From the NCBI RefSeq assembly GCF_000150275.1, contig NW_002060974.1, positions 279,744 through 343,743 of the forward strand: 64,000 nt of DNA, read 5' to 3'. The stretch comes from Trichoplax adhaerens. Taxonomy: Eukaryota > Animalia > Placozoa. Positions within the stretch are counted from its first letter, which is position 1; each line of letters starts with the position of its first letter. The notes under the pieces were generated by a model. It was not told the origin of the DNA. It did not search any database and worked only from the letters and a program-made list of their open reading frames with translations. Positions 1 through 64,000 of the stretch are shown piece after piece. The position numbers and the translations under genes were made by a program.

Positions 1-223
1 TGAATACGTGGAAGTGTCTAAATTATATTTTGTGAGTTTAGGCATATACTTTACTGTATTGTTAGCTCGGTAAATATATGGACTGTGTCAAAGTTACCGC
101 AGTGATTTCCTTACTGTAAGTAGACTAAACGAAGGGTTAACAGTAAACTATTGATTTCTAATTCTTTTGCAATGATATTGATCTAATTGTATTATTTAAT
201 TCAATACGCTGGCAAATAAATAG

Positions 224-3200
224 CTGAGACAATGCTACAATACGAAGCGGCTGGGGTAAGTAATAGGAAATGGCAGAACGTTATCGTGAATAAAAAAGCA
301 TGTGGTTATGAAAATATGTTGAATCGTTTCAACTACTTTACAATATTTTAATAATCCTTAAGAAGAATTTATGTGACAAAAATAGCAATCTTACATTTTT
401 TCTTGGAACTTTTGTAGACGTTTTTCGTGATAAATACGCAAAATTCCACTGAACATGTTCTATTGGTAAAGCTAAAGGATGAAGGCTCCGTAGTGGCGAA
501 ATTTCGAATTTTATCACAAGGGAACGGTATGATTGCAATTTACAATTTAAATAATTTTAACTGTTGAAAGTTTTATCAGTATTAAAGGGGAAATTGATAT
601 AGTGTCAGCTAGTCATTTCTTACTCCATAAGCTCTGCTATGTTGGCTTAATACTTTAATCAATAACCAGGCTAGAAGAAAATAAAAAATGAGAAGATTGA
701 CGAAATAATTGCAAATTTAATTAATGTACATTTAATTTTTAATTCGCGTAGTAAGTCATTCAAATCAACTCGCAGCCAGTTAGATATATAAGTAGCTAAT
801 ACCTTAATTTTTGCTGTTATCAACTTACGATCATAACATCGAACTATTCTAGTATTAGCACTACTTGTTAGCCTAACTTTTATTACCTCATGTAGTAAAT
901 ATTTGATCGTAGAACAATGCAACAGCTAGCACCGTATATTGCGTATTTCTTACGAACTATTATTAACTTAAATTTGTTCAGCAAGGGGGAATTGCCCGTT
1001 ATGACAGAGTCAGAGGTATTGCTAAAGCTTCAAATACTTTAGTGTAACCCCCTTACTTGATCCACGTAGCAACTTATAGTTATAAGTTACTTTCGGCCAC
1101 AAGTTAGAAACTATTTTATAATTCTTGATGAATATACAGCTTCCTCTATAACTGCTTTGATACAGGCCAATGGACAAGTAAATATTATAAATATAGCATC
1201 AATAAAATAAAAATAGACAATTGAAATTAAAAGAAAGATGATAATTGCGAGAAAAAAATTAATCGAAAACTTCCACAAATCTTGTAATTGTACTCAATGA
1301 ATCTTAATATCGTATGTTAAAGAATAAATTCTAAATAATTTCACTACTTCACAAATAAGGGTGGTTTTAAGATCACATATTATCACCATCGGAAATCAAT
1401 TCGTAATCATTGGCAATGGCATTAATGTCATTAATAACAAATTAATCATTGGATTATTTATTTGATGTAAATTCTATGAAATCGTCCCGAAAGGCGTAGT
1501 AGTGATCGGCTTGATCAATTTTCATAATTCATTACTAGTTTGATAGTATTTCTTAATTCGAAGGCGTTTTGAGGTAATTAAAAATTTTACAGACGTTCGA
1601 ATCGATGACTTCAATCAAAGTTTTAAAACAATAGATGAATTAATCGGGTGCTATGTTTGCTATCAGGATAAAGAATTAAAAGTCCAATTAAAAGTACTTG
1701 GTAAGACAACAGAAATTTTCTTTTCTATCACTTAATACAGCGAATGATACAATATGAAGTGGCAAAGTGTAATCTTGCTTTAAGGCTAAATACTTTTTTC
1801 AAAAACTGATATGATGGGATGGATAATGTAAGGTTATGTTTGCTATCTAAAGATGATGAACATTATACCCGTATTGATGATCTTTCACGAAGACCATCCT
1901 TTGATGGTCCAGATACTTCTAGCGGTAGGTTTTAAGTTATTGAATTTAAGACTTATTTTAAATGCGATTATTTTGGAATAATAAAGTGTACTTTCATACT
2001 ATTTATCTGCGATAGATTTAGAAAGCTCCTATGATGGTAGGTGTAAATATCTTAATGTTACCTCGCTTTGAATTTAAGTATCACTAAGGCCATTAAAACT
2101 GCTTTAGTTATATATAAAAAATTCGGTTAAAATCCGCTTGTTTATTTATTTCAAAACTCTTGTTTCATTACAGTACTGCTATGCGTAGTATTAGTTTAAT
2201 TCTTTAGTTTCGATGATAATTATGTCATTTATAAAAGCCATGATTAATCGATTTTGCTTGATATCCGGTTTTCAAAGTAAATTTATCTTACTACTTTATC
2301 CCATTGTCACAAAACAGCTTTGCAACAAGATAACGCAATATACGATCAATAAGTCAATTCCTTGAACCGCGTATCAAGGAACGATATCTGCACTATCACA
2401 AACACTTTTGCTCTACTAGCAGACTACACAAAGACTTAAACGCCTCGTATTTTACGTTAAACACTAAGTTGGACAATTCTTCTTTATTTCACGATATACT
2501 GCATTTATATACTATTCCTCAATAGTTCATGAGTCATAGTTAATACAATTAACATTAGAATCATTTACTGAATTAGATATTAATTTTAGCTACTGCTCCC
2601 TTAATGCAGACAACAGTATTTACGAACATAGACATGTAATGACTAATACAGAATAGTCAGATTACGATATGTCCTATCACGGAACATTTCCATGATAATT
2701 TACAGTCTACCATAAGTAAATTACAATCACAATGATTCGAACTGTAAGCAGATGATTTGCATTCCCTATTATAACTATTATAATTTCAGTATATGTATAA
2801 GTGTCACTGTCATAAAAAGTCAGTGCTATATTAAAATACAGTATATCCAAATTAGAAGTTAACTAAATAAGGATAGTCTAACAGAATTATCCTAACATAG
2901 TTATTTCTACTGTAATACAGTATTTAACACTGTAACACCCATCAATTTTGGCTTCTTCCGTCGATTACGTACGATAGAGTACTAGAAATTCAATTCTAGC
3001 TTTGACTTATGTCAATTTAAAGTAGTACAGATGTAATAAGATTTAAATCCAGTGAAACATCAGCCGATAGTGATACCTTTTATTACAATTTTTTGAGAGT
3101 TTAACGTTAAAGGACCGTAGTGTCCATCATAATCGCAGAAATGACGAGGAATAACTTTGTGAAAAAGTAATCTTTAAAGAAATGTGTAAGGAGAAAACCC

Positions 3201-6200
3201 TGTAAGATTACAGCCTGTACAATCTAGCATTATAATAAGAAAGAAATTCTGAAATCTTATATAATATTAGCTATTCTTTATTCAGCAGAAGTTACCCAGT
3301 TATATAGGAAGTATCGTCTACAAAAATATGTTATTTCTGCTATTACTATACCTAACTTAAAATTTACAAGTCTAGTAAACATACAAACTGGCTTTCCAAC
3401 ATTATCCTACTTTTTTCTACTTCCCTTGCCTAAATAATATTTCTAGGTCGTAGCATCAGACCTGTAGTTACATCTACATCATCAAAACATAATAATATTA
3501 GTTTCTACTGAATTTATCAATAACAAGCTACATAAGGAATTACATATACTATACAATTGCTACGTATAAATGCCGATATGAATGGCATAAATGGCATTCC
3601 CCTAGTTTAGTACGTAATGATTGATAATAGATTATAAATAATAAGATTTTTACTTTACGATACTGATAGTATTGTATCACTAACGCCACTAACTAATGAA
3701 ATATCTTTTATAATATGTTGCGGTAGTTTAACAATAAAATTCATCTAGAGTATAAGAGGTTTCTTTTAGTGTAAATTGTTCAATATAGATTGTACTTAAA
3801 TGAAGTTATCAGTTATGCTACAGTACATTGAAAAAAAACTTTACTAAGAATAAGTTATACCGTATTTAGAAGTATATACCATATCTATTTTTCTATATCA
3901 GGCATAAATAACTACTAATTACACTGTTCATATACTTTTAGTCGATAACGTTATCTTTATCACCAAGATAGATATCTGTAAGATATCACTACATTCTACT
4001 AAGTTATTTAAGAAAGCTAATCTTGCTAACGTTAAATTAAAATATTGAACTGCAAGTAGACACCGTGGTTTCGATATGACTTAGCGTATATAGGATAAAT
4101 TCCGATTTGGCTCATATAAATATCATATCCACTATTATGTTATAATTTAGAGAGCATAAAATAGCGCTATAGAAATTTACAGCATGGATATAACATTAAT
4201 ATGATAACAAAAATGATAACAAAAATTAGATAACTTCAAGCTAAAGCTGTTTATGCTATACTATCGAAAATAATATATTAACAGAATCAATTGGACAAAC
4301 TGAACCTCCGATATCACCTCCATTGTCGCCTCTATTGTCGCCTTCAAACTCCATTTCTGATTTTCCTTGCGAACGCCAAGGTAATGTTTTGTAAATTGGT
4401 GATGAAATAAAGAGCTCGAAACAATGACTTAAAGTGTACTTTATTTACGGTGATTGTTTAGCTTCATGTTGATAGTGCTAATATCATTTATCAGCTATTA
4501 TCAATATTTAGGTGTAATAAAAAGTATCATTTTCATAATTATATCTATTATCATTTCATATACAGTAGTTGTATTTAGCGCTAATTACAAATGGAATAAA
4601 TTCGAGTATGCTACGGCAGCTTTTATGTGATATAAGTTAAAATTGATTCGATATGAAATTACTTAAGATATGATAAGAACTATAACAAATTGAAATACCC
4701 TGACTAATGTCAGACTATTAGTACGATACTTATTCGAAATATTTATGAAATACAATGGAAATCTTAGATTTGATTTACGATATTCGTGGAATCTCCGATA
4801 TTGAGGGAAATAAAAGTTCGATCCGAAGGGGGTCATTGAGGAGAGCAATGCCGTTTTTTCCGTCAAAACGTACCCTAACTTTAAGTAGGGACGCTCAAGA
4901 AAGAAATGAAAGCACGTTGAAATTATTATTCGAAATTGACCCGAAAAAATGTAAATTAGGACCTTGGGATCCTTACTTACATGAGGTTAGTTTGTATAGA
5001 ATAAAAAGATTACATTGCATGGTGCAGAAGGTTCGTCATTTTGTTATAAAGTATAGAGAAAACCATGAAAGGGGTTAAGTAAGTATGATGCAGCATTTAA
5101 GAAGCAGTACAAATTTCTTTTTATCACAAATATAGCATTATACTATGGCGAATTAAAGTACTACGATAACATATTTTACTGCTCCATTTATGGACATAGA
5201 TTAAGGCTTGAACTCAAAAATGATTCCTATATTTGAATATGACGCCTGCAATCATTTTAATTTTAATCTTTTCTAAAAATGTTAGCTACATAAAACGTAA
5301 CTTTTTTCCGCTTGTTTGTTAAGAATAGTTGATTTGGATATAAGTGCTTTCTATAAGTCCGATCTATAAATCTATGCCATATAAGTGAATTCAGTCATTT
5401 AATCTATATTAGTTTAAATCTAAAAGTACCTAAGATTGTACTTAAAATTGCTCCCATAATACTCATGGCTACATTTGCCAAATTGAATTTATAGAAGAGG
5501 ACTGAATTATCATAAAATGCTATTTTTAAAATAGAAATTAAAATTTAAACTCTAATGGAAAAATCCATTTTAAACAGGTTTATATTCGATTAAAGAAGCT
5601 GAAAGAAAATTCTTTAAAGGATGAAGAAAATCAGCATTTAGTCGATAGAACTAAATTAAATGCGTTTGAGTCAGAATTGGAGTCAAAAATTTATTCTGAA
5701 TCTCGAGAATTTATATATAAGTATCTGAAAAAAAAATACTCTAGGTAATGATATTTGTATCTAAATTCAAGCATCAAGTTATACTTGTTCATACGGAAAT
5801 TAGAAAGCTATTATAATAAGTTTTTTGCTAAGGATGCTGGCTATTTATCGCTCTTCAAGTATTGAAATTATAACATATAATTGGCAACAATAGTTATACA
5901 TACGGTGTTTAAACACTTTGCGAACAGATGATAGAAATTTTTGAAAATATGTATTAAAAGTACAATAATTTTAACAGGCACTTTTACGGCGCCATTTGTG
6001 ATGTGCAAGTAAATAATTTAATGTAATATTACTGATAGTCATAGATTTGATGTCGTCTATTCGTACGATATATTATAATATTTATTTAATATTATAACTG
6101 CAAAAAAATACTGATATTTTTGACATGTTACGCATTTTAAACTAGATCACTCAAAACTGTTACAAGCCATATGGAAGAAATAGCGAAACAAAATTTAAAA

Positions 6201-7596
6201 GTACTACGGCTACCTTATAATCTGGAACTGCCTTATGATAAAATTAGGAGTGAATTTAAGAAGATGGAGAAAGAAAATTTACCTGAACGTAAATTGCATT
6301 ATTTAATTAAAGCATTTGGAAAGCTGCCGAAAGAGCAACGAGGTCTCAAATATCTAAATTATAATTATTTTTAAATCAACACGCATCAGTTTTAAATTGT
6401 TTCTTGGCAGGGTAGAAAATACAAATATCTTATTATGTTTTTCTTTAGATTTAAAGACTATGGTATACTGCATTAGTAAAATTTCCTTGCAGACGTTGGT
6501 TTATGAAGCCGATTACATCGATAATTTGGTTGATCCCAAAATGTTACATAATGAAAGTTTCCAAAAGGCATTCGTTACATTTAGAAATACAATATTGTTC
6601 TTACAGCAGTTGAATTCATCAGGAGAAGATTACCTATCTAATTTGCTCAAGGATAAGCAAAAAATTGTTAGGCTGATCATTCTTGCAGATGAAAATGTTA
6701 GTTTTGAGATGTTTTAAATTGATTTAACTACAGAAATAAATGATTCAAGTTTTCATAAATAATTTTGTTTCGGTAAACTTTAGGACTGTCCAGTTGCTCA
6801 AAGTATTGCTATCGAACCTCAAAAAACGATACGTGATTTATGTAAGCTACATCTACAAAGAATGATCAACGCTACGAGGAACTGCGAGAAATATGTCACT
6901 AATGATTATCGCTGAATTTCATTTTGTATAGATAAAATTTGCAAGTCGTGCACCGAAAGCATTTTAAAATTGCCTTGCAAAGAAGATGAATACATATTAA
7001 GTATCGTGGATAGTAATGACGAATGTAAGTTCAAATAAATTAAGGATCATTTGAAATAACACATCGCGCATTGATCACAAAGTCTGTTTACGAGATTAAC
7101 TGCTGGAACAAATTGTTCCTGCGCCTTAACATTAATAACTTACGTTAAAAGCGGTGCTGTTGATAGCTGAATTATTTATGTTAATTATTCATACAGTATA
7201 GAGATACTGGTATTTGTGGAAATTATAATAGTACAATTATAATTGTAGGATTTCTCACTGGTAGCTAAAGTATTTAGTTGCTACATTTGCTTGTGAATAG
7301 ATTTCTTACAATCTATAGTGCAGAACGTACATGAGTTAATGCATAATCTTAATCTAATTTCTTACTAACTTTGAAGCTTTATTAATTAAAATATTATTTA
7401 AGAATTTAAAGATTTTGAAGTGGTATAATATAATTCTAAATAATCTATTTATATAGTAAATTCTTTGGATGATAATGAAGATAAAGTCCAGTTAGCCATA
7501 CATGGGTCAGGCGACTATGCTGAGGCAATATCATCCGATTTCATTAATTTCATATACCATCGGAATAACGCAATTCAAAACTTTGTTTACGAATAA
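224..7596 (+). CDS. Gene A: RIN (Ras and Rab interactor)-like protein, SH2 - Pro-rich - VPS9-like - RA-like; 5' part lies outside the window
   Basis: Phase-consistent GT-AG exons: 224-255, 418-526, 1593-1700 (SH2: ETMLQYEAAG TFFVINTQ...FKTIDELIGCY...LKVQLKV), 1853-1924, 2016-2036, 4285-4380 (PPISPPLSPLLSP), 4768-4985, 5578-5744, 6146-6342, 6449-6696 (LVYEADYIDNLVDPKMLHNE, like RIN VPS9 LDTEIEYMMELLDPSLLHGE), 6784-6841, 6932-7024, 7457-7596 (ends NFVYE*). Near exon-for-exon paralogue of the 3' half of gene B; domain order matches RIN1/2/3. Confidence 0.8.
2305..2937 (-). mobile_element. Solo-LTR-like insertion (633 bp) in gene A intron
   Basis: Termini TGTCAC...GTAACA; perfect 5-bp TSD CCCAT (2300-2304, 2938-2942); hairpin TGTCACAAAACAGCTTTGCAACA at the left end; shares ACTTAAACGCCT and the terminal segment with the reverse complement of 26636-27135. 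Confidence 0.7.
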
Positions 7597-8395
7597 ATAC
7601 TTAGCCATAGCACTGCTGATTCATAATTAGATAATACGCCTAGTAATACGTATATTTTACTACTTTTATAACTAATCTGTAAAGTAATAGTAGGTGTAAA
7701 ATTGGATAAAATTTATATTTTACGCTTAGTTAAAATTCGATTTAGGCTAAGGTTTTTGTGGTTTCAACTTGTGCTTGAACGTGAAAGTGTAATTGATAGT
7801 AACACTATATAGTGGTTGTTTATGTTATAATTTGATATGATTGTAGTGAGTAATTATAAGGTTTCTTTACGATTTTGCTTATTTCGAGTCGTTTCTTTAT
7901 TTCATGAATTAGCAATATTTTTTAAATTACGTTCTTTTGTTGCGCTAGAAAGAGAATTAAAAAAAACTTAACTTACATCGTTAATAACTTTGATTAGCAA
8001 TTCGTATTTGGATATTAAATAATAAAAGTATTAGACTTATATTTAAATCATAATCAGGCCATTCTATAAACATTAAATTTTGATCTATCAACCATAATGA
8101 TCACATATCACCCAGTGTCTTACATACTTTGGTACTTGGGTCACCTTTAAATTTGCGGATAATATCTAGATAATTAGTAGATAGTGAATATCTATTCTAG
8201 TATTATCAATTCCTACCGAACGCAGTAAACTGTTTATTTCTCAGGATATCCGATTTTATCTATAGCTGTATAACAAGCTGCTAACATCATAGCTAAGTCT
8301 CTCTTGAAGAATCTGCGTGCTACAAATCTAAATTTACAACGATGAAAAATAGGACTATTATATAAATTTAAACTACGAGCCTACTGTCAGGTCTG

Positions 8396-8570
8396 TCCTC
8401 CCCGACATCTACTTACAGCACGACAGTAAATACTCAGAATTTTCTATCGTTATGAGGACAGCAACTTTTAGGCAAATCTGAACCCAATATTTATCGAAAA
8501 TAAAGTCAATTTATGGTCAATTTACTTAAGTATTCCAAGATAAGTTATTCTGTGTAATCTACATTGCGAT
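8396..8570 (+). repeat. Dispersed repeat, copy 1 (copy 2 at ~36128-36345)
   Basis: Core TCTGTCCTCCCCGACATCTAC is identical in both copies, followed by colinear similarity (CAGCACGA...TATCGTTA...AAGTTATTyTGTG). Confidence 0.65.
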
Positions 8571-11292
8571 AGCAACGCAAAAGTCACAGTACTTTATAAC
8601 ACCGCACATTATATCCTATATTTGTGAAACACGCAATGTATAAGCTTACCTACTGCTATCTATAAACTCGGAATTTTTGGACTTGACTCAATTCTATTTC
8701 GTGAGTTGATGGTATTAAGGCTTAATTTAAATGCGTTGTGATACTCCATTTTTTATCTGTTGATTCCACTAAAATGAAGGATACAAAGCTTAAAGGAAAA
8801 TAAGACTTGTACAATTAATGCTGTTCTTTTCTTACGCAGATAAGAATTTTACTGCAATGTAATGGTTACGGCCAATGTCCGAAGTTGGTCGTAACATAAC
8901 TATTAATTAAGTGCCGAAGAAACAGTTTCAGTATTTAGAAAGTCGATATTTTTGTCACTCTTTTAGAACTATATAAATTCTACGATACCGTAGCCTTAGG
9001 CGTTGAAGAAAAATTACTTCTCTCTTTTATTAACGCGAAAGATATCTATTATAATGTTTGATTCATTGAAAAAACTAACAGTAGATTTATTATTTTACTT
9101 TTTTGTGATCATTGCAAGTTCTTTAGCATTATGGCTCTTCTGCTTATTATACCAAAGTTCTTAATTCTTATTTATTAATATCAGGTCATAAAATTACTTT
9201 AAAGCTAATCTTGTACTTGATTTTGATCTCTATTATTCTTGAAGCTCATATTATACGTCCTTGTTTGATTTAATATGCAAATAATATGATTTACTTGGAA
9301 TAAATTACATACTATAATCAATTATCAATAATTTAAACTTTTTAAATCTTAGAAAACAAAGTATCATGAATAGCCAAATTATTCAAGTATATTTGCATTG
9401 ATTCATGTAAAGAAGTGGCTTAGTGTTCTCTAGCCTTGCATCTTGCAAATGAAAGAGTGCATGCGGGCTATGCATTTTATAGTTGTTTATGTAATAGAGT
9501 TAATATGGTCTTATATTTACTCCTTTGTTAAATTTAGTGTTGTTTAAAAAGCGAGACTTTAATTATGATAAATAATTACTCATATTAAGATAAGATAAAC
9601 AAGTTGACTTCGGATACTATAGTAAAGCGTATAGATTTCTTTGCTATATAGAAACCATATTCTAGAATTATGATCTGTTACGATTGTTGTTGTTTACGAT
9701 CCTCGCGATTTAAACAAGTAGAGTATAAAAGATAATTCTCTAGTTTCTAAAGTTAGTCCTGAATCCGGAGATCTATAGCATTGTATACTATCTCTTTCTC
9801 AGTATAGACACTAATAAACGATATTTCTAAAATCCTCTACCGAAACCGAATAACTTCGTTTACAATTCATTTTAAGATGACCGTATTTTTGAGATCAGCT
9901 TCCGTCTTGTTGAAAAACAAGAAATTCAGTATTCAGAGCACTAATTAGCGTATTCAAATACTTTAATGGCGAATAATCATTCACATCATAAAATTACTGT
10001 AATACAATGAGTCAGTCTTCTAACAGCTATATTGATCTCTTCTAACAGCCATATTGATAACAATATCTTGTTATCAATTATTTCAAGAATTATTGGCTGA
10101 ACAGTGATTTAGTAACGTAAGGAAATGACAGTAAACGCAGCAGAGTCACAGAAGAGGTTTTATACCTAGGAATAACGATTCTAGATTTTAAATTAAGCCT
10201 AATAACATTATTCTGCATTAGTCAGTATTATTATAATCGCGTTTAGTTCTCCAAGAATGTAGATAAAGCTGTTTGCTTCTTAAATTTCTTAGATACATCA
10301 AGTGGAATAGAAACAGGTTAAACTTACTGTAACAAAAAACCAGTAAAATACTCGTTTGGTCTAATTTCGATCAATCTTGATAGCCGGTTCATTACTACGA
10401 CATTTGTTAGCAAATTCTAGAGATGTTGTAGTGATTTACTTGCAGATATCTCTATTTTGACTAATTTAAAAACGATAATTTCAAATAACTTTTAGGCATT
10501 AACCGTGATATTTTGTAGATGTGCAGCTGAAAAATGGTAAAATTGAGTATTAAAGAACAATTATGTGGACAACTAATAATTTAATGATGACGAAATAGGC
10601 TTAATGAAAAGCCTATTAAATCACTTATTCTTTTTTAGCGTCATACAGTGGCTGGAACTATGTGCAGTAAGTGCTCTTGATTTTCTTATAGCCTAATATA
10701 AAATTTAGTCAATTGGTTTTAGTTTCAGTGAGTTCGCAAAATAGATATGAAATAAAGGCATTAGTGGTGAATATTACGAAAGTACAGAAACTAAGCTATG
10801 CTTAATAGAGTGGTGATTATTAATTGTTTAGCTTCTTTACTTTAATCGTAGATTGAGTCCTTGGCTACTGACATTATATTTCTTTTCTTATTAAAAGGAC
10901 AGAAATAAAGAAAATGTGTATATATATAACAGTATACGCGTACAAGCAGTAAGTTATGCATCATATTGTAAGCTAATAGAATGATGGCGGTACGTTATAT
11001 TATCGGATGAGAATGATTGAAAATGTATTTAAATTGAACTTATAGCAGGATATCACCAACGAAAGGGATTAAAAGAAGCCAGGCGGATTATCTTGAAAGG
11101 TTCTCAACTATCCTATTATATCAATTAAACAATTAATTTTATTATTGCATATGATTAAGGATTACGACAATAAAACGGAAGAATTCTTAATACTTTTTCA
11201 TTGTTTTATGAGCAGCCTACCCGAAATAAGCTCTATTCTACTCTTATGGTAGCATAAATAAATAATGTTTAATTATAAATTAGGCGCTACAT

Positions 11293-11550
11293 GAAGGCGA
11301 TGATTTACCACAAGCTGTGTGCCATAAAAATATTAGAAACAAAAGTATTTTGTTTATGATTAACTTAAGGCAGTAATGTACGTTGTTTGTATTCGTTTCG
11401 GTACCGTAAAAGTTATTGCTATTTTACTAGATAACTAACGATACAAGAAAGGCGATGATTCACAGCAAGGTTTTTGCTATAAGAACGTTAAAAACAAAAG
11501 TTTTCCATTTATATTTGGTTTAAAGCAGTAATATGCGTTGATTTTATTCT
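11293..11550 (+). repeat. Diverged tandem duplication (~105 bp x2, period ~155)
   Basis: AAGGCGATGATT...AAACAAAAGT...GCAGTAAT...CGTTG...TATTC occurs at ~11293 and ~11449. Confidence 0.7.
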
Positions 11551-11695
11551 TTGCAATCACAGTTGTAGCCATATCACGAGACTACTTTAGTCTAGATTGA
11601 CAATAAGGAGAAGAACTGTGATTGCACTGTAGTCTTTTCTTATAAAAGCAAATGTCTAAAAGTAGTTTTTCAAAGTTATTGCCTCTCTGTACATC

Positions 11696-12053
11696 ATGGA
11701 CAGTGACGATGATATTTATGACTGCATGCTGGAAAGTTCAGTCAAGCTAGTCTATGATCGAATACTTCCAAAGTTAGAAAGACAACTACCGACGAAAAAT
11801 TTTTGTAAAGGAGCTTTCAAACTTGGAATAATTGATTACGATAAAGTACTGACAGCGTCTCATGAACATATTAGTCCGGATATTAATAGGAAAATATTGG
11901 AATATATCGATTCTGAACAGTTAGATGATATCAAAGATTGGCTATCAATTATGTTTGATGATGAGAAATGCCGTCCAATTGCTTATGAATTCATCAACGA
12001 ATTAAGTGAATGGAAGTTAGAAGAACTTGTAGAAAATATAAACATAAAAGATG
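11696..12053 (+). CDS. Gene B first coding exon: CARD-like death-fold domain
   Basis: catcATGG start with an in-frame stop upstream and a strong G|GTAAG donor. The ~95-aa helical pattern RILPKLERQL..KNFCKGAFKLGIIDYDKV...NRKILEYIDSEQLDDIKDWLSIM resembles the CARD consensus (L..gil, arkLLd.l, f..fl..L). Judged by eye. Confidence 0.5.
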
Positions 12054-15000
12054 GTAAGAATAGGAGAATAGGCATCGGTTCCGGTACATAACATAATCTG
12101 CCTTTATGACTTCGTTTGTGTCTTTTAATCCTAAGTCACGATGACATGTTAACTAGCTATGCTTTCCATACTCATTGCTGCGTTTTTTTAATGTTCATAA
12201 AGTTTATATTAATAGTTTATTAGTATTTCCGTTACGATAAATTGATAAGACGAGATCATTAATAGTCTTTAAGGAAAAGACCTCATGATCATATACGCAA
12301 TATTGGTATTTCGTTAATCTTCATGATCGCACGTTGTTCTATCACAGTATTAATTCTTTCAATGTCTAAACATCTTAGTACTTATTAACCTATAACGGCT
12401 TAACAGTAAAAGGCTAAACCTATTACTTTGTAGAGCGCTGTAGTTAACAAGATGTGCCAAGGGTCATAAACTACGTCAGCATTATCATTTGTGTTCGATC
12501 TACGAACTTTATGTCAAGGATCTTTCGTTTGCAGTTTCACCGTATAATTATTTATAGTATTGGCCGAAAATGAAATTCTTGTCAGTAGTCAGGCATCATT
12601 AAAGATCAAACAAACGATTCAATTTTGTGACAACTTCCATTCTAAAATGAGAAAATTGTCACGCCTATATTAATCATGATATTAAAAGTAGCAAATTAGC
12701 AGTCAATTTATTAATTGTGCGTGAAAGCTATCATCCTAAACCAAGGGTAAAAGCGGCAATAAGCCAAAACGTCCACGATCTATCACGATATTATTTTTGC
12801 TTACTTTACAACTAGAAATGCAGACGATTTGCTCATTCTCTAAAGTTATAGAATTACAACATCTGTCTTAGACTAAATTATCAAAAATAGCTTCAAATCC
12901 ATGAACTAGTTCTTTTCTTTGTTAGACATAGAAACTAAGTTAGCTAATGTAGATTTTATGTGATTTAGAGGTATCTGTATCTGTAATAATTAATATATAT
13001 ATATATTATGCATTAAACTAGCACAATGTTCGAGATCAAACTGATACCAGAAAAAGTGTGATTTTAAAGGCTAGCTAACACGGTTGCTTTTGCCCTGTCG
13101 ATTGAAATAGGCGCGATTGCACATTTCTTGACTGCTTCCTTGACTATAATTGATAACCAATCATACCTTAATTCCATACTTTATCTATATACGCAATTTG
13201 TCAATCTTGAAACAAAAACTATACTTGCAATAAACGATAATTAATATCTCAGTATCACCATCATAAGATGTTTGCAGTATAAGAGTTATGACCTGCTTAA
13301 AAATATTTTGGCTAAGATTGGTTGATAAGCTGTTAAACAGTACTTTCGATTGTTATCATCCTCATGGCTGTAGCTACATTAAATGCTACGAAGAATTTTC
13401 TAATTCTCAAACAGCAGGAGCAATATTGCGTGATAGATTAATCTATTTGATATCGACTTACGTGCTTGGTAAATAGAATAAACTGATTTGTAATGAGAAA
13501 TAAAATTGATAATAATAGTTCCAAATAACTATTGCATGTACACAGTTGATTTGTTCTAAATAGATGACAAATTTTAAAACTATTCATACGCGCATTAATA
13601 TGACTTATATGACTTAGATGTCGGTAGATTTGTACTTTACAGGAAACTGAATCTGATGCTATACTTGATATTCCTTTTGTTAATCTTAAATTTAATTGAT
13701 TTCCTTTATTATAGGGTACATTTTGATTTCAGACAAGCTTATTAGCGGTAAGATCTACAAGATAGTAGAACGTATTAAAATTTAAATAGCTTACATAAAA
13801 GTCTATAGATATTCTAACTTAAGTCTATAAAAAGTAAAAGTGATGAATTTTATTGATCTTGCCTGTTGAGCTATTGCAATTATCTAATATTATCAAATTT
13901 TACAAATTTTTACCATTTTGAATAAACAATCTTCAATAATTATATGTTTCATCATTTAGAACATTAATTTATCCTAAAAGTGTTAACGATTCCAAAAATT
14001 GATATATTTTACTAGAATATTTTTAATAGTAAAGCCTCATCATCATTAAAATAATCTATTTTGAATGTACCGTATTTACGATAGTTTGGGTGTACTTGAT
14101 ATACAACAGATTCAGCTTATGCGGGTATACTAATTATGCTTGCACATGGTCCTTATAATCCTTTTTGATATTCTAATTTTTGCTAGTATCCAAGCTTGAT
14201 TCAGTGCAAATGGATGTGGATGAACCGGTTATAATTGTTCAAGGTAAGTTATAAAATCATTTTACGGCTTTAATTAAATTTTAGCTACAGTCTTTAAGAG
14301 TACATCACCAACGATCAGAAAATTATTTGACATTAGCTAAACGTCAATTCTACTGGTATCAAGCTGTAGTGGCATAAAATCTTTATTTTGACTTAAGATG
14401 ATAGTGTTATGTAGTGAAACTGTTAGATAAGCTGCTATTGTCAACATGCTATGTAGGAGTAAACTAGATGTAACTTGAAAATAATACCAAACCTAGGGCT
14501 GTTGCCAATAATAGATATATACAAGTAATGTTTGGGATAATTCAAGTATGTTGATTTCAGCTTCGTAGAATATAATACTTATCATAGAATTTAATTCTTA
14601 TACTAAGTTCTGTAAGTGTTAGGTGAAGCTGTTCGAAATCGTTATGATGTAAACAAGTTAGATAACGTGTTTAAGCAGTTACGCTTTTCTGTTATTGTTG
14701 TTCTTAGCCCTTCTTTTCTAAGATCTGCTGTTATAAGAAGTTTTCCTTGTCTGTCAGAGCTTGTTGTACTATTACGTAGTATCTCAATCAATAGAGAATC
14801 AGCAATAAGATCTGCTATTATAAAATTATTTGTGAGATCTACACTCCAATTATATTATAGTTAGTAGAATAGGTTTTGTTACAGTTCGGGCTATAGTTAG
14901 TTTACACTTACCGATTTAGCAAAATCAACTTGTCATGTTTACTTTAAAGATTTTGTGTGCCACTGTCACAACTACCCTTGCGACATAAGAAAACAACACA

Positions 15001-18000
15001 GTCCTTATAGTAAACTTTACCTTAATCCGCAGAACTAATTCCCTAGGCTAGGGTGCAGTAATTTGAATCCTTGCGAAGTACTAACTCGCTCAACACAATA
15101 TACGATATAAAACTATCACACAACTTAGCCTTAACCTGAATCATATTTTATCGATCACAGTCCTTCTTATATACTCTTTCAGTGGTTATAAACATATTTA
15201 CTATGCTATTAACATATTTCAATAACAAACATGTTATTAAGATTGAATTATCAAATACGAACATTCGAGGTAATAAACAATTTCATGCGTAAATCTACTT
15301 CGACTGCAAGCCCTGTCAAGCTCCTATGTTCTCGATACTTGTAACATATTACTCTATCATCATAATATCATAATAACTTAGGTTATTACTGACAAGAACA
15401 ATTCCTAAAGTAGTAGTTCATACCTCTAAAAAGTTAAAAAAAAAATGTCATCATAAACTACACATCCAAAACTAAGTTATTTTGATGACTGAGAGCCACA
15501 TAAGATACATTGTTACTACGTTCTTTAATTATGGTTAACAAAATAATAATTTAAATTGTTTGATTTTAACAGATTCAATTAGTCGCAAAAGTTTTCCCAT
15601 CAATAAGGATCATTCTGTGGATGTTCCTATCCATGCTGAGGATATAAAACATAAAGTGAATGTTAGCGTTCCTTTTCCTATTCATTATCGTCCGATGTCT
15701 ACAGAAATAGACATATTTCCACTAGTAACCCGCTTTACAGCTATGGCAAGTGCATCGTTAGTGATCAAGACGTGGTTGCAATTACCAGATTCTACAAGTG
15801 ATCAAGGCAATATTAGAGACTGTCAATTAACATGCTGGATTCCACACTACAAGCAAATAAAGCAACTGTTTTGCAAGTCAGAAAAATCTGTGCAACAAAA
15901 TGATAAAATTATAGTCGCTCGTAGAATAAACAGCGATAGCACCAAATTTACAGAAATAGGTACTAAATTTTCTATTGATGAAAATAAAGCAACCGATGAT
16001 GGCGTTGTAGTAAAATGCAATTGCAGCTATCAATCTGTTATTAATTGGTTTTGGAAGATACCGCAGTGGTTACTCGATGCTGCAAGATTAGGGCCAAAGT
16101 ATTATTATGACTACTTTCGATATCCAGTTCAATACTTTGTTGGCGTTAAGCCAATGAAGGATAAACCGGGACATTTTACTTTAATAGCCCTTGTAAAGAA
16201 TATACGTTGTCCGTTACCCTCTCGCATAGGGGATGAATTAGAGTTACTTGCTTCAAGTGGCGATGAAACTAGACTCCTCAGTAGTGGTCGGCTACAAATC
16301 AATCTTGCAGGAGATATTAAACCTCTTAACGGATTAATTTGGGTAGAACTATTAAACAAAATTGCTTACTTTGATGGAATGTATTCGGTTACGCAATTTG
16401 CTTGTATGGGTCATTTTGACGCCGATAATGGGATTTACTCTAAAGGTTCCGTAGAATTTCGTTATATCGATCCAGGCCCAAATTGTCATCCAGATGCATC
16501 TAACCCTGACTATAATGTCGAAAATGAATCCGTTGTTGTTGAGTTTAGCTATGCTATAGGTTATATAAGTGTGTCTAATTTAAATATTGATACTAAACAT
16601 TATCTCAAAATAGTCCAAATTAAATTTTACATCTGATTAAGAACTTGTTACTGTGGAATTATTTTTAACTTTCCTTGATAGTAAATTATAAGGAGAGGCT
16701 TATAAATGGCGTTATTGTAACATGCAATTGCTGTATGTCAATTGAAAATTTATTATATGGTTCGGTCCTTATTTAGATCATGAAATGACAAGAAAATATT
16801 CCATAATCCGAGGGAATGTTTCAGATCCTGAAACGACTGGTAAAGTCGACGCAAGGTAAATAAATATTCTAAAGAGAGTTTATGACTAATAGTTGAAATC
16901 TTCTAAGATTGAGAGATGTGCTACAAAATAGGATGGTAAAGTTATAAGGTTATTGACGTGCAAGTTCGAATCACGGGTAATGCTAAATATTGAAAGAATA
17001 GAATGACAATACTTTACATAGTCAAAGTTAAGATTTCCTAACTGATGGCTCCATATAGTTTATTTTATGCCACAAAGTAAATTAATTATAAGAATCTTTC
17101 AAATTTATTCTTATTTACGAAACATTGGTTAGCAAAATTAGTTGACAGTAAAACCGTACCTGATGCAGATTGATTCGTAGACTATCTCTTATATTCTATA
17201 TGTAGTCTCAGTGATATCCTAATAAGCTAAGTTTAAGTGGGTTAATAGTGGACAATACCCATGAAATAATCTACAATATTGGAAGCAGATTTAAAAATAC
17301 GGATCTGCTGTTGGCACTGATTCTCAACTATAAATGGAAGTATACGCGGGATTGACGATGCTATTGAGGAAGTGTCTGATATTTACATTGTACACGCGAT
17401 AAAGTGCCTCAAAATCAGCAATGATCAATTTTCGATAACTTGCAGTACTTACTTCATTACATAAAACTACTTCCACGACCTAGAATAAGTCTAACTAACC
17501 CTAATGGATAAGATCTTCTGCTTATATACATACTGTTATATACAATATGACTCAACTATATTTAGATCTAAATTTCTGATGGATCTACATTACATCACAT
17601 TACTCTCACTAATCTCTAGTATCCAACCATCTTAATAAGACCTTCCTAACTAAAGCTGCAATGTCTATTGTTACTATTTAAAACGGATATGCGCTTAATT
17701 CAATCTTAAGACTCCTGTATACGTACAATTTTATACATATAGTAAATATATATTACAACTTTGCATATTGCTTAGCGACTTCTTGCAATCGATTATGCTA
17801 TTTTTACAACTACATTACTGTTTAAAAATATCTCGATATCTGCAATAATTGACCTCAGTAGCAAGAAAAACTTTGATTGACGATCAGTTTGAGCTCAATC
17901 GCATTCAGTTTTAATTCCACCCTAACTATCTTCCTATGAGTGTAATAAAGTATTATATAATCTAAATAATGCCTAGGAAGCTAAACATTACTGTAATCAT

Positions 18001-21000
18001 TAAATTACTCCTGCCCTAATCATTCTTTAGTTATCACCAATTATGTCTCTGATGTAGTTAAAGTTAAAATTTATACGAGAAAGTTCATGTTCTATAAATT
18101 TTTCAGCCATCTATGCGATACTTTTATTCGTGAACAACGTGTATTGGAAAAATAATCGATTTAACAATTTTCGACTCAATGCTTTTTGAATTGTAAATAA
18201 ATAGGTCTCCACAACCCGATCCATTTACAGACACTCCAATGCATAATTCAAAAGTAAGTCTGGTACGTTTAAGAGAAAGCTAATTTAAATACAGGATTGC
18301 AGTGGTCTTGATGTTACTTTCCTTTTGACAGTTTATGTCTAATTACATTCTTAACATTAGTGTAAATAATTATTTTACTGTTATATTAATTTAAAATTGT
18401 ATATTTCTAGTTCTGTAACATCTAAGTAATTTAGATTTCGAAAATATCAGTGACCTTTATTCTTGTTTTCATTAATGTTTTCGATTAGTTCTTATCTCAT
18501 ATCGATATTATATATTTTTCACATTTCCGTGCTGGGAATTTATACGAGTACGTAAACATTTTCGCATTTACGCTAGTGTTAAAATCATTTTTGAAAGACA
18601 TACAAATCTCGATCTACAGGCCAATACTTAAAATGTAGAATGAAACAATTCATGCTTACCTTTAGGCTTATCTTCGTCGATATTAGCCATTTGTACAAGT
18701 AAAAATGCTAACGAACCTTCATTATTGAGGGGCTGCAGTAATTACATATCTCATTTATTTCTAAACTACAAAATTTAAATTTTATTAAGCAACCAAACAA
18801 TTTTACTTACCACATCATCATACAGAAATTAATTATCAGTATGTAGAATAATATTATAGAAATGTGAAATTATCTATTCAAATATATGAGACATCGTAGC
18901 TGAAAACTTCATTTGGAGTTCTAAAATAGGTTATTTAATGATAACTAATAAAGCTACTCCGTAGCATATTTATAACTGGAATAATTTTACTATGAACGAT
19001 GTCAAAGTTGCCATACAATATTTGATTAATGACAGTATCGTTTTGCCAAGATGATACTGATCAATATAAGTTGATCTTGTTTCACATTAGAGATTTGCTC
19101 AATGTTAATAACTCAGATTTTGAGTTAGACGATTGCAAACCTTAGGGGTTGTAAAACCCAAGTACCAAAGGATGTATTACCATTAATAGTAATGTAATCA
19201 AAAACTGCACTGGTTGTGCTGCGACTATCCATAGGCAGATCTATAGTGATATCACTAGATTAAAATATAAATGCACACTATGATATTCGATTCACTAAGA
19301 TATTTTGTCTATCTATTATGGCTAATGGCCTGCTCTGAATTTCATTTATCAAATGGAGTTGATATCAAATAGGTTTAAAAATTAATTTTTCAATCGTTTA
19401 ATCAAGGAACTATCGCAAAATCTATCTCTGATTGATTCTATAGAAGATACCAGACACTTATGGTATCAGGAAGACATGACTAAAGTTAACGGTTAGTTAC
19501 TATGAAAAAGCACGGTTTTGCAATAATTGCCATGTTAAATGTCTGATATGTACTATAAATAGTATCGCGTTGAGCTTAAATCTAGCAAAATTTCCGATTT
19601 TCTAATAATTCTTAATGCTAATAAAAATTCTTTGTACGGGATAGCCATAGTATTCCTTCAAGATCAACCTATCGGCGTACGTGAAATAACTATTCAATAT
19701 TTATTATGTGCTTATAAATAGTATTTAGGTTTGATGGTGTCTACAAATTAAAGAATAGAACCACTGTATATTTACTAGTCTATTTCTGTCAATATTTCTA
19801 CATATATGCTAATCATAGCTTTCGAAAATTTTACTATGCTTCAATTAATCGCTTTAGCGAATGCTGCATAATCTTCATCGAATTATTAAAAATTTTTAAA
19901 TACATTGATCTGATGATACTCGTATATTAAGACACTTTAATTACTATAATAGTCGATTGCACAAATTTAATAGTAATTATACAATGTTTGTACTTTTATA
20001 TTTAACATTCATGATAAAGTATAGCTATTAATGCCTTTATCTGAATACAAGTTTCCGACAAGACTTACACATATAAGTAACGCATTAGAAACTAATTAAA
20101 ATTATGTCGATAAAGTTTTATCCATGATATATCTAATATCCAATAGACGTTTGTGGTTAGAAAAAGTACTCGCCATCATTGTGAGGCAATTAGCGTCAAA
20201 GTAACCGTTGATGGTAATATAGGACACTTTCTTTTCAAAAACAACTCAAATGGTAAGTTTTCGAAGAATAGAAGTTTAACTGAAAGTTGCTACCTTTATT
20301 TATTGGTAAATTAATCGTAAGGTATGCTTGAATGTGATTCAATTGCAATGTCAGTAGAAGATTGTCCGGTATTGGGAACGATATAAAGACGACACTATAT
20401 AGAAGATTAAATGATGATAGACGAACATATTTTCCATTCTACTCAAATATTTTGCTTGAAAGATTTGTGTTATTTACTTTACGTATCACTAAAGATGAGA
20501 TTACGAGATGAAAGCCGCACAGTAAAATGTGTGGCTGTTGTTAAACTTTCTGTTCCTTGCAATGCGTGAATAAGGATAACAGTAGTTGTTTTTCATTAGC
20601 AATTATATTGTACATACACGAAAAATGTTGAAGATATTTTTTAGCATCTACTTGTCACAACCCTCACTTGTGGCAAAGGAAAGTAAAGAACTCTAGTGTA
20701 GTTACTTAAAAACTTGGGCTATTTCTCCCAGTACTTTCAGTTTCTATGAGAGAAGTATTTGAGAACTCGATTTCTCGGCTGATCTCCACAGACAACTGAC
20801 TAATTATTACACTATTCTTCACGATATGAGTCTTGCCGTTTCTTGAGCAATTACTCTCTTTATTCTACAAACACGCGCGCTTAAATAGGTTTCTACAGTG
20901 AATTCCAATATTAACGAGTGAGAATTCATGCTTTACAAGTTACATTAATTAGTATAATACCATTACTAAATATACATGTCGATATTCTCAGATTTAGATA

Positions 21001-24000
21001 GCTACAAGCTATCAGGTGTTAAGACGCTTAACCTTCGTCCATATACAGCTCAATTTTTAGAGATTAACATACCTTATAAACCTACAGTGAATTAACTGCT
21101 AACAACTTCTATTTTTATCTCATTTCTACCATCCTATTATCAGCTACAAGCGCATTAAAACATAGCACATAACCTTATCTTATCCATTCATAAGCATTCA
21201 TTAATTTACAGTTACTTAATTAGTAACGGCGTACCGTGACACTACTTTATACTATAAAAATAAATTTTAGAATTAATAAGATTATAAAAGCTATTCTGCT
21301 AAAATGTACTACAAATTTAAGTATTATGTTTCTAGCAAAATTGACATGAAAAATAACTTATTACAAAAATACGAATTCTAGTTTTATATTTCATCCATTA
21401 ATGGAAGATATTGCAAATATGACAATCCTATTACCCTACCCGTCTTATATCGTTCATATTGCAAATGATATACATGTATATGACTCGATGCATAATATTC
21501 AGTAGTGAAAGCTAAAAGATATTTCTAATGATATCAACAATCACTAAAATAGTGAATATCCTGATAGTTATAGCCTGACTGTAAACACTTTTATTAACTA
21601 AAGGAGAGCCTTGAAATTTCAACAGTTTCAATTTCTGCTTTAATTAATTAATTAAAAAAGTCTTAGCTGTCAAAAATGGATACTGTTTACTTTAAGAATA
21701 TAATTATCATTGATATATTTCAGAATGGTCTATTGCAGACTTTGAAAGAAAGTTTGTATCACTGGAAGATTTGTTGACCCACTATACTAATAATAAGGAC
21801 AAAGAGTTACAAGTAAAATTACGATTTCCACGACCAATTCATAGCAATGCAAAAGTAGAACCAGAGACACAATCGCTACCTGGAGAGATTTCCGGTGAGA
21901 TAGTAAAATTGTAAGATTTAAACATATTTCAGGATAGATTACATTAAAATAAAGTCACTAATTTTTACGTTCAGATATCTATGATGTAAGAGAGCGTTGA
22001 GGATATGAAATGTATTTAACAATGTAAATTACATGTCCTTAAATGGTAATATCCAGCAGAAACAAAGCTCATTAAACACCTATGTCTTCTTAATAGTAAA
22101 AGTTTTCATTCCTTTTAGAGTAAGGAAATGTAATTTATGATTGAGCTGACGAAATTACTATTCTGAATTCCTTAAGAATCCCAAATTTAGTTATTTAACC
22201 CCAAAATAGACGTCTAATATCTTTTCAGCCGTTACATTTAAGATTAAAACTAAACTTGTTATAGTTAGTATATCGTAAATTAATAAAATTGTCGTAGGTA
22301 ATTAACTAGTTTTGAATAATCTGCCATCTAAAATTACTCGGAAATTACTGAATATGTGATTGGTCATTGTAAATAGTCAGGTCTAGTTAGCGGCAGTAAC
22401 ATCCTGTAATATCAACTAGTCATCAAATTATAATAGCTTATATGTTGTATTGATTGTGGTATATTACCTACTTAGCTACTCCTACTTTGCTAATGCATTA
22501 ATTTAAACTAAGTCTGTGAAGAAAAACTAACTAAAACAGCAGATGAATGATCTTGAATAAGTTATTACCATTAAAATTGGTTGCAAAATTGTATTGATGA
22601 TTAGCAAGTTATTTGAGATCAGTAATCGATAAGCTTAGTCGTAATTAATAAATTTTAAATTAAAATTTTCTAGACTGCACCATGCAGCATGTTAGCATTC
22701 AAGACTATAATGAAGTATCGAATCTTGAGAAATTCGAGTATATCTTGTCTGATTCAGAAGAAAATACAGGTTTATCAATTGAATTATGGTACCAGTTTAC
22801 ATTAATCATTTCGAAATAGATCAGTTGCTATTCTGCTACCAAAAGACTACTACTATCTACTAACGCTACTAAAGCAATAAATGAAGGTGAATACGTTTAC
22901 ATGAAATCATTTCCGAATGAGTCTAAGGAAGAGATTTTAAATCAACAGCTAAAATCACGAAAAGGTTTTTATTAATATCTTACTGAAACTTTTTAATATC
23001 GAATTAACTCTATTGAAAACTGTGAGATAAATTAATGTGTAAATATAATCAATTAACATTTGTTATTAACAAAGACCTAAAAAATCTAATGAACCTATTT
23101 ATGATAACTCTTATTTCATTTCATTTAATACATTCTGATTAACGATATCATCCTCTGAATATCAACAATTAGCCGTATATGATATACAGGTAACAAACTA
23201 ACAGTATGTTTCGAGAAAATTTGCATTATCGGCAGTTGCTTCAATATTAAGTTAAAAGTGAATTAATTTTATATCTGACTGACATTATGGTATTTCAGCA
23301 TAATCTAGCGATCAGGTTTAGTTATCAGTAATTTAGATTAATCTCAGAAATATAGCAACGTTTCATTACCTACGATAAAAATACAATACCTATGATTGAA
23401 GGTGAATAGGAGTGGACTAATGATAGGCGTAATAAGTTGCAACTGTCTTAACCTATTTACTAAAATGATAAGGCAGTCTGAGAAACTATATAAGCCTATT
23501 GATTTAAGCGGCATTAAGATATTAGATTTCATTTACTGTGACTCATTTTAAAGCTAACGATTGTAACTGCAACCTGAAACGATTTATTGTAACAAGAAGA
23601 CATTAAAATCTTATTCGAAACTATAAAGTGCCCTGTCAAGGGAGAACTGTAAAGATCGGATATAAGTTTGATGGTTAAAATTATAACAGAAGTAGAATAT
23701 TTTTGTAGTTATGATGGTCGTACTATATAACTTTCATTTAAGTATAATAACACTGTAAATACATGTTAACGAAAAAAATCAATTTAATTATAGTCGAAAT
23801 AATTGCAGTTTTATTTCTATGGTTGCGTATATCAATGTTAAATATTTGCTTGCCGATGTCGTAGTTTGAGATTAAACTATCAATTGTTCAATCGGCTCTA
23901 CGGCATTTTAGTTAACTTACTAATCAAAATTCTGGCTATTAAATGTTGGAGAAATATAGTAGTTCTAGAGTGTTCTACTGAAATAGTTACTAAATGATTT

Positions 24001-27000
24001 GGTAGCTCCGTTTTATGCTGTAGCTGTACATATCTTGTCTTTTAGAAAGCAATTAGAAGAGTTAAGGCGTCTAAATCGCTTTGGATGAAAAGAAATGTTG
24101 ATATAAGTACAGGTATTTAAAATATTTTATCGTATTTTTAGTTATCTCGATCGAAAAAAACGAAAATAGCTATATATAACTATCTACCGTTTTATTGAAA
24201 ATACTGCACTTACTGTAAATTCGTTAATTTTAATTAATAATTATAATCATTTGATTAATATCAACATTCTGGCTGTATTATTTAAAATATTGGCGAATAA
24301 ACAGCTGAGGAGTTGCTGCAGCAAAAGGCAGCAGGAGTAAGTTATTATGCATTACCTCGTACTGTTATGAATTAAATATCCGAATATTTAGTTTATGAGG
24401 ACTTAGATATATGGTCTTCATCTATTTTACAAATCGACCTGATCTCAAAAGTTATTTACGCCAGCAATGTACTTTTTTGCGCTCATAATTCTAATATTTT
24501 GGTAGACATTTCTGGTGATAGCTACCGAAACTTCGCATGCATTTGTGCTGTTGGTAAAATTGAAAAATGACTGTTCTGTAGTGGCCAAATTTAGAATTTT
24601 ATCACGAATGGGCGGTAAGCTTATACTTGATGATTTAAACAATTTTGGCAGTTGAAGAATTAACCGGTACAATACATGAAGAAAATTGTATGCATTATCA
24701 GTAACAAATCTCTGAGTATACAAGCTCGCTTGCTTCGTATTAAGACTTTCTCTATGTAGTCATCTGAGCAAACTGTAACGGTAATGTTTTTTGAAAGTGC
24801 AAAAGTGATATGAAGTAAGGCACTACTGTATACAACGTATAATAGTCGGTTATACTTACCATAATTATTATTGATGTCAGAAATGATGAACAAGTGTTTA
24901 CTTGCCATAAGTACTACAGTAATTCAGCTCAGGGATGATACATATAGTCGTCTTCACTTAATTATAAATCTAGCTTGAGATTATAGCTGAATAATGTAAG
25001 CGTAAAAATTGCATTGTGTGGTACTTCGATGGACAGTGATCAACGAATAAATATATCTATTCGGAATATTAGATCGACTAGGATAAAATAGCTACCGGTA
25101 ACAAATAGCCTCGTATTCTATGAGTTATAATTTAAAAGTAACAAAATATTGGATTTGATAAAACTAAACAATCATCAATCATCGAATCAACTATTTTAAA
25201 TAAGCCTATTACGTAAATTTGAGTAAAGTACCTTATAAAGGCGGTAAATAAATGAATATGATAACTGCAAAAAATATTCCATCAGAACTTCAGTTAACTT
25301 CATAATCGTATTTATATTTGCATTGCACCTTGCAACACTTCGCGAAATGATATAATCTGAAGAATTCGCTGATTCTTATGCTTTGTGCATACTCGTGTAA
25401 TTATTTATTCTTCAATCTTAGTAACCGCGAAGATAATAATATTTAAGCAGTGGATTAGATAATGAATTCTTTATTTGCAATAAATTTTTACGGAGATAAG
25501 TTTAGTTTGGTAACTATCCGCTATATAATTTTTTAATATCAATATTTAATTAAAATCGTATTGATTTGAAGGCATTCTTGGGTAATTAAAATTTTATTAG
25601 ATGTTCGAATTGATGGCTTCAATCAAAGTTTTAACACAATTGATGACTTGATTGGGTGTTATGTTTGCTTTCGTGACAAAGAATTAAAACTCCAATTACA
25701 AGTAATTGGTAAGACAATATCAGATATATCATTATTTTATTTTTGCTACCATACAGGCACTTCATGCAGCAAATGATACCATATGAAATGAAAAATTTAA
25801 TAGTTTTGCATAAGACTAAACATTGTCTCTAAAAGCCAATGTAATAGAATAAGTAACGTAAGTTCTATTCGCTACCCAAAGACGACGAACTCGACGACGT
25901 TATTAATGAAGACATTGGCCAGACTGATAACCTTCCCCAACTGCTACGTACAGAACCGGTAGCTCCAGATGGTCTCGATAGTGGTAGATTTTTAAGACAC
26001 ATTGGCCTGACTGATAATCTTCCCCAACGGCTACCTACAGAACCGGTAGTTCCAGATGATCTCGATAATGGTAGGTTTTCAAGTCTTATTACTTCTTATT
26101 TGCTTTCAAGCGCATAACTGGGAATGATGAATTACTTTCTTGTATTATCCATCTTTAATAGGACAAGAAAGACTCCAAACTGCCCAAGATGGTAGGTGTG
26201 CTTCCCTTATAAGGATTTTTTTTTTTTCAACCAATGCCATTCAAATTACTATATTTAATCGGGAAATTAAATATGAAAAATTCCGAAACTTTCATCATTG
26301 GCTTATAAAATTACGCTATCTCAACATCTAGTTTAAGTTCATTATATTTACCTGGTAAAAATTTACTATATTCATTTCGTTTATATAAGAGTACCTTAAT
26401 TTTAATTTCCCCTATATATTGATAGAAATTTTCTTAGTATTCTTCCTTAGATAATAACAAATTTGATAGAGCTATTAACATTAAACATCATTTCCATAGT
26501 AGTCTCTATTTTACGGGCTTTATTCGTGGTACTATTTTAGTCGCATCGGTTTCTGAGTTTTTCATAGATTATGTACTATATAATATAGCAATTAGAGATC
26601 AAATTCTAGTTTTAAGAAATAATATTATATGGTAGTGTCACGGTAGTAACTACTGTAAATTAAATAGCTAAATTTACCGAATTTAGCATTTAAATATGGT
26701 GATTACAATTACCTTACAGCAGGTGCCTTTGAAGTTGTAATGTGCTAGAGTAAACTGTACGTCGAACTGTAACAGTATAGCCCATATAGTAATTGATTAT
26801 AGTGCAAGCTCTTGATTGTAATACTAACAAATAGTAGTTCATAAGTGTACTGAAATGATTCTGTAAATGGATAGACTGTAGTTCGACTATATAAATCACT
26901 TAGTAGATGTCCATATCTTCAAATATTGTTGTAAGATGATTCCTCAATGTTAGCTGCTGTAAAAGGGTACATAAGTCCGGCAGATAGTTTAAAAAACCTA

Positions 27001-29832
27001 ATTCTCCGATTATGCAGCGTAGAAGCAAAGGCGTTTAAGTTTTTATGAGTGGTCAAATGTTACTAAATCCTGGAGTCTTTCGAAATTTAGAGATTTGTTT
27101 TCACGTAAACCTTGTCACAAAGCTGCTTTATGACAAGTAGTAAAGAGTATTTAATGTAAGCAGATACTCTAGTTTTATAATGAATATTTACTAGTAAAAT
27201 GAATTAAGAATTAGTTAAGAGCATTTACTGCAACCCTATTAAAATTCAAAGAACATGAAAGATCATACTATAGATTTCTATTAGATGTTTAAATATATTA
27301 AGCTAATATTGAATGTATGGCGCATTGAAGCTAAGTTACAATATATTCGTTACACGAAAAAGGGATTTTAGATTGGATTTATGATTTTCGTGGAATCAGC
27401 AATCATGAGATTCGTCAAAATGAATTTAAAAATCAGTCTCAGCGAAAAAAAAAAATTTCAGGTCTTTTGGGTAAACGTAACTCTACTTTTAGAAAAGATA
27501 TTCAGGAACGAAATAAAGAAATGCTTAAAAAATTATTCAAAATTGAACTAAATAAATGCCTGTTAGGGCCATGGGATCTTTATCTACATGAGGTAAGTCT
27601 ATGCAAGGCAGAAAGATAATTTTGAGTAGAGAATAGATTTCTATGATTTTAAAATATAGCAGAAAATAAGAAGGACGTTCGATATGGTCTTAAAAATAAC
27701 ATGAAGCTCATATATCATTAAAAACATAGCATTAAACTTGTACATTACAAATTAAGCTAATTATGTGTTTCACTTCTACATCTTGGAATAAAGTATATGG
27801 TTTAAAATAGAAATTGATTTTAATATAACGGATTTGGGGTACTATTCTCCTCTATTAGTTCAGCCACTTATCTGTGAGGCATAACTAAATTCAGTAATGC
27901 TATATATTCTATTGTCAGATTATACTTTAGACAATATTGAAAATATCATATCAATTGTACTTATCATAGTATTGCTCAAATTAGTTTAAAAAAGAGCACT
28001 GACTATACCGTTAAAGGTTACTGTTATAAATAAAGTTGATGAATTGGATGATGAGGAAATAATTAAATTTTAAACAGGTCTTTATTCGATTGAAAAAACT
28101 GATAAAAGAATCTTTGTCAGCGAAAGAGAATCAGCGTATACTTGCTATCAATAGTACAACTACTGATATGAGTGCTAGAGTGAAGAAATTTGAGCCAGTG
28201 TTGGTAAAAATTATTTTTTCTGCATCATATGGATTTATTTACAAGTATCTGAAAAGTAAACATAAGGGGTAGGGATATTATTATCAAAATTAATCATAGA
28301 ACATCATGCTATTTAAATCAACTTTTAAATCAAATAAAATTAGAAAATAAACCTTGTTTTTGTAAAGCATGATGACTAGTGACTATTTCTCGCTATTTAA
28401 GTTTTGAAATATAGCATAATTATTGATAATTATCAATCTTCCAGTACCAGAGCAATCTAGCACCTTCGATGTGGCCAAAATAGGGCAAAATTTTGAGAGC
28501 ATGATCAAAGCAAGTGTGCCTAAAAAGAAACTAGAGTACGTTACTAAAACATTCGAAATGCTACCAGAATCGTACCAGGGTAAACATGATCAATTTTTCT
28601 TAATTTGCTCTTAACAGAAAAAGCAAATATCTAAACATTTCATTTTTCTGCAGATTTAAAGACCATGGCATACAGCATTAGTAAAACCTCCTTATCTAAG
28701 CTAGTTTACGAAGCCGATTATATTGAAAATTTAATCGACCATGAAATTTTAAATGAAGAATCTAACAAAAAGGCCTTCGTGACATTTAGAAATGCTTTAC
28801 TATTCTTACAAAAGCTAGATTTGTCAGGAAAGGAATACTTGTATAGAATAATTGAAAAAGATCAAGAAATTGTTAGAGTGATATTAATGCCAGATATATG
28901 TAATGTGAGTATAAGATATTTTGTGTTAGCTACAATCTACGGGCAGAAGCTATTTACGCTGTTATGCTAATTTTATTTCTATAACTTAAAGGGCTATCCA
29001 TTTAGTCAAGTTGTTGCTTTAGATCTTCAGGAAACCATTAGTGATTTATGTAAGCTATAAGTTAAAAGTACAATTAATGTTTTTTGAACGGTAAAAAATA
29101 TCCTATTAATTATTGTCACATTTATCACCAAAATTTCATCATCGACAGATAAAAAATGCAGATCATTTGCGACAAAATTATTAGGACCATCATTTAGTTG
29201 CAACTTCCACGTTTTGAGTTTGGTGGACGCTAATAATAAATGTATGTTGAAATTTAGTACGTACACGCGTACTTACTCATATCCTGATATTAACGGATTA
29301 GAAATAATTAACAAGATAGTATTAGTACAGTCATCGTTCATACTCTGTAATATTTAAAATTTAGTTTAAAGATGGCATTTTTAATCATAAATATATGTAT
29401 AATTATCAATATTAGTTATGCTAACAGTCTGAATAGATCCTGGTGTTTTGGAAATAGATAATTTTCTCCTACAGTAACTCTAAGTATAGTATAAGCTCTA
29501 ACTGCTTAAAAATGGATTCTAGATGTAGTGCATCCTATAATACAAGATACACTTGAATAAGTAATATTAATGTGATTTTCTTATGAGCTTCAGGATTATT
29601 GATATTACGCAAATACGTATGCTCTTTGATGGTGAAAAGAATTGAAATTGACAGAACTCTTTTTCCAATGATTATTTATTTTGTAGTGAAATTCATGAAA
29701 GAGGATGAAAGTAAAGTCCAGTTGGCTATATATGGGTTGAAACAAGACGATTACTATGAGGCAATACCATCCGAATTTACTACTTTCGTATTTCATCCGG
29801 ATAAGACTGCTGACAGTCATATTTATGAATAG
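11696..29832 (+). CDS. Gene B: multidomain RIN-like protein, CARD-like - ZU5/UPA-like - SH2 - SH2 - VPS9-like - RA-like
   Basis: Exons: 11696-12053, 13715-13747, 14187-14243, 15573-16559, 16777-~16855, (unresolved linker ~18205), 19444-19491, 19645-19676, 20147-20252, 21724-21894, 22674-22769, 22875-22964, 23173-23189, 24046-24112, 24305-24336, 24506-24614, 25601-25708, 25882-26070, 26162-26191, 27372-27592, 28078-28268, 28461-28579, 28654-28904, 28992-29049, 29149-29241, 29687-29832 (SHIYE*). The 19444-29832 part is well supported; continuity across 16.9-19.4 kb is inferred. Confidence 0.65.
15573..16559 (+). CDS. Gene B 987-nt exon: ZU5/UPA-like module (ankyrin/PIDD/UNC5 type)
   Basis: NWFWKIPQWLLDAARLGPKYYYDYFRYPVQYFV...LLASSGDETRLLSSGRLQINLAGDIKP...KGSVEF parallels ankyrin ZU5-UPA (RFWL...A..LY.E...PYMAKFVVF...[26 protein letters not shown]...GRLSF). 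Acceptor TTAACAG|, phase-1 ends. Confidence 0.65.
19444..21894 (+). CDS. Gene B SH2 domain 1 (canonical, 4 exons)
   Basis: Spliced translation HLWYQEDMTKVNAIVFLQDQPIGTFVVRKSTRHHCEAISVKV...GHFLF...RKFVSLEDLLTHY...LQVKLRFP contains the SH2 hallmarks WY, GTFVVR, F.SL..L..HY and L..P. Confidence 0.85.
20653..21241 (-). mobile_element. Solo-LTR-like insertion (589 bp) in gene B intron
   Basis: Perfect inverted termini TGTCAC...GTGACA; perfect TSD CTACT (20648-20652, 21242-21246); TATA-like TATTTAAG and AATAAA in order on the minus strand; hairpin TGTCACAA...TTGTGGCA at the left end. Confidence 0.75.
24046..25708 (+). CDS. Gene B SH2 domain 2 (RIN-type, degenerate FLVR motif)
   Basis: KSLWMKRNVDISTAEELLQQKAAG TFLVIATETS...FNTIDDLIGCY...LKLQLQV; same 32-nt second exon and intron phases as SH2-1 and the gene A SH2. 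Confidence 0.8.
25912..26080 (+). repeat. In-frame 87-bp (29-aa) tandem duplication inside a gene B exon
   Basis: ACATTGGCC.GACTGATAA.CTTCCCCAAC.GCTAC.TACAGAACCGGTAG.TCCAGATG.TCTCGATA.TGGTAG at 25912 and 25999. Confidence 0.9.
26636..27135 (+). mobile_element. Solo-LTR-like insertion (500 bp) in gene B intron
   Basis: Starts TGTCACGGTA (reverse complement of the TACCGTGACA end of 20653-21241); ends in hairpin TGTCACAAAGCTGCTTTATGACA; TSD GGTAG/AGTAG (4 of 5). Confidence 0.65.
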
Positions 29833-29877
29833 AAACCGGCGATGATATTGCAAATTCATGATTAGAAAATACACATG

Positions 29878-30057
29878 GTAAATATATGTCTTTCATTAAT
29901 TCATAAAATTAAATAGGTGAAAAGACATTGCCATTTTTAAATGATAGAAAATTGGGATAAAATAATAATCATCGTAAAAATATATCTTTCATTAATTCAT
30001 AAAATTAGATAGGTAAAAGGGTATTGCTATTTGTACGTGGTAGAAAATTGTGATAAA
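29878..30057 (+). repeat. Tandem duplication (~84 bp x2, period ~96) just 3' of gene B
   Basis: TCTTTCATTAATTCATAAAATTArATAGGT...TAGAAAATTGkGATAAA occurs twice. Confidence 0.85.
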
Positions 30058-32207
30058 ATTGATCGAAATTGCTAAACAAGCACGATGTACTATGATACGA
30101 ATGTAGCTGCTAGTCCATGTCATGACTTGATATACGAGCCAAATTTTGTACGATTTCTGCGTTTATGCTTCTATGAAATAGAATACAGATCAAGTATTTC
30201 TCCTTAAGGCACATGATTTTATCAAATGCTGCATAGCAAACTTCTAATATCATATTTTAGTTTCTCTTCAGAAATTCGTATTTTATTATCCTATTGTAGC
30301 GAAATGTACAATGAAACTAGCCTAATTACAGTATGTATTTCATAGATGTGATCCGAATAAATTAAGCCATATTATTTTCATGGAATTGATCGATTTAATT
30401 TGCATTGCGTCTATTAAAGCAGCCTTAAGGCGTAAATTATAATAGGGTACAAAATGATACATGATTAGATCTATATAAAAGGTATTGAAATTACTACTCA
30501 GATGTCAAGTTGTTTGCAAGTAGTATTTAACTACAGTACTGACATAAGACTGAACGTGTATCAAGTAGAGTTGCCAGTTTCTATGTTGCACTCGTTATAT
30601 AAGTTATTAAAAATCGTGATCAAATTATCTTATTAGCGATGTTATCTTATACTATCGACTATCAAGATTAGCAAATGATCGATTTGGTATTGATATTGTC
30701 GGAATTACTGAGGTGCCTTTAAGCAGATTGTTACGGCTAGGGAATATACGTATCGTCCTATTTAAATGTTAAGTTAACAAGTGTAAAGCTCATAGAATGG
30801 TGCAACAGCATTGCATCACTAACTCGTCAGTCTCGATTAGGAGTTTTACACTTGTTAACTTAACATTATAGCGACGAAAACTTTTTTAAAGTGTCCTAGC
30901 GCTGCGAACATACAGTACTCTTACTACTTTATTATTTTCAAAGCAATCACGACTTGTACTATATATTATGCAGTGGGCTGGCATATGGTCTAAATCAGGG
31001 GTCGGCCATGGATGAGTTTTTTTTTGGCGATCCGATATGCCTATCGTGATAAGATTGGCCAAACTATCATATTTATTACAAGCTTTCTGAAATTGAATCA
31101 TTTCTACAGTTAATAAGTTCGTAATCGATATGCTCATCCGACTCTTATGTCAACGAAAATCGATTCATGGAATGTTCTCATAGAATATAAAATGTCCCCT
31201 AACCGACACCCACAAAACAAGCTTACAATCTGCTTGAAAATATTCATTAATGTTACGTGGAAAAAGTAAACTAAAACAAAATAGAAAAACTTCTATTATT
31301 ATTATTTACTGCTATACTATTTCATTACAGAGTTAGGCTTGTATCGTGAAGTGCTGCATCCAGAAAATGGTAACGCCCCATAGAGATCAATAATTTTTTT
31401 CTTTCTGGGTAACGCCTCGTTTTAAAATCATAACTCGGCTGAGATTCTGCGTATCGTTTTCTTAATTGTCTATGAAGTTATTTGAACGCTTTATTTTGCT
31501 ACACCTAATTAATTGCAAGGTAATAACGAAGTCATGATAAGTAATATAACCCATCATTGCCTTTGAAATTAGATCAATGTATAATTATTATAATAGTGGT
31601 AAGCAAAACGGTCTTTTGACAGCATTTAATTGATTTTACTCGCAACATAAAAAAATAGGTTTCAACATTTTTTTCTCTTCCATTTCAGAGATGCAGTATT
31701 ATTCTCGTAATATTATTTCTCTTGTAAGAGTTTTAGAATACTTAAAACCATTTTTTTGCTATGGTTCATACAATCAATTGACTAGAGTACATAAAATTTT
31801 TCCTATTATTATTATTTATGATTTGTTCACTTTCTTCTGGTTCACGTTTGCTATGATAAACTCCAATTGGAGTGTTAACTTGAATTTTAAAGAAGTACAA
31901 GGAAATTAAGTTGACATAATAAGAAGATAAAGAAAAGGCAAACATTTTAGCACAGCAATAAGATAAAATTTACTAACTAGTATTGATTATTAATCAGAAT
32001 GATAAGGCAAGATTATGCACGCATTAATTTGGTAAACTTGAGCAAGTTTCGCCTATCTTTAATCTCGATTGTAACTGATTATGGCTGCCTTTGATATTTT
32101 ATGAAGACAACATATAAAACCATTGCTAATTAACCCTTGAAATTATTCATTTTTTTAACCATTCTATGTAATGTATATATACACAATCTACATACATATC
32201 ATTATAT

Positions 32208-32382
32208 ACTAGGGTTCGGTAATTTTGTATTTTCGTTGCAAAAAAATCTCAGTCTGCCTACCCGTACGTGAATGACTGTACACTAAGGTCCAGTAGTTTT
32301 GTAATTTGTTGCTAAGAAATCGCTATCTGCATACATATGAGTGGACACTAGGGTTCAGTAATTTAGTATTTAAGTTGCAAGA
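32208..32382 (+). repeat. Three diverged ~35-bp units spaced ~70 bp
   Basis: ACTAGGGTTCGGTAATTTTGTATTTTCGTTGCAA (32208), ACTAAGGTCCAGTAGTTTTGTAATTTGTTGCTAA (32282), ACTAGGGTTCAGTAATTTAGTATTTAAGTTGCAA (~32347). Confidence 0.65.
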
Positions 32383-33057
32383 GAAATCACTGAAACGTTT
32401 AATTTGGATATTTATCTTTATCCACCCTTTAATTCAAAAGATGAAGGCAATAAAATGATTTTCACTGGTGTACCAATAGGATTTATTTTGCTATAGCAAT
32501 GCCTGTTTATAATATGGTTTACGCTTGTTGCTATACTAGTGGTACTGTAATGTTAAATAGAAATTCTGTAGCTTCACAGTAGTCTTTAGTCAGCCTAGTG
32601 CAAGGCTTTTAAGTTTACATTTATTTGATTTGATTGTAGACGAATCTATTAGTAATTAAATGAACTGTTTTAGCGACAATTGTGTAATAAGTGTTCACAT
32701 TTGATGGACCCTAAACTACACCGTGTACACGCACGCATAAACCTGAATTCTTCAGTTTAATTTTTTAAAAGATTACTGACTACTTAAACTGTTCCATTAA
32801 ATGTTGTATGATTTTTAAATTAAAAGTCCTTTCCTCACTGATATCACTGTATACGAACGTCTTCATAGTCGTAATTTTTAGATCATTTCCATTTTGGCTG
32901 CTAATTGATTTCCTACGTCTTCTATAACTAACGCGTATCATCAGAATTTCTAATTGCGATCAACGACTAGCTTATTAATCAGAACCTACTATCATCCTCG
33001 TTCTTGCTATTTAGTGAAAAAAGAAAAGTTTCGATTCAAGGTTTGAATTAAAACATC

Positions 33058-36000
33058 ATGTCGAACAATTGTGCGGTCTGTACCTCATCAACTAACAACC
33101 ATTCCGGGACACGCCTAGGCAAGCCCAAAAGGATTCACGAGATATCTGGCCATCAATTTGTGGCGACCTTTTTTCGTCAGCCTACCTTCTGCGCTCATTG
33201 TGATGGATTTATCTGGTTAGTGAATTCTCCCATTAAGTCGTTAAAGTAGTCTTATAGCTGTAGTATAGAAAAGTAAGTGATGTCGAGAGCAGTTCATTTA
33301 GTAAATTGATAGTCTTTTAATTTCAACGTTCATCATCTTTATTTATAGAGTTAGCCGTCAATTAAACCATTTATTTGTCGTCTCAGTTTCCCATACTAGT
33401 AACTTACTATTTGCCAATCTTTATTTTGGAGAGTTTGGTTAATAACTTTAGCTCCATACTTTAGTCCTTGCAATATTATCTGTGACAAATAATTTGAATG
33501 AATATCCTAAGACTATCGTTAGCCAAATCAGAACTGAAGGCACCATCAAGGCTGAATGTTTGCCTATTTCATTGGCATCTTTACTGATTACTTAATTCGT
33601 TTGGCAAGAAATTTTATCATTTGGAGAGATAGAATATGCACGTCAAACATTATTACTGAGTAAATTATTCATTCTAGGGCATAATACCCGCACTCTTGAA
33701 GCCAATACTTGAAAAGTAGTATAATAATATCGATTAGTATAATCATTTCGATAATTTCGTCCCTACCTGTTGACATGCTGTGCACAGAAAAATCGAATCA
33801 GGTTATTCGATTCAAATGATAGGAAATTTACATAATAAGAGAAGAAAATAACCTATAACTAAATAAATAGGGTATAATTTGAAACTCAAACTAAATATAA
33901 TAATTACAAATATTTCAAAGCAGTGCAGAAAATGTACCGTATCTTGACATTTTAAAAACAAGCAGTAATCTTGGCATAGGCAATCATGTGAATTATTCCG
34001 ACTGTTAGTTATATAGTCATCACCATAATGAAAGACTAAATAATACATTAATTTCAATCGTAAATAGAATTCCGTTTGGGCAAAAATCAATTATTGACAC
34101 TACGAGCTACAGTACTGTACTATTTTCACTCGCCTAGATATAACTAAAATTTTTATGAAAAATAATGAACAGCACGAAAGATACAGTTATTTGATCAAGT
34201 ATGATTAATAAAAAAATATACAGGCCCCTAGATGCTTATTTTAAACTATAGTGATGTTTTCTTAAAGTCAAGTTATTATTTTGTAGAAATTAATACGTCA
34301 AGGCTAGTGGTATTAAATGAAATCATCTTCACATTGCGAGATGATATTTAAATACTTAGTGATCATATCTAGTGGTCACAATAACAGTCTCTATCCTATA
34401 TCGTTTACAGTAATTTCTTTTAGCTTTAACGCAACATCTATTAAAGTGAGGAAATAGTTATTCATTTTTCATGACAGATAGGGAAGGAATGATTAAGGAA
34501 TATTTATAAGTGCTTTTCATGTTAAATGGCATCTTGCTAATTATTTCAAAAATTGACTATTAGCGTTTTATAATTTTTACATAATATTTCTACAATATCA
34601 TAGGGGAGCCATAAAAAGACAAGGATACCAATGTCAATGTAAGGCAAAATTTTCGAAATAGATACCGTATGATGAGGTGTGCTTTAGATAGGCAAAGAGC
34701 TTTGATAAATTTGAAATACGATGGTTGATTTGATAGTATAGAACTTCACGCGTAGGAGTTTAGTTTAAGTATGTATATAATCTATAAATGCTTTTTCTAT
34801 CTTCTTGTAGCTTGTCGGATTGTCGTCCATAAACGATGTCATCAGCAAACAGTTACCAAGTGCGCTTCGAATTCGGCTGAAGTAAATACTACCATAAAAA
34901 CATAGGTTTACAACAAGTATAGCACAGCAAGCATGTAGTAGCGGAATTTTAAGGAATGCCAATGCGTTATGACATAATTTTAGTCGTTAGAGTCATTTTT
35001 GATTAAAAACTATCTCATTATAATCTCAAAAATTGTCATATTGAACTAGATCGAGTATTACTTAAATATTAACTTTACTTGTAATAAATAAATATAGCCT
35101 AGGTATCATCTAAGATATCCGTATAGAATCAAATTTTCCTTTTAAACTATATTTTTTATTATCGCTTCTTACTTCCTAAATAGGCTGAAGATTCTACAGC
35201 AGTTGTTGATATCGACATCTCGCACAACTTTACAACGCATAATTATAAGTCACCGGCATTTTGTACACATTGTGGCTCATTACTGTACGGATTGTATCAT
35301 CAAGGAAAGAAATGCAAAGGTAAATGATTTCATGTTTGACGAATAGTATTTTGATACTGAGTGGAAGCTTTTCTAGATTCTAGTCTGATAGTAATGATCT
35401 GTATGTCCTATAGGATGAAAGCAGTATACAGTACGTAATATATTCTTGAGATGGTTACCGCAGAACCCTAATATTATGTACTTCTCACTTAATAGTATTT
35501 AAACTGATATCCAACACTATCTGACCAAATTAAAGAAATATTATACCTTGTAGTCAACTTGATTCGATAGAAGCTGATATCAAAAGCTTTGTGCTAACAT
35601 TATCTTTCCATTAAGCTAAGGTTAAATAAATATGCATGATTCATATTTTCTACGAATTGTAAGTTTATACCAACCAAAAGCTGTTAGCGTTATATTTCCA
35701 ATCATATTGAATACATAACGGCACTCTATAATATCAAAAATCGGTTTTCTGGGTTTTAACTTATTCAACTAGTCATGCAGTAAATATCCGCATGATTTTA
35801 ATAATTGTATCATGCTTCTAAAATATCTCAATCAACTTTCATCAGAAGCTTTTATACAACTATTGTGAATACTTCTGTTAAGGCAGCAATTTATGTTCCA
35901 AAGATTCGATATTGAATTAATCTATACTTTTAAAAGCATCGTACTATCGATCTACAGTGCGTATTAATTTTCATATAATAAGCTCTAAAACTAAACTTAT

Positions 36001-36635
36001 ACTACCTGCGTTTAAAGGTGAGTTAGTAAAATTACAACTATTTATTATAAAATCGATTTTTGGACCGATGAAAAAAATTAAAATTGCTCTCAGAAAATTA
36101 ATATTATTATTGGCCTATTGGCAAGTTTGTCTGTCCTCCCCGACATCTACCTTCAGCACGATTCTAAATATGGATGATCTCCTTATCGTTAGGAGATTAC
36201 AGTTAATCACTAGTCTCTCTTAGACAAAAACTAAATCCAAACTTTATTAGGCAACTAGTCATTATCAAAAAATGCTAGAATATCTTGTTTATGGAAAATA
36301 AGAGAAGTATTTATTCACAAAAGTTATTTTGTGACACTATATCATAATGGTCTATGATTATATTTTTATTCCTAACCATAAACTCTATACACCTATAACA
36401 TAAAACGAATTTTCTAGCCTCGCATCAGATTTTTTACTGTCCTATATTTAATAATGAAGATGTGATAGTAGTACAGATAATTCGCAATCCACTATTACTG
36501 AACGTCGAAAGTATTATTGATAATTTTATAGAATGCAAAAGAAATGTTCACACTCGTTGTGCCCGATATGCTCCAAAGGACTGTGGCATTAACAAAGCAC
36601 AAGTGACCGGCAGTGGCCGTTCTAGAGATGCTTAA
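33058..36635 (+). CDS. Stand-alone tandem C1 (DAG/phorbol-binding zinc finger) protein, novel PKC epsilon/eta-like C1A-C1B without C2 or kinase; 167 aa
   Basis: Exons 33058-33215, 34604-34638, 34811-34881, 35184-35319, 36532-36635 (504 nt). C1A: [52 protein letters not shown]1B: [50 protein letters not shown]. All His/Cys ligands intact; TAA 15 residues after C1B. Confidence 0.85.
36128..36345 (+). repeat. Dispersed repeat, copy 2 (intron 4 of the C1 gene)
   Basis: Same TCTGTCCTCCCCGACATCTAC core and downstream similarity as ~8396. Confidence 0.65.
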
Positions 36636-39116
36636 CGCAAACATTCACTGTCCTCAGGTGATGAAAAATAGGTATAATCAATATACGATTTAATTATACT
36701 GTAGTTCCATTAAATTTGGAAAACTACATCAAGATTGACACTTTAATTACTTTATTAATCAAAATTGAAATAGGATTTGACCTGTCAAAAAGAAAAGTTC
36801 AAGTGAAGTTGACATGGTATTGCTTCTATAAAGGAAGATTGGGCAGCACGTTATATAACCTAAAAACCATTAAAAATGTTTTTCAGCCTGAATTTTAATG
36901 CATTACTTCAAGAATTTTGCTTTCAAATATTTTACTGCACTGTAGGCGATAATGTGCTTTTTGGTATGCTGTTATAGGGCTAAGATATTGCTCACTATGG
37001 CTGTGATATACTGTTAAATTACAGGATATTACTGTAATAGTATTTGCTAAATTACCAATTACTATAATGGTAGTATTTTACAATGCATGCATAATATTAT
37101 AATATAAAACTGGTGATATTTTTTGCTTATTTTGGCTTTATACGTAGATGATCTATTTAAGTCATGCTGCTCAATGATAATTTTGCCTTTTTCTTTTAGT
37201 TGTGCAACGTAATACAAAAATAAACTGCTTAATTTTTGCTTGACCCTGTTGCTTTATTTTCTACATAAATTGCACTAAACAAATGAAATGGAATAAACTG
37301 TCGAAATGATATACAAATATAAATGCTACATCTTTGATGTGGATACTAAAGATTAATTGACTAGCTTCTAACTCCAGTTGGAAATTCGAACAGAGTCTAC
37401 TTCGCGATAGTCACTACTTCACTTATAAATATTGTAACATACTTTATGTAGATAAAACTGTTAAACTCGTTCTCCAATGTACGAACATAGGATCATAGTA
37501 ACTACTTTTAATTATATTTACAGTTTACAGCTTCAAATTATTCGTTTTATTCTCTAAAAGTCCACAAAATAGTAACAACTTAGTCGCAAGGGTAAAATGC
37601 AAATTTAAATTATTATTAATTGTGGGTGTAGCTAGAATTAAATGTAATCAACTTGTTTTGTAACTGTGAATAATTTCGGTTAAAATTAGCGATGTTGATA
37701 ATTTTAATACTACACGAATTGTATAGCCTCACATTTGATTACCTAGCGTTGATGATAATTTTGATTTAGGCATCCGAATACCCGTATCATAGGTAAAATT
37801 CTTTAATTTATATTTTCATCTTCGCAATTCTATATCTTTTATAGTTAATATCAATACTTTTAGCAGACGGTAGTAACGGTTTCAATTTGATCACCCGTTG
37901 GCATCTGGATCGCTGTTGGATCATCAAATTGAATTTGCAATTAACTATATAGCATCAAATGATATACTAACATTTTTATAAAGTAACATGACTTTTATCC
38001 CCAAAGGATAAAAGATTTGGCATTAGAATAGTTTAAGTCAGAGCTTATGGGAAAGGTTACGGAGCGAAATAGCGCTGTCGCGAGATTGCAACATTTCCAT
38101 TTATTTTTTAAATTTTTTATTAATGAATTCTCATCTATGCAGTCAATCAGTTTATTAAATATTTTATATGATGTTGTTATCTTGCTAAAAGTTATCAATA
38201 TATTCCTATATTAAAGTATACAACACTTCAGTAACGTCCAAAATGCATTTCATACGTTAACAATTATCAAAATCTCGTTCGCAAAATCTTATAAAACGCA
38301 TTTAAATCCCATTTTTTTAAATACTCCTGCATCCAATGTCATCGAAGTACGCTACGAAACTACGCTAACTTCCTGTAGGTATCTCATACTAGTTCATAAC
38401 ATAGTTGTTTCAGTACGACGTATTCGTTATCCGTAAGTCAAACTACTGTCGTCATGGGAATACAGAGAAATTACATCAATAGGTATTACAGAGTCAATCC
38501 AACGATAGTTTAGCGCTTAAATGGATATCTTATCATCATAGTTACACAAACAGTAACGGTTACATTATTGCTGCTCATAAATGGTTAGAACAGAGAGCAT
38601 AAACTTTCCAAGTAAGATTAATAACTTAATCATTAAGACATAATCGATCAATTCGAAAATATCTTTTTGAAAGAAAAAAGCACATTCCTAGATCAGATCT
38701 ATGGATTTCATTCCGCTTTATCATGCAAAACCACACAGCTTTTATCATACGCGTACAAATTATCAATACAGAAATTACTTTGAACAAAGTGTTGAAGAAG
38801 AATACTTTAAATGTAAGTAATATCGCAGCGTACATTGGTGAGAAGGTTATAGTCAAATTGACAAGTAGTTTAAATAGTAACGATTATGATACGCTTAGTA
38901 ATATACTTGATCTGCCAACATCGAACATCGAATAATTTTACTGTCATAATCCTGCAACCTTTATAAATTAAGCGATACTGAAATAGTATTTTCACAATTT
39001 CAAATATTAAACAAAAAACGATAATTCTACTTCGAATACAGCTATTCTTATTTTATGAAGGTGTTGTTCGTGCAGGTATTTTGGCCTTAAACACTGTAAA
39101 TAACAACTACTGATAA

Positions 39117-41575
39117 CTAATGTAGGAATCGGATGCTCATTTTCTGTTCGACGTCAACTTTTTCTAATGCCTAGTAAATGGGCACAGTGAAGTTTAGCAA
39201 TAGCAGGATTCTCGATTTCTAGACCTATTTATTGTAGTATTTATTACGCCTACAGTAAAACATATCATTTTACCTTTTTGAATTCATCAAACGATATACA
39301 ACCATCTTCATCGGTGTCAGCTTCAACGATTGCACGATCAGCGATGCAACCCAACTATATAAGAAAATACATTACATTTAAATCAATGGTAAATACAATG
39401 AGTGTAATCGTGCTGTACTTCCTCCGCAATACACGACTGTCATTTATAGCAATTACCTGCTCATCAGATATGTTCGTACCGACCATCATATGGAGAATCT
39501 GTCAATGAAATTATCCATATTAGCATGTAATAAAGCTGAAGGCTATATCAGTCACTTAAAGCAAGTCTAGTATGTGTGAAAATAGTCGGTATATGTATGC
39601 TACTACTTGTAAAATAAAATATTATACACTAATACAATATACGCAACTGGTAACAGTCATATTTCAATATTTTTAACTGAACATTGGTAATAAACTTTGG
39701 TAGGGTACAACAATAATACTGTATTGATGAATAAAGTTATCTTAGTAAGAGCGCCAAAATGGATGGTTAATATCATAAAATGAAGTTGAAGTTGCGCAAT
39801 TCTATCAATAAATATGTTTGATTATCGAAACACCCTTATATACAGGGTTCAAAATAGTAGATTGAATGATTGTAAGCACCCTAAATTGCATCACAGCTTA
39901 ACTCACGTCGAGTAATTCATGTCTGGATATTTTGCCATCGTGATCGAGATCATACATCTTGAATGCATCTGGCATAGAAAAAGAGCCGGTAAATACTACT
40001 ATTAGAATAATCGATTGGAAGAAAACATTGTAAGTTGAAGTAATGCAATCATGTCCATCAGGTGTAAAAACAGTGTTCAAGGGAAATTTGGTAATGTAAA
40101 CAATATTGCGAAAGGTAATCCAATTCAACGATGGCACATCATTGAGTTATGTTATATACCAGGGACTACACAAGGTTATAAATGGCCGATTTACCTCCCT
40201 TTCGTTTTTTGAGCAGTCTCTGGCTATATGCACATCGAACATTAGCCAAAGACGAGTTAAGACGAGAAAATGGGCGATTTTAGCTTGCATCATCACTTAC
40301 ATTTTAATTTTTGTTCTCGAATTTCCTCTATTGCTTGCGGTTTTTCATTTGGTTTACAAGGTCTAAATAAAGCCAACGTTCTCATAAATTGCCTAAAGTT
40401 AATACTTGGTTCTGCACCATTATTTCTGGAATGACAAGCAGAAAGAATGCTGTTAATATAACTCTATATTTTATCCATGATGAATATGATCGAGAAGCCG
40501 ATGTTAAGTGGACAAACATGATCGTCTATAATAAGTATACAAGCTAGAAGGATAAAACTTACGTCGAATCCCAGAAGAAAGACTCAATAATGCGGTCACC
40601 GAGCGGATTGATAGCAAGTTCAGGAATTCGCATAAACTCTTCACGCCTAAGTTAGAAACGTTGGATGATCTTGATTAGTATTTTGTAACGTCCAGCAATA
40701 AGGTCAATATCGACGATATATTTCATTCTTCCGCATTGACAATTGTTATCCTACTATTCTACCAGTATTATTATATATTTATAATCGTCAGTAATTTCAA
40801 ATAGTTCCATGACTGCGATTGAAGGTCACTGAAAAGAGAAATTGGAATACGCTATAATAACCTCTGAGTATCAGAATACTATCTGTATCATAAGTCAAAG
40901 GATAATATGATTACTACTCTACGTCTGTTCGGAGCAATCATGAATGAATTTGTGAAGGTATTTCTAAGTGATTGCACAGTCCATCTCTACGAATAGAAAT
41001 TGAAGAGTACTGCCAACATGGGCATGAATTGGCACTGTAGAATATGACACAGCCGTGGCTATCCTCCAGTACTACCGTCAATCCTATTGCAACTTATCAG
41101 GCATTTTACTCTCCATATTCAAGTGTACGAGAAAAGATTGCGCTAGGCATTAAATCGTATCAAAACAGCATCTGTGTACTCACGTTAAACTGCCAGTATT
41201 GCGCTTATCCAAAGTCGAAAATCTGCTGTGCAACCGCTGGATTTGACTGGGAGAAACTAGAATAAATCCATAAGATCCATTTGAAGGTTAAACAACAAGT
41301 TGAATGCATCAGTTACTAGTACAGTAGCCCTAACTAAGATAATTTAACACCAAGTTGAATCAATCAAACATTGGAGATGATCATTATTCAATCCAGCCAT
41401 CCATCATTGCAACACTGATTTATGCAAAGCCACTGAAAAAATGACATGACTAACCCTTCATTTATATTGATACTACGGACAATAATTGCCCCATCCACTT
41501 GTACTTACAATGAGTTTCTTTTTGGATAGCAGCAATTTCTTCCGGTCGTAATATTAATGAAGAATTAGAACCCAT
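39117..41575 (-). CDS. CHP1: Calcineurin B homologous protein (EF-hand, N-myristoylation-type start), 195 aa
   Basis: Exons 41575-41509, 41256-41184, 40646-40563, 40425-40301, 39968-39907, 39498-39457, 39354-39274, 39170-39117 (588 nt). MGSNSS...RIPELAINPLGDRII...AFKMYDLDHDGKISRHEL...ADTDEDGCISFDEF...LEKVDVEQKMSIRFLH* closely matches vertebrate CHP1. Confidence 0.96.
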
Positions 41576-41883
41576 TTCTCATCCTTGACACTGGAGCTAA
41601 AATGGATAAAAAAAAAAATGGCTTCTCCTTGCTGTTGCTGGCTATGGAGGTGGTGCCAATCCTGACTGTATAGTCCTGTATGCGTACCGGGCCTGAATCA
41701 TTTGCCCTAGGCCTTGTAAAGTACACACTGCAATACGGCACGATCCGGTAGGATAGTGTTCAATCAACCAGTGGAGCGATAGTTCATTTCTATGGATGGA
41801 AAGGGTTGCTTGGCGTTTCATATGCGGTGCGGAGGAGGTCATCGTACCGATGGCAAATGTCAACGCCATCCAAAAACAAGCCA

Positions 41884-43165
41884 AGATTGACAGAAGTCAG
41901 TGACGGACGGATGCAAGCTGATGACTGTACAGTGTATCATGGACGACCCACACACAGTACGTACTGTAGGGTACAGTGGAGTACAGTGCAATACAAGACT
42001 CACCATGGCTGAATATCTTCAGCACCTTCTTCATTACTGTTTACCTTGAAGTGAACGAGATTGACAGAAGTCAGTGACGGACGGATGCGAAATGATGACT
42101 GTACAGTGTACACCTTGAAATGAACGAGATTGACAGAAGTCAGTGACGGACGGATGCGAAATGATGACTGTACAGTGTACACCTTGAAATGAACGAGATT
42201 GACAGAAGTCAGTGACGGACGGATGCGAAATGATGACTGTACAGTGTACAGTGTACACCTTGAAGTGAACGAGATTGACAGAAGTCAGTGACGGACGGAT
42301 GCGAGATGATGACTGTACAGTGTATCATGGACGACCCACGCACAGTACATACTGTATGGTTCAGTGCAGTACAGTGCAATACAAGACTCACCATGACTGA
42401 ATATCTATCTTCATTACTGTACTGTACAGTACAGTGTACACCTTGAAGTGAACGAGATTGACAGAAGTCAGTGACGGACGGATACGAGATGATGACTGTA
42501 CAGTGTATCATGGATGATCCACACACTGTACGTACTGTATGGTACAGTGCAGTACAGTGCAATACAAGACTCACCACGGCTGAATATCTTCAGTACCCTC
42601 TTCATTACTGTACACCTTTGAAGTGAAGGAGATTGACAGAAGTCAACGACGGACGGACGCGAAAGGATGACTGTACAGTGTATCATGGATGACCCACACA
42701 CAGTACACACTGTATGGTACGGTGCAGTACAGTGCAATACAAGACTCACCATGGCTAAATATCTTCAGCACCCTCTTCATTAGTGTACAGTGTTTACCTT
42801 GAAGTGAACGAGATTGACAGAAGTCAATGACGGACGGATGCGAGAGGATAATTGTACAGTGTATCATGGATGACCTACGCACAGTACATACTGTATGGTA
42901 CAGTGCAATATAATGCAATACAATACTCACCAAGGCTGAATATCTTCAGTACCCTCTTCATTACTGTACAGTGTACACTGTACACCTTGAAGTGAAGGAG
43001 ATTGACAGATGTCAGCGACGGACGGATGCAACATGATGACTGTACAGTGTATCATGGACGACCCACACACAGTACATACTGTATGGTACAGTGCAGTACA
43101 AGCCTCTCCATGACTGAATATCTTCAGCATCCTCTTCATGTTCACCTTGAAGTGAACGAGATTTA
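41884..43165. repeat. Composite tandem repeat with long (~160-188 bp) and short (69-76 bp) units
   Basis: Anchor AGATTGACAGA at 41884, 42058, 42127, 42196, 42272, 42455, 42630, 42811, 42999 and partial at 43159; rich in TGTACA/CAGTGTA. Confidence 0.95.
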
Positions 43166-43389
43166 CTTTTAATACTTTAAATTTAGCCAAAATTTCACGT
43201 CAGCACATTCTGAAACCCTTCAACAATTTACAATCGATGATTTTGCTAAATTAGATTGTAGTATTAACAAATTGGATCACCTTTGAAAATTTGTCAATAC
43301 CAACCATCAGTCAGTGCTTCATTTACTGTATGGTCGGTTCAAATAGCTTACGGTGTCTGCTTACAAATCATGCAGTCATCGAGATCATC

Positions 43390-43658
43390 TCCATGGTTTC
43401 TACTACACACTAGGTAAAATATCGTATCTACGTATTAATTCCGTTAACACTAAATGCATGCATGGAAAATATCAATATTAAATCACGTATTCACTCGTTC
43501 AATACGCCTACAAGATGCTTCCTCTCCACCATTTCTACTCTGGTATATCGTCGACCTCTCGATACTAGGTAAAATATCCAATCGACGCATAGTATTACGG
43601 TAACTCCGTGAACAAACAAATGCATGGATGGAAAACATCAACATTCAATGACTTATTC
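43390..43658 (+). repeat. Diverged tandem duplication (~100-135 bp x2)
   Basis: TTTCTACT...ACTAGGTAAAATATC...AAATGCATGsATGGAAAAyATCAAyATT occurs twice. Confidence 0.75.
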
Positions 43659-45684
43659 AGTAGTTAAATACGCGAACAAGATGTTGTATTTCTGTCGACA
43701 ATTGCTCGTTCAATACGTCAATCTTTCGTAGTATAGTGCACTTCCATTTGTAGCTTGATTCAAGACTAGACATCGCTATACTGTAGTAGGTACAGTAGAA
43801 ACAGTAAGAAGGAACGACTTGATTGATTATGGATGTATATGATATAGAAAATGGATGCGGAAGAGAGGATAGAAATCCTACCAACATGGATCTTACTACC
43901 TTCATAATATCTCCAATATTAGCAAAAGTGCACAGTCGGCAGCAACCAAACATGATTGACCCGGAAGTGATCATAACCCTTTATCCAATAAAGTATACCT
44001 GGTCATAATACTATTTGTAGTATCCATCAATATAGAATTAAGGTACTCAATTTAAAGGACGAATGATTCTTTCGTACAATGGGTCGTGTAGCTAGTTAAG
44101 GTTGATTAATTAATGACTACTTATAACAGCAGATTAGGACTATGGAATGATGGAAAATTGAATGAAGCCGGCATATTGAGATACATCCGGGTACACTGGT
44201 TAAATAAATAAATAATAACAGAATCGCAACTGTTCCAGATGAAATTTGATATTACTACAAATCCATATACACCTCCCCACATACCGGCAATAGTACATAT
44301 CGATATGTCTATCAACATTTCGTGGTGAGCTTTAAATTTAAAAATCGATCTACACCTTTCTTATACATTGTGATCAACAAAGTTAGCCGTGAATACATGA
44401 GCATTGAGTGTTTTTGGCTCTTGATTCTACCAGCAGTTCAGTACGAAAATGGATAGGCTTGATTTGTTTAAAATCGGAAAAAAGTAGTTCCTCTGAACAG
44501 AATTTAAATTCTTTTTTACATAATAATTACTATCTAGATGAAAAAAACATTGTCGTCTTTCTGATCGAGGTACTCTCAATAAGATTAATTTTACTTCCAA
44601 GAAATGATTGAGGCCTAGGACTGAAGTCATTTTAGCGAAGAACGGTATCGTTTTCAGCGATTATTAGATAAGTAACAATCTCTAAAAACGGGTTTTTAAC
44701 AAAAAAAATGTTTATCAAGCGAACGTAACTATAATGTTAAATTGTAAATATCATCATTCTTGTAGAAAACAACTTGAGAAGATATTTCAAGTACGGTGTG
44801 CCTCAGGAATAATCCAATGTGAAATGGAAAACAGTATAATATCAATGACTATTAACAATAAAGCACTCTATCTAAGCTTATATATTATATTGAATTATTT
44901 AGGTATGAACAATGCCGTAATATAGTCTTTGCTTTAAAAATACTAAAATTCTTGTTACTATTGTTGTAAAAATATTATTACTGTAATAACAGTTTTCGTA
45001 AAATATCATCGATGCATCGACATTTGCTAAAGTCACTTAAGTGTATAAGTTATCAGGTCATGCTAATGACTTAGTCTCGTGTTACTAGGATAATACAGAG
45101 CAGGATAATTGCCGTTAGGCTCATTTTGTTAGTATTTGAGCCATATAACTGACTGTAACAAGTTCGATGTGATAAAGTACACCTATTTTAGATTCAAGAT
45201 TGTAAATATTAATCATAATACGTACAGTACATGATTAAGCCGATGCCCATGAAATATCTTTTTCAAGTGTTAGGAACTGTTACTTTTGCGATCTTGTTGT
45301 AAGTAGCATATTCTTGCATAAAATGTATTATTGGGTTTCTTTAAGGTAAGCTTTCAAACGCTAGTGGTCAAAGTAGATATGGCTTAATCAGTCTCCTTTC
45401 AAGAAATTGTCAAGAAAAGTTAGAATAGAATCCTGTTAATCTTCATGATAATGGTGATACAACATTACATAAAGAATTTAGAATTTTAAATTATCTCATC
45501 TACTTCCGTGTTAGTATCAGTACTAAATGCAATCCGGAATTTGCGATGTCCTATTTTTAAGCTATCATAAAGTTATGCTTAATATTCTATTCTTAACATG
45601 TTTACATCAGTTCTCTATCAATCTCTAAATGCTTGAATAAATTATTTTGTTATCATAATGTTCCAAACGTCTCTTCTTGCAATT

Positions 45685-48600
45685 GCATGCAAAGAAGTGT
45701 TGTAATCGATAGAATAGCTTTTCTCGTTCAATTAATCGGTGTCAGTGATGAATCAAAAATATATCTTGAATACCACAAATGATGTCAAGTTGTAAACATA
45801 CATGTGAATAATTCATAGTATTAATAACCAATTAGCTTTTGAAAGTGAAGTTAGTTAAAAAAGATAATGCCAATTAATAGTAACATACTCTTAACACTTT
45901 CTTATTTTCTTAAAAATTCATGCAGGTGCTGACGGGAATAACAATAATATTATTATTAGTCAAATAAGGTAGTATAATTTGATGAAAATGAAAACAGAAC
46001 ATTTTCTCTGATCTGTTGTATTTCATGGCATATTTTTATTTTATTGTATTGTGATTACGATCAAAGCTGACCAAAGCAGTCCTTATATCGGTTAGATACA
46101 AGAATCGAATAGAATGGTTAAATTTTGTAAAAGATAGGAATGAAATTTGATTAGAATACAAAAAATGATCATTTTCGTGGCTAAAATCTCATATATTGAC
46201 TGTTATTAAATATTATGCTGTTGAGTAAAGACTGCGATTGTCTCCGCTCTTGAATTTTACCTCTGAGAGAACTACAATGATAATAAAGCTATTCCTTTAA
46301 TAAAATATACCGGATGGCAATATTTACCTGCAATTAAAATTTAAAATTATAGAGAAAACTTTATCTGTACGAATTTTGGTAAAGTATGATTGGATCTAGA
46401 TCAAATACAGTATTGTAATACTTAGTTCTTAATCATCGTTTACTATTTCGCTTTATTTAAAAAGTCAGATACCGGCAACAAATACTATTAAAAGTGAAAT
46501 GATTGATAGCCGAGCAAACTATGTATCAATAACGTATTTGCCATGATATTCTATTAATTGTAACTGTGAGGTTTATTTGTAGCCATCATTAGTAAATTTA
46601 TTGAATATAGGTTATTAGATCGTGCAATTTATCTTTATGTACGAATTTATCTTCATGTACGTCGTTAGCTTGCAGCCATCATCGAAGTTTCCAAACCACT
46701 GTATTAATTAGTAATTGTTTTCAATCTATAAGTTAGTAAGCATTGTTGAAATGATAATTGACCAAACTAAGGAATTGTTATACTTTAATCTGTCTTATTA
46801 GCAAGAGCAGCGTAAGCTTTTTCATCATTTTACTCAATTTTTTCCTGTTTAATATTTATAGCGCCAATAAAATGTAAATCTTGCTTCTAATGGTCAGTAA
46901 CGATCTATGTAAACTTTAGATCTTGTCATAAATTCATCCTATTCATCCGTGGGAATTTTATATTTCAAAAGCTGGGTTGGTATTCCTTGGTTATAGTAAA
47001 ATAATACATACTATATAAAAAAGAAATTCTATGCTTTCAAAAGTAACATAAATAAATAAAATTTTCCTAAAAATTATAAGGAAGTCCATTGCAGTCGTTT
47101 TCCATTCTAAAGCTTTTTGTATGAAGTAATTTGTAATGATGATTAGTTCTACATCGATAGATTAAAAAACTTCTTACTTAATACTAAATTTATTTTCTTA
47201 CTTGAATATTTAATATAATTTCTAACTTTGATATGTCAACAATATTTATGCCAAAATTATGTATAAATAGCATGCAAACCGTCTATTCTGCTTAACTAGC
47301 CTTGGCGTATAGCTTTGATATTGTAGCAATAGTCTTCGGTTAATTTGGATTCTTCAATTGGAAGTGAAATCTGGCCTACACTATTTAATTAAATATAAGA
47401 TCCGATTTCAACTCAAATTAGATAGAATATGGATGCAACCATTAATGCATCTAATGTTACTTTTCGTGTGTCCTTAATAAAAAGTCGTCGATACCTTATG
47501 ATATTCACTATTACAGAAAGTGTCGCTGGCTTGAGTATAAATGCTATTATGGTCAAAGTGTTCATAACAGACAAACAATTTCGAAAGACTACCTATCGTT
47601 TATTATGTATGGTAATGATTTCTGACATTATTGCCTCATTAAATTCGATCACTGGTTATATTATTGCAGCCTATAATACACTAGATTATCACGATGGTGC
47701 GACATGGTGTGCTATATTTCTTACGGTTGGAGCTGCTTCATATGCAGTTTCTATGATGAATCTAGCTTTGATTGCAATCGATCGCTACTTTGTTATTGTT
47801 CGACCATTTTCGCCTTTTTATCGATATTACAAGAGGAATTTTCTAATTATTTCTGAGATATTAATCTGGTTATCATCCATAGGAGTGACTATGCCAATGA
47901 CAGTTTATGTTTCTAGCTATCAGGATACGCCTTTGTTTTGCGATTTACCAAATATAAATTTTGAGAAATCAGTGTACCTTTTAATTCTAACACTGACTAT
48001 TTATGTCACTCCTGCATTGCTCATAGTCATAGCTTATTTTAGAATTATCAATTTTCAGAGGAATTATGTTCGGCCCGGTCATAGGACATCCCAACAGCTT
48101 CGAAAAGATTATGCAACTAAAAGGAGATTTATCTGGATGTTAATATGGATAACTGTATGCTCTGCTTTTATAACTTGGCCTTCGTTTGGAACTGTTACCG
48201 CAATAGCAGTTACTCAAAAATCGATTTCTCAACTTACTTCCGGGAACGCAGTAATTTATTTCTTAATTTTTACTGGCTATATTATTACATTATCATTGAA
48301 TATTCTAAACCCACTCATAATTTTAACATTCGATCAACATCTAAGACGGGCGGTGTGGCTCAAATTTGGAAGCAACTTATACCAAAAAGTTATAATGTTT
48401 ACATCTAAATCCTGAAATGGACTCAAGATCTAATCAATCCCGCTAATCATATGCAATTGACTTAAGTTTTTCATTATATCTATCCAGATAATTTACCGGT
48501 ATCATCAGGTGGTAATATAGGTACTGTATATAGTTTAATAAGACCCGGGAAAAGTCCAATTAGTATCATTAACTATAATATTGCAAATATATCTTATTGT

Positions 48601-49420
48601 ACCGTGTACGAAATATTATTATTGACTCTATATAGCTTAATAGTAGTTGCTATTGTTTCTCTTAATACGAATTTCTAGCCTCTTGATTCGGTTTATAATA
48701 ATGGGGATGGAATAATATCCACTGTATTTTATGACTAAATTTTTTATATTATAGCATAGAAACTACTTAATACATCTAAGTATCCATTAAAATGCTAGTT
48801 TCTGTACCACTTTTATAGGTAGTATCCTATTTTTCCATTTACAGATATTTGAATCAACATGTGCATTGCATAACTTTACCGGCCAGGTGATGTACCTATT
48901 ATCTAAATCGAATAGCTGATTGTCTAGTATTATTTTGACGCTGTAGTGAGTGGAAATTTTAAATAATATAAATGCTAGTAGATATTCTATGATTATGTTG
49001 TATTCAATTTAAGTAGGACGTTATCATTATTGTATCGCTATCAACATTTGACCCTATCTTTAAAATTAACTCCAGGAAGTACAAATAAAAAGTATACGCC
49101 TTATATGGAATATAACTTCATAGTTTTCTTTCATTACGGAATTAAAAATTGATATGAATTCCAAAGTCTTGATATTTCTTACTTGAATCAAGGATACCTC
49201 TGTTTTGGATATTATGAATAGATTTTTGATTTAGAAATGTATCATTTCATTATGTATTATTACTTTTATGGAACTGAAGCCTAACTCTGATACTATATAT
49301 TTTATACTGATTGAAAATCTGGAATACCTTTATACTGTCGTACAGCATTTAAAGCATTAACATTTAAATATTGTAATTATAATATTCTATGATCTATTAG
49401 CTCACAATATAAAATTAAAA
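45685..49420 (+). repeat. Segmental duplication copy 1 (GPCR plus flanks); copy 2 at ~54235-58835
   Basis: Colinear matches: GCATrCAAAGAAGTGTT (45685/54235), AAAGTGAAATGATTrATAGCC (~46492/55002), GPCR body, and AAAATCTGGAATA (49315/58736). Confidence 0.85.
47429..48415 (+). CDS. Intronless class A (rhodopsin-like) orphan GPCR, 328 aa
   Basis: Seven hydrophobic segments, TM1 N, TM2 SD, TM3 WC...IAIDRY, TM4 W, ECL2 Cys (LFCDL), TM5 P, TM6 TWP, TM7 NPLII; N-terminal N-glycosylation sequons. Confidence 0.93.
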   Translation: MDATINASNVTFRVSLIKSRRYLMIFTITESVAGLSINAIMVKVFITDKQFRKTTYRLLCMVMISDIIASLNSITGYIIAAYNTLDYHDGATWCAIFLTVGAASYAVSMMNLALIAIDRYFVIVRPFSPFYRYYKRNFLIISEILIWLSSIGVTMPMTVYVSSYQDTPLFCDLPNINFEKSVYLLILTLTIYVTPALLIVIAYFRIINFQRNYVRPGHRTSQQLRKDYATKRRFIWMLIWITVCSAFITWPSFGTVTAIAVTQKSISQLTSGNAVIYFLIFTGYIITLSLNILNPLIILTFDQHLRRAVWLKFGSNLYQKVIMFTSKS

Positions 49421-52400
49421 ATCAAACATTATACTGACTGCCTTCAATTTATTTGATTTTTATTGTACGGTTTATCTAAATTATGTTACGGAGAATTAAT
49501 TTTGTACAACACATGCACAATTTTAAAATGAATAGACACATTAAGAATGGAAAATGCTCAGATGACCCTTGATAATTACTCATTCAATTCTCAAATAAAG
49601 CGTAGTATTTATATTCATTTAATGACGAGTTTTGAAGATAAATTTTTTTTAAAATTTATGTCTAGCATTTTAATTAATTATTTTGTCTTGAATATACCGT
49701 ATTTTCAATTTATCACCATAAAATAGACTCGGTGAGATTATTCAGCTATTCCCTGATTACATGCATGAGTTGTTGTGTTGTGAAAGTAGAAGTGTAATAT
49801 ATTGTAAAATGACTAATACTTTGGTAGTATGACATATGAATAAACCTGAGTAATTCAAATTACGGAAAATAAAATAATTATCATGAATGATACAAAATTA
49901 AGTAAAAATGATGATTTTTGATTAGTTATTTATTGACAATGAAGTCGGCATCGTAATAAATTCAGTAATTCTGGGCTGTTAAGCTTCTATTCTAAGTCTT
50001 GTCAACATTAGGAGATTATGCAAACTTCAGTGCTCTTACGGATTTAAGTTTAATTTCAAATGAAGATATGATAAAATTCTATTTAAAGTATGGTAATGAT
50101 TTGAACTGAGTCGTACGATTCTGACATGATAACTATTGCAGTATTTCATATAGTTGTTGTATTAGCGGGACAAGTAGGAAATATTAAAAGTGTAATACTA
50201 TGGCAGCATTTATTACGAGATTTAGATTCGGAATATCCTGATTAGTAAACGTTTAATTCCTATATTTTAAAAGATAATGTCATTATTACTATGGTATAAG
50301 AAACATTTTAATAAAGTTTAAATTGTTACTCTTTAATTAATCCGGATTTTGTATTTAATTGTAGAAATTAAGTTAGTAGGTCTTGTGGTGTGAAAATCAG
50401 GATCTACTCTACAGTATTAAGCACTCAGTTACAATACCTGTTCCTTAGGATAATCCGAATTTTATAATAATCGCATAATCGCTAATCCAAAAATTTCATA
50501 TGACAACTATGACTACTTTTCTGACGTTAGTATTGACAATTGGTGTTTCAGTACGAAGTTGTACAATAACTTCACGATTATATTATAGGGTACATTACAG
50601 TACTTTACTATCACGTTATAAATCCCCTTTCTCTATGTATAGGGGTTTCTTACTGAGCCAAATTCATTTACAACCCCAACAGACTATCGAATGCCCTTTC
50701 TTCAGATTAGGCGATCGCTCTTAAATTATTCTTATAGTAATCTATGTATAAACCTTGCAAACTAGTGAAGAAGAAAAGATGGCGACAATATGATTTGGCA
50801 GGGTAAAACTTAAAGATACTATCACTTTCTGGCTACTTTCTATAGTAAAGTAACAATAGTTTCATATTAAAATTTATAAAGGACTCCCCTTTTAGTCTTT
50901 TGCTACAATATTTTCCAGTCCTCTATAGTGTTACATAACGCAACATATTTAATGTCTCTTAACTCTTCAACGTAAAGAAGAAGTAAAAAGTTATTTATCT
51001 TATGCAGATAAATCTTTAGATTACTTCGACAGACCCTGAATTTACTTAAACATTACCAATAATGAGCTTAATTTTCATACGCCTGCTTTATGTAGAATAT
51101 GATAGTGATAGTTTGTAAGATGTTGTGCATCGATCCTAATGTTCTAGCGTCTATGAGCGAATTAGTCTTAATGTTGTGCACGCACACTATACTTTTAGTA
51201 AACCTAAAATATTCTCCTCATTTTTGTTCTACAAAAAGAGCCTGTTTAGCTATTTTAAAGGAATCGTGATGCTATTTTTAGGTAAACAAAGCTAGAATAT
51301 GCTATAAAAATAACTAGGAATAAGATGTCAGGATAATTATTTGTGTGACCAATAAATGCTAGTAAATAAAGTAAGCTCATAAGCTGCTGGAAGTGGTTGA
51401 AAAAGCTCAATTACATCATTAGGAACGTTTTTCCCCAAATACGTGATCAAGTTATCTTACCTTACCAAATTATCTGCTTGAGATATGATTAATTTTCATA
51501 GCTATAGTACATCAATTCAGCTAGAGCACATAACTTTCGTAGAACTTGACTGTAATCAGTCATTATAACTAGCATTAAATAAGTTAGTAAGAGGCCATTT
51601 TTAAAATATCAGCAACTACTGAAATCTAATATTGGTAACTCGATTATATCAAATACAGCTATCAACATCATAAAATACGACGTAGGTTACCATAGTTTTG
51701 TTTGTTATTAATTAATTTCCGTTTAAGGAAGAGATAAATAAGAAATTTTTGCAACCTAAATGTCTTTAAGTTTCGTCAGTCATAAGCACGAGTATACCTA
51801 GATTAATATTTTAATAATGAGTCCGTTTATCAGCTAACGGCTTTAAGCATAATATAGCCATGATAACTTTGCTCACATTTCTGTAACAGTTCTGCTATGG
51901 GAGTAGATGGAACTAGACCCACCAACTGCATCTACAAAATACTCTTATTAGTCGATTGTTATGTTATGATTCTACATATTTATACGTGTAATTAATTTAT
52001 TTACTTATCTCTATCATTTTATTGAATTCTTATATTATAGAAACACTAACTATTACGTTACAGGTATAACTGATACTATTCCGACATTATCATGATTTGA
52101 ACCGCCTTGTATATAATAGGTCCTGCCTAAACAAACGCCTTCAAATTGGTGCACCGCTAGTCTTGCTATTTATTGTATTAATTTTCTTAGTGCAAATTTT
52201 TAAGAAGAATATTGAAATAACTGACTATCCGATCGATTGACAAGATAAAATAAAGTTATTGTAACTTTACCTAAATGCCATTCACATACTGTACACATAA
52301 TATCATAATACTGTAATCAGCTGATAAAGTATTTATGAAAATTCGGTAAATAACAAAATTTGCGAGAATTAATAAATACCAGATAAAGAAAGCGTAATAG

Positions 52401-54033
52401 AACTGATAACGCATAAATGATGATTAGCTAATATAAAAGAAATCTTTATGCTATTTCACGAAATGAAGATGATTATATCCGACTCAAAAAGTCAATGGCA
52501 GTAATATTTAACGTCGTGAATCGCGCTTACACAGTAAATGTCAATCAAATTTAAAACGAAAATGAATTACCAGGCTAAATTATACTTCGATTACTGTATA
52601 ATAAATTAAGGCTTACTCTTACTTTGTCACTGTCCATGCAGCGCTTATGGTATAAGGGTACTTGTATGATAACGGTACTGGTAACGTTTGCGTATAAATG
52701 TCAATCCAGTTTATAGCTCATACTATTATGCAAGCCAAAGCTGATGCAATAGCGATCAATTAAAACTTATTCTTATTTCGTTTAATACTAGCAATGATAT
52801 TAAAATAGTTATCTGGGCAGCATAAAAGGTATAGCGCCATTTATAATGAATGAAGATCAGTACTTATCCTCTATTAGGCAAAATACGATACTGAGAAGAA
52901 TTGATCTGACTAAAAATTAGACTATTAATTTTTAAGTTTTACCTTGTACAAGATGCTTTACAAAAAAATTCTGCGTATCGGCATTATGCTGCGACTTATT
53001 CATTATATTGCTATCGCTAATTTCACGCCTGTAGAAGTGCTGGCCAATCTTAAAAAAAACGTTTTGGTTTCATTTTGAATCATTCAGCTTTTTGTATTTA
53101 CTAAATAGTATGCAATAAAAATGGCAAAACTAATATGATTATATTATCGATTATTGTCAATAGCCTATCAATAGACACAAGAGCTGATGTTTTTAACTGA
53201 TTTTTACGACTTTATATTTAAAAATGCCGTTAGCATAAGATGATTAATAGTGAATTTCACTTAGAGTATCACGAACTGAAAACTTCACAAACTAAAAGTA
53301 TCCCAAATGCTAATTTATCCGCGGTGCTATGATTAGGCCACAGTCAGGTTCTAATTTTTATGACTTTAGATCGATTGCAGCTATCCACTATTTCATATAA
53401 ACGGCTTCTGTAATCTAATTTAAGGTTTTACCGAAGATAGAGACAACTCCGATTCCACCTATCACTATTTTAGAGTCAAATGATACAGCAAAAAGTAGCT
53501 ACTCTTTTACATTGTATAATTGGTACTGCATTCTTTATAATTTTAAAGACTTATGGATATTAAATATTGTAAATTATCCAAAATAATCAGGCTACATAAT
53601 TAAAATCATGATATTAACAGTAATTTAGAGAAGAATTTTAGCCTTAAATTCGCCAGCATTTGTTCTTAGCACCGCCCATATTGTTCCTACGTAATCTAAT
53701 TTATTAGGAAATTATTACACTCTACTCGATGCTGGACAATTCCCGCTAATTAGATTTTCTTGATGATTCTAATTTATTTTCTCTTACACTCTTCTATTAT
53801 AAATTTGCGAACATTAAAATCTGCCTATTAATACAGTTTACTCCTATTAGACTGAAGGCTTCATAGGATATTGGTAGAGGGATCAGAACACCGCCATATT
53901 GAAGAGCTACTTCTGCAATTTTGTTAATTCCGTCTTTCGCTTCAGAAATTGTGTTAAGTATTATATTTCAAATTTTATCTTATTTTTAAAAAATACAACT
54001 ATTTATTAAATATACCGTTCAAGCCTGGAAGAA

Positions 54034-54225
54034 ATGAATACTACAAATACTACGGATCAGTTTCTGTTGATTTCGAAAGCAATTTATTACTTTGGTTCCT
54101 TATCAGGTATTCCAGGGTATCTACTGGGAATAATATTAAACATTATTATGATCAGAGTACTTTTTACTGATCCAAATTTCCAAAAAACTACTTATCGTCT
54201 AATCCGAATAGCTGTAGTATCCGAT
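54034..54225 (+). pseudogene. 5' fragment of a related GPCR (N-terminus to TM2), truncated
   Basis: MNTTNTT...GIILNIIMIRVLFTDPNFQKTTYRLIRIAVVSD matches the family motif TD..F.KTTYRL...SD; homology ends abruptly after 54225. Confidence 0.8.
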
Positions 54226-55894
54226 ACTTCTCGCATACAAAGAAGTGTTTACCTTGATAAAAGAAACTGTTTTTTGTTTTTATTCGGTTAATTAGAGAAA
54301 GTATGATTTATCAATCTGTTCCGCATACTTCACAAATTATACGTCAACTTGTAGGCGTGTAAGCAAATAATGCATAATATTATTAACCTGTTAGCTATTC
54401 ATAGCAAAGATAGTTAATAATACAGTGCTTATAGTTAGCTTTTTTACGAAAGTGCTACTGGAATGAAAATAGCTTTAATATTGGTCAAATAAAAGCAGGA
54501 CAATTCGATTAGAATGGAAAGAAAATAATTTCTTTGATTAGCTGAATTTCATTGAACATTTTACAGATGTGTTATGATAACAATCATAGCGATTTTTCTG
54601 TTAGTTGGATGCAAAGACCAAATAGAATGGTATTAATTTAGGTCAAAGAAAGGAGTAAAATTCGATTAGAGTATAAGAAAAAATGATCCTTTTCGTAGTC
54701 AAAGACTAATTTACTGATTGTCATTAAATTTTTTGTTGTTATTTAGAGACAGTGATTGTCTCAGATCTTGTATTAAATTTTAGAGAGATCCAACATGATA
54801 ATATAGAGGCAAAATCATAAAATATACATCGGGTGGCGAAATCTGCTGCAAAGAAAATTTTAAACTAAAAAGGAAGGCTACTCAGTCCGAAATTTTTGTC
54901 AAGTATCATTGGATCTACATTAGTATTGTAATACTTATTTTTCATTTTCAGTCCAGTATTTCATTTTATTTAAATGTCACATACTGGTAATAAATAATAA
55001 TAAAGTGAAATGATTAATAGCCAAAAAATTAAGCATCAATGAAATATTTGTCATTATATATTGTCAATTTTGTATTTGCAAGATATATTTGTAGTGGCTA
55101 TTAGTAAATATATTAAACATAGGTTATTAGCACATGTTATTTATCTTCATGCGCGTCGTTAATCTACCGTTATGATTAAAGTTTTGTATACGATTAGTGA
55201 TTATAATCATTGTTTAATGATAAATATATAGGTATATTTTGCACAACTAAGGAATTACTGAGCTATTGTCCGCCTCAATAACAGGAGCAATGCGAACCTT
55301 TTCATTGCTTTTACTCTACCTACCTCCTATTTAGTATTTCTGACGTTCCCGAAACTCAATTTAGCTTCTGATGATAAATAATGATCTATGCGATATTTGA
55401 CCTTTGTCATAAACTTTCTATTCATTAGTCAAATATAATGCAAAAAAAAGTTGGTATATGATCCTTGCTAACAGTAAATAATGCAGGTAAGGCAATAAAC
55501 AAATTTTTTGTATTCAAAAAGTTAATTGAACTTTGTTTGAAAAATAACAAAGAAAGTCTGCTACGATCATGTACACATTCTAAAGCTTAATGTATGAAAC
55601 AATTAGTAATAATCATTATTTGTACGTCTCTAGGTGTAAAGGGTTTATTATTTAACATCTAGTTTATTTTGAAATTTATTTAATGAATGAATGTAAATTC
55701 CAGCTCTAATTTTTATTAAGAAGATTCGAGCCAAAATTATGAATAAATAGTATAAAAACCATCTATTCTGGTCAGCTAGCCTCGGTATACAGCTTTGATG
55801 TTTTAATAATGGTCTGCCGTTTATTTGTTTTACTCAGTTGGAAATAAAATCTGGAGGTTATCGTTTTAGATATAATATTTGATATCCACTCCTA

Positions 55895-56773
55895 TTACAT
55901 GAATTAAGAAAGCATCGTGGGCTTTTCTTAACAAAAAAAACGAATTCAAAAGACTAACTATCGCCTATTGGGCATGTCAATGCTTTCCGGCATTATTGCC
56001 TCAGTGAAATCGATCATTGGTTATATCATTGTAACCTTTGATAGAGTAGATCATAGCGGTAGTGTAACGTAGTGTGCTATATCTATGACTGTCTGAGGTA
56101 TATCATATGGGAATTTTTAAGATGAATCTAGCTGCAATTGCAATTGATCGCTATTTCGTTTTTATCTGACCACTTTTACCTTTCTATCGAGTTTGCCAGA
56201 AGAAATTTTTAATCACTTCTGAGATATTAATCTGTGTATCAGTTATAGGAGTAACCTTAACACTTGCAGTTTATATCACTAGCTATCGCGAAACATCTTT
56301 ATTTTGCGATTTAATAAACATAATTTTCGCTATATTAGTGTATCTGTTAATTCTAACATCAACAATTTATATCATTCCTGTATTCTTCACTGCCATAGCC
56401 TACATTAGAATTATTAATTTTCAGAGGCATTACGTTCGGCCTGGTCATCGCACATCACAGCAAATTCAAAATGATTAAGCAACTAAAAAGAGACTTATTT
56501 GGATGCTAATATGGATTACAATATGTTCTACTTTTATAACTTGGCCTTTGGTTGGAACTCTAGCCGCAATAGTAGTTACTCAACGATCGGTTTCTCAACT
56601 TGAACCTTGTAATTTATTTCTTAATTTTTACTAGCTACATTATTACATTATCATTAAATATTCTAAATCCACTCTTAATTCTAACATTCCATCTACATCT
56701 CAGATGGGTAGAATGGTCCAATATTAAAAGCAATTTATACCGAGCAACTTTAATTTTTGCAAATAAATCGTAA
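55895..56773 (+). pseudogene. GPCR pseudogene, direct paralogue of 47429-48415
   Basis: Retains IAIDRYF, SEILI, LFCDL and YVRPGHRTSQQ, but start/TM1 are deleted, there are in-frame stops (e.g. TGG>TAG ~56070, TAT>TAA ~56475) and frameshifts. Confidence 0.9.
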
Positions 56774-57840
56774 AATAGATTCAAAACGTAACCAATCTAG
56801 CTTATTTATATATAATTAATCTGATGTTTTCATTATTCCTACAGTATTTAAACATGCCACGAGTATCATCACATGGCAATATACATACTTTAATAAGAAC
56901 CGAGAAATTTCCAACTCGTGTTATTAATTACAGAACTGCTACACTACTGGTTGTATCGTATAATATTATTATTATTGATTCTATCGAACAGTAGCTGCTA
57001 TAGATTTCCTGGATACAAATTTTTAGCCTCTTGATTTCTTGTTATACGCATATGGTTATTATAGATTTGACTTTAAGATCCTTTGTGTTTGTGATTAAAT
57101 ACGAGTATTATTTTGTAGTGTAAAATCTTGACCGCTTAAGCATTGATATACGGTGTGGTGAAATAACTATCATGACCGAGGCTATGATACAAAAGATAAT
57201 TTAAAGCATTTTTACTCTTTTTTTTTCACTAGTAAATCTACCTCGCAACTTGCTATAGATTAGAACTACCCTTCTAATGCTAGTTTTTGTACTGCTTTAG
57301 TAGTTGTTGTATGTTTTTACTTACAGATATTGGAACATGTACGAATTTGCGAGCTTAGTTGGGTGCTGATCATTTGAATCAAACAATTAATTTGGCGAGT
57401 ATTACCTTTACACGATAGTATGAGTAGATTTTAGTAAAATAGATGATAGCAGGTAGTCTATGATCGTAGCATATTAATTTCAAGTACTACCTTATCACCA
57501 TTGTTTCGCTATTATTAGTAGACTTGATCTCCAAAATTAACTCTCAAGAAGTGACAGTAAAGTTTACATGTGTTCTAAGAAATGCAGCATCATTACATAT
57601 TAGATATCCGCAATAGCAATAGCGTACCCACTTAAATAAACTTTGAGCTGTAATTGATAAATAAATACAATTGTTTAACTAACCTAAATTTACTGTGCAG
57701 TGATATCGAATTGGTATACTATGACTAAATATTGACTCAACGTTATTGATTTAAGATGTGTTCTTTCCTTCTATTACCGAAACGAAATCAATTTTAATAG
57801 GAAAATGTCGATGATTCCTACTTGAACATGATTAATTCTG

Positions 57841-58444
57841 TGTTACGGAGCCATACTCCGAAATATTAATTGCTATGTTAATTAAAATATCTCATTTAAA
57901 TTATTGTTTGCTCCAGTAGCTTATTAGATATAAATGTTTATTAATAAGTACTTGTTATTGCCAAGGTATCAGAAAGTTCAATATTGTTGACGTCTTGGAG
58001 CTAACACCTTAGTCAGTAAACGTTAATTAATAACGCCTTAAGTGTAAGGTACAATTACTTTGCAGAGCCTTGAGGCTCTAGTTGCTATACTAGGATATGT
58101 ATACTGTACAGTGTAAGTCGCTATGTCAAGAATATTCACAAGTGTACCATCGGCGAGACTATAAAAAGCGGAGCACTAGCTTAGCTTCTCAGTTCCAGTT
58201 AGTCATTTGCAGGATCTTTTGACTATTATTGCTAAGAATATTCTTACGTTTTTCTTTAGTACATTTTACGACTAAGGTTAACGAAAATAAAGTAAAGTAT
58301 TTAAACCTATTACTCATTAGTAGCTTATTTGTGTAGCTGATAGTTAGTTCAACTACGATAGGTCCCTAAGTTAGTTGGGAACACAAGTACTAGTGAAGAT
58401 AGTGTTTAAGACCCGGTTTCTTGCTACGAAGGAGATTTGTAACA
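57841..58444 (+). mobile_element. Solo-LTR-like insertion (604 bp)
   Basis: TGTTAC...GTAACA; perfect TSD TTCTG (57836-57840, 58445-58449); TATAAAAAG ~58160 then AATAAA ~58286; the paralogous site at ~49200 is empty and homology resumes right after the TSD. Confidence 0.8.
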
Positions 58445-58921
58445 TTCTGTCTACGAATATCGCAAATAAATTAATGATTTAAATATATTATTCCATTCTT
58501 TATTGACGCTTGTATTGACACCAAGTTTAAATCCGGCTCTTCTTTAGCAAAACCTTCTATCATTTAATTTGCCATCTGAATATTATAATTATAACTAAAT
58601 AATTTTTATTTAATTAGCATTGGGTACGAAGGTATTGATGGTTGCAGGATCAAGCTATAATATTTACAGGTTTTAATAATTTTCTTTTTTTAAATTTCAG
58701 CTATCAGTAATTATAAATATGATTTATGTAGTTTAAAAATCTGGAATATACTATAGAAGGGTAGGCAAGGTCATTAATATTCAAAATATTGCATATAAAA
58801 TAATCTGTGAATTAGCAGTTCACATTGCAAAACTAGCAATAAGAATCCTTGCTGTTGTGTTCAATTTCTTTGGAGCAGAAGTTCTGCTTTACTTTCTAAT
58901 GTTTTTTTACTGACTTGAAAC

Positions 58922-59113
58922 CTTAGGCATATCAAGTAATGCTTACGATATCAGACTATTAACAAGATAAAAAAGCACAGAAGAGTTTTCAATTATTTAA
59001 TTTTCGCTTACATTAAATCATGAGTAACAGTAAGCAATGTATCATTCAGAAGTTAATTAGATTAGATAAAAACTGATCTTATTGTTACACCCTGTCGGAT
59101 TCAGTTATCAAAT
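58922..59113. repeat. Duplicated 3' flank of minus-strand GPCR copies (other copy ~61612-61795)
   Basis: CTTAGGCATrTCAAG...ATTAAATCATGAGTAACA...CAGTTATCAAAT is shared by both. Confidence 0.8.
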
Positions 59114-59114
59114 G

Positions 59115-59895
59115 AATAGATACAGCTATTATAAAGAAATTGTTATGCCTTTAAAGGAATAGAAGACCGTCTATATTTTGTACAAATAGCCAACGCATAT
59201 ACTGTTATCGGTACTATTGTACCGAAGCTTTTATAAAGTCCTGTAGCCGAGTCGAGTTTATTTTCTTTGAAAAACTATGATTTTCACATAATAAATCATA
59301 ACAGACGCTAGGAAAACGTATAAGAATAAACCAATAATAACAGCATCGATAGCTTTAATGGAATTCATACCTACAAAATCATACATTAAAGGTACCTCTC
59401 GAAAGAATCTCTAGGCACGGCGTGTCGAAACGGCAGCAGCAACCATATTGTGATTGTTGCAGATGTTATTGTTGTTATTCAAATAATAATTCTCGATATC
59501 AATAGAAACTTCTTTTTACAGTATGGATAAAATGACGATAGGGCTCTGATAATGACAAAATAGAGATCGATATCAGTTAGTGCTAGGATTATCACAGAAA
59601 TCTAAATTGATAAAAATTTAGTTCATATAGTTAGTATACAGTATATTGTACCGGCGTGATAGTTTAAAGCTATGAAGATCACAAAATAATATCCTGTCAT
59701 TTGATTTACTTGAAGATACAAAATGAGATATAGCCGATAACAGATATCAAATGATGAGCTCTCTAACAGAACTCTAACAGAAATCTTGACCGCTAAAAAA
59801 TAATTTTATCAACCAAATTTTATCATTAATCCGAACGAAAGTGTTTATAGGGAAAATTCTTGTCGCAATTTACAGTAGCAAGCAATACAGTACAT
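59115..59895 (-). pseudogene. Degraded GPCR pseudogene, paralogue of 62120-63079 (absent from the ORF track)
   Basis: Minus-strand fragments GYYFVIFIALNYHAGTIYC, ILALTDIDLYFVIIRALSSFYPYCKKKFLLISRIII* and VFQRK*TRLGYRT align to GYYFAVFDSLDYQSGAAWC, NLALIAVDRYFAIVRPLSLFYRYHKVKFLVISEILIW and VSQKKYVRPGFWT. Ends approximate; TM7 not found. Confidence 0.8.
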
Positions 59896-62119
59896 AATGT
59901 CGGTTAAACGGATATTTACTGTATATTCGTATTATTTGAGGCAATCATTATTCTTAAACTATAGCAGATTATTAATAGATAATTAATAAGCGATAAATTC
60001 TTTATCTAGTGTACAGAAATACGATATAAAGTTAAGAGTAAACTAAGCCTAAGATTTTTCAATTCAGTATTCGAATAACACGGTAGTTTTCAGTTGGGTT
60101 TTCTTTAGGGCTAGCTTAGCACATAATAAAAATTTATGTTTTTCTTACTTTAAACTGATAAATAAATCAATCTTTGCTAAAATATATGCCGGAATACCCA
60201 AGTAACATGATAGAGAAATAATAATGCTGTTTGTATTATTAGTGCATATAAACAAAAGAAATACTTTCGGTAGCACAGTGTTTGCAACGTGAAGGATTAT
60301 TATCGTATCTTCTGGATTTTAGCCTTTGCTAAATGTTCTACTTGTATATAGAGTTTAGTGAGAAAAATACTCATTAACAATACAATTAAAAGATATTACC
60401 TGCTGTTTAGTTTAAATTTATCACCAGCAAGATTCTTGATCGAGAATGGAAGAGTTATCTTGTAGTTTTATTTAAAGTTCACGAAATACAGTGTTAGCTA
60501 ATTTCTGTGATCTTTTATTGAACTTTAATATTAACAATGAGAAAACAGCGCATTCTTGATATAATGTTAATATGTAAAAAACATGTTTATTTTAAACCAA
60601 CCCAGAAATTATAATGAGAGAAATTTCAAAATTTTTGGATATCGTAATCAACGAAACTCGCATACATCCCATTACTAACAGTAGAATTAGTATAGATTCT
60701 AAATCGAAATAGTTCATTAGCATGTGTTATGTTCATGTGTGGTATTTATTGCTGATGCGACGACTAATGTTAGTATTATTAAACGGAGAGTAAGATGAAT
60801 TATAAAACTATATACTCATTTATTAAAATATATAAAACGTAGTCGTTAATTAATAACAGCACATTCCTAGATAAATAATCTTAAAGAACTATGTTCTATC
60901 AGCTATGCAAAGTTACTCTGTAACAGGCTGTAATAAAATTACTCTGTAATGCATTTATTTCGTAGCTGAGAAGTCAAAGCCAAATAAATCACTGTTGTTA
61001 ACCCTAATTTCATGCGTGTGAAAATACTGGCCTACTTTCTAATTAGATTTTACCTGATTACCAAAATCATTTAGCTCTATCGTTGTGTTTCTTTATTTAT
61101 TCGTTAGTTCTCATTCATCTGGGCGCTATAGTTTATTTCTTATTTTGCCAAGGTTATATTTACAAGATAACACATCTGTATAAAAGTGAAACTAATTTAA
61201 TAGTCATCGTTGTCGATAGTCTACGTCGACAAACGCAGTCCTGATAACTTTTTAACGGATTTTTACATCTGCAGTATTAGAGTTGAAATCTCCTTAGCAT
61301 GAGATAGCTAGCAAAATGTTCGGTTAAATGTTGATAAAGTCGTGAAATTTAATTATTTACCTGATTCAACAGGAATAAATATGTTATTGCTTATTAATAT
61401 ATTACCATATAGGAAGCATGTATGGTATGATAATTTAGCTGCAAATTTTCTTTTAATGTTTTGTTTTGTGTAGAATGTGTTTCCGTTTAAATTGAAAGGG
61501 AAATTTACTTGTATTTCTAATGAACGTTAGGGCGACTAAAAGCTTTCAAAGCCTAGTTCCGGAGACGATCAGGAGGTAGGTATTTATAAATATATTTTTA
61601 TAGACTTATAATCTTAGGCATGTCAAGCAATGCTCACGATATCAAGCTACTATCAAGATAAGAAACCACAAAGGAGCTTCAATTATATATTTAATGTATT
61701 AAATCATGAGTAACACTAAGCCAAGTAACATTCGGAAGTCAACTAGATAAAAGTTAATCTTATTATTATACCCTAGTGGATACAGTTATCAAATTATATG
61801 CATGATAAATTCTAGTAGAATGCCGAAGTAGTATTAGTAAGTAAATTGAAGCTTATTTTAAGTATAATAAAGATTAGGAGATATCGACACCAATTCAGTT
61901 ATACGTTTATCGTTAACAGGTCACACAAAACTTCTGATATAACTTTATCTTAATATTGTCGCCTTAAAATTTAAGTTATGTCAATATAATGCATAAATAA
62001 CCAATACAACTACCGTTTAACCTTAATATCAATTACACTCAAACTGTAGCGAATTTATGACGCGAATAAATATATCTAATAATTTAATTTTACCACTAAG
62101 TTTACGTACGACATGTGCA

Positions 62120-63079
62120 TTAGCTAAGCAAACTGAATTTACTTTTGGTCTGTAACCATAATTTACTCCGAATTTGTCTATCAAATATTAAATAAAGGAC
62201 TGGATTAAGAACGTTCAATGCTGTTGTAACTATATTACCAATATAAAAGAAGAGAAAGAGCACTAAGTTATCTAATGCGGTTTGACGTATACTTTTAGTA
62301 CGAAATCCTATGAGAATTGCAGAAATAAAATTTGGCGTTACTATAAGGGCGTAACATATGGCTAGGCTAATTAACATCTTAATAAATCTCATTTTCTTCT
62401 GGTGATCTTGCTCAAGTTGATCCGATGTCCAAAAGCCAGGTCGAACGTATTTCTTTTGAGAAACTGATATGCTAATATATGAAATTGCGATGATCGTAAC
62501 AGGTATTAAAAACAGGACTATACCAAGTGTCGCAACAACGATAGCTTTTTTAGAATCCATATTTACGAGATCACACAGTAAGGGTGCGTCTGGGTACCCG
62601 ACAAAGTATGATCCAAATAGTAATGATAGTATTGTTGCTACTATCCAAATAAGAATTTCACTTATTACTAGAAATTTTACTTTATGGTAACGATAAAATA
62701 ATGACAGAGGTCGCACAATAGCAAAATAACGATCAACCGCGATTAAAGCTAAATTCATTAGAGAAATTCCGTTTGATATGGGTCCAATGCTCATAGCTAT
62801 GAAGCACCATGCCGCACCACTTTGATAATCTAGGCTATCAAATACTGCAAAATAATATCCAATGATTGATTTTAGCGACGACACAATATCAGATATCGCT
62901 GATATACATAACAGGCGATAAGTAGTCTTAAAGAAATCACGATCGGTAAGAAGTAATTCGACTATTGCAATATTTATAATCAATCCAGCCGTAGTGATAG
63001 GAAGAACGCCAATAATAACATCATGGTAAATTCTTGATGCAAGTTTCAAGTTTATTGTTGTATTATTGTAAGCGTCCAT
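62120..63079 (-). CDS. Intronless class A (rhodopsin-like) orphan GPCR, 319 aa
   Basis: 7TM pattern, IAVDRY, ECL2 Cys (LLCDL), NPVLY; clear paralogue of 47429-48415. Confidence 0.93.
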   Translation of the reverse strand: MDAYNNTTINLKLASRIYHDVIIGVLPITTAGLIINIAIVELLLTDRDFFKTTYRLLCISAISDIVSSLKSIIGYYFAVFDSLDYQSGAAWCFIAMSIGPISNGISLMNLALIAVDRYFAIVRPLSLFYRYHKVKFLVISEILIWIVATILSLLFGSYFVGYPDAPLLCDLVNMDSKKAIVVATLGIVLFLIPVTIIAISYISISVSQKKYVRPGFWTSDQLEQDHQKKMRFIKMLISLAICYALIVTPNFISAILIGFRTKSIRQTALDNLVLFLFFYIGNIVTTALNVLNPVLYLIFDRQIRSKLWLQTKSKFSLLS

Positions 63080-64000
63080 CGTTTACGAATTTGAGCTATA
63101 TTCTGAAAGACAAACAGATAGAAACAGTAAATCTATTTTGTTCCGGTAGAAATATGATAATACAATTTCGAGAGGTAGAGAAATTGGGATCTTTTGGAGG
63201 CAATATTCGGTTCAATCCAATAGCTAATAGGACGAATTTATTATCTGTGGGTGATATTTGCTAATTCGTCGCGTAAATTAGAAAGAATTAATCCTAGCTA
63301 AAAACGCGTTTGCTTATAAACCTTCGTGAGCATAGCGTAACAAAAGAGATAATACTTGTGTAATGAATATAATATTTATTGTTTATAGTCAGTCGTTGAA
63401 TGCAGGTATAAAACTCAAAAGCATATTAAGATATAGATGCCTTTTATGTCTTGGGTTCTTTTAAGCGAATGAATCATTAGGCATGGTACTAGCATTAAAC
63501 AATAAATTTCAAATAATAAATTACAAACTAAAGGTATCAACCTGTTAATCGAAAGAAAAATTAATATATATAATGTGTTTGTAAAGCTAATTCATTTGTA
63601 TTTATAAAATGAATTAATAAATTGTCGCAGTTGCATCACACTGAAACCAAACTTTATCCTCACGCATTAGCTCTGACCCCCTTTGTTATATATTGAAACT
63701 AATTGATTTGATTGATGGAAAACGTATTATAAGAAAAGTAATTGAGCATTTATTAGAATTATCCTCAGAAGACTAGAATGATGACTTATACAGTTTTCGT
63801 AAAACTGATTATAATGGCAATGAAGGGGTCGATTGGATTTAGAGTAAACTGCTCGGTATATAAGCATACCAAATGGATTTTCGAAAAGTGCAAATAAGAA
63901 TAGTATTGATCCTTTTTTCAGGTGATGTTTATACCGTTAATTTAATAAGCTGCTTATAATTTCTAATGTCGTTTCCTTACGGAAATAGCAGTCGGTTGAG

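Follow-up and report, generated by a model that had tools for sequence, protein, structure and literature searches.

A probable divergent RIN/sprint-type adaptor headed by a ZU5-UPA-like module, encoded by a tandemly duplicated gene of Trichoplax adhaerens

We propose that the locus at 11696-29832 of the window (the whole 64,000-nucleotide stretch of Trichoplax adhaerens DNA that was analysed) encodes a lineage-specific, divergent RIN/sprint-type adaptor with a ZU5-UPA-like head, and that it is one gene of about 27 exons with a tandem duplicate; we put the probability of this reading at roughly three in four. The locus lies on the + strand and is an expressed single gene with a product of ~1284 aa. 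The order of domains is a helical domain of ~119 aa, a ZU5-UPA-like module, a linker, two SH2 domains, an acidic proline-bearing repeat, a helical region, a VPS9-like domain and a C-terminal domain.

The gene unit is delimited by a public protein model and by RNA. RDD40104.1, a 1284-aa Trichoplax sp. H2 protein named “Protein sprint” (P0004), is one of the evidence-based H2 gene models made with Maker (PMC6057997) and is colinear with 11696-29829 (29832 including the stop) over 26-27 exons. Short peptides across each joint were compared with RDD40104.1, which solved 24 of the 26 junctions, all of them GT..AG. RNA contigs chain 15573-16559 in frame to 16777-16855, 18205-18253, 19407-19491, 19645-19676 and 20147-20252, with the same GT..AG joints from 16559 to 20252 in three runs from three studies, and so bear out the claim of the preliminary description that the large exon and the SH2 exons belong to one gene. 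The 5' loose end of the contigs before 15571 maps to the 57-nt exon 14187-14243, and the 3' loose end after 20252 continues into the exon at 21724. Same-strand coding exons are present where that description had put them, with several boundaries and small exons now corrected: those at 13715-13747, 14187-14243, 16777-16855, 18205-18253 and 19645-19676 had been overlooked, and the first SH2 exon, given a start at ~19444, begins at 19407 according to the RNA joints. The N-terminal modules are bounded by phase 1 introns as it described, the donor of exon 1 being in phase 1 and 15573-16559 being symmetric 1-1. The features are as follows.

11696-12053, + strand: exon 1, with start codon, open reading frame and phase 1 donor; the 119-aa N-terminal helical domain.
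13715-13747, + strand: exon 2, a 33-nt phase 1-1 linker predicted by the public gene models P0004/P0001 (residues 120-130), with a GT..AG solution.
14187-14243, + strand: exon 3, a 57-nt phase 1-1 linker, which RNA contigs connect with the large exon; conserved in the paralogue.
15573-16559, + strand: exon 4, the large exon, 329 codons, symmetric 1-1; divergent ZU5-UPA-like module (supported), delimited by splice sites and RNA contigs.
16777-16855 and 18205-18253, + strand: exons 5 and 6, linkers from the ZU5-UPA-like module to the first SH2 domain; RNA GT..AG joints in three runs, matching RDD40104.1.
19407-19491, 19645-19676, 20147-20252 and 21724-21894, + strand: exons 7-10, first SH2 domain, from RNA joints and Pfam and PDB matches.
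22674-22769, 22875-22964 and 23173-23189, + strand: exons 11-13, linker between the SH2 domains, from the RDD40104.1 mapping and the P0001 tail; conserved in the paralogue.
24046-24112, 24305-24336, 24506-24614 and 25601-25708, + strand: exons 14-17, second SH2 domain, from a Pfam stretch, a RasGAP SH2 match and the mapping.
25882-26191, + strand: exons 18-19, linker, acidic and proline-bearing, in which a ~28-aa unit occurs twice, from translation and mapping.
27363-27592 and 28078-~28269, + strand: exons 20-21, helical region before the VPS9-like domain, from the mapping; conserved in the paralogue.
~28435-28579 and 28654-28904, + strand: VPS9-like exons, from Pfam, tblastn and alignment; the 5' edge of the first is approximate.
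28992-29049, 29149-29241 and 29687-29832 (stop included), + strand: last three exons, C-terminal domain, from the mapping; conserved in the paralogue.
200-7596, + strand: 3' half of the paralogue (second SH2 domain, linker, VPS9-like and C-terminal exons), from tblastn/tblastx.
-13760 to -151 in window coordinates, outside the window: 5' half of the paralogue, from tblastn/tblastx.

Two adjacent genes, one helical/ZU5-UPA and one RIN-like, could have been merged by read-through or by chimeric assembly, and the original annotation does hold two models, TRIADDRAFT_62062 and TRIADDRAFT_62063, though these are split elsewhere, at ~22.8 kb. The RNA contigs also cannot prove a single full-length molecule, and the part they cover runs from 14187 to the exon at 21724. 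However, three independent assemblies show canonical in-frame splicing from the large exon, by way of two dedicated small coding exons, to the SH2 exons; the large exon uses neither a stop codon nor the signal of a terminal exon; and a paralogue that has diverged by ~50% keeps the order. The annotated split itself is a donor read-through: TRIADDRAFT_62062 runs through the donor at 22769 and terminates there, whereas the H2 model splices that donor in frame. A merger of two genes is very improbable in our judgement, and the split into two T. adhaerens models is wrong. That all modules lie within one transcript and one ORF is supported, and from 21.9 to 29.8 kb the transcript is probably continuous, as the H2 model, the paralogue and the open frame suggest.

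A tandem paralogue of the complete unit lies ~25 kb upstream and keeps the same exon order. In tblastn and tblastx comparisons every module is colinear at 40-70% identity, with weak conservation in the linker of exons 18-19, and the two paralogues arose by an older tandem duplication. Between them dN/dS is 0.30 for exon 1, which has only two copies in the genome, and 0.34 for the large exon. A dN/dS of ~0.3 in both of these N-terminal exons speaks for a single gene.

RIN proteins are defined by SH2, Vps9 and RA domains (PMC6032885), and the RIN-like character that the preliminary description gave to the downstream part of the gene is upheld by the sprint name of the H2 model, by the layout of SH2, proline, helical and VPS9-like parts, and by the likeness of the VPS9 exon to its counterpart in a canonical RIN-like gene (contig C1403). 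As in RIN1-3 and Drosophila sprint, an SH2 domain, a proline-bearing linker, a helical region, a VPS9-like domain and a C-terminal domain follow one another in order. In contrast to these proteins, the window gene has two SH2 domains instead of one. Both lie upstream of the VPS9-like domain, as had been claimed: Pfam SH2 matches two stretches of RDD40104.1 (57 bits; the first at residues 540-616), and PDB SH2 structures match residues 537-636 and 732-811, the latter a RasGAP SH2. The first domain has an intact phosphotyrosine pocket and retains the FLVR arginine (FVVRKS); the second has isoleucine in place of this pocket arginine (FLVIAT).

The VPS9-like domain is a second point of difference. 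Pfam VPS9 reaches 18 bits against a cut-off of 27 (E 0.0038, model positions 3-103), with exon-by-exon matches in the right order; the window is absent from the matches of a PF02204 genome search, and BLASTP of the public protein P0005 against the Rabex-like VPS9 exon found nothing. The closest likeness of the window VPS9 exon is to the canonical RIN-like VPS9 exon of the same genome (37% identity, E 2.5e-4, in a 40-kb tblastn search), with which it has the motif EADYIExL in common (alignment A7). At the Asp-finger/Pro site, the canonical VPS9 exons of Trichoplax have GADDLVP, NADVFLP and (AD)DFIP, whereas the window gene reads YQDLKT and its paralogue SLDLKT. The Asp finger and the neighbouring Pro of VPS9 domains have a role in exchange activity, as known from studies of Rabex-5. 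Because this catalytic motif is missing, a Rab5 GEF role appears doubtful; the VPS9 domain first described is a RIN-like one that stays below the Pfam cut-off. The RA domain that had been named next to it is undetectable by Pfam (no match at E<=10 in P0005) and by genome profile search (PF00788, E<=1: none in the window), a search that also missed the RA of the canonical RIN-like gene. The C-terminal domain occupies the position of RA in RIN but is not recognisable as RA, and the helical region at 27363-~28269 probably corresponds to the RIN-homology helical bundle, whose position it occupies. A further difference from RIN1-3 and sprint is some 480 extra N-terminal residues, made up of the helical domain and the ZU5-UPA-like module. 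To our knowledge, no described RIN has such an addition.

In a set of 1.84 billion proteins the large exon is represented by only 3 clusters. It has no direct Pfam ZU5, UPA or UPA_2 match, no ZU5 or UPA protein turned up among PDB sequences searched with profiles A3, A4 and A6, a language-model search of the ESM Atlas gave no usable match, and a metagenome scan with the family found nothing. Picornavirus VP2 rows in the A3 search against PDB are noise (E>0.1). An AF2 model from four sequences is unusable (pLDDT 31). The ZU5/UPA exon of the preliminary description hence fails in direct Pfam and PDB searches, but hhalign through intermediate profiles ties it to a ZU5-linked family. In a genome search P0002, which is related to the large exon, matches exons of three death-domain genes (E 1.4e-6 to 1.7e-3), and in two of the three the exon next after the matched one is a Pfam Death exon. 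One exon of this death-domain-linked family scores 20.4 bits against Pfam ZU5 and another member 21.0 bits, at or near the cut-off, and the family carries HFS where that motif is expected. In hhalign the large-exon family aligns with the death-domain-linked family at 98.2% (E 5e-14, 263 columns), and the latter with the second ZU5 of a Trichoplax ankyrin-like gene at 89-94% (E 2e-6 to 1e-7). No column-shuffled control scores above 19, whereas the real scores are 101.5 for the two families and 58.6. Because the large exon is homologous to HFS-bearing exons that precede death domains and are linked to an ankyrin-like ZU5, its assignment as a divergent ZU5-UPA-like module is supported, with the fold predicted via intermediate profiles.

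The same exon might instead represent a placozoan-specific, beta-rich family with a superficial likeness to ZU5-UPA, the link to ZU5 being a false transitive inference. This would account for the direct hhalign comparisons of the family with ankyrin ZU5 (P 0.3) and UPA (P 0.011), for the outcome of the PDB and Pfam searches, and for the failed AF2 model. It is hard to reconcile with a chain in which each step is strong and far above shuffled controls, or with an intermediate family that has the hallmarks of ZU5 (a Pfam score near the cut-off, HFS, a death domain next). The merged profile A6 also aligns with the ankyrin UPA exon in the right order (P 6e-4, 127 columns), a weak match at 28% probability. 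We consider a separate beta-rich family quite unlikely, and retain the ZU5-UPA-like assignment.

ZU5-UPA modules are parts of death-fold platforms in ankyrin, UNC5, PIDD and the FIIND of NLRP1/CARD8, and autoproteolysis of the HFS type at the ZU5/UPA border is confined to the subtype of PIDD and FIIND. Like the ankyrin, UNC5, PIDD1 and FIIND supramodules, the large exon has homology to Trichoplax exons of the ZU5-UPA type that lie in front of death domains, and it holds the whole module in one shuffling-prone 1-1 exon. It differs from them in the want of a direct Pfam match and in the HFS motif: in alignment A6 the HFS, RFS and KFS of death-domain-linked exons correspond to YQS in the window gene, NQS in the paralogue and SFG/SLG in sister genes, and the self-cleavage motif is absent from the predicted module. 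It also differs in what follows. None of the 91 matches of the Death profile in the genome lies inside the window; after the module come two linker exons and the SH2 domains rather than a death fold, and any death-fold partner would be N-terminal.

That partner would be exon 1, which maps 100% to residues 1-120 of RDD40104.1. The preliminary description saw a death-fold or CARD-like N-terminus here; the domain is helical, yet none of the sequence and fold tests revealed a CARD or death fold. No Pfam match appears at E<=10, and hhalign gives P 0.02-0.14 against 29 Trichoplax Death exons and P 0.09-0.14 against 17-20 Trichoplax CARD exons. An AF2 model from two sequences is all-helical with 6-7 helices at low confidence (pLDDT 47), and Foldseek against PDB finds nothing for it at E<=0.001, only non-significant helical proteins.

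Exon 1 could nevertheless be a true CARD, in which case the CARD and ZU5-UPA cassette would link inputs from phosphotyrosine, Ras and endosomes with caspase or innate-immune assemblies. The death-like domains of placozoans are in many cases CARDs that are hard to detect (Kamm et al., PMC6321704), the predicted helices are in keeping with a CARD, and the nearest language-model clusters of exon 1 are CARD families at 0.83, a value that a third of shuffled proteins also reach. Outside the tandem pair, the nearest relative of the large exon (23-26% identity) lies in a gene on contig C1412. Directly upstream of it in that gene is a helical exon that matches a Trichoplax CARD profile (88%, E 3e-6), and the corresponding exon of a second sister gene does so too (81%, E 1e-5). 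Against this stand the missing Pfam match, the empty Foldseek search, an hhalign score of 14.0 with CARD exons that was equalled in 3 of 30 shuffles, and the lack of any hhalign similarity between exon 1 and the CARD-like upstream exons of the sister genes. A CARD with such a coupling role is the less likely reading; from its position and the language-model lead, a divergent CARD is possible.

Like the window gene, the C1412 gene pairs a related ZU5-UPA-like exon with a helical exon immediately upstream. The two differ in that the upstream exon of C1412 matches the CARD profile, and in that a Dynamin_N GTPase, rather than SH2-VPS9, lies downstream. Judged from these profile matches, CARD followed by a ZU5-UPA-like module is a recurrent local cassette. 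The exon-shuffled origin suggested for the N-terminal cassette of the window gene agrees with its 1-1 exons and with the sister genes. Because these exons are symmetric 1-1, and because ZU5-UPA modules, normally found beside death-fold domains, are plentiful in Trichoplax, we infer that the cassette was most likely gained by exon shuffling.

As to how the protein may work, we propose that the first SH2 domain would dock it onto tyrosine-phosphorylated partners, that the VPS9-like and C-terminal domains may serve as a scaffold that binds GTPases of the Rab5 and Ras types, and not as an exchange factor, and that the non-cleaving ZU5-UPA-like head and its helical partner might form an intramolecular lock or a docking surface for death-fold proteins. 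A bolder version, in which a divergent CARD and a non-cleaving ZU5-UPA form a cassette of the inflammasome/PIDDosome type, are wired onto a RIN-type adaptor with a catalytically dead VPS9 and recruit assemblies of death-fold proteins to endosomes or activated receptors, we regard as rather unlikely, and any connection with caspases or immunity is speculative. We know of no other animal with such a coupling of death fold and RIN. The architecture had been suggested to be new, and no paper describing it was found in the literature searched, but the full ORF was already public as RDD40104.1.

Several points follow for placozoan biology. A ZU5-UPA-like module that heads a RIN-type adaptor, and that purifying selection has maintained in both of the old paralogues, would be a new use of the module. 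TRIADDRAFT_62062 and TRIADDRAFT_62063 should be annotated as one gene, and placozoan exons to which Pfam is blind can be placed by stepping through paralogues within the genome. The architecture is so far restricted to placozoans, a product of very active domain shuffling, and its functions are predicted ones. It offers a concrete protein with which to ask whether signalling by tyrosine kinases, Ras and endosomes was connected with death-fold assemblies in early animals.

Assembled contigs, a gene model from another Trichoplax and a tandem paralogue all indicate that the modules read by the preliminary description as one plus-strand gene (11696-29832) do belong to one gene of the Trichoplax adhaerens genome (105.6 Mb, 30% G+C). 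The window covers C1383:279744-343743 in that assembly. We compared the assembled contigs of four public runs with positions 15400-21300; one of the matching runs is labelled RNA-Seq. In three of the four, each from a different study, one contig carries identical GT..AG joints connecting exon 15573-16559 to exon 20147-20252.

Splice joints of the window gene
16559 to 16777, plus strand, contigs of three runs
16855 to 18205, plus strand, contigs of three runs
18253 to 19407, plus strand, contigs of three runs
19491 to 19645, plus strand, contigs of three runs
19676 to 20147, plus strand, contigs of three runs

The contig end past 20252 continues into an exon at 21724, and the end ahead of 15573 is a 57-nt exon (14187-14243). 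Together, the joints and loose ends indicate that the large exon is joined in frame to the SH2 exons through small exons. The exon list first drawn up was right to place the large exon and the SH2 exons in one gene but overlooked the small ones, and it put the start of the first SH2 exon at about 19444 instead of 19407. Exon 1 (11696-12053) has an ATG directly 3' of an in-frame stop and ends in phase 1, while the large exon is symmetric (phase 1-1). Within the intron between 20252 and 21724 lies a dispersed repeat (20652-21241, about 589 bp) that is non-coding and has 184 candidate genome copies, with 97-99% identity among the 40 scored. RNA contigs cover it 5-20 times as deeply as the host gene, and their flanks differ from run to run. 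The repeat appears to be a non-autonomous mobile element, young and transcribed.

From 21.3 to 29.8 kb, continuity is predicted from the H2 model, an open frame and the upstream paralogue. Exact protein look-up identifies this 1284-aa model (P0004) as RDD40104.1, "Protein sprint", of Trichoplax sp. H2, whose gene models are evidence-based Maker predictions using transcriptomes (PMC6057997). It is colinear with window positions 11696-29829 (95-100% identity), and 24 of its 26 junctions could be solved, all GT..AG and each reproducing the peptide. The same look-up gives the T. adhaerens models as TRIADDRAFT_62062 (P0001, 700 aa) and TRIADDRAFT_62063 (P0005, 474 aa). These are halves of a single gene, divided because TRIADDRAFT_62062 does not splice at the 22769 donor but reads on to its end (22674-22816); TRIADDRAFT_62063 begins within the second SH2 domain (25570-25708). 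The full reading frame is already public, as an unremarked gene model; our literature search turned up no paper in which ZU5 and VPS9 occur together, nor any that mentions these genes by name.

The gene also has a tandem copy 25 kb upstream, between window coordinates -13760 and +7596, in which all modules recur in the same order with 40-70% amino acid identity. The dN/dS values between the copies (0.30 for exon 1, 0.34 for the large exon) argue that both exons are conserved coding sequence and, with a dS of about 0.85-1.06, that the duplication is old. In an acidic linker, exon 25882-26070 encodes the roughly 28-aa unit TDNLPQ.L.TEPV.PD.LD.GRF twice in tandem, without clear counterpart in the paralogue.

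The large exon matches nothing in Pfam or the ESM Atlas, finds just three clusters in a set of 1.84 billion representatives, and gave a failed AF2 model (pLDDT 31). Two of these clusters are non-self, P0002 and P0003/P0006; they come from Logan run SRR30664516 and ENA metagenome assembly ERZ27263980, presumably from another placozoan, and are 67%-identical orthologues of a sister gene on contig C1412. This sister (C1412:8048005-8055500) consists of a CARD-like first exon, a ZU5-UPA-like exon and a Dynamin_N GTPase exon. A genome search with P0002 additionally recovered large exons in three further genes, with E values between 1.4e-6 and 1.7e-3. A Pfam Death exon comes next in two of these three (1.9e-16, 6.3e-11), and one of them scores 20.4 bits against Pfam ZU5 (cut-off 21); a further member of this death-domain-linked family reaches 21.0 bits. 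HFS, RFS or KFS stands at the expected ZU5 end of the death-domain-linked exons.

In hhalign, the large-exon family (n=5) aligns with the death-domain-linked family over 263 columns (98.2%, E 5e-14), which in turn aligns with the second ZU5 of a Trichoplax ankyrin-like gene (89-94%, E 2e-6 to 1e-7) whose next exon encodes UPA_2 (198 bits) and Death. Column-shuffled controls scored at most 19, against real scores of 101.5 and 58.6. The merged profile of both families matches the ankyrin UPA weakly but in the correct order (P 6e-4). This profile-profile chain leads us to class the large exon as a divergent ZU5-UPA-type module, its ZU5 half well supported and its UPA half moderately supported; the original assignment is supported through intermediate profiles, although not through a direct Pfam match. 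Because alignment places YQS (window gene) or NQS (paralogue) at the HFS position, self-cleavage would not be expected.

The proposed CARD-like N-terminus is less secure. AF2 predicts 6-7 helices for exon 1 (pLDDT 47), but Foldseek with this model returned nothing significant, Pfam gave no match at E<=10, and hhalign against profiles built on Trichoplax exons (29 Death, 17-20 CARD) stayed at chance level, with 3 of 30 shuffles equalling its score. Its nearest language-model clusters are CARD families (0.83, which the tool's calibration ranks as a lead). The exon directly 5' of the ZU5-UPA-like exon matches the CARD profile in the C1412 sister (88%, E 3e-6), as does the upstream exon of a second sister (81%, E 1e-5). 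The clusters and these upstream exons favour a divergent CARD, and we put a death fold in exon 1 at roughly even odds. According to Kamm et al. (PMC6321704), the death-like domains of placozoans may be CARDs that are difficult to detect.

Both SH2 domains are confirmed by Pfam (57 bits, two stretches of P0004) and by PDB SH2 domains matching residues 537-636 and 732-811. The FLVR arginine is kept in the first (FVVRKS); the second reads FLVIAT. VPS9 appears only as a sub-threshold, RIN-like match, at 18 bits under the cut-off of 27 though spanning the whole Pfam model; it lacks the Asp-finger/Pro motif, reading YQDLKT where canonical copies carry it. In Rabex-5 work, the Asp-finger aspartate is required for exchange activity. 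This replacement suggests that the product would be a scaffold instead of an exchange enzyme.

The closest relative of the VPS9-like exon is the VPS9 exon of a canonical RIN-like gene on contig C1403, and EADYIExL is common to both. That gene (C1403:1387400-1392300, minus strand) joins SH2-like and proline-rich exons to a helical region and to a VPS9 exon in which the catalytic motif is kept as (AD)DFIP; it probably represents the actual RIN orthologue in Trichoplax. A Pfam genome search found no RA domain in it. The RA domain claimed for the window gene was likewise not found, by Pfam on P0005 (E<=10) or by the genome profile search of the window; the last 130 residues resemble the RA of RIN proteins in position only. 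Whereas the holozoan-specific RIN proteins are defined by SH2, Vps9 and RA (PMC6032885), the window protein has two SH2 domains, a sub-threshold VPS9 and no detectable RA.

Trichoplax ZU5-UPA-like exons form several architectures, partnered by Death domains, CARD-like exons or a Dynamin_N GTPase. At least 91 exons of the genome exceed the Pfam Death cut-off and 17 match CARD, several of them adjoining ZU5-UPA-like modules that are encoded by one large exon and carry HFS motifs.

ZU5-UPA-like modules adjoining Death/CARD exons (examples, by contig)
C1414:6698490
C1414:8902947
C1409:5308591
C1344:28737-30293
C1414:12655822-12656778

Given these varied architectures, the abundance of Death exons and the phase 1-1 N-terminal exons of the window gene, the simplest origin would be the one suggested initially, exon shuffling of a cassette (helical domain plus ZU5-UPA) onto a RIN paralogue. 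We propose that the resulting protein may be a non-catalytic adaptor with three functional parts: the first SH2 domain would dock phosphotyrosine, the VPS9-like and C-terminal domains would bind GTPases, and the non-cleaving ZU5-UPA head may serve as a lock or docking platform.
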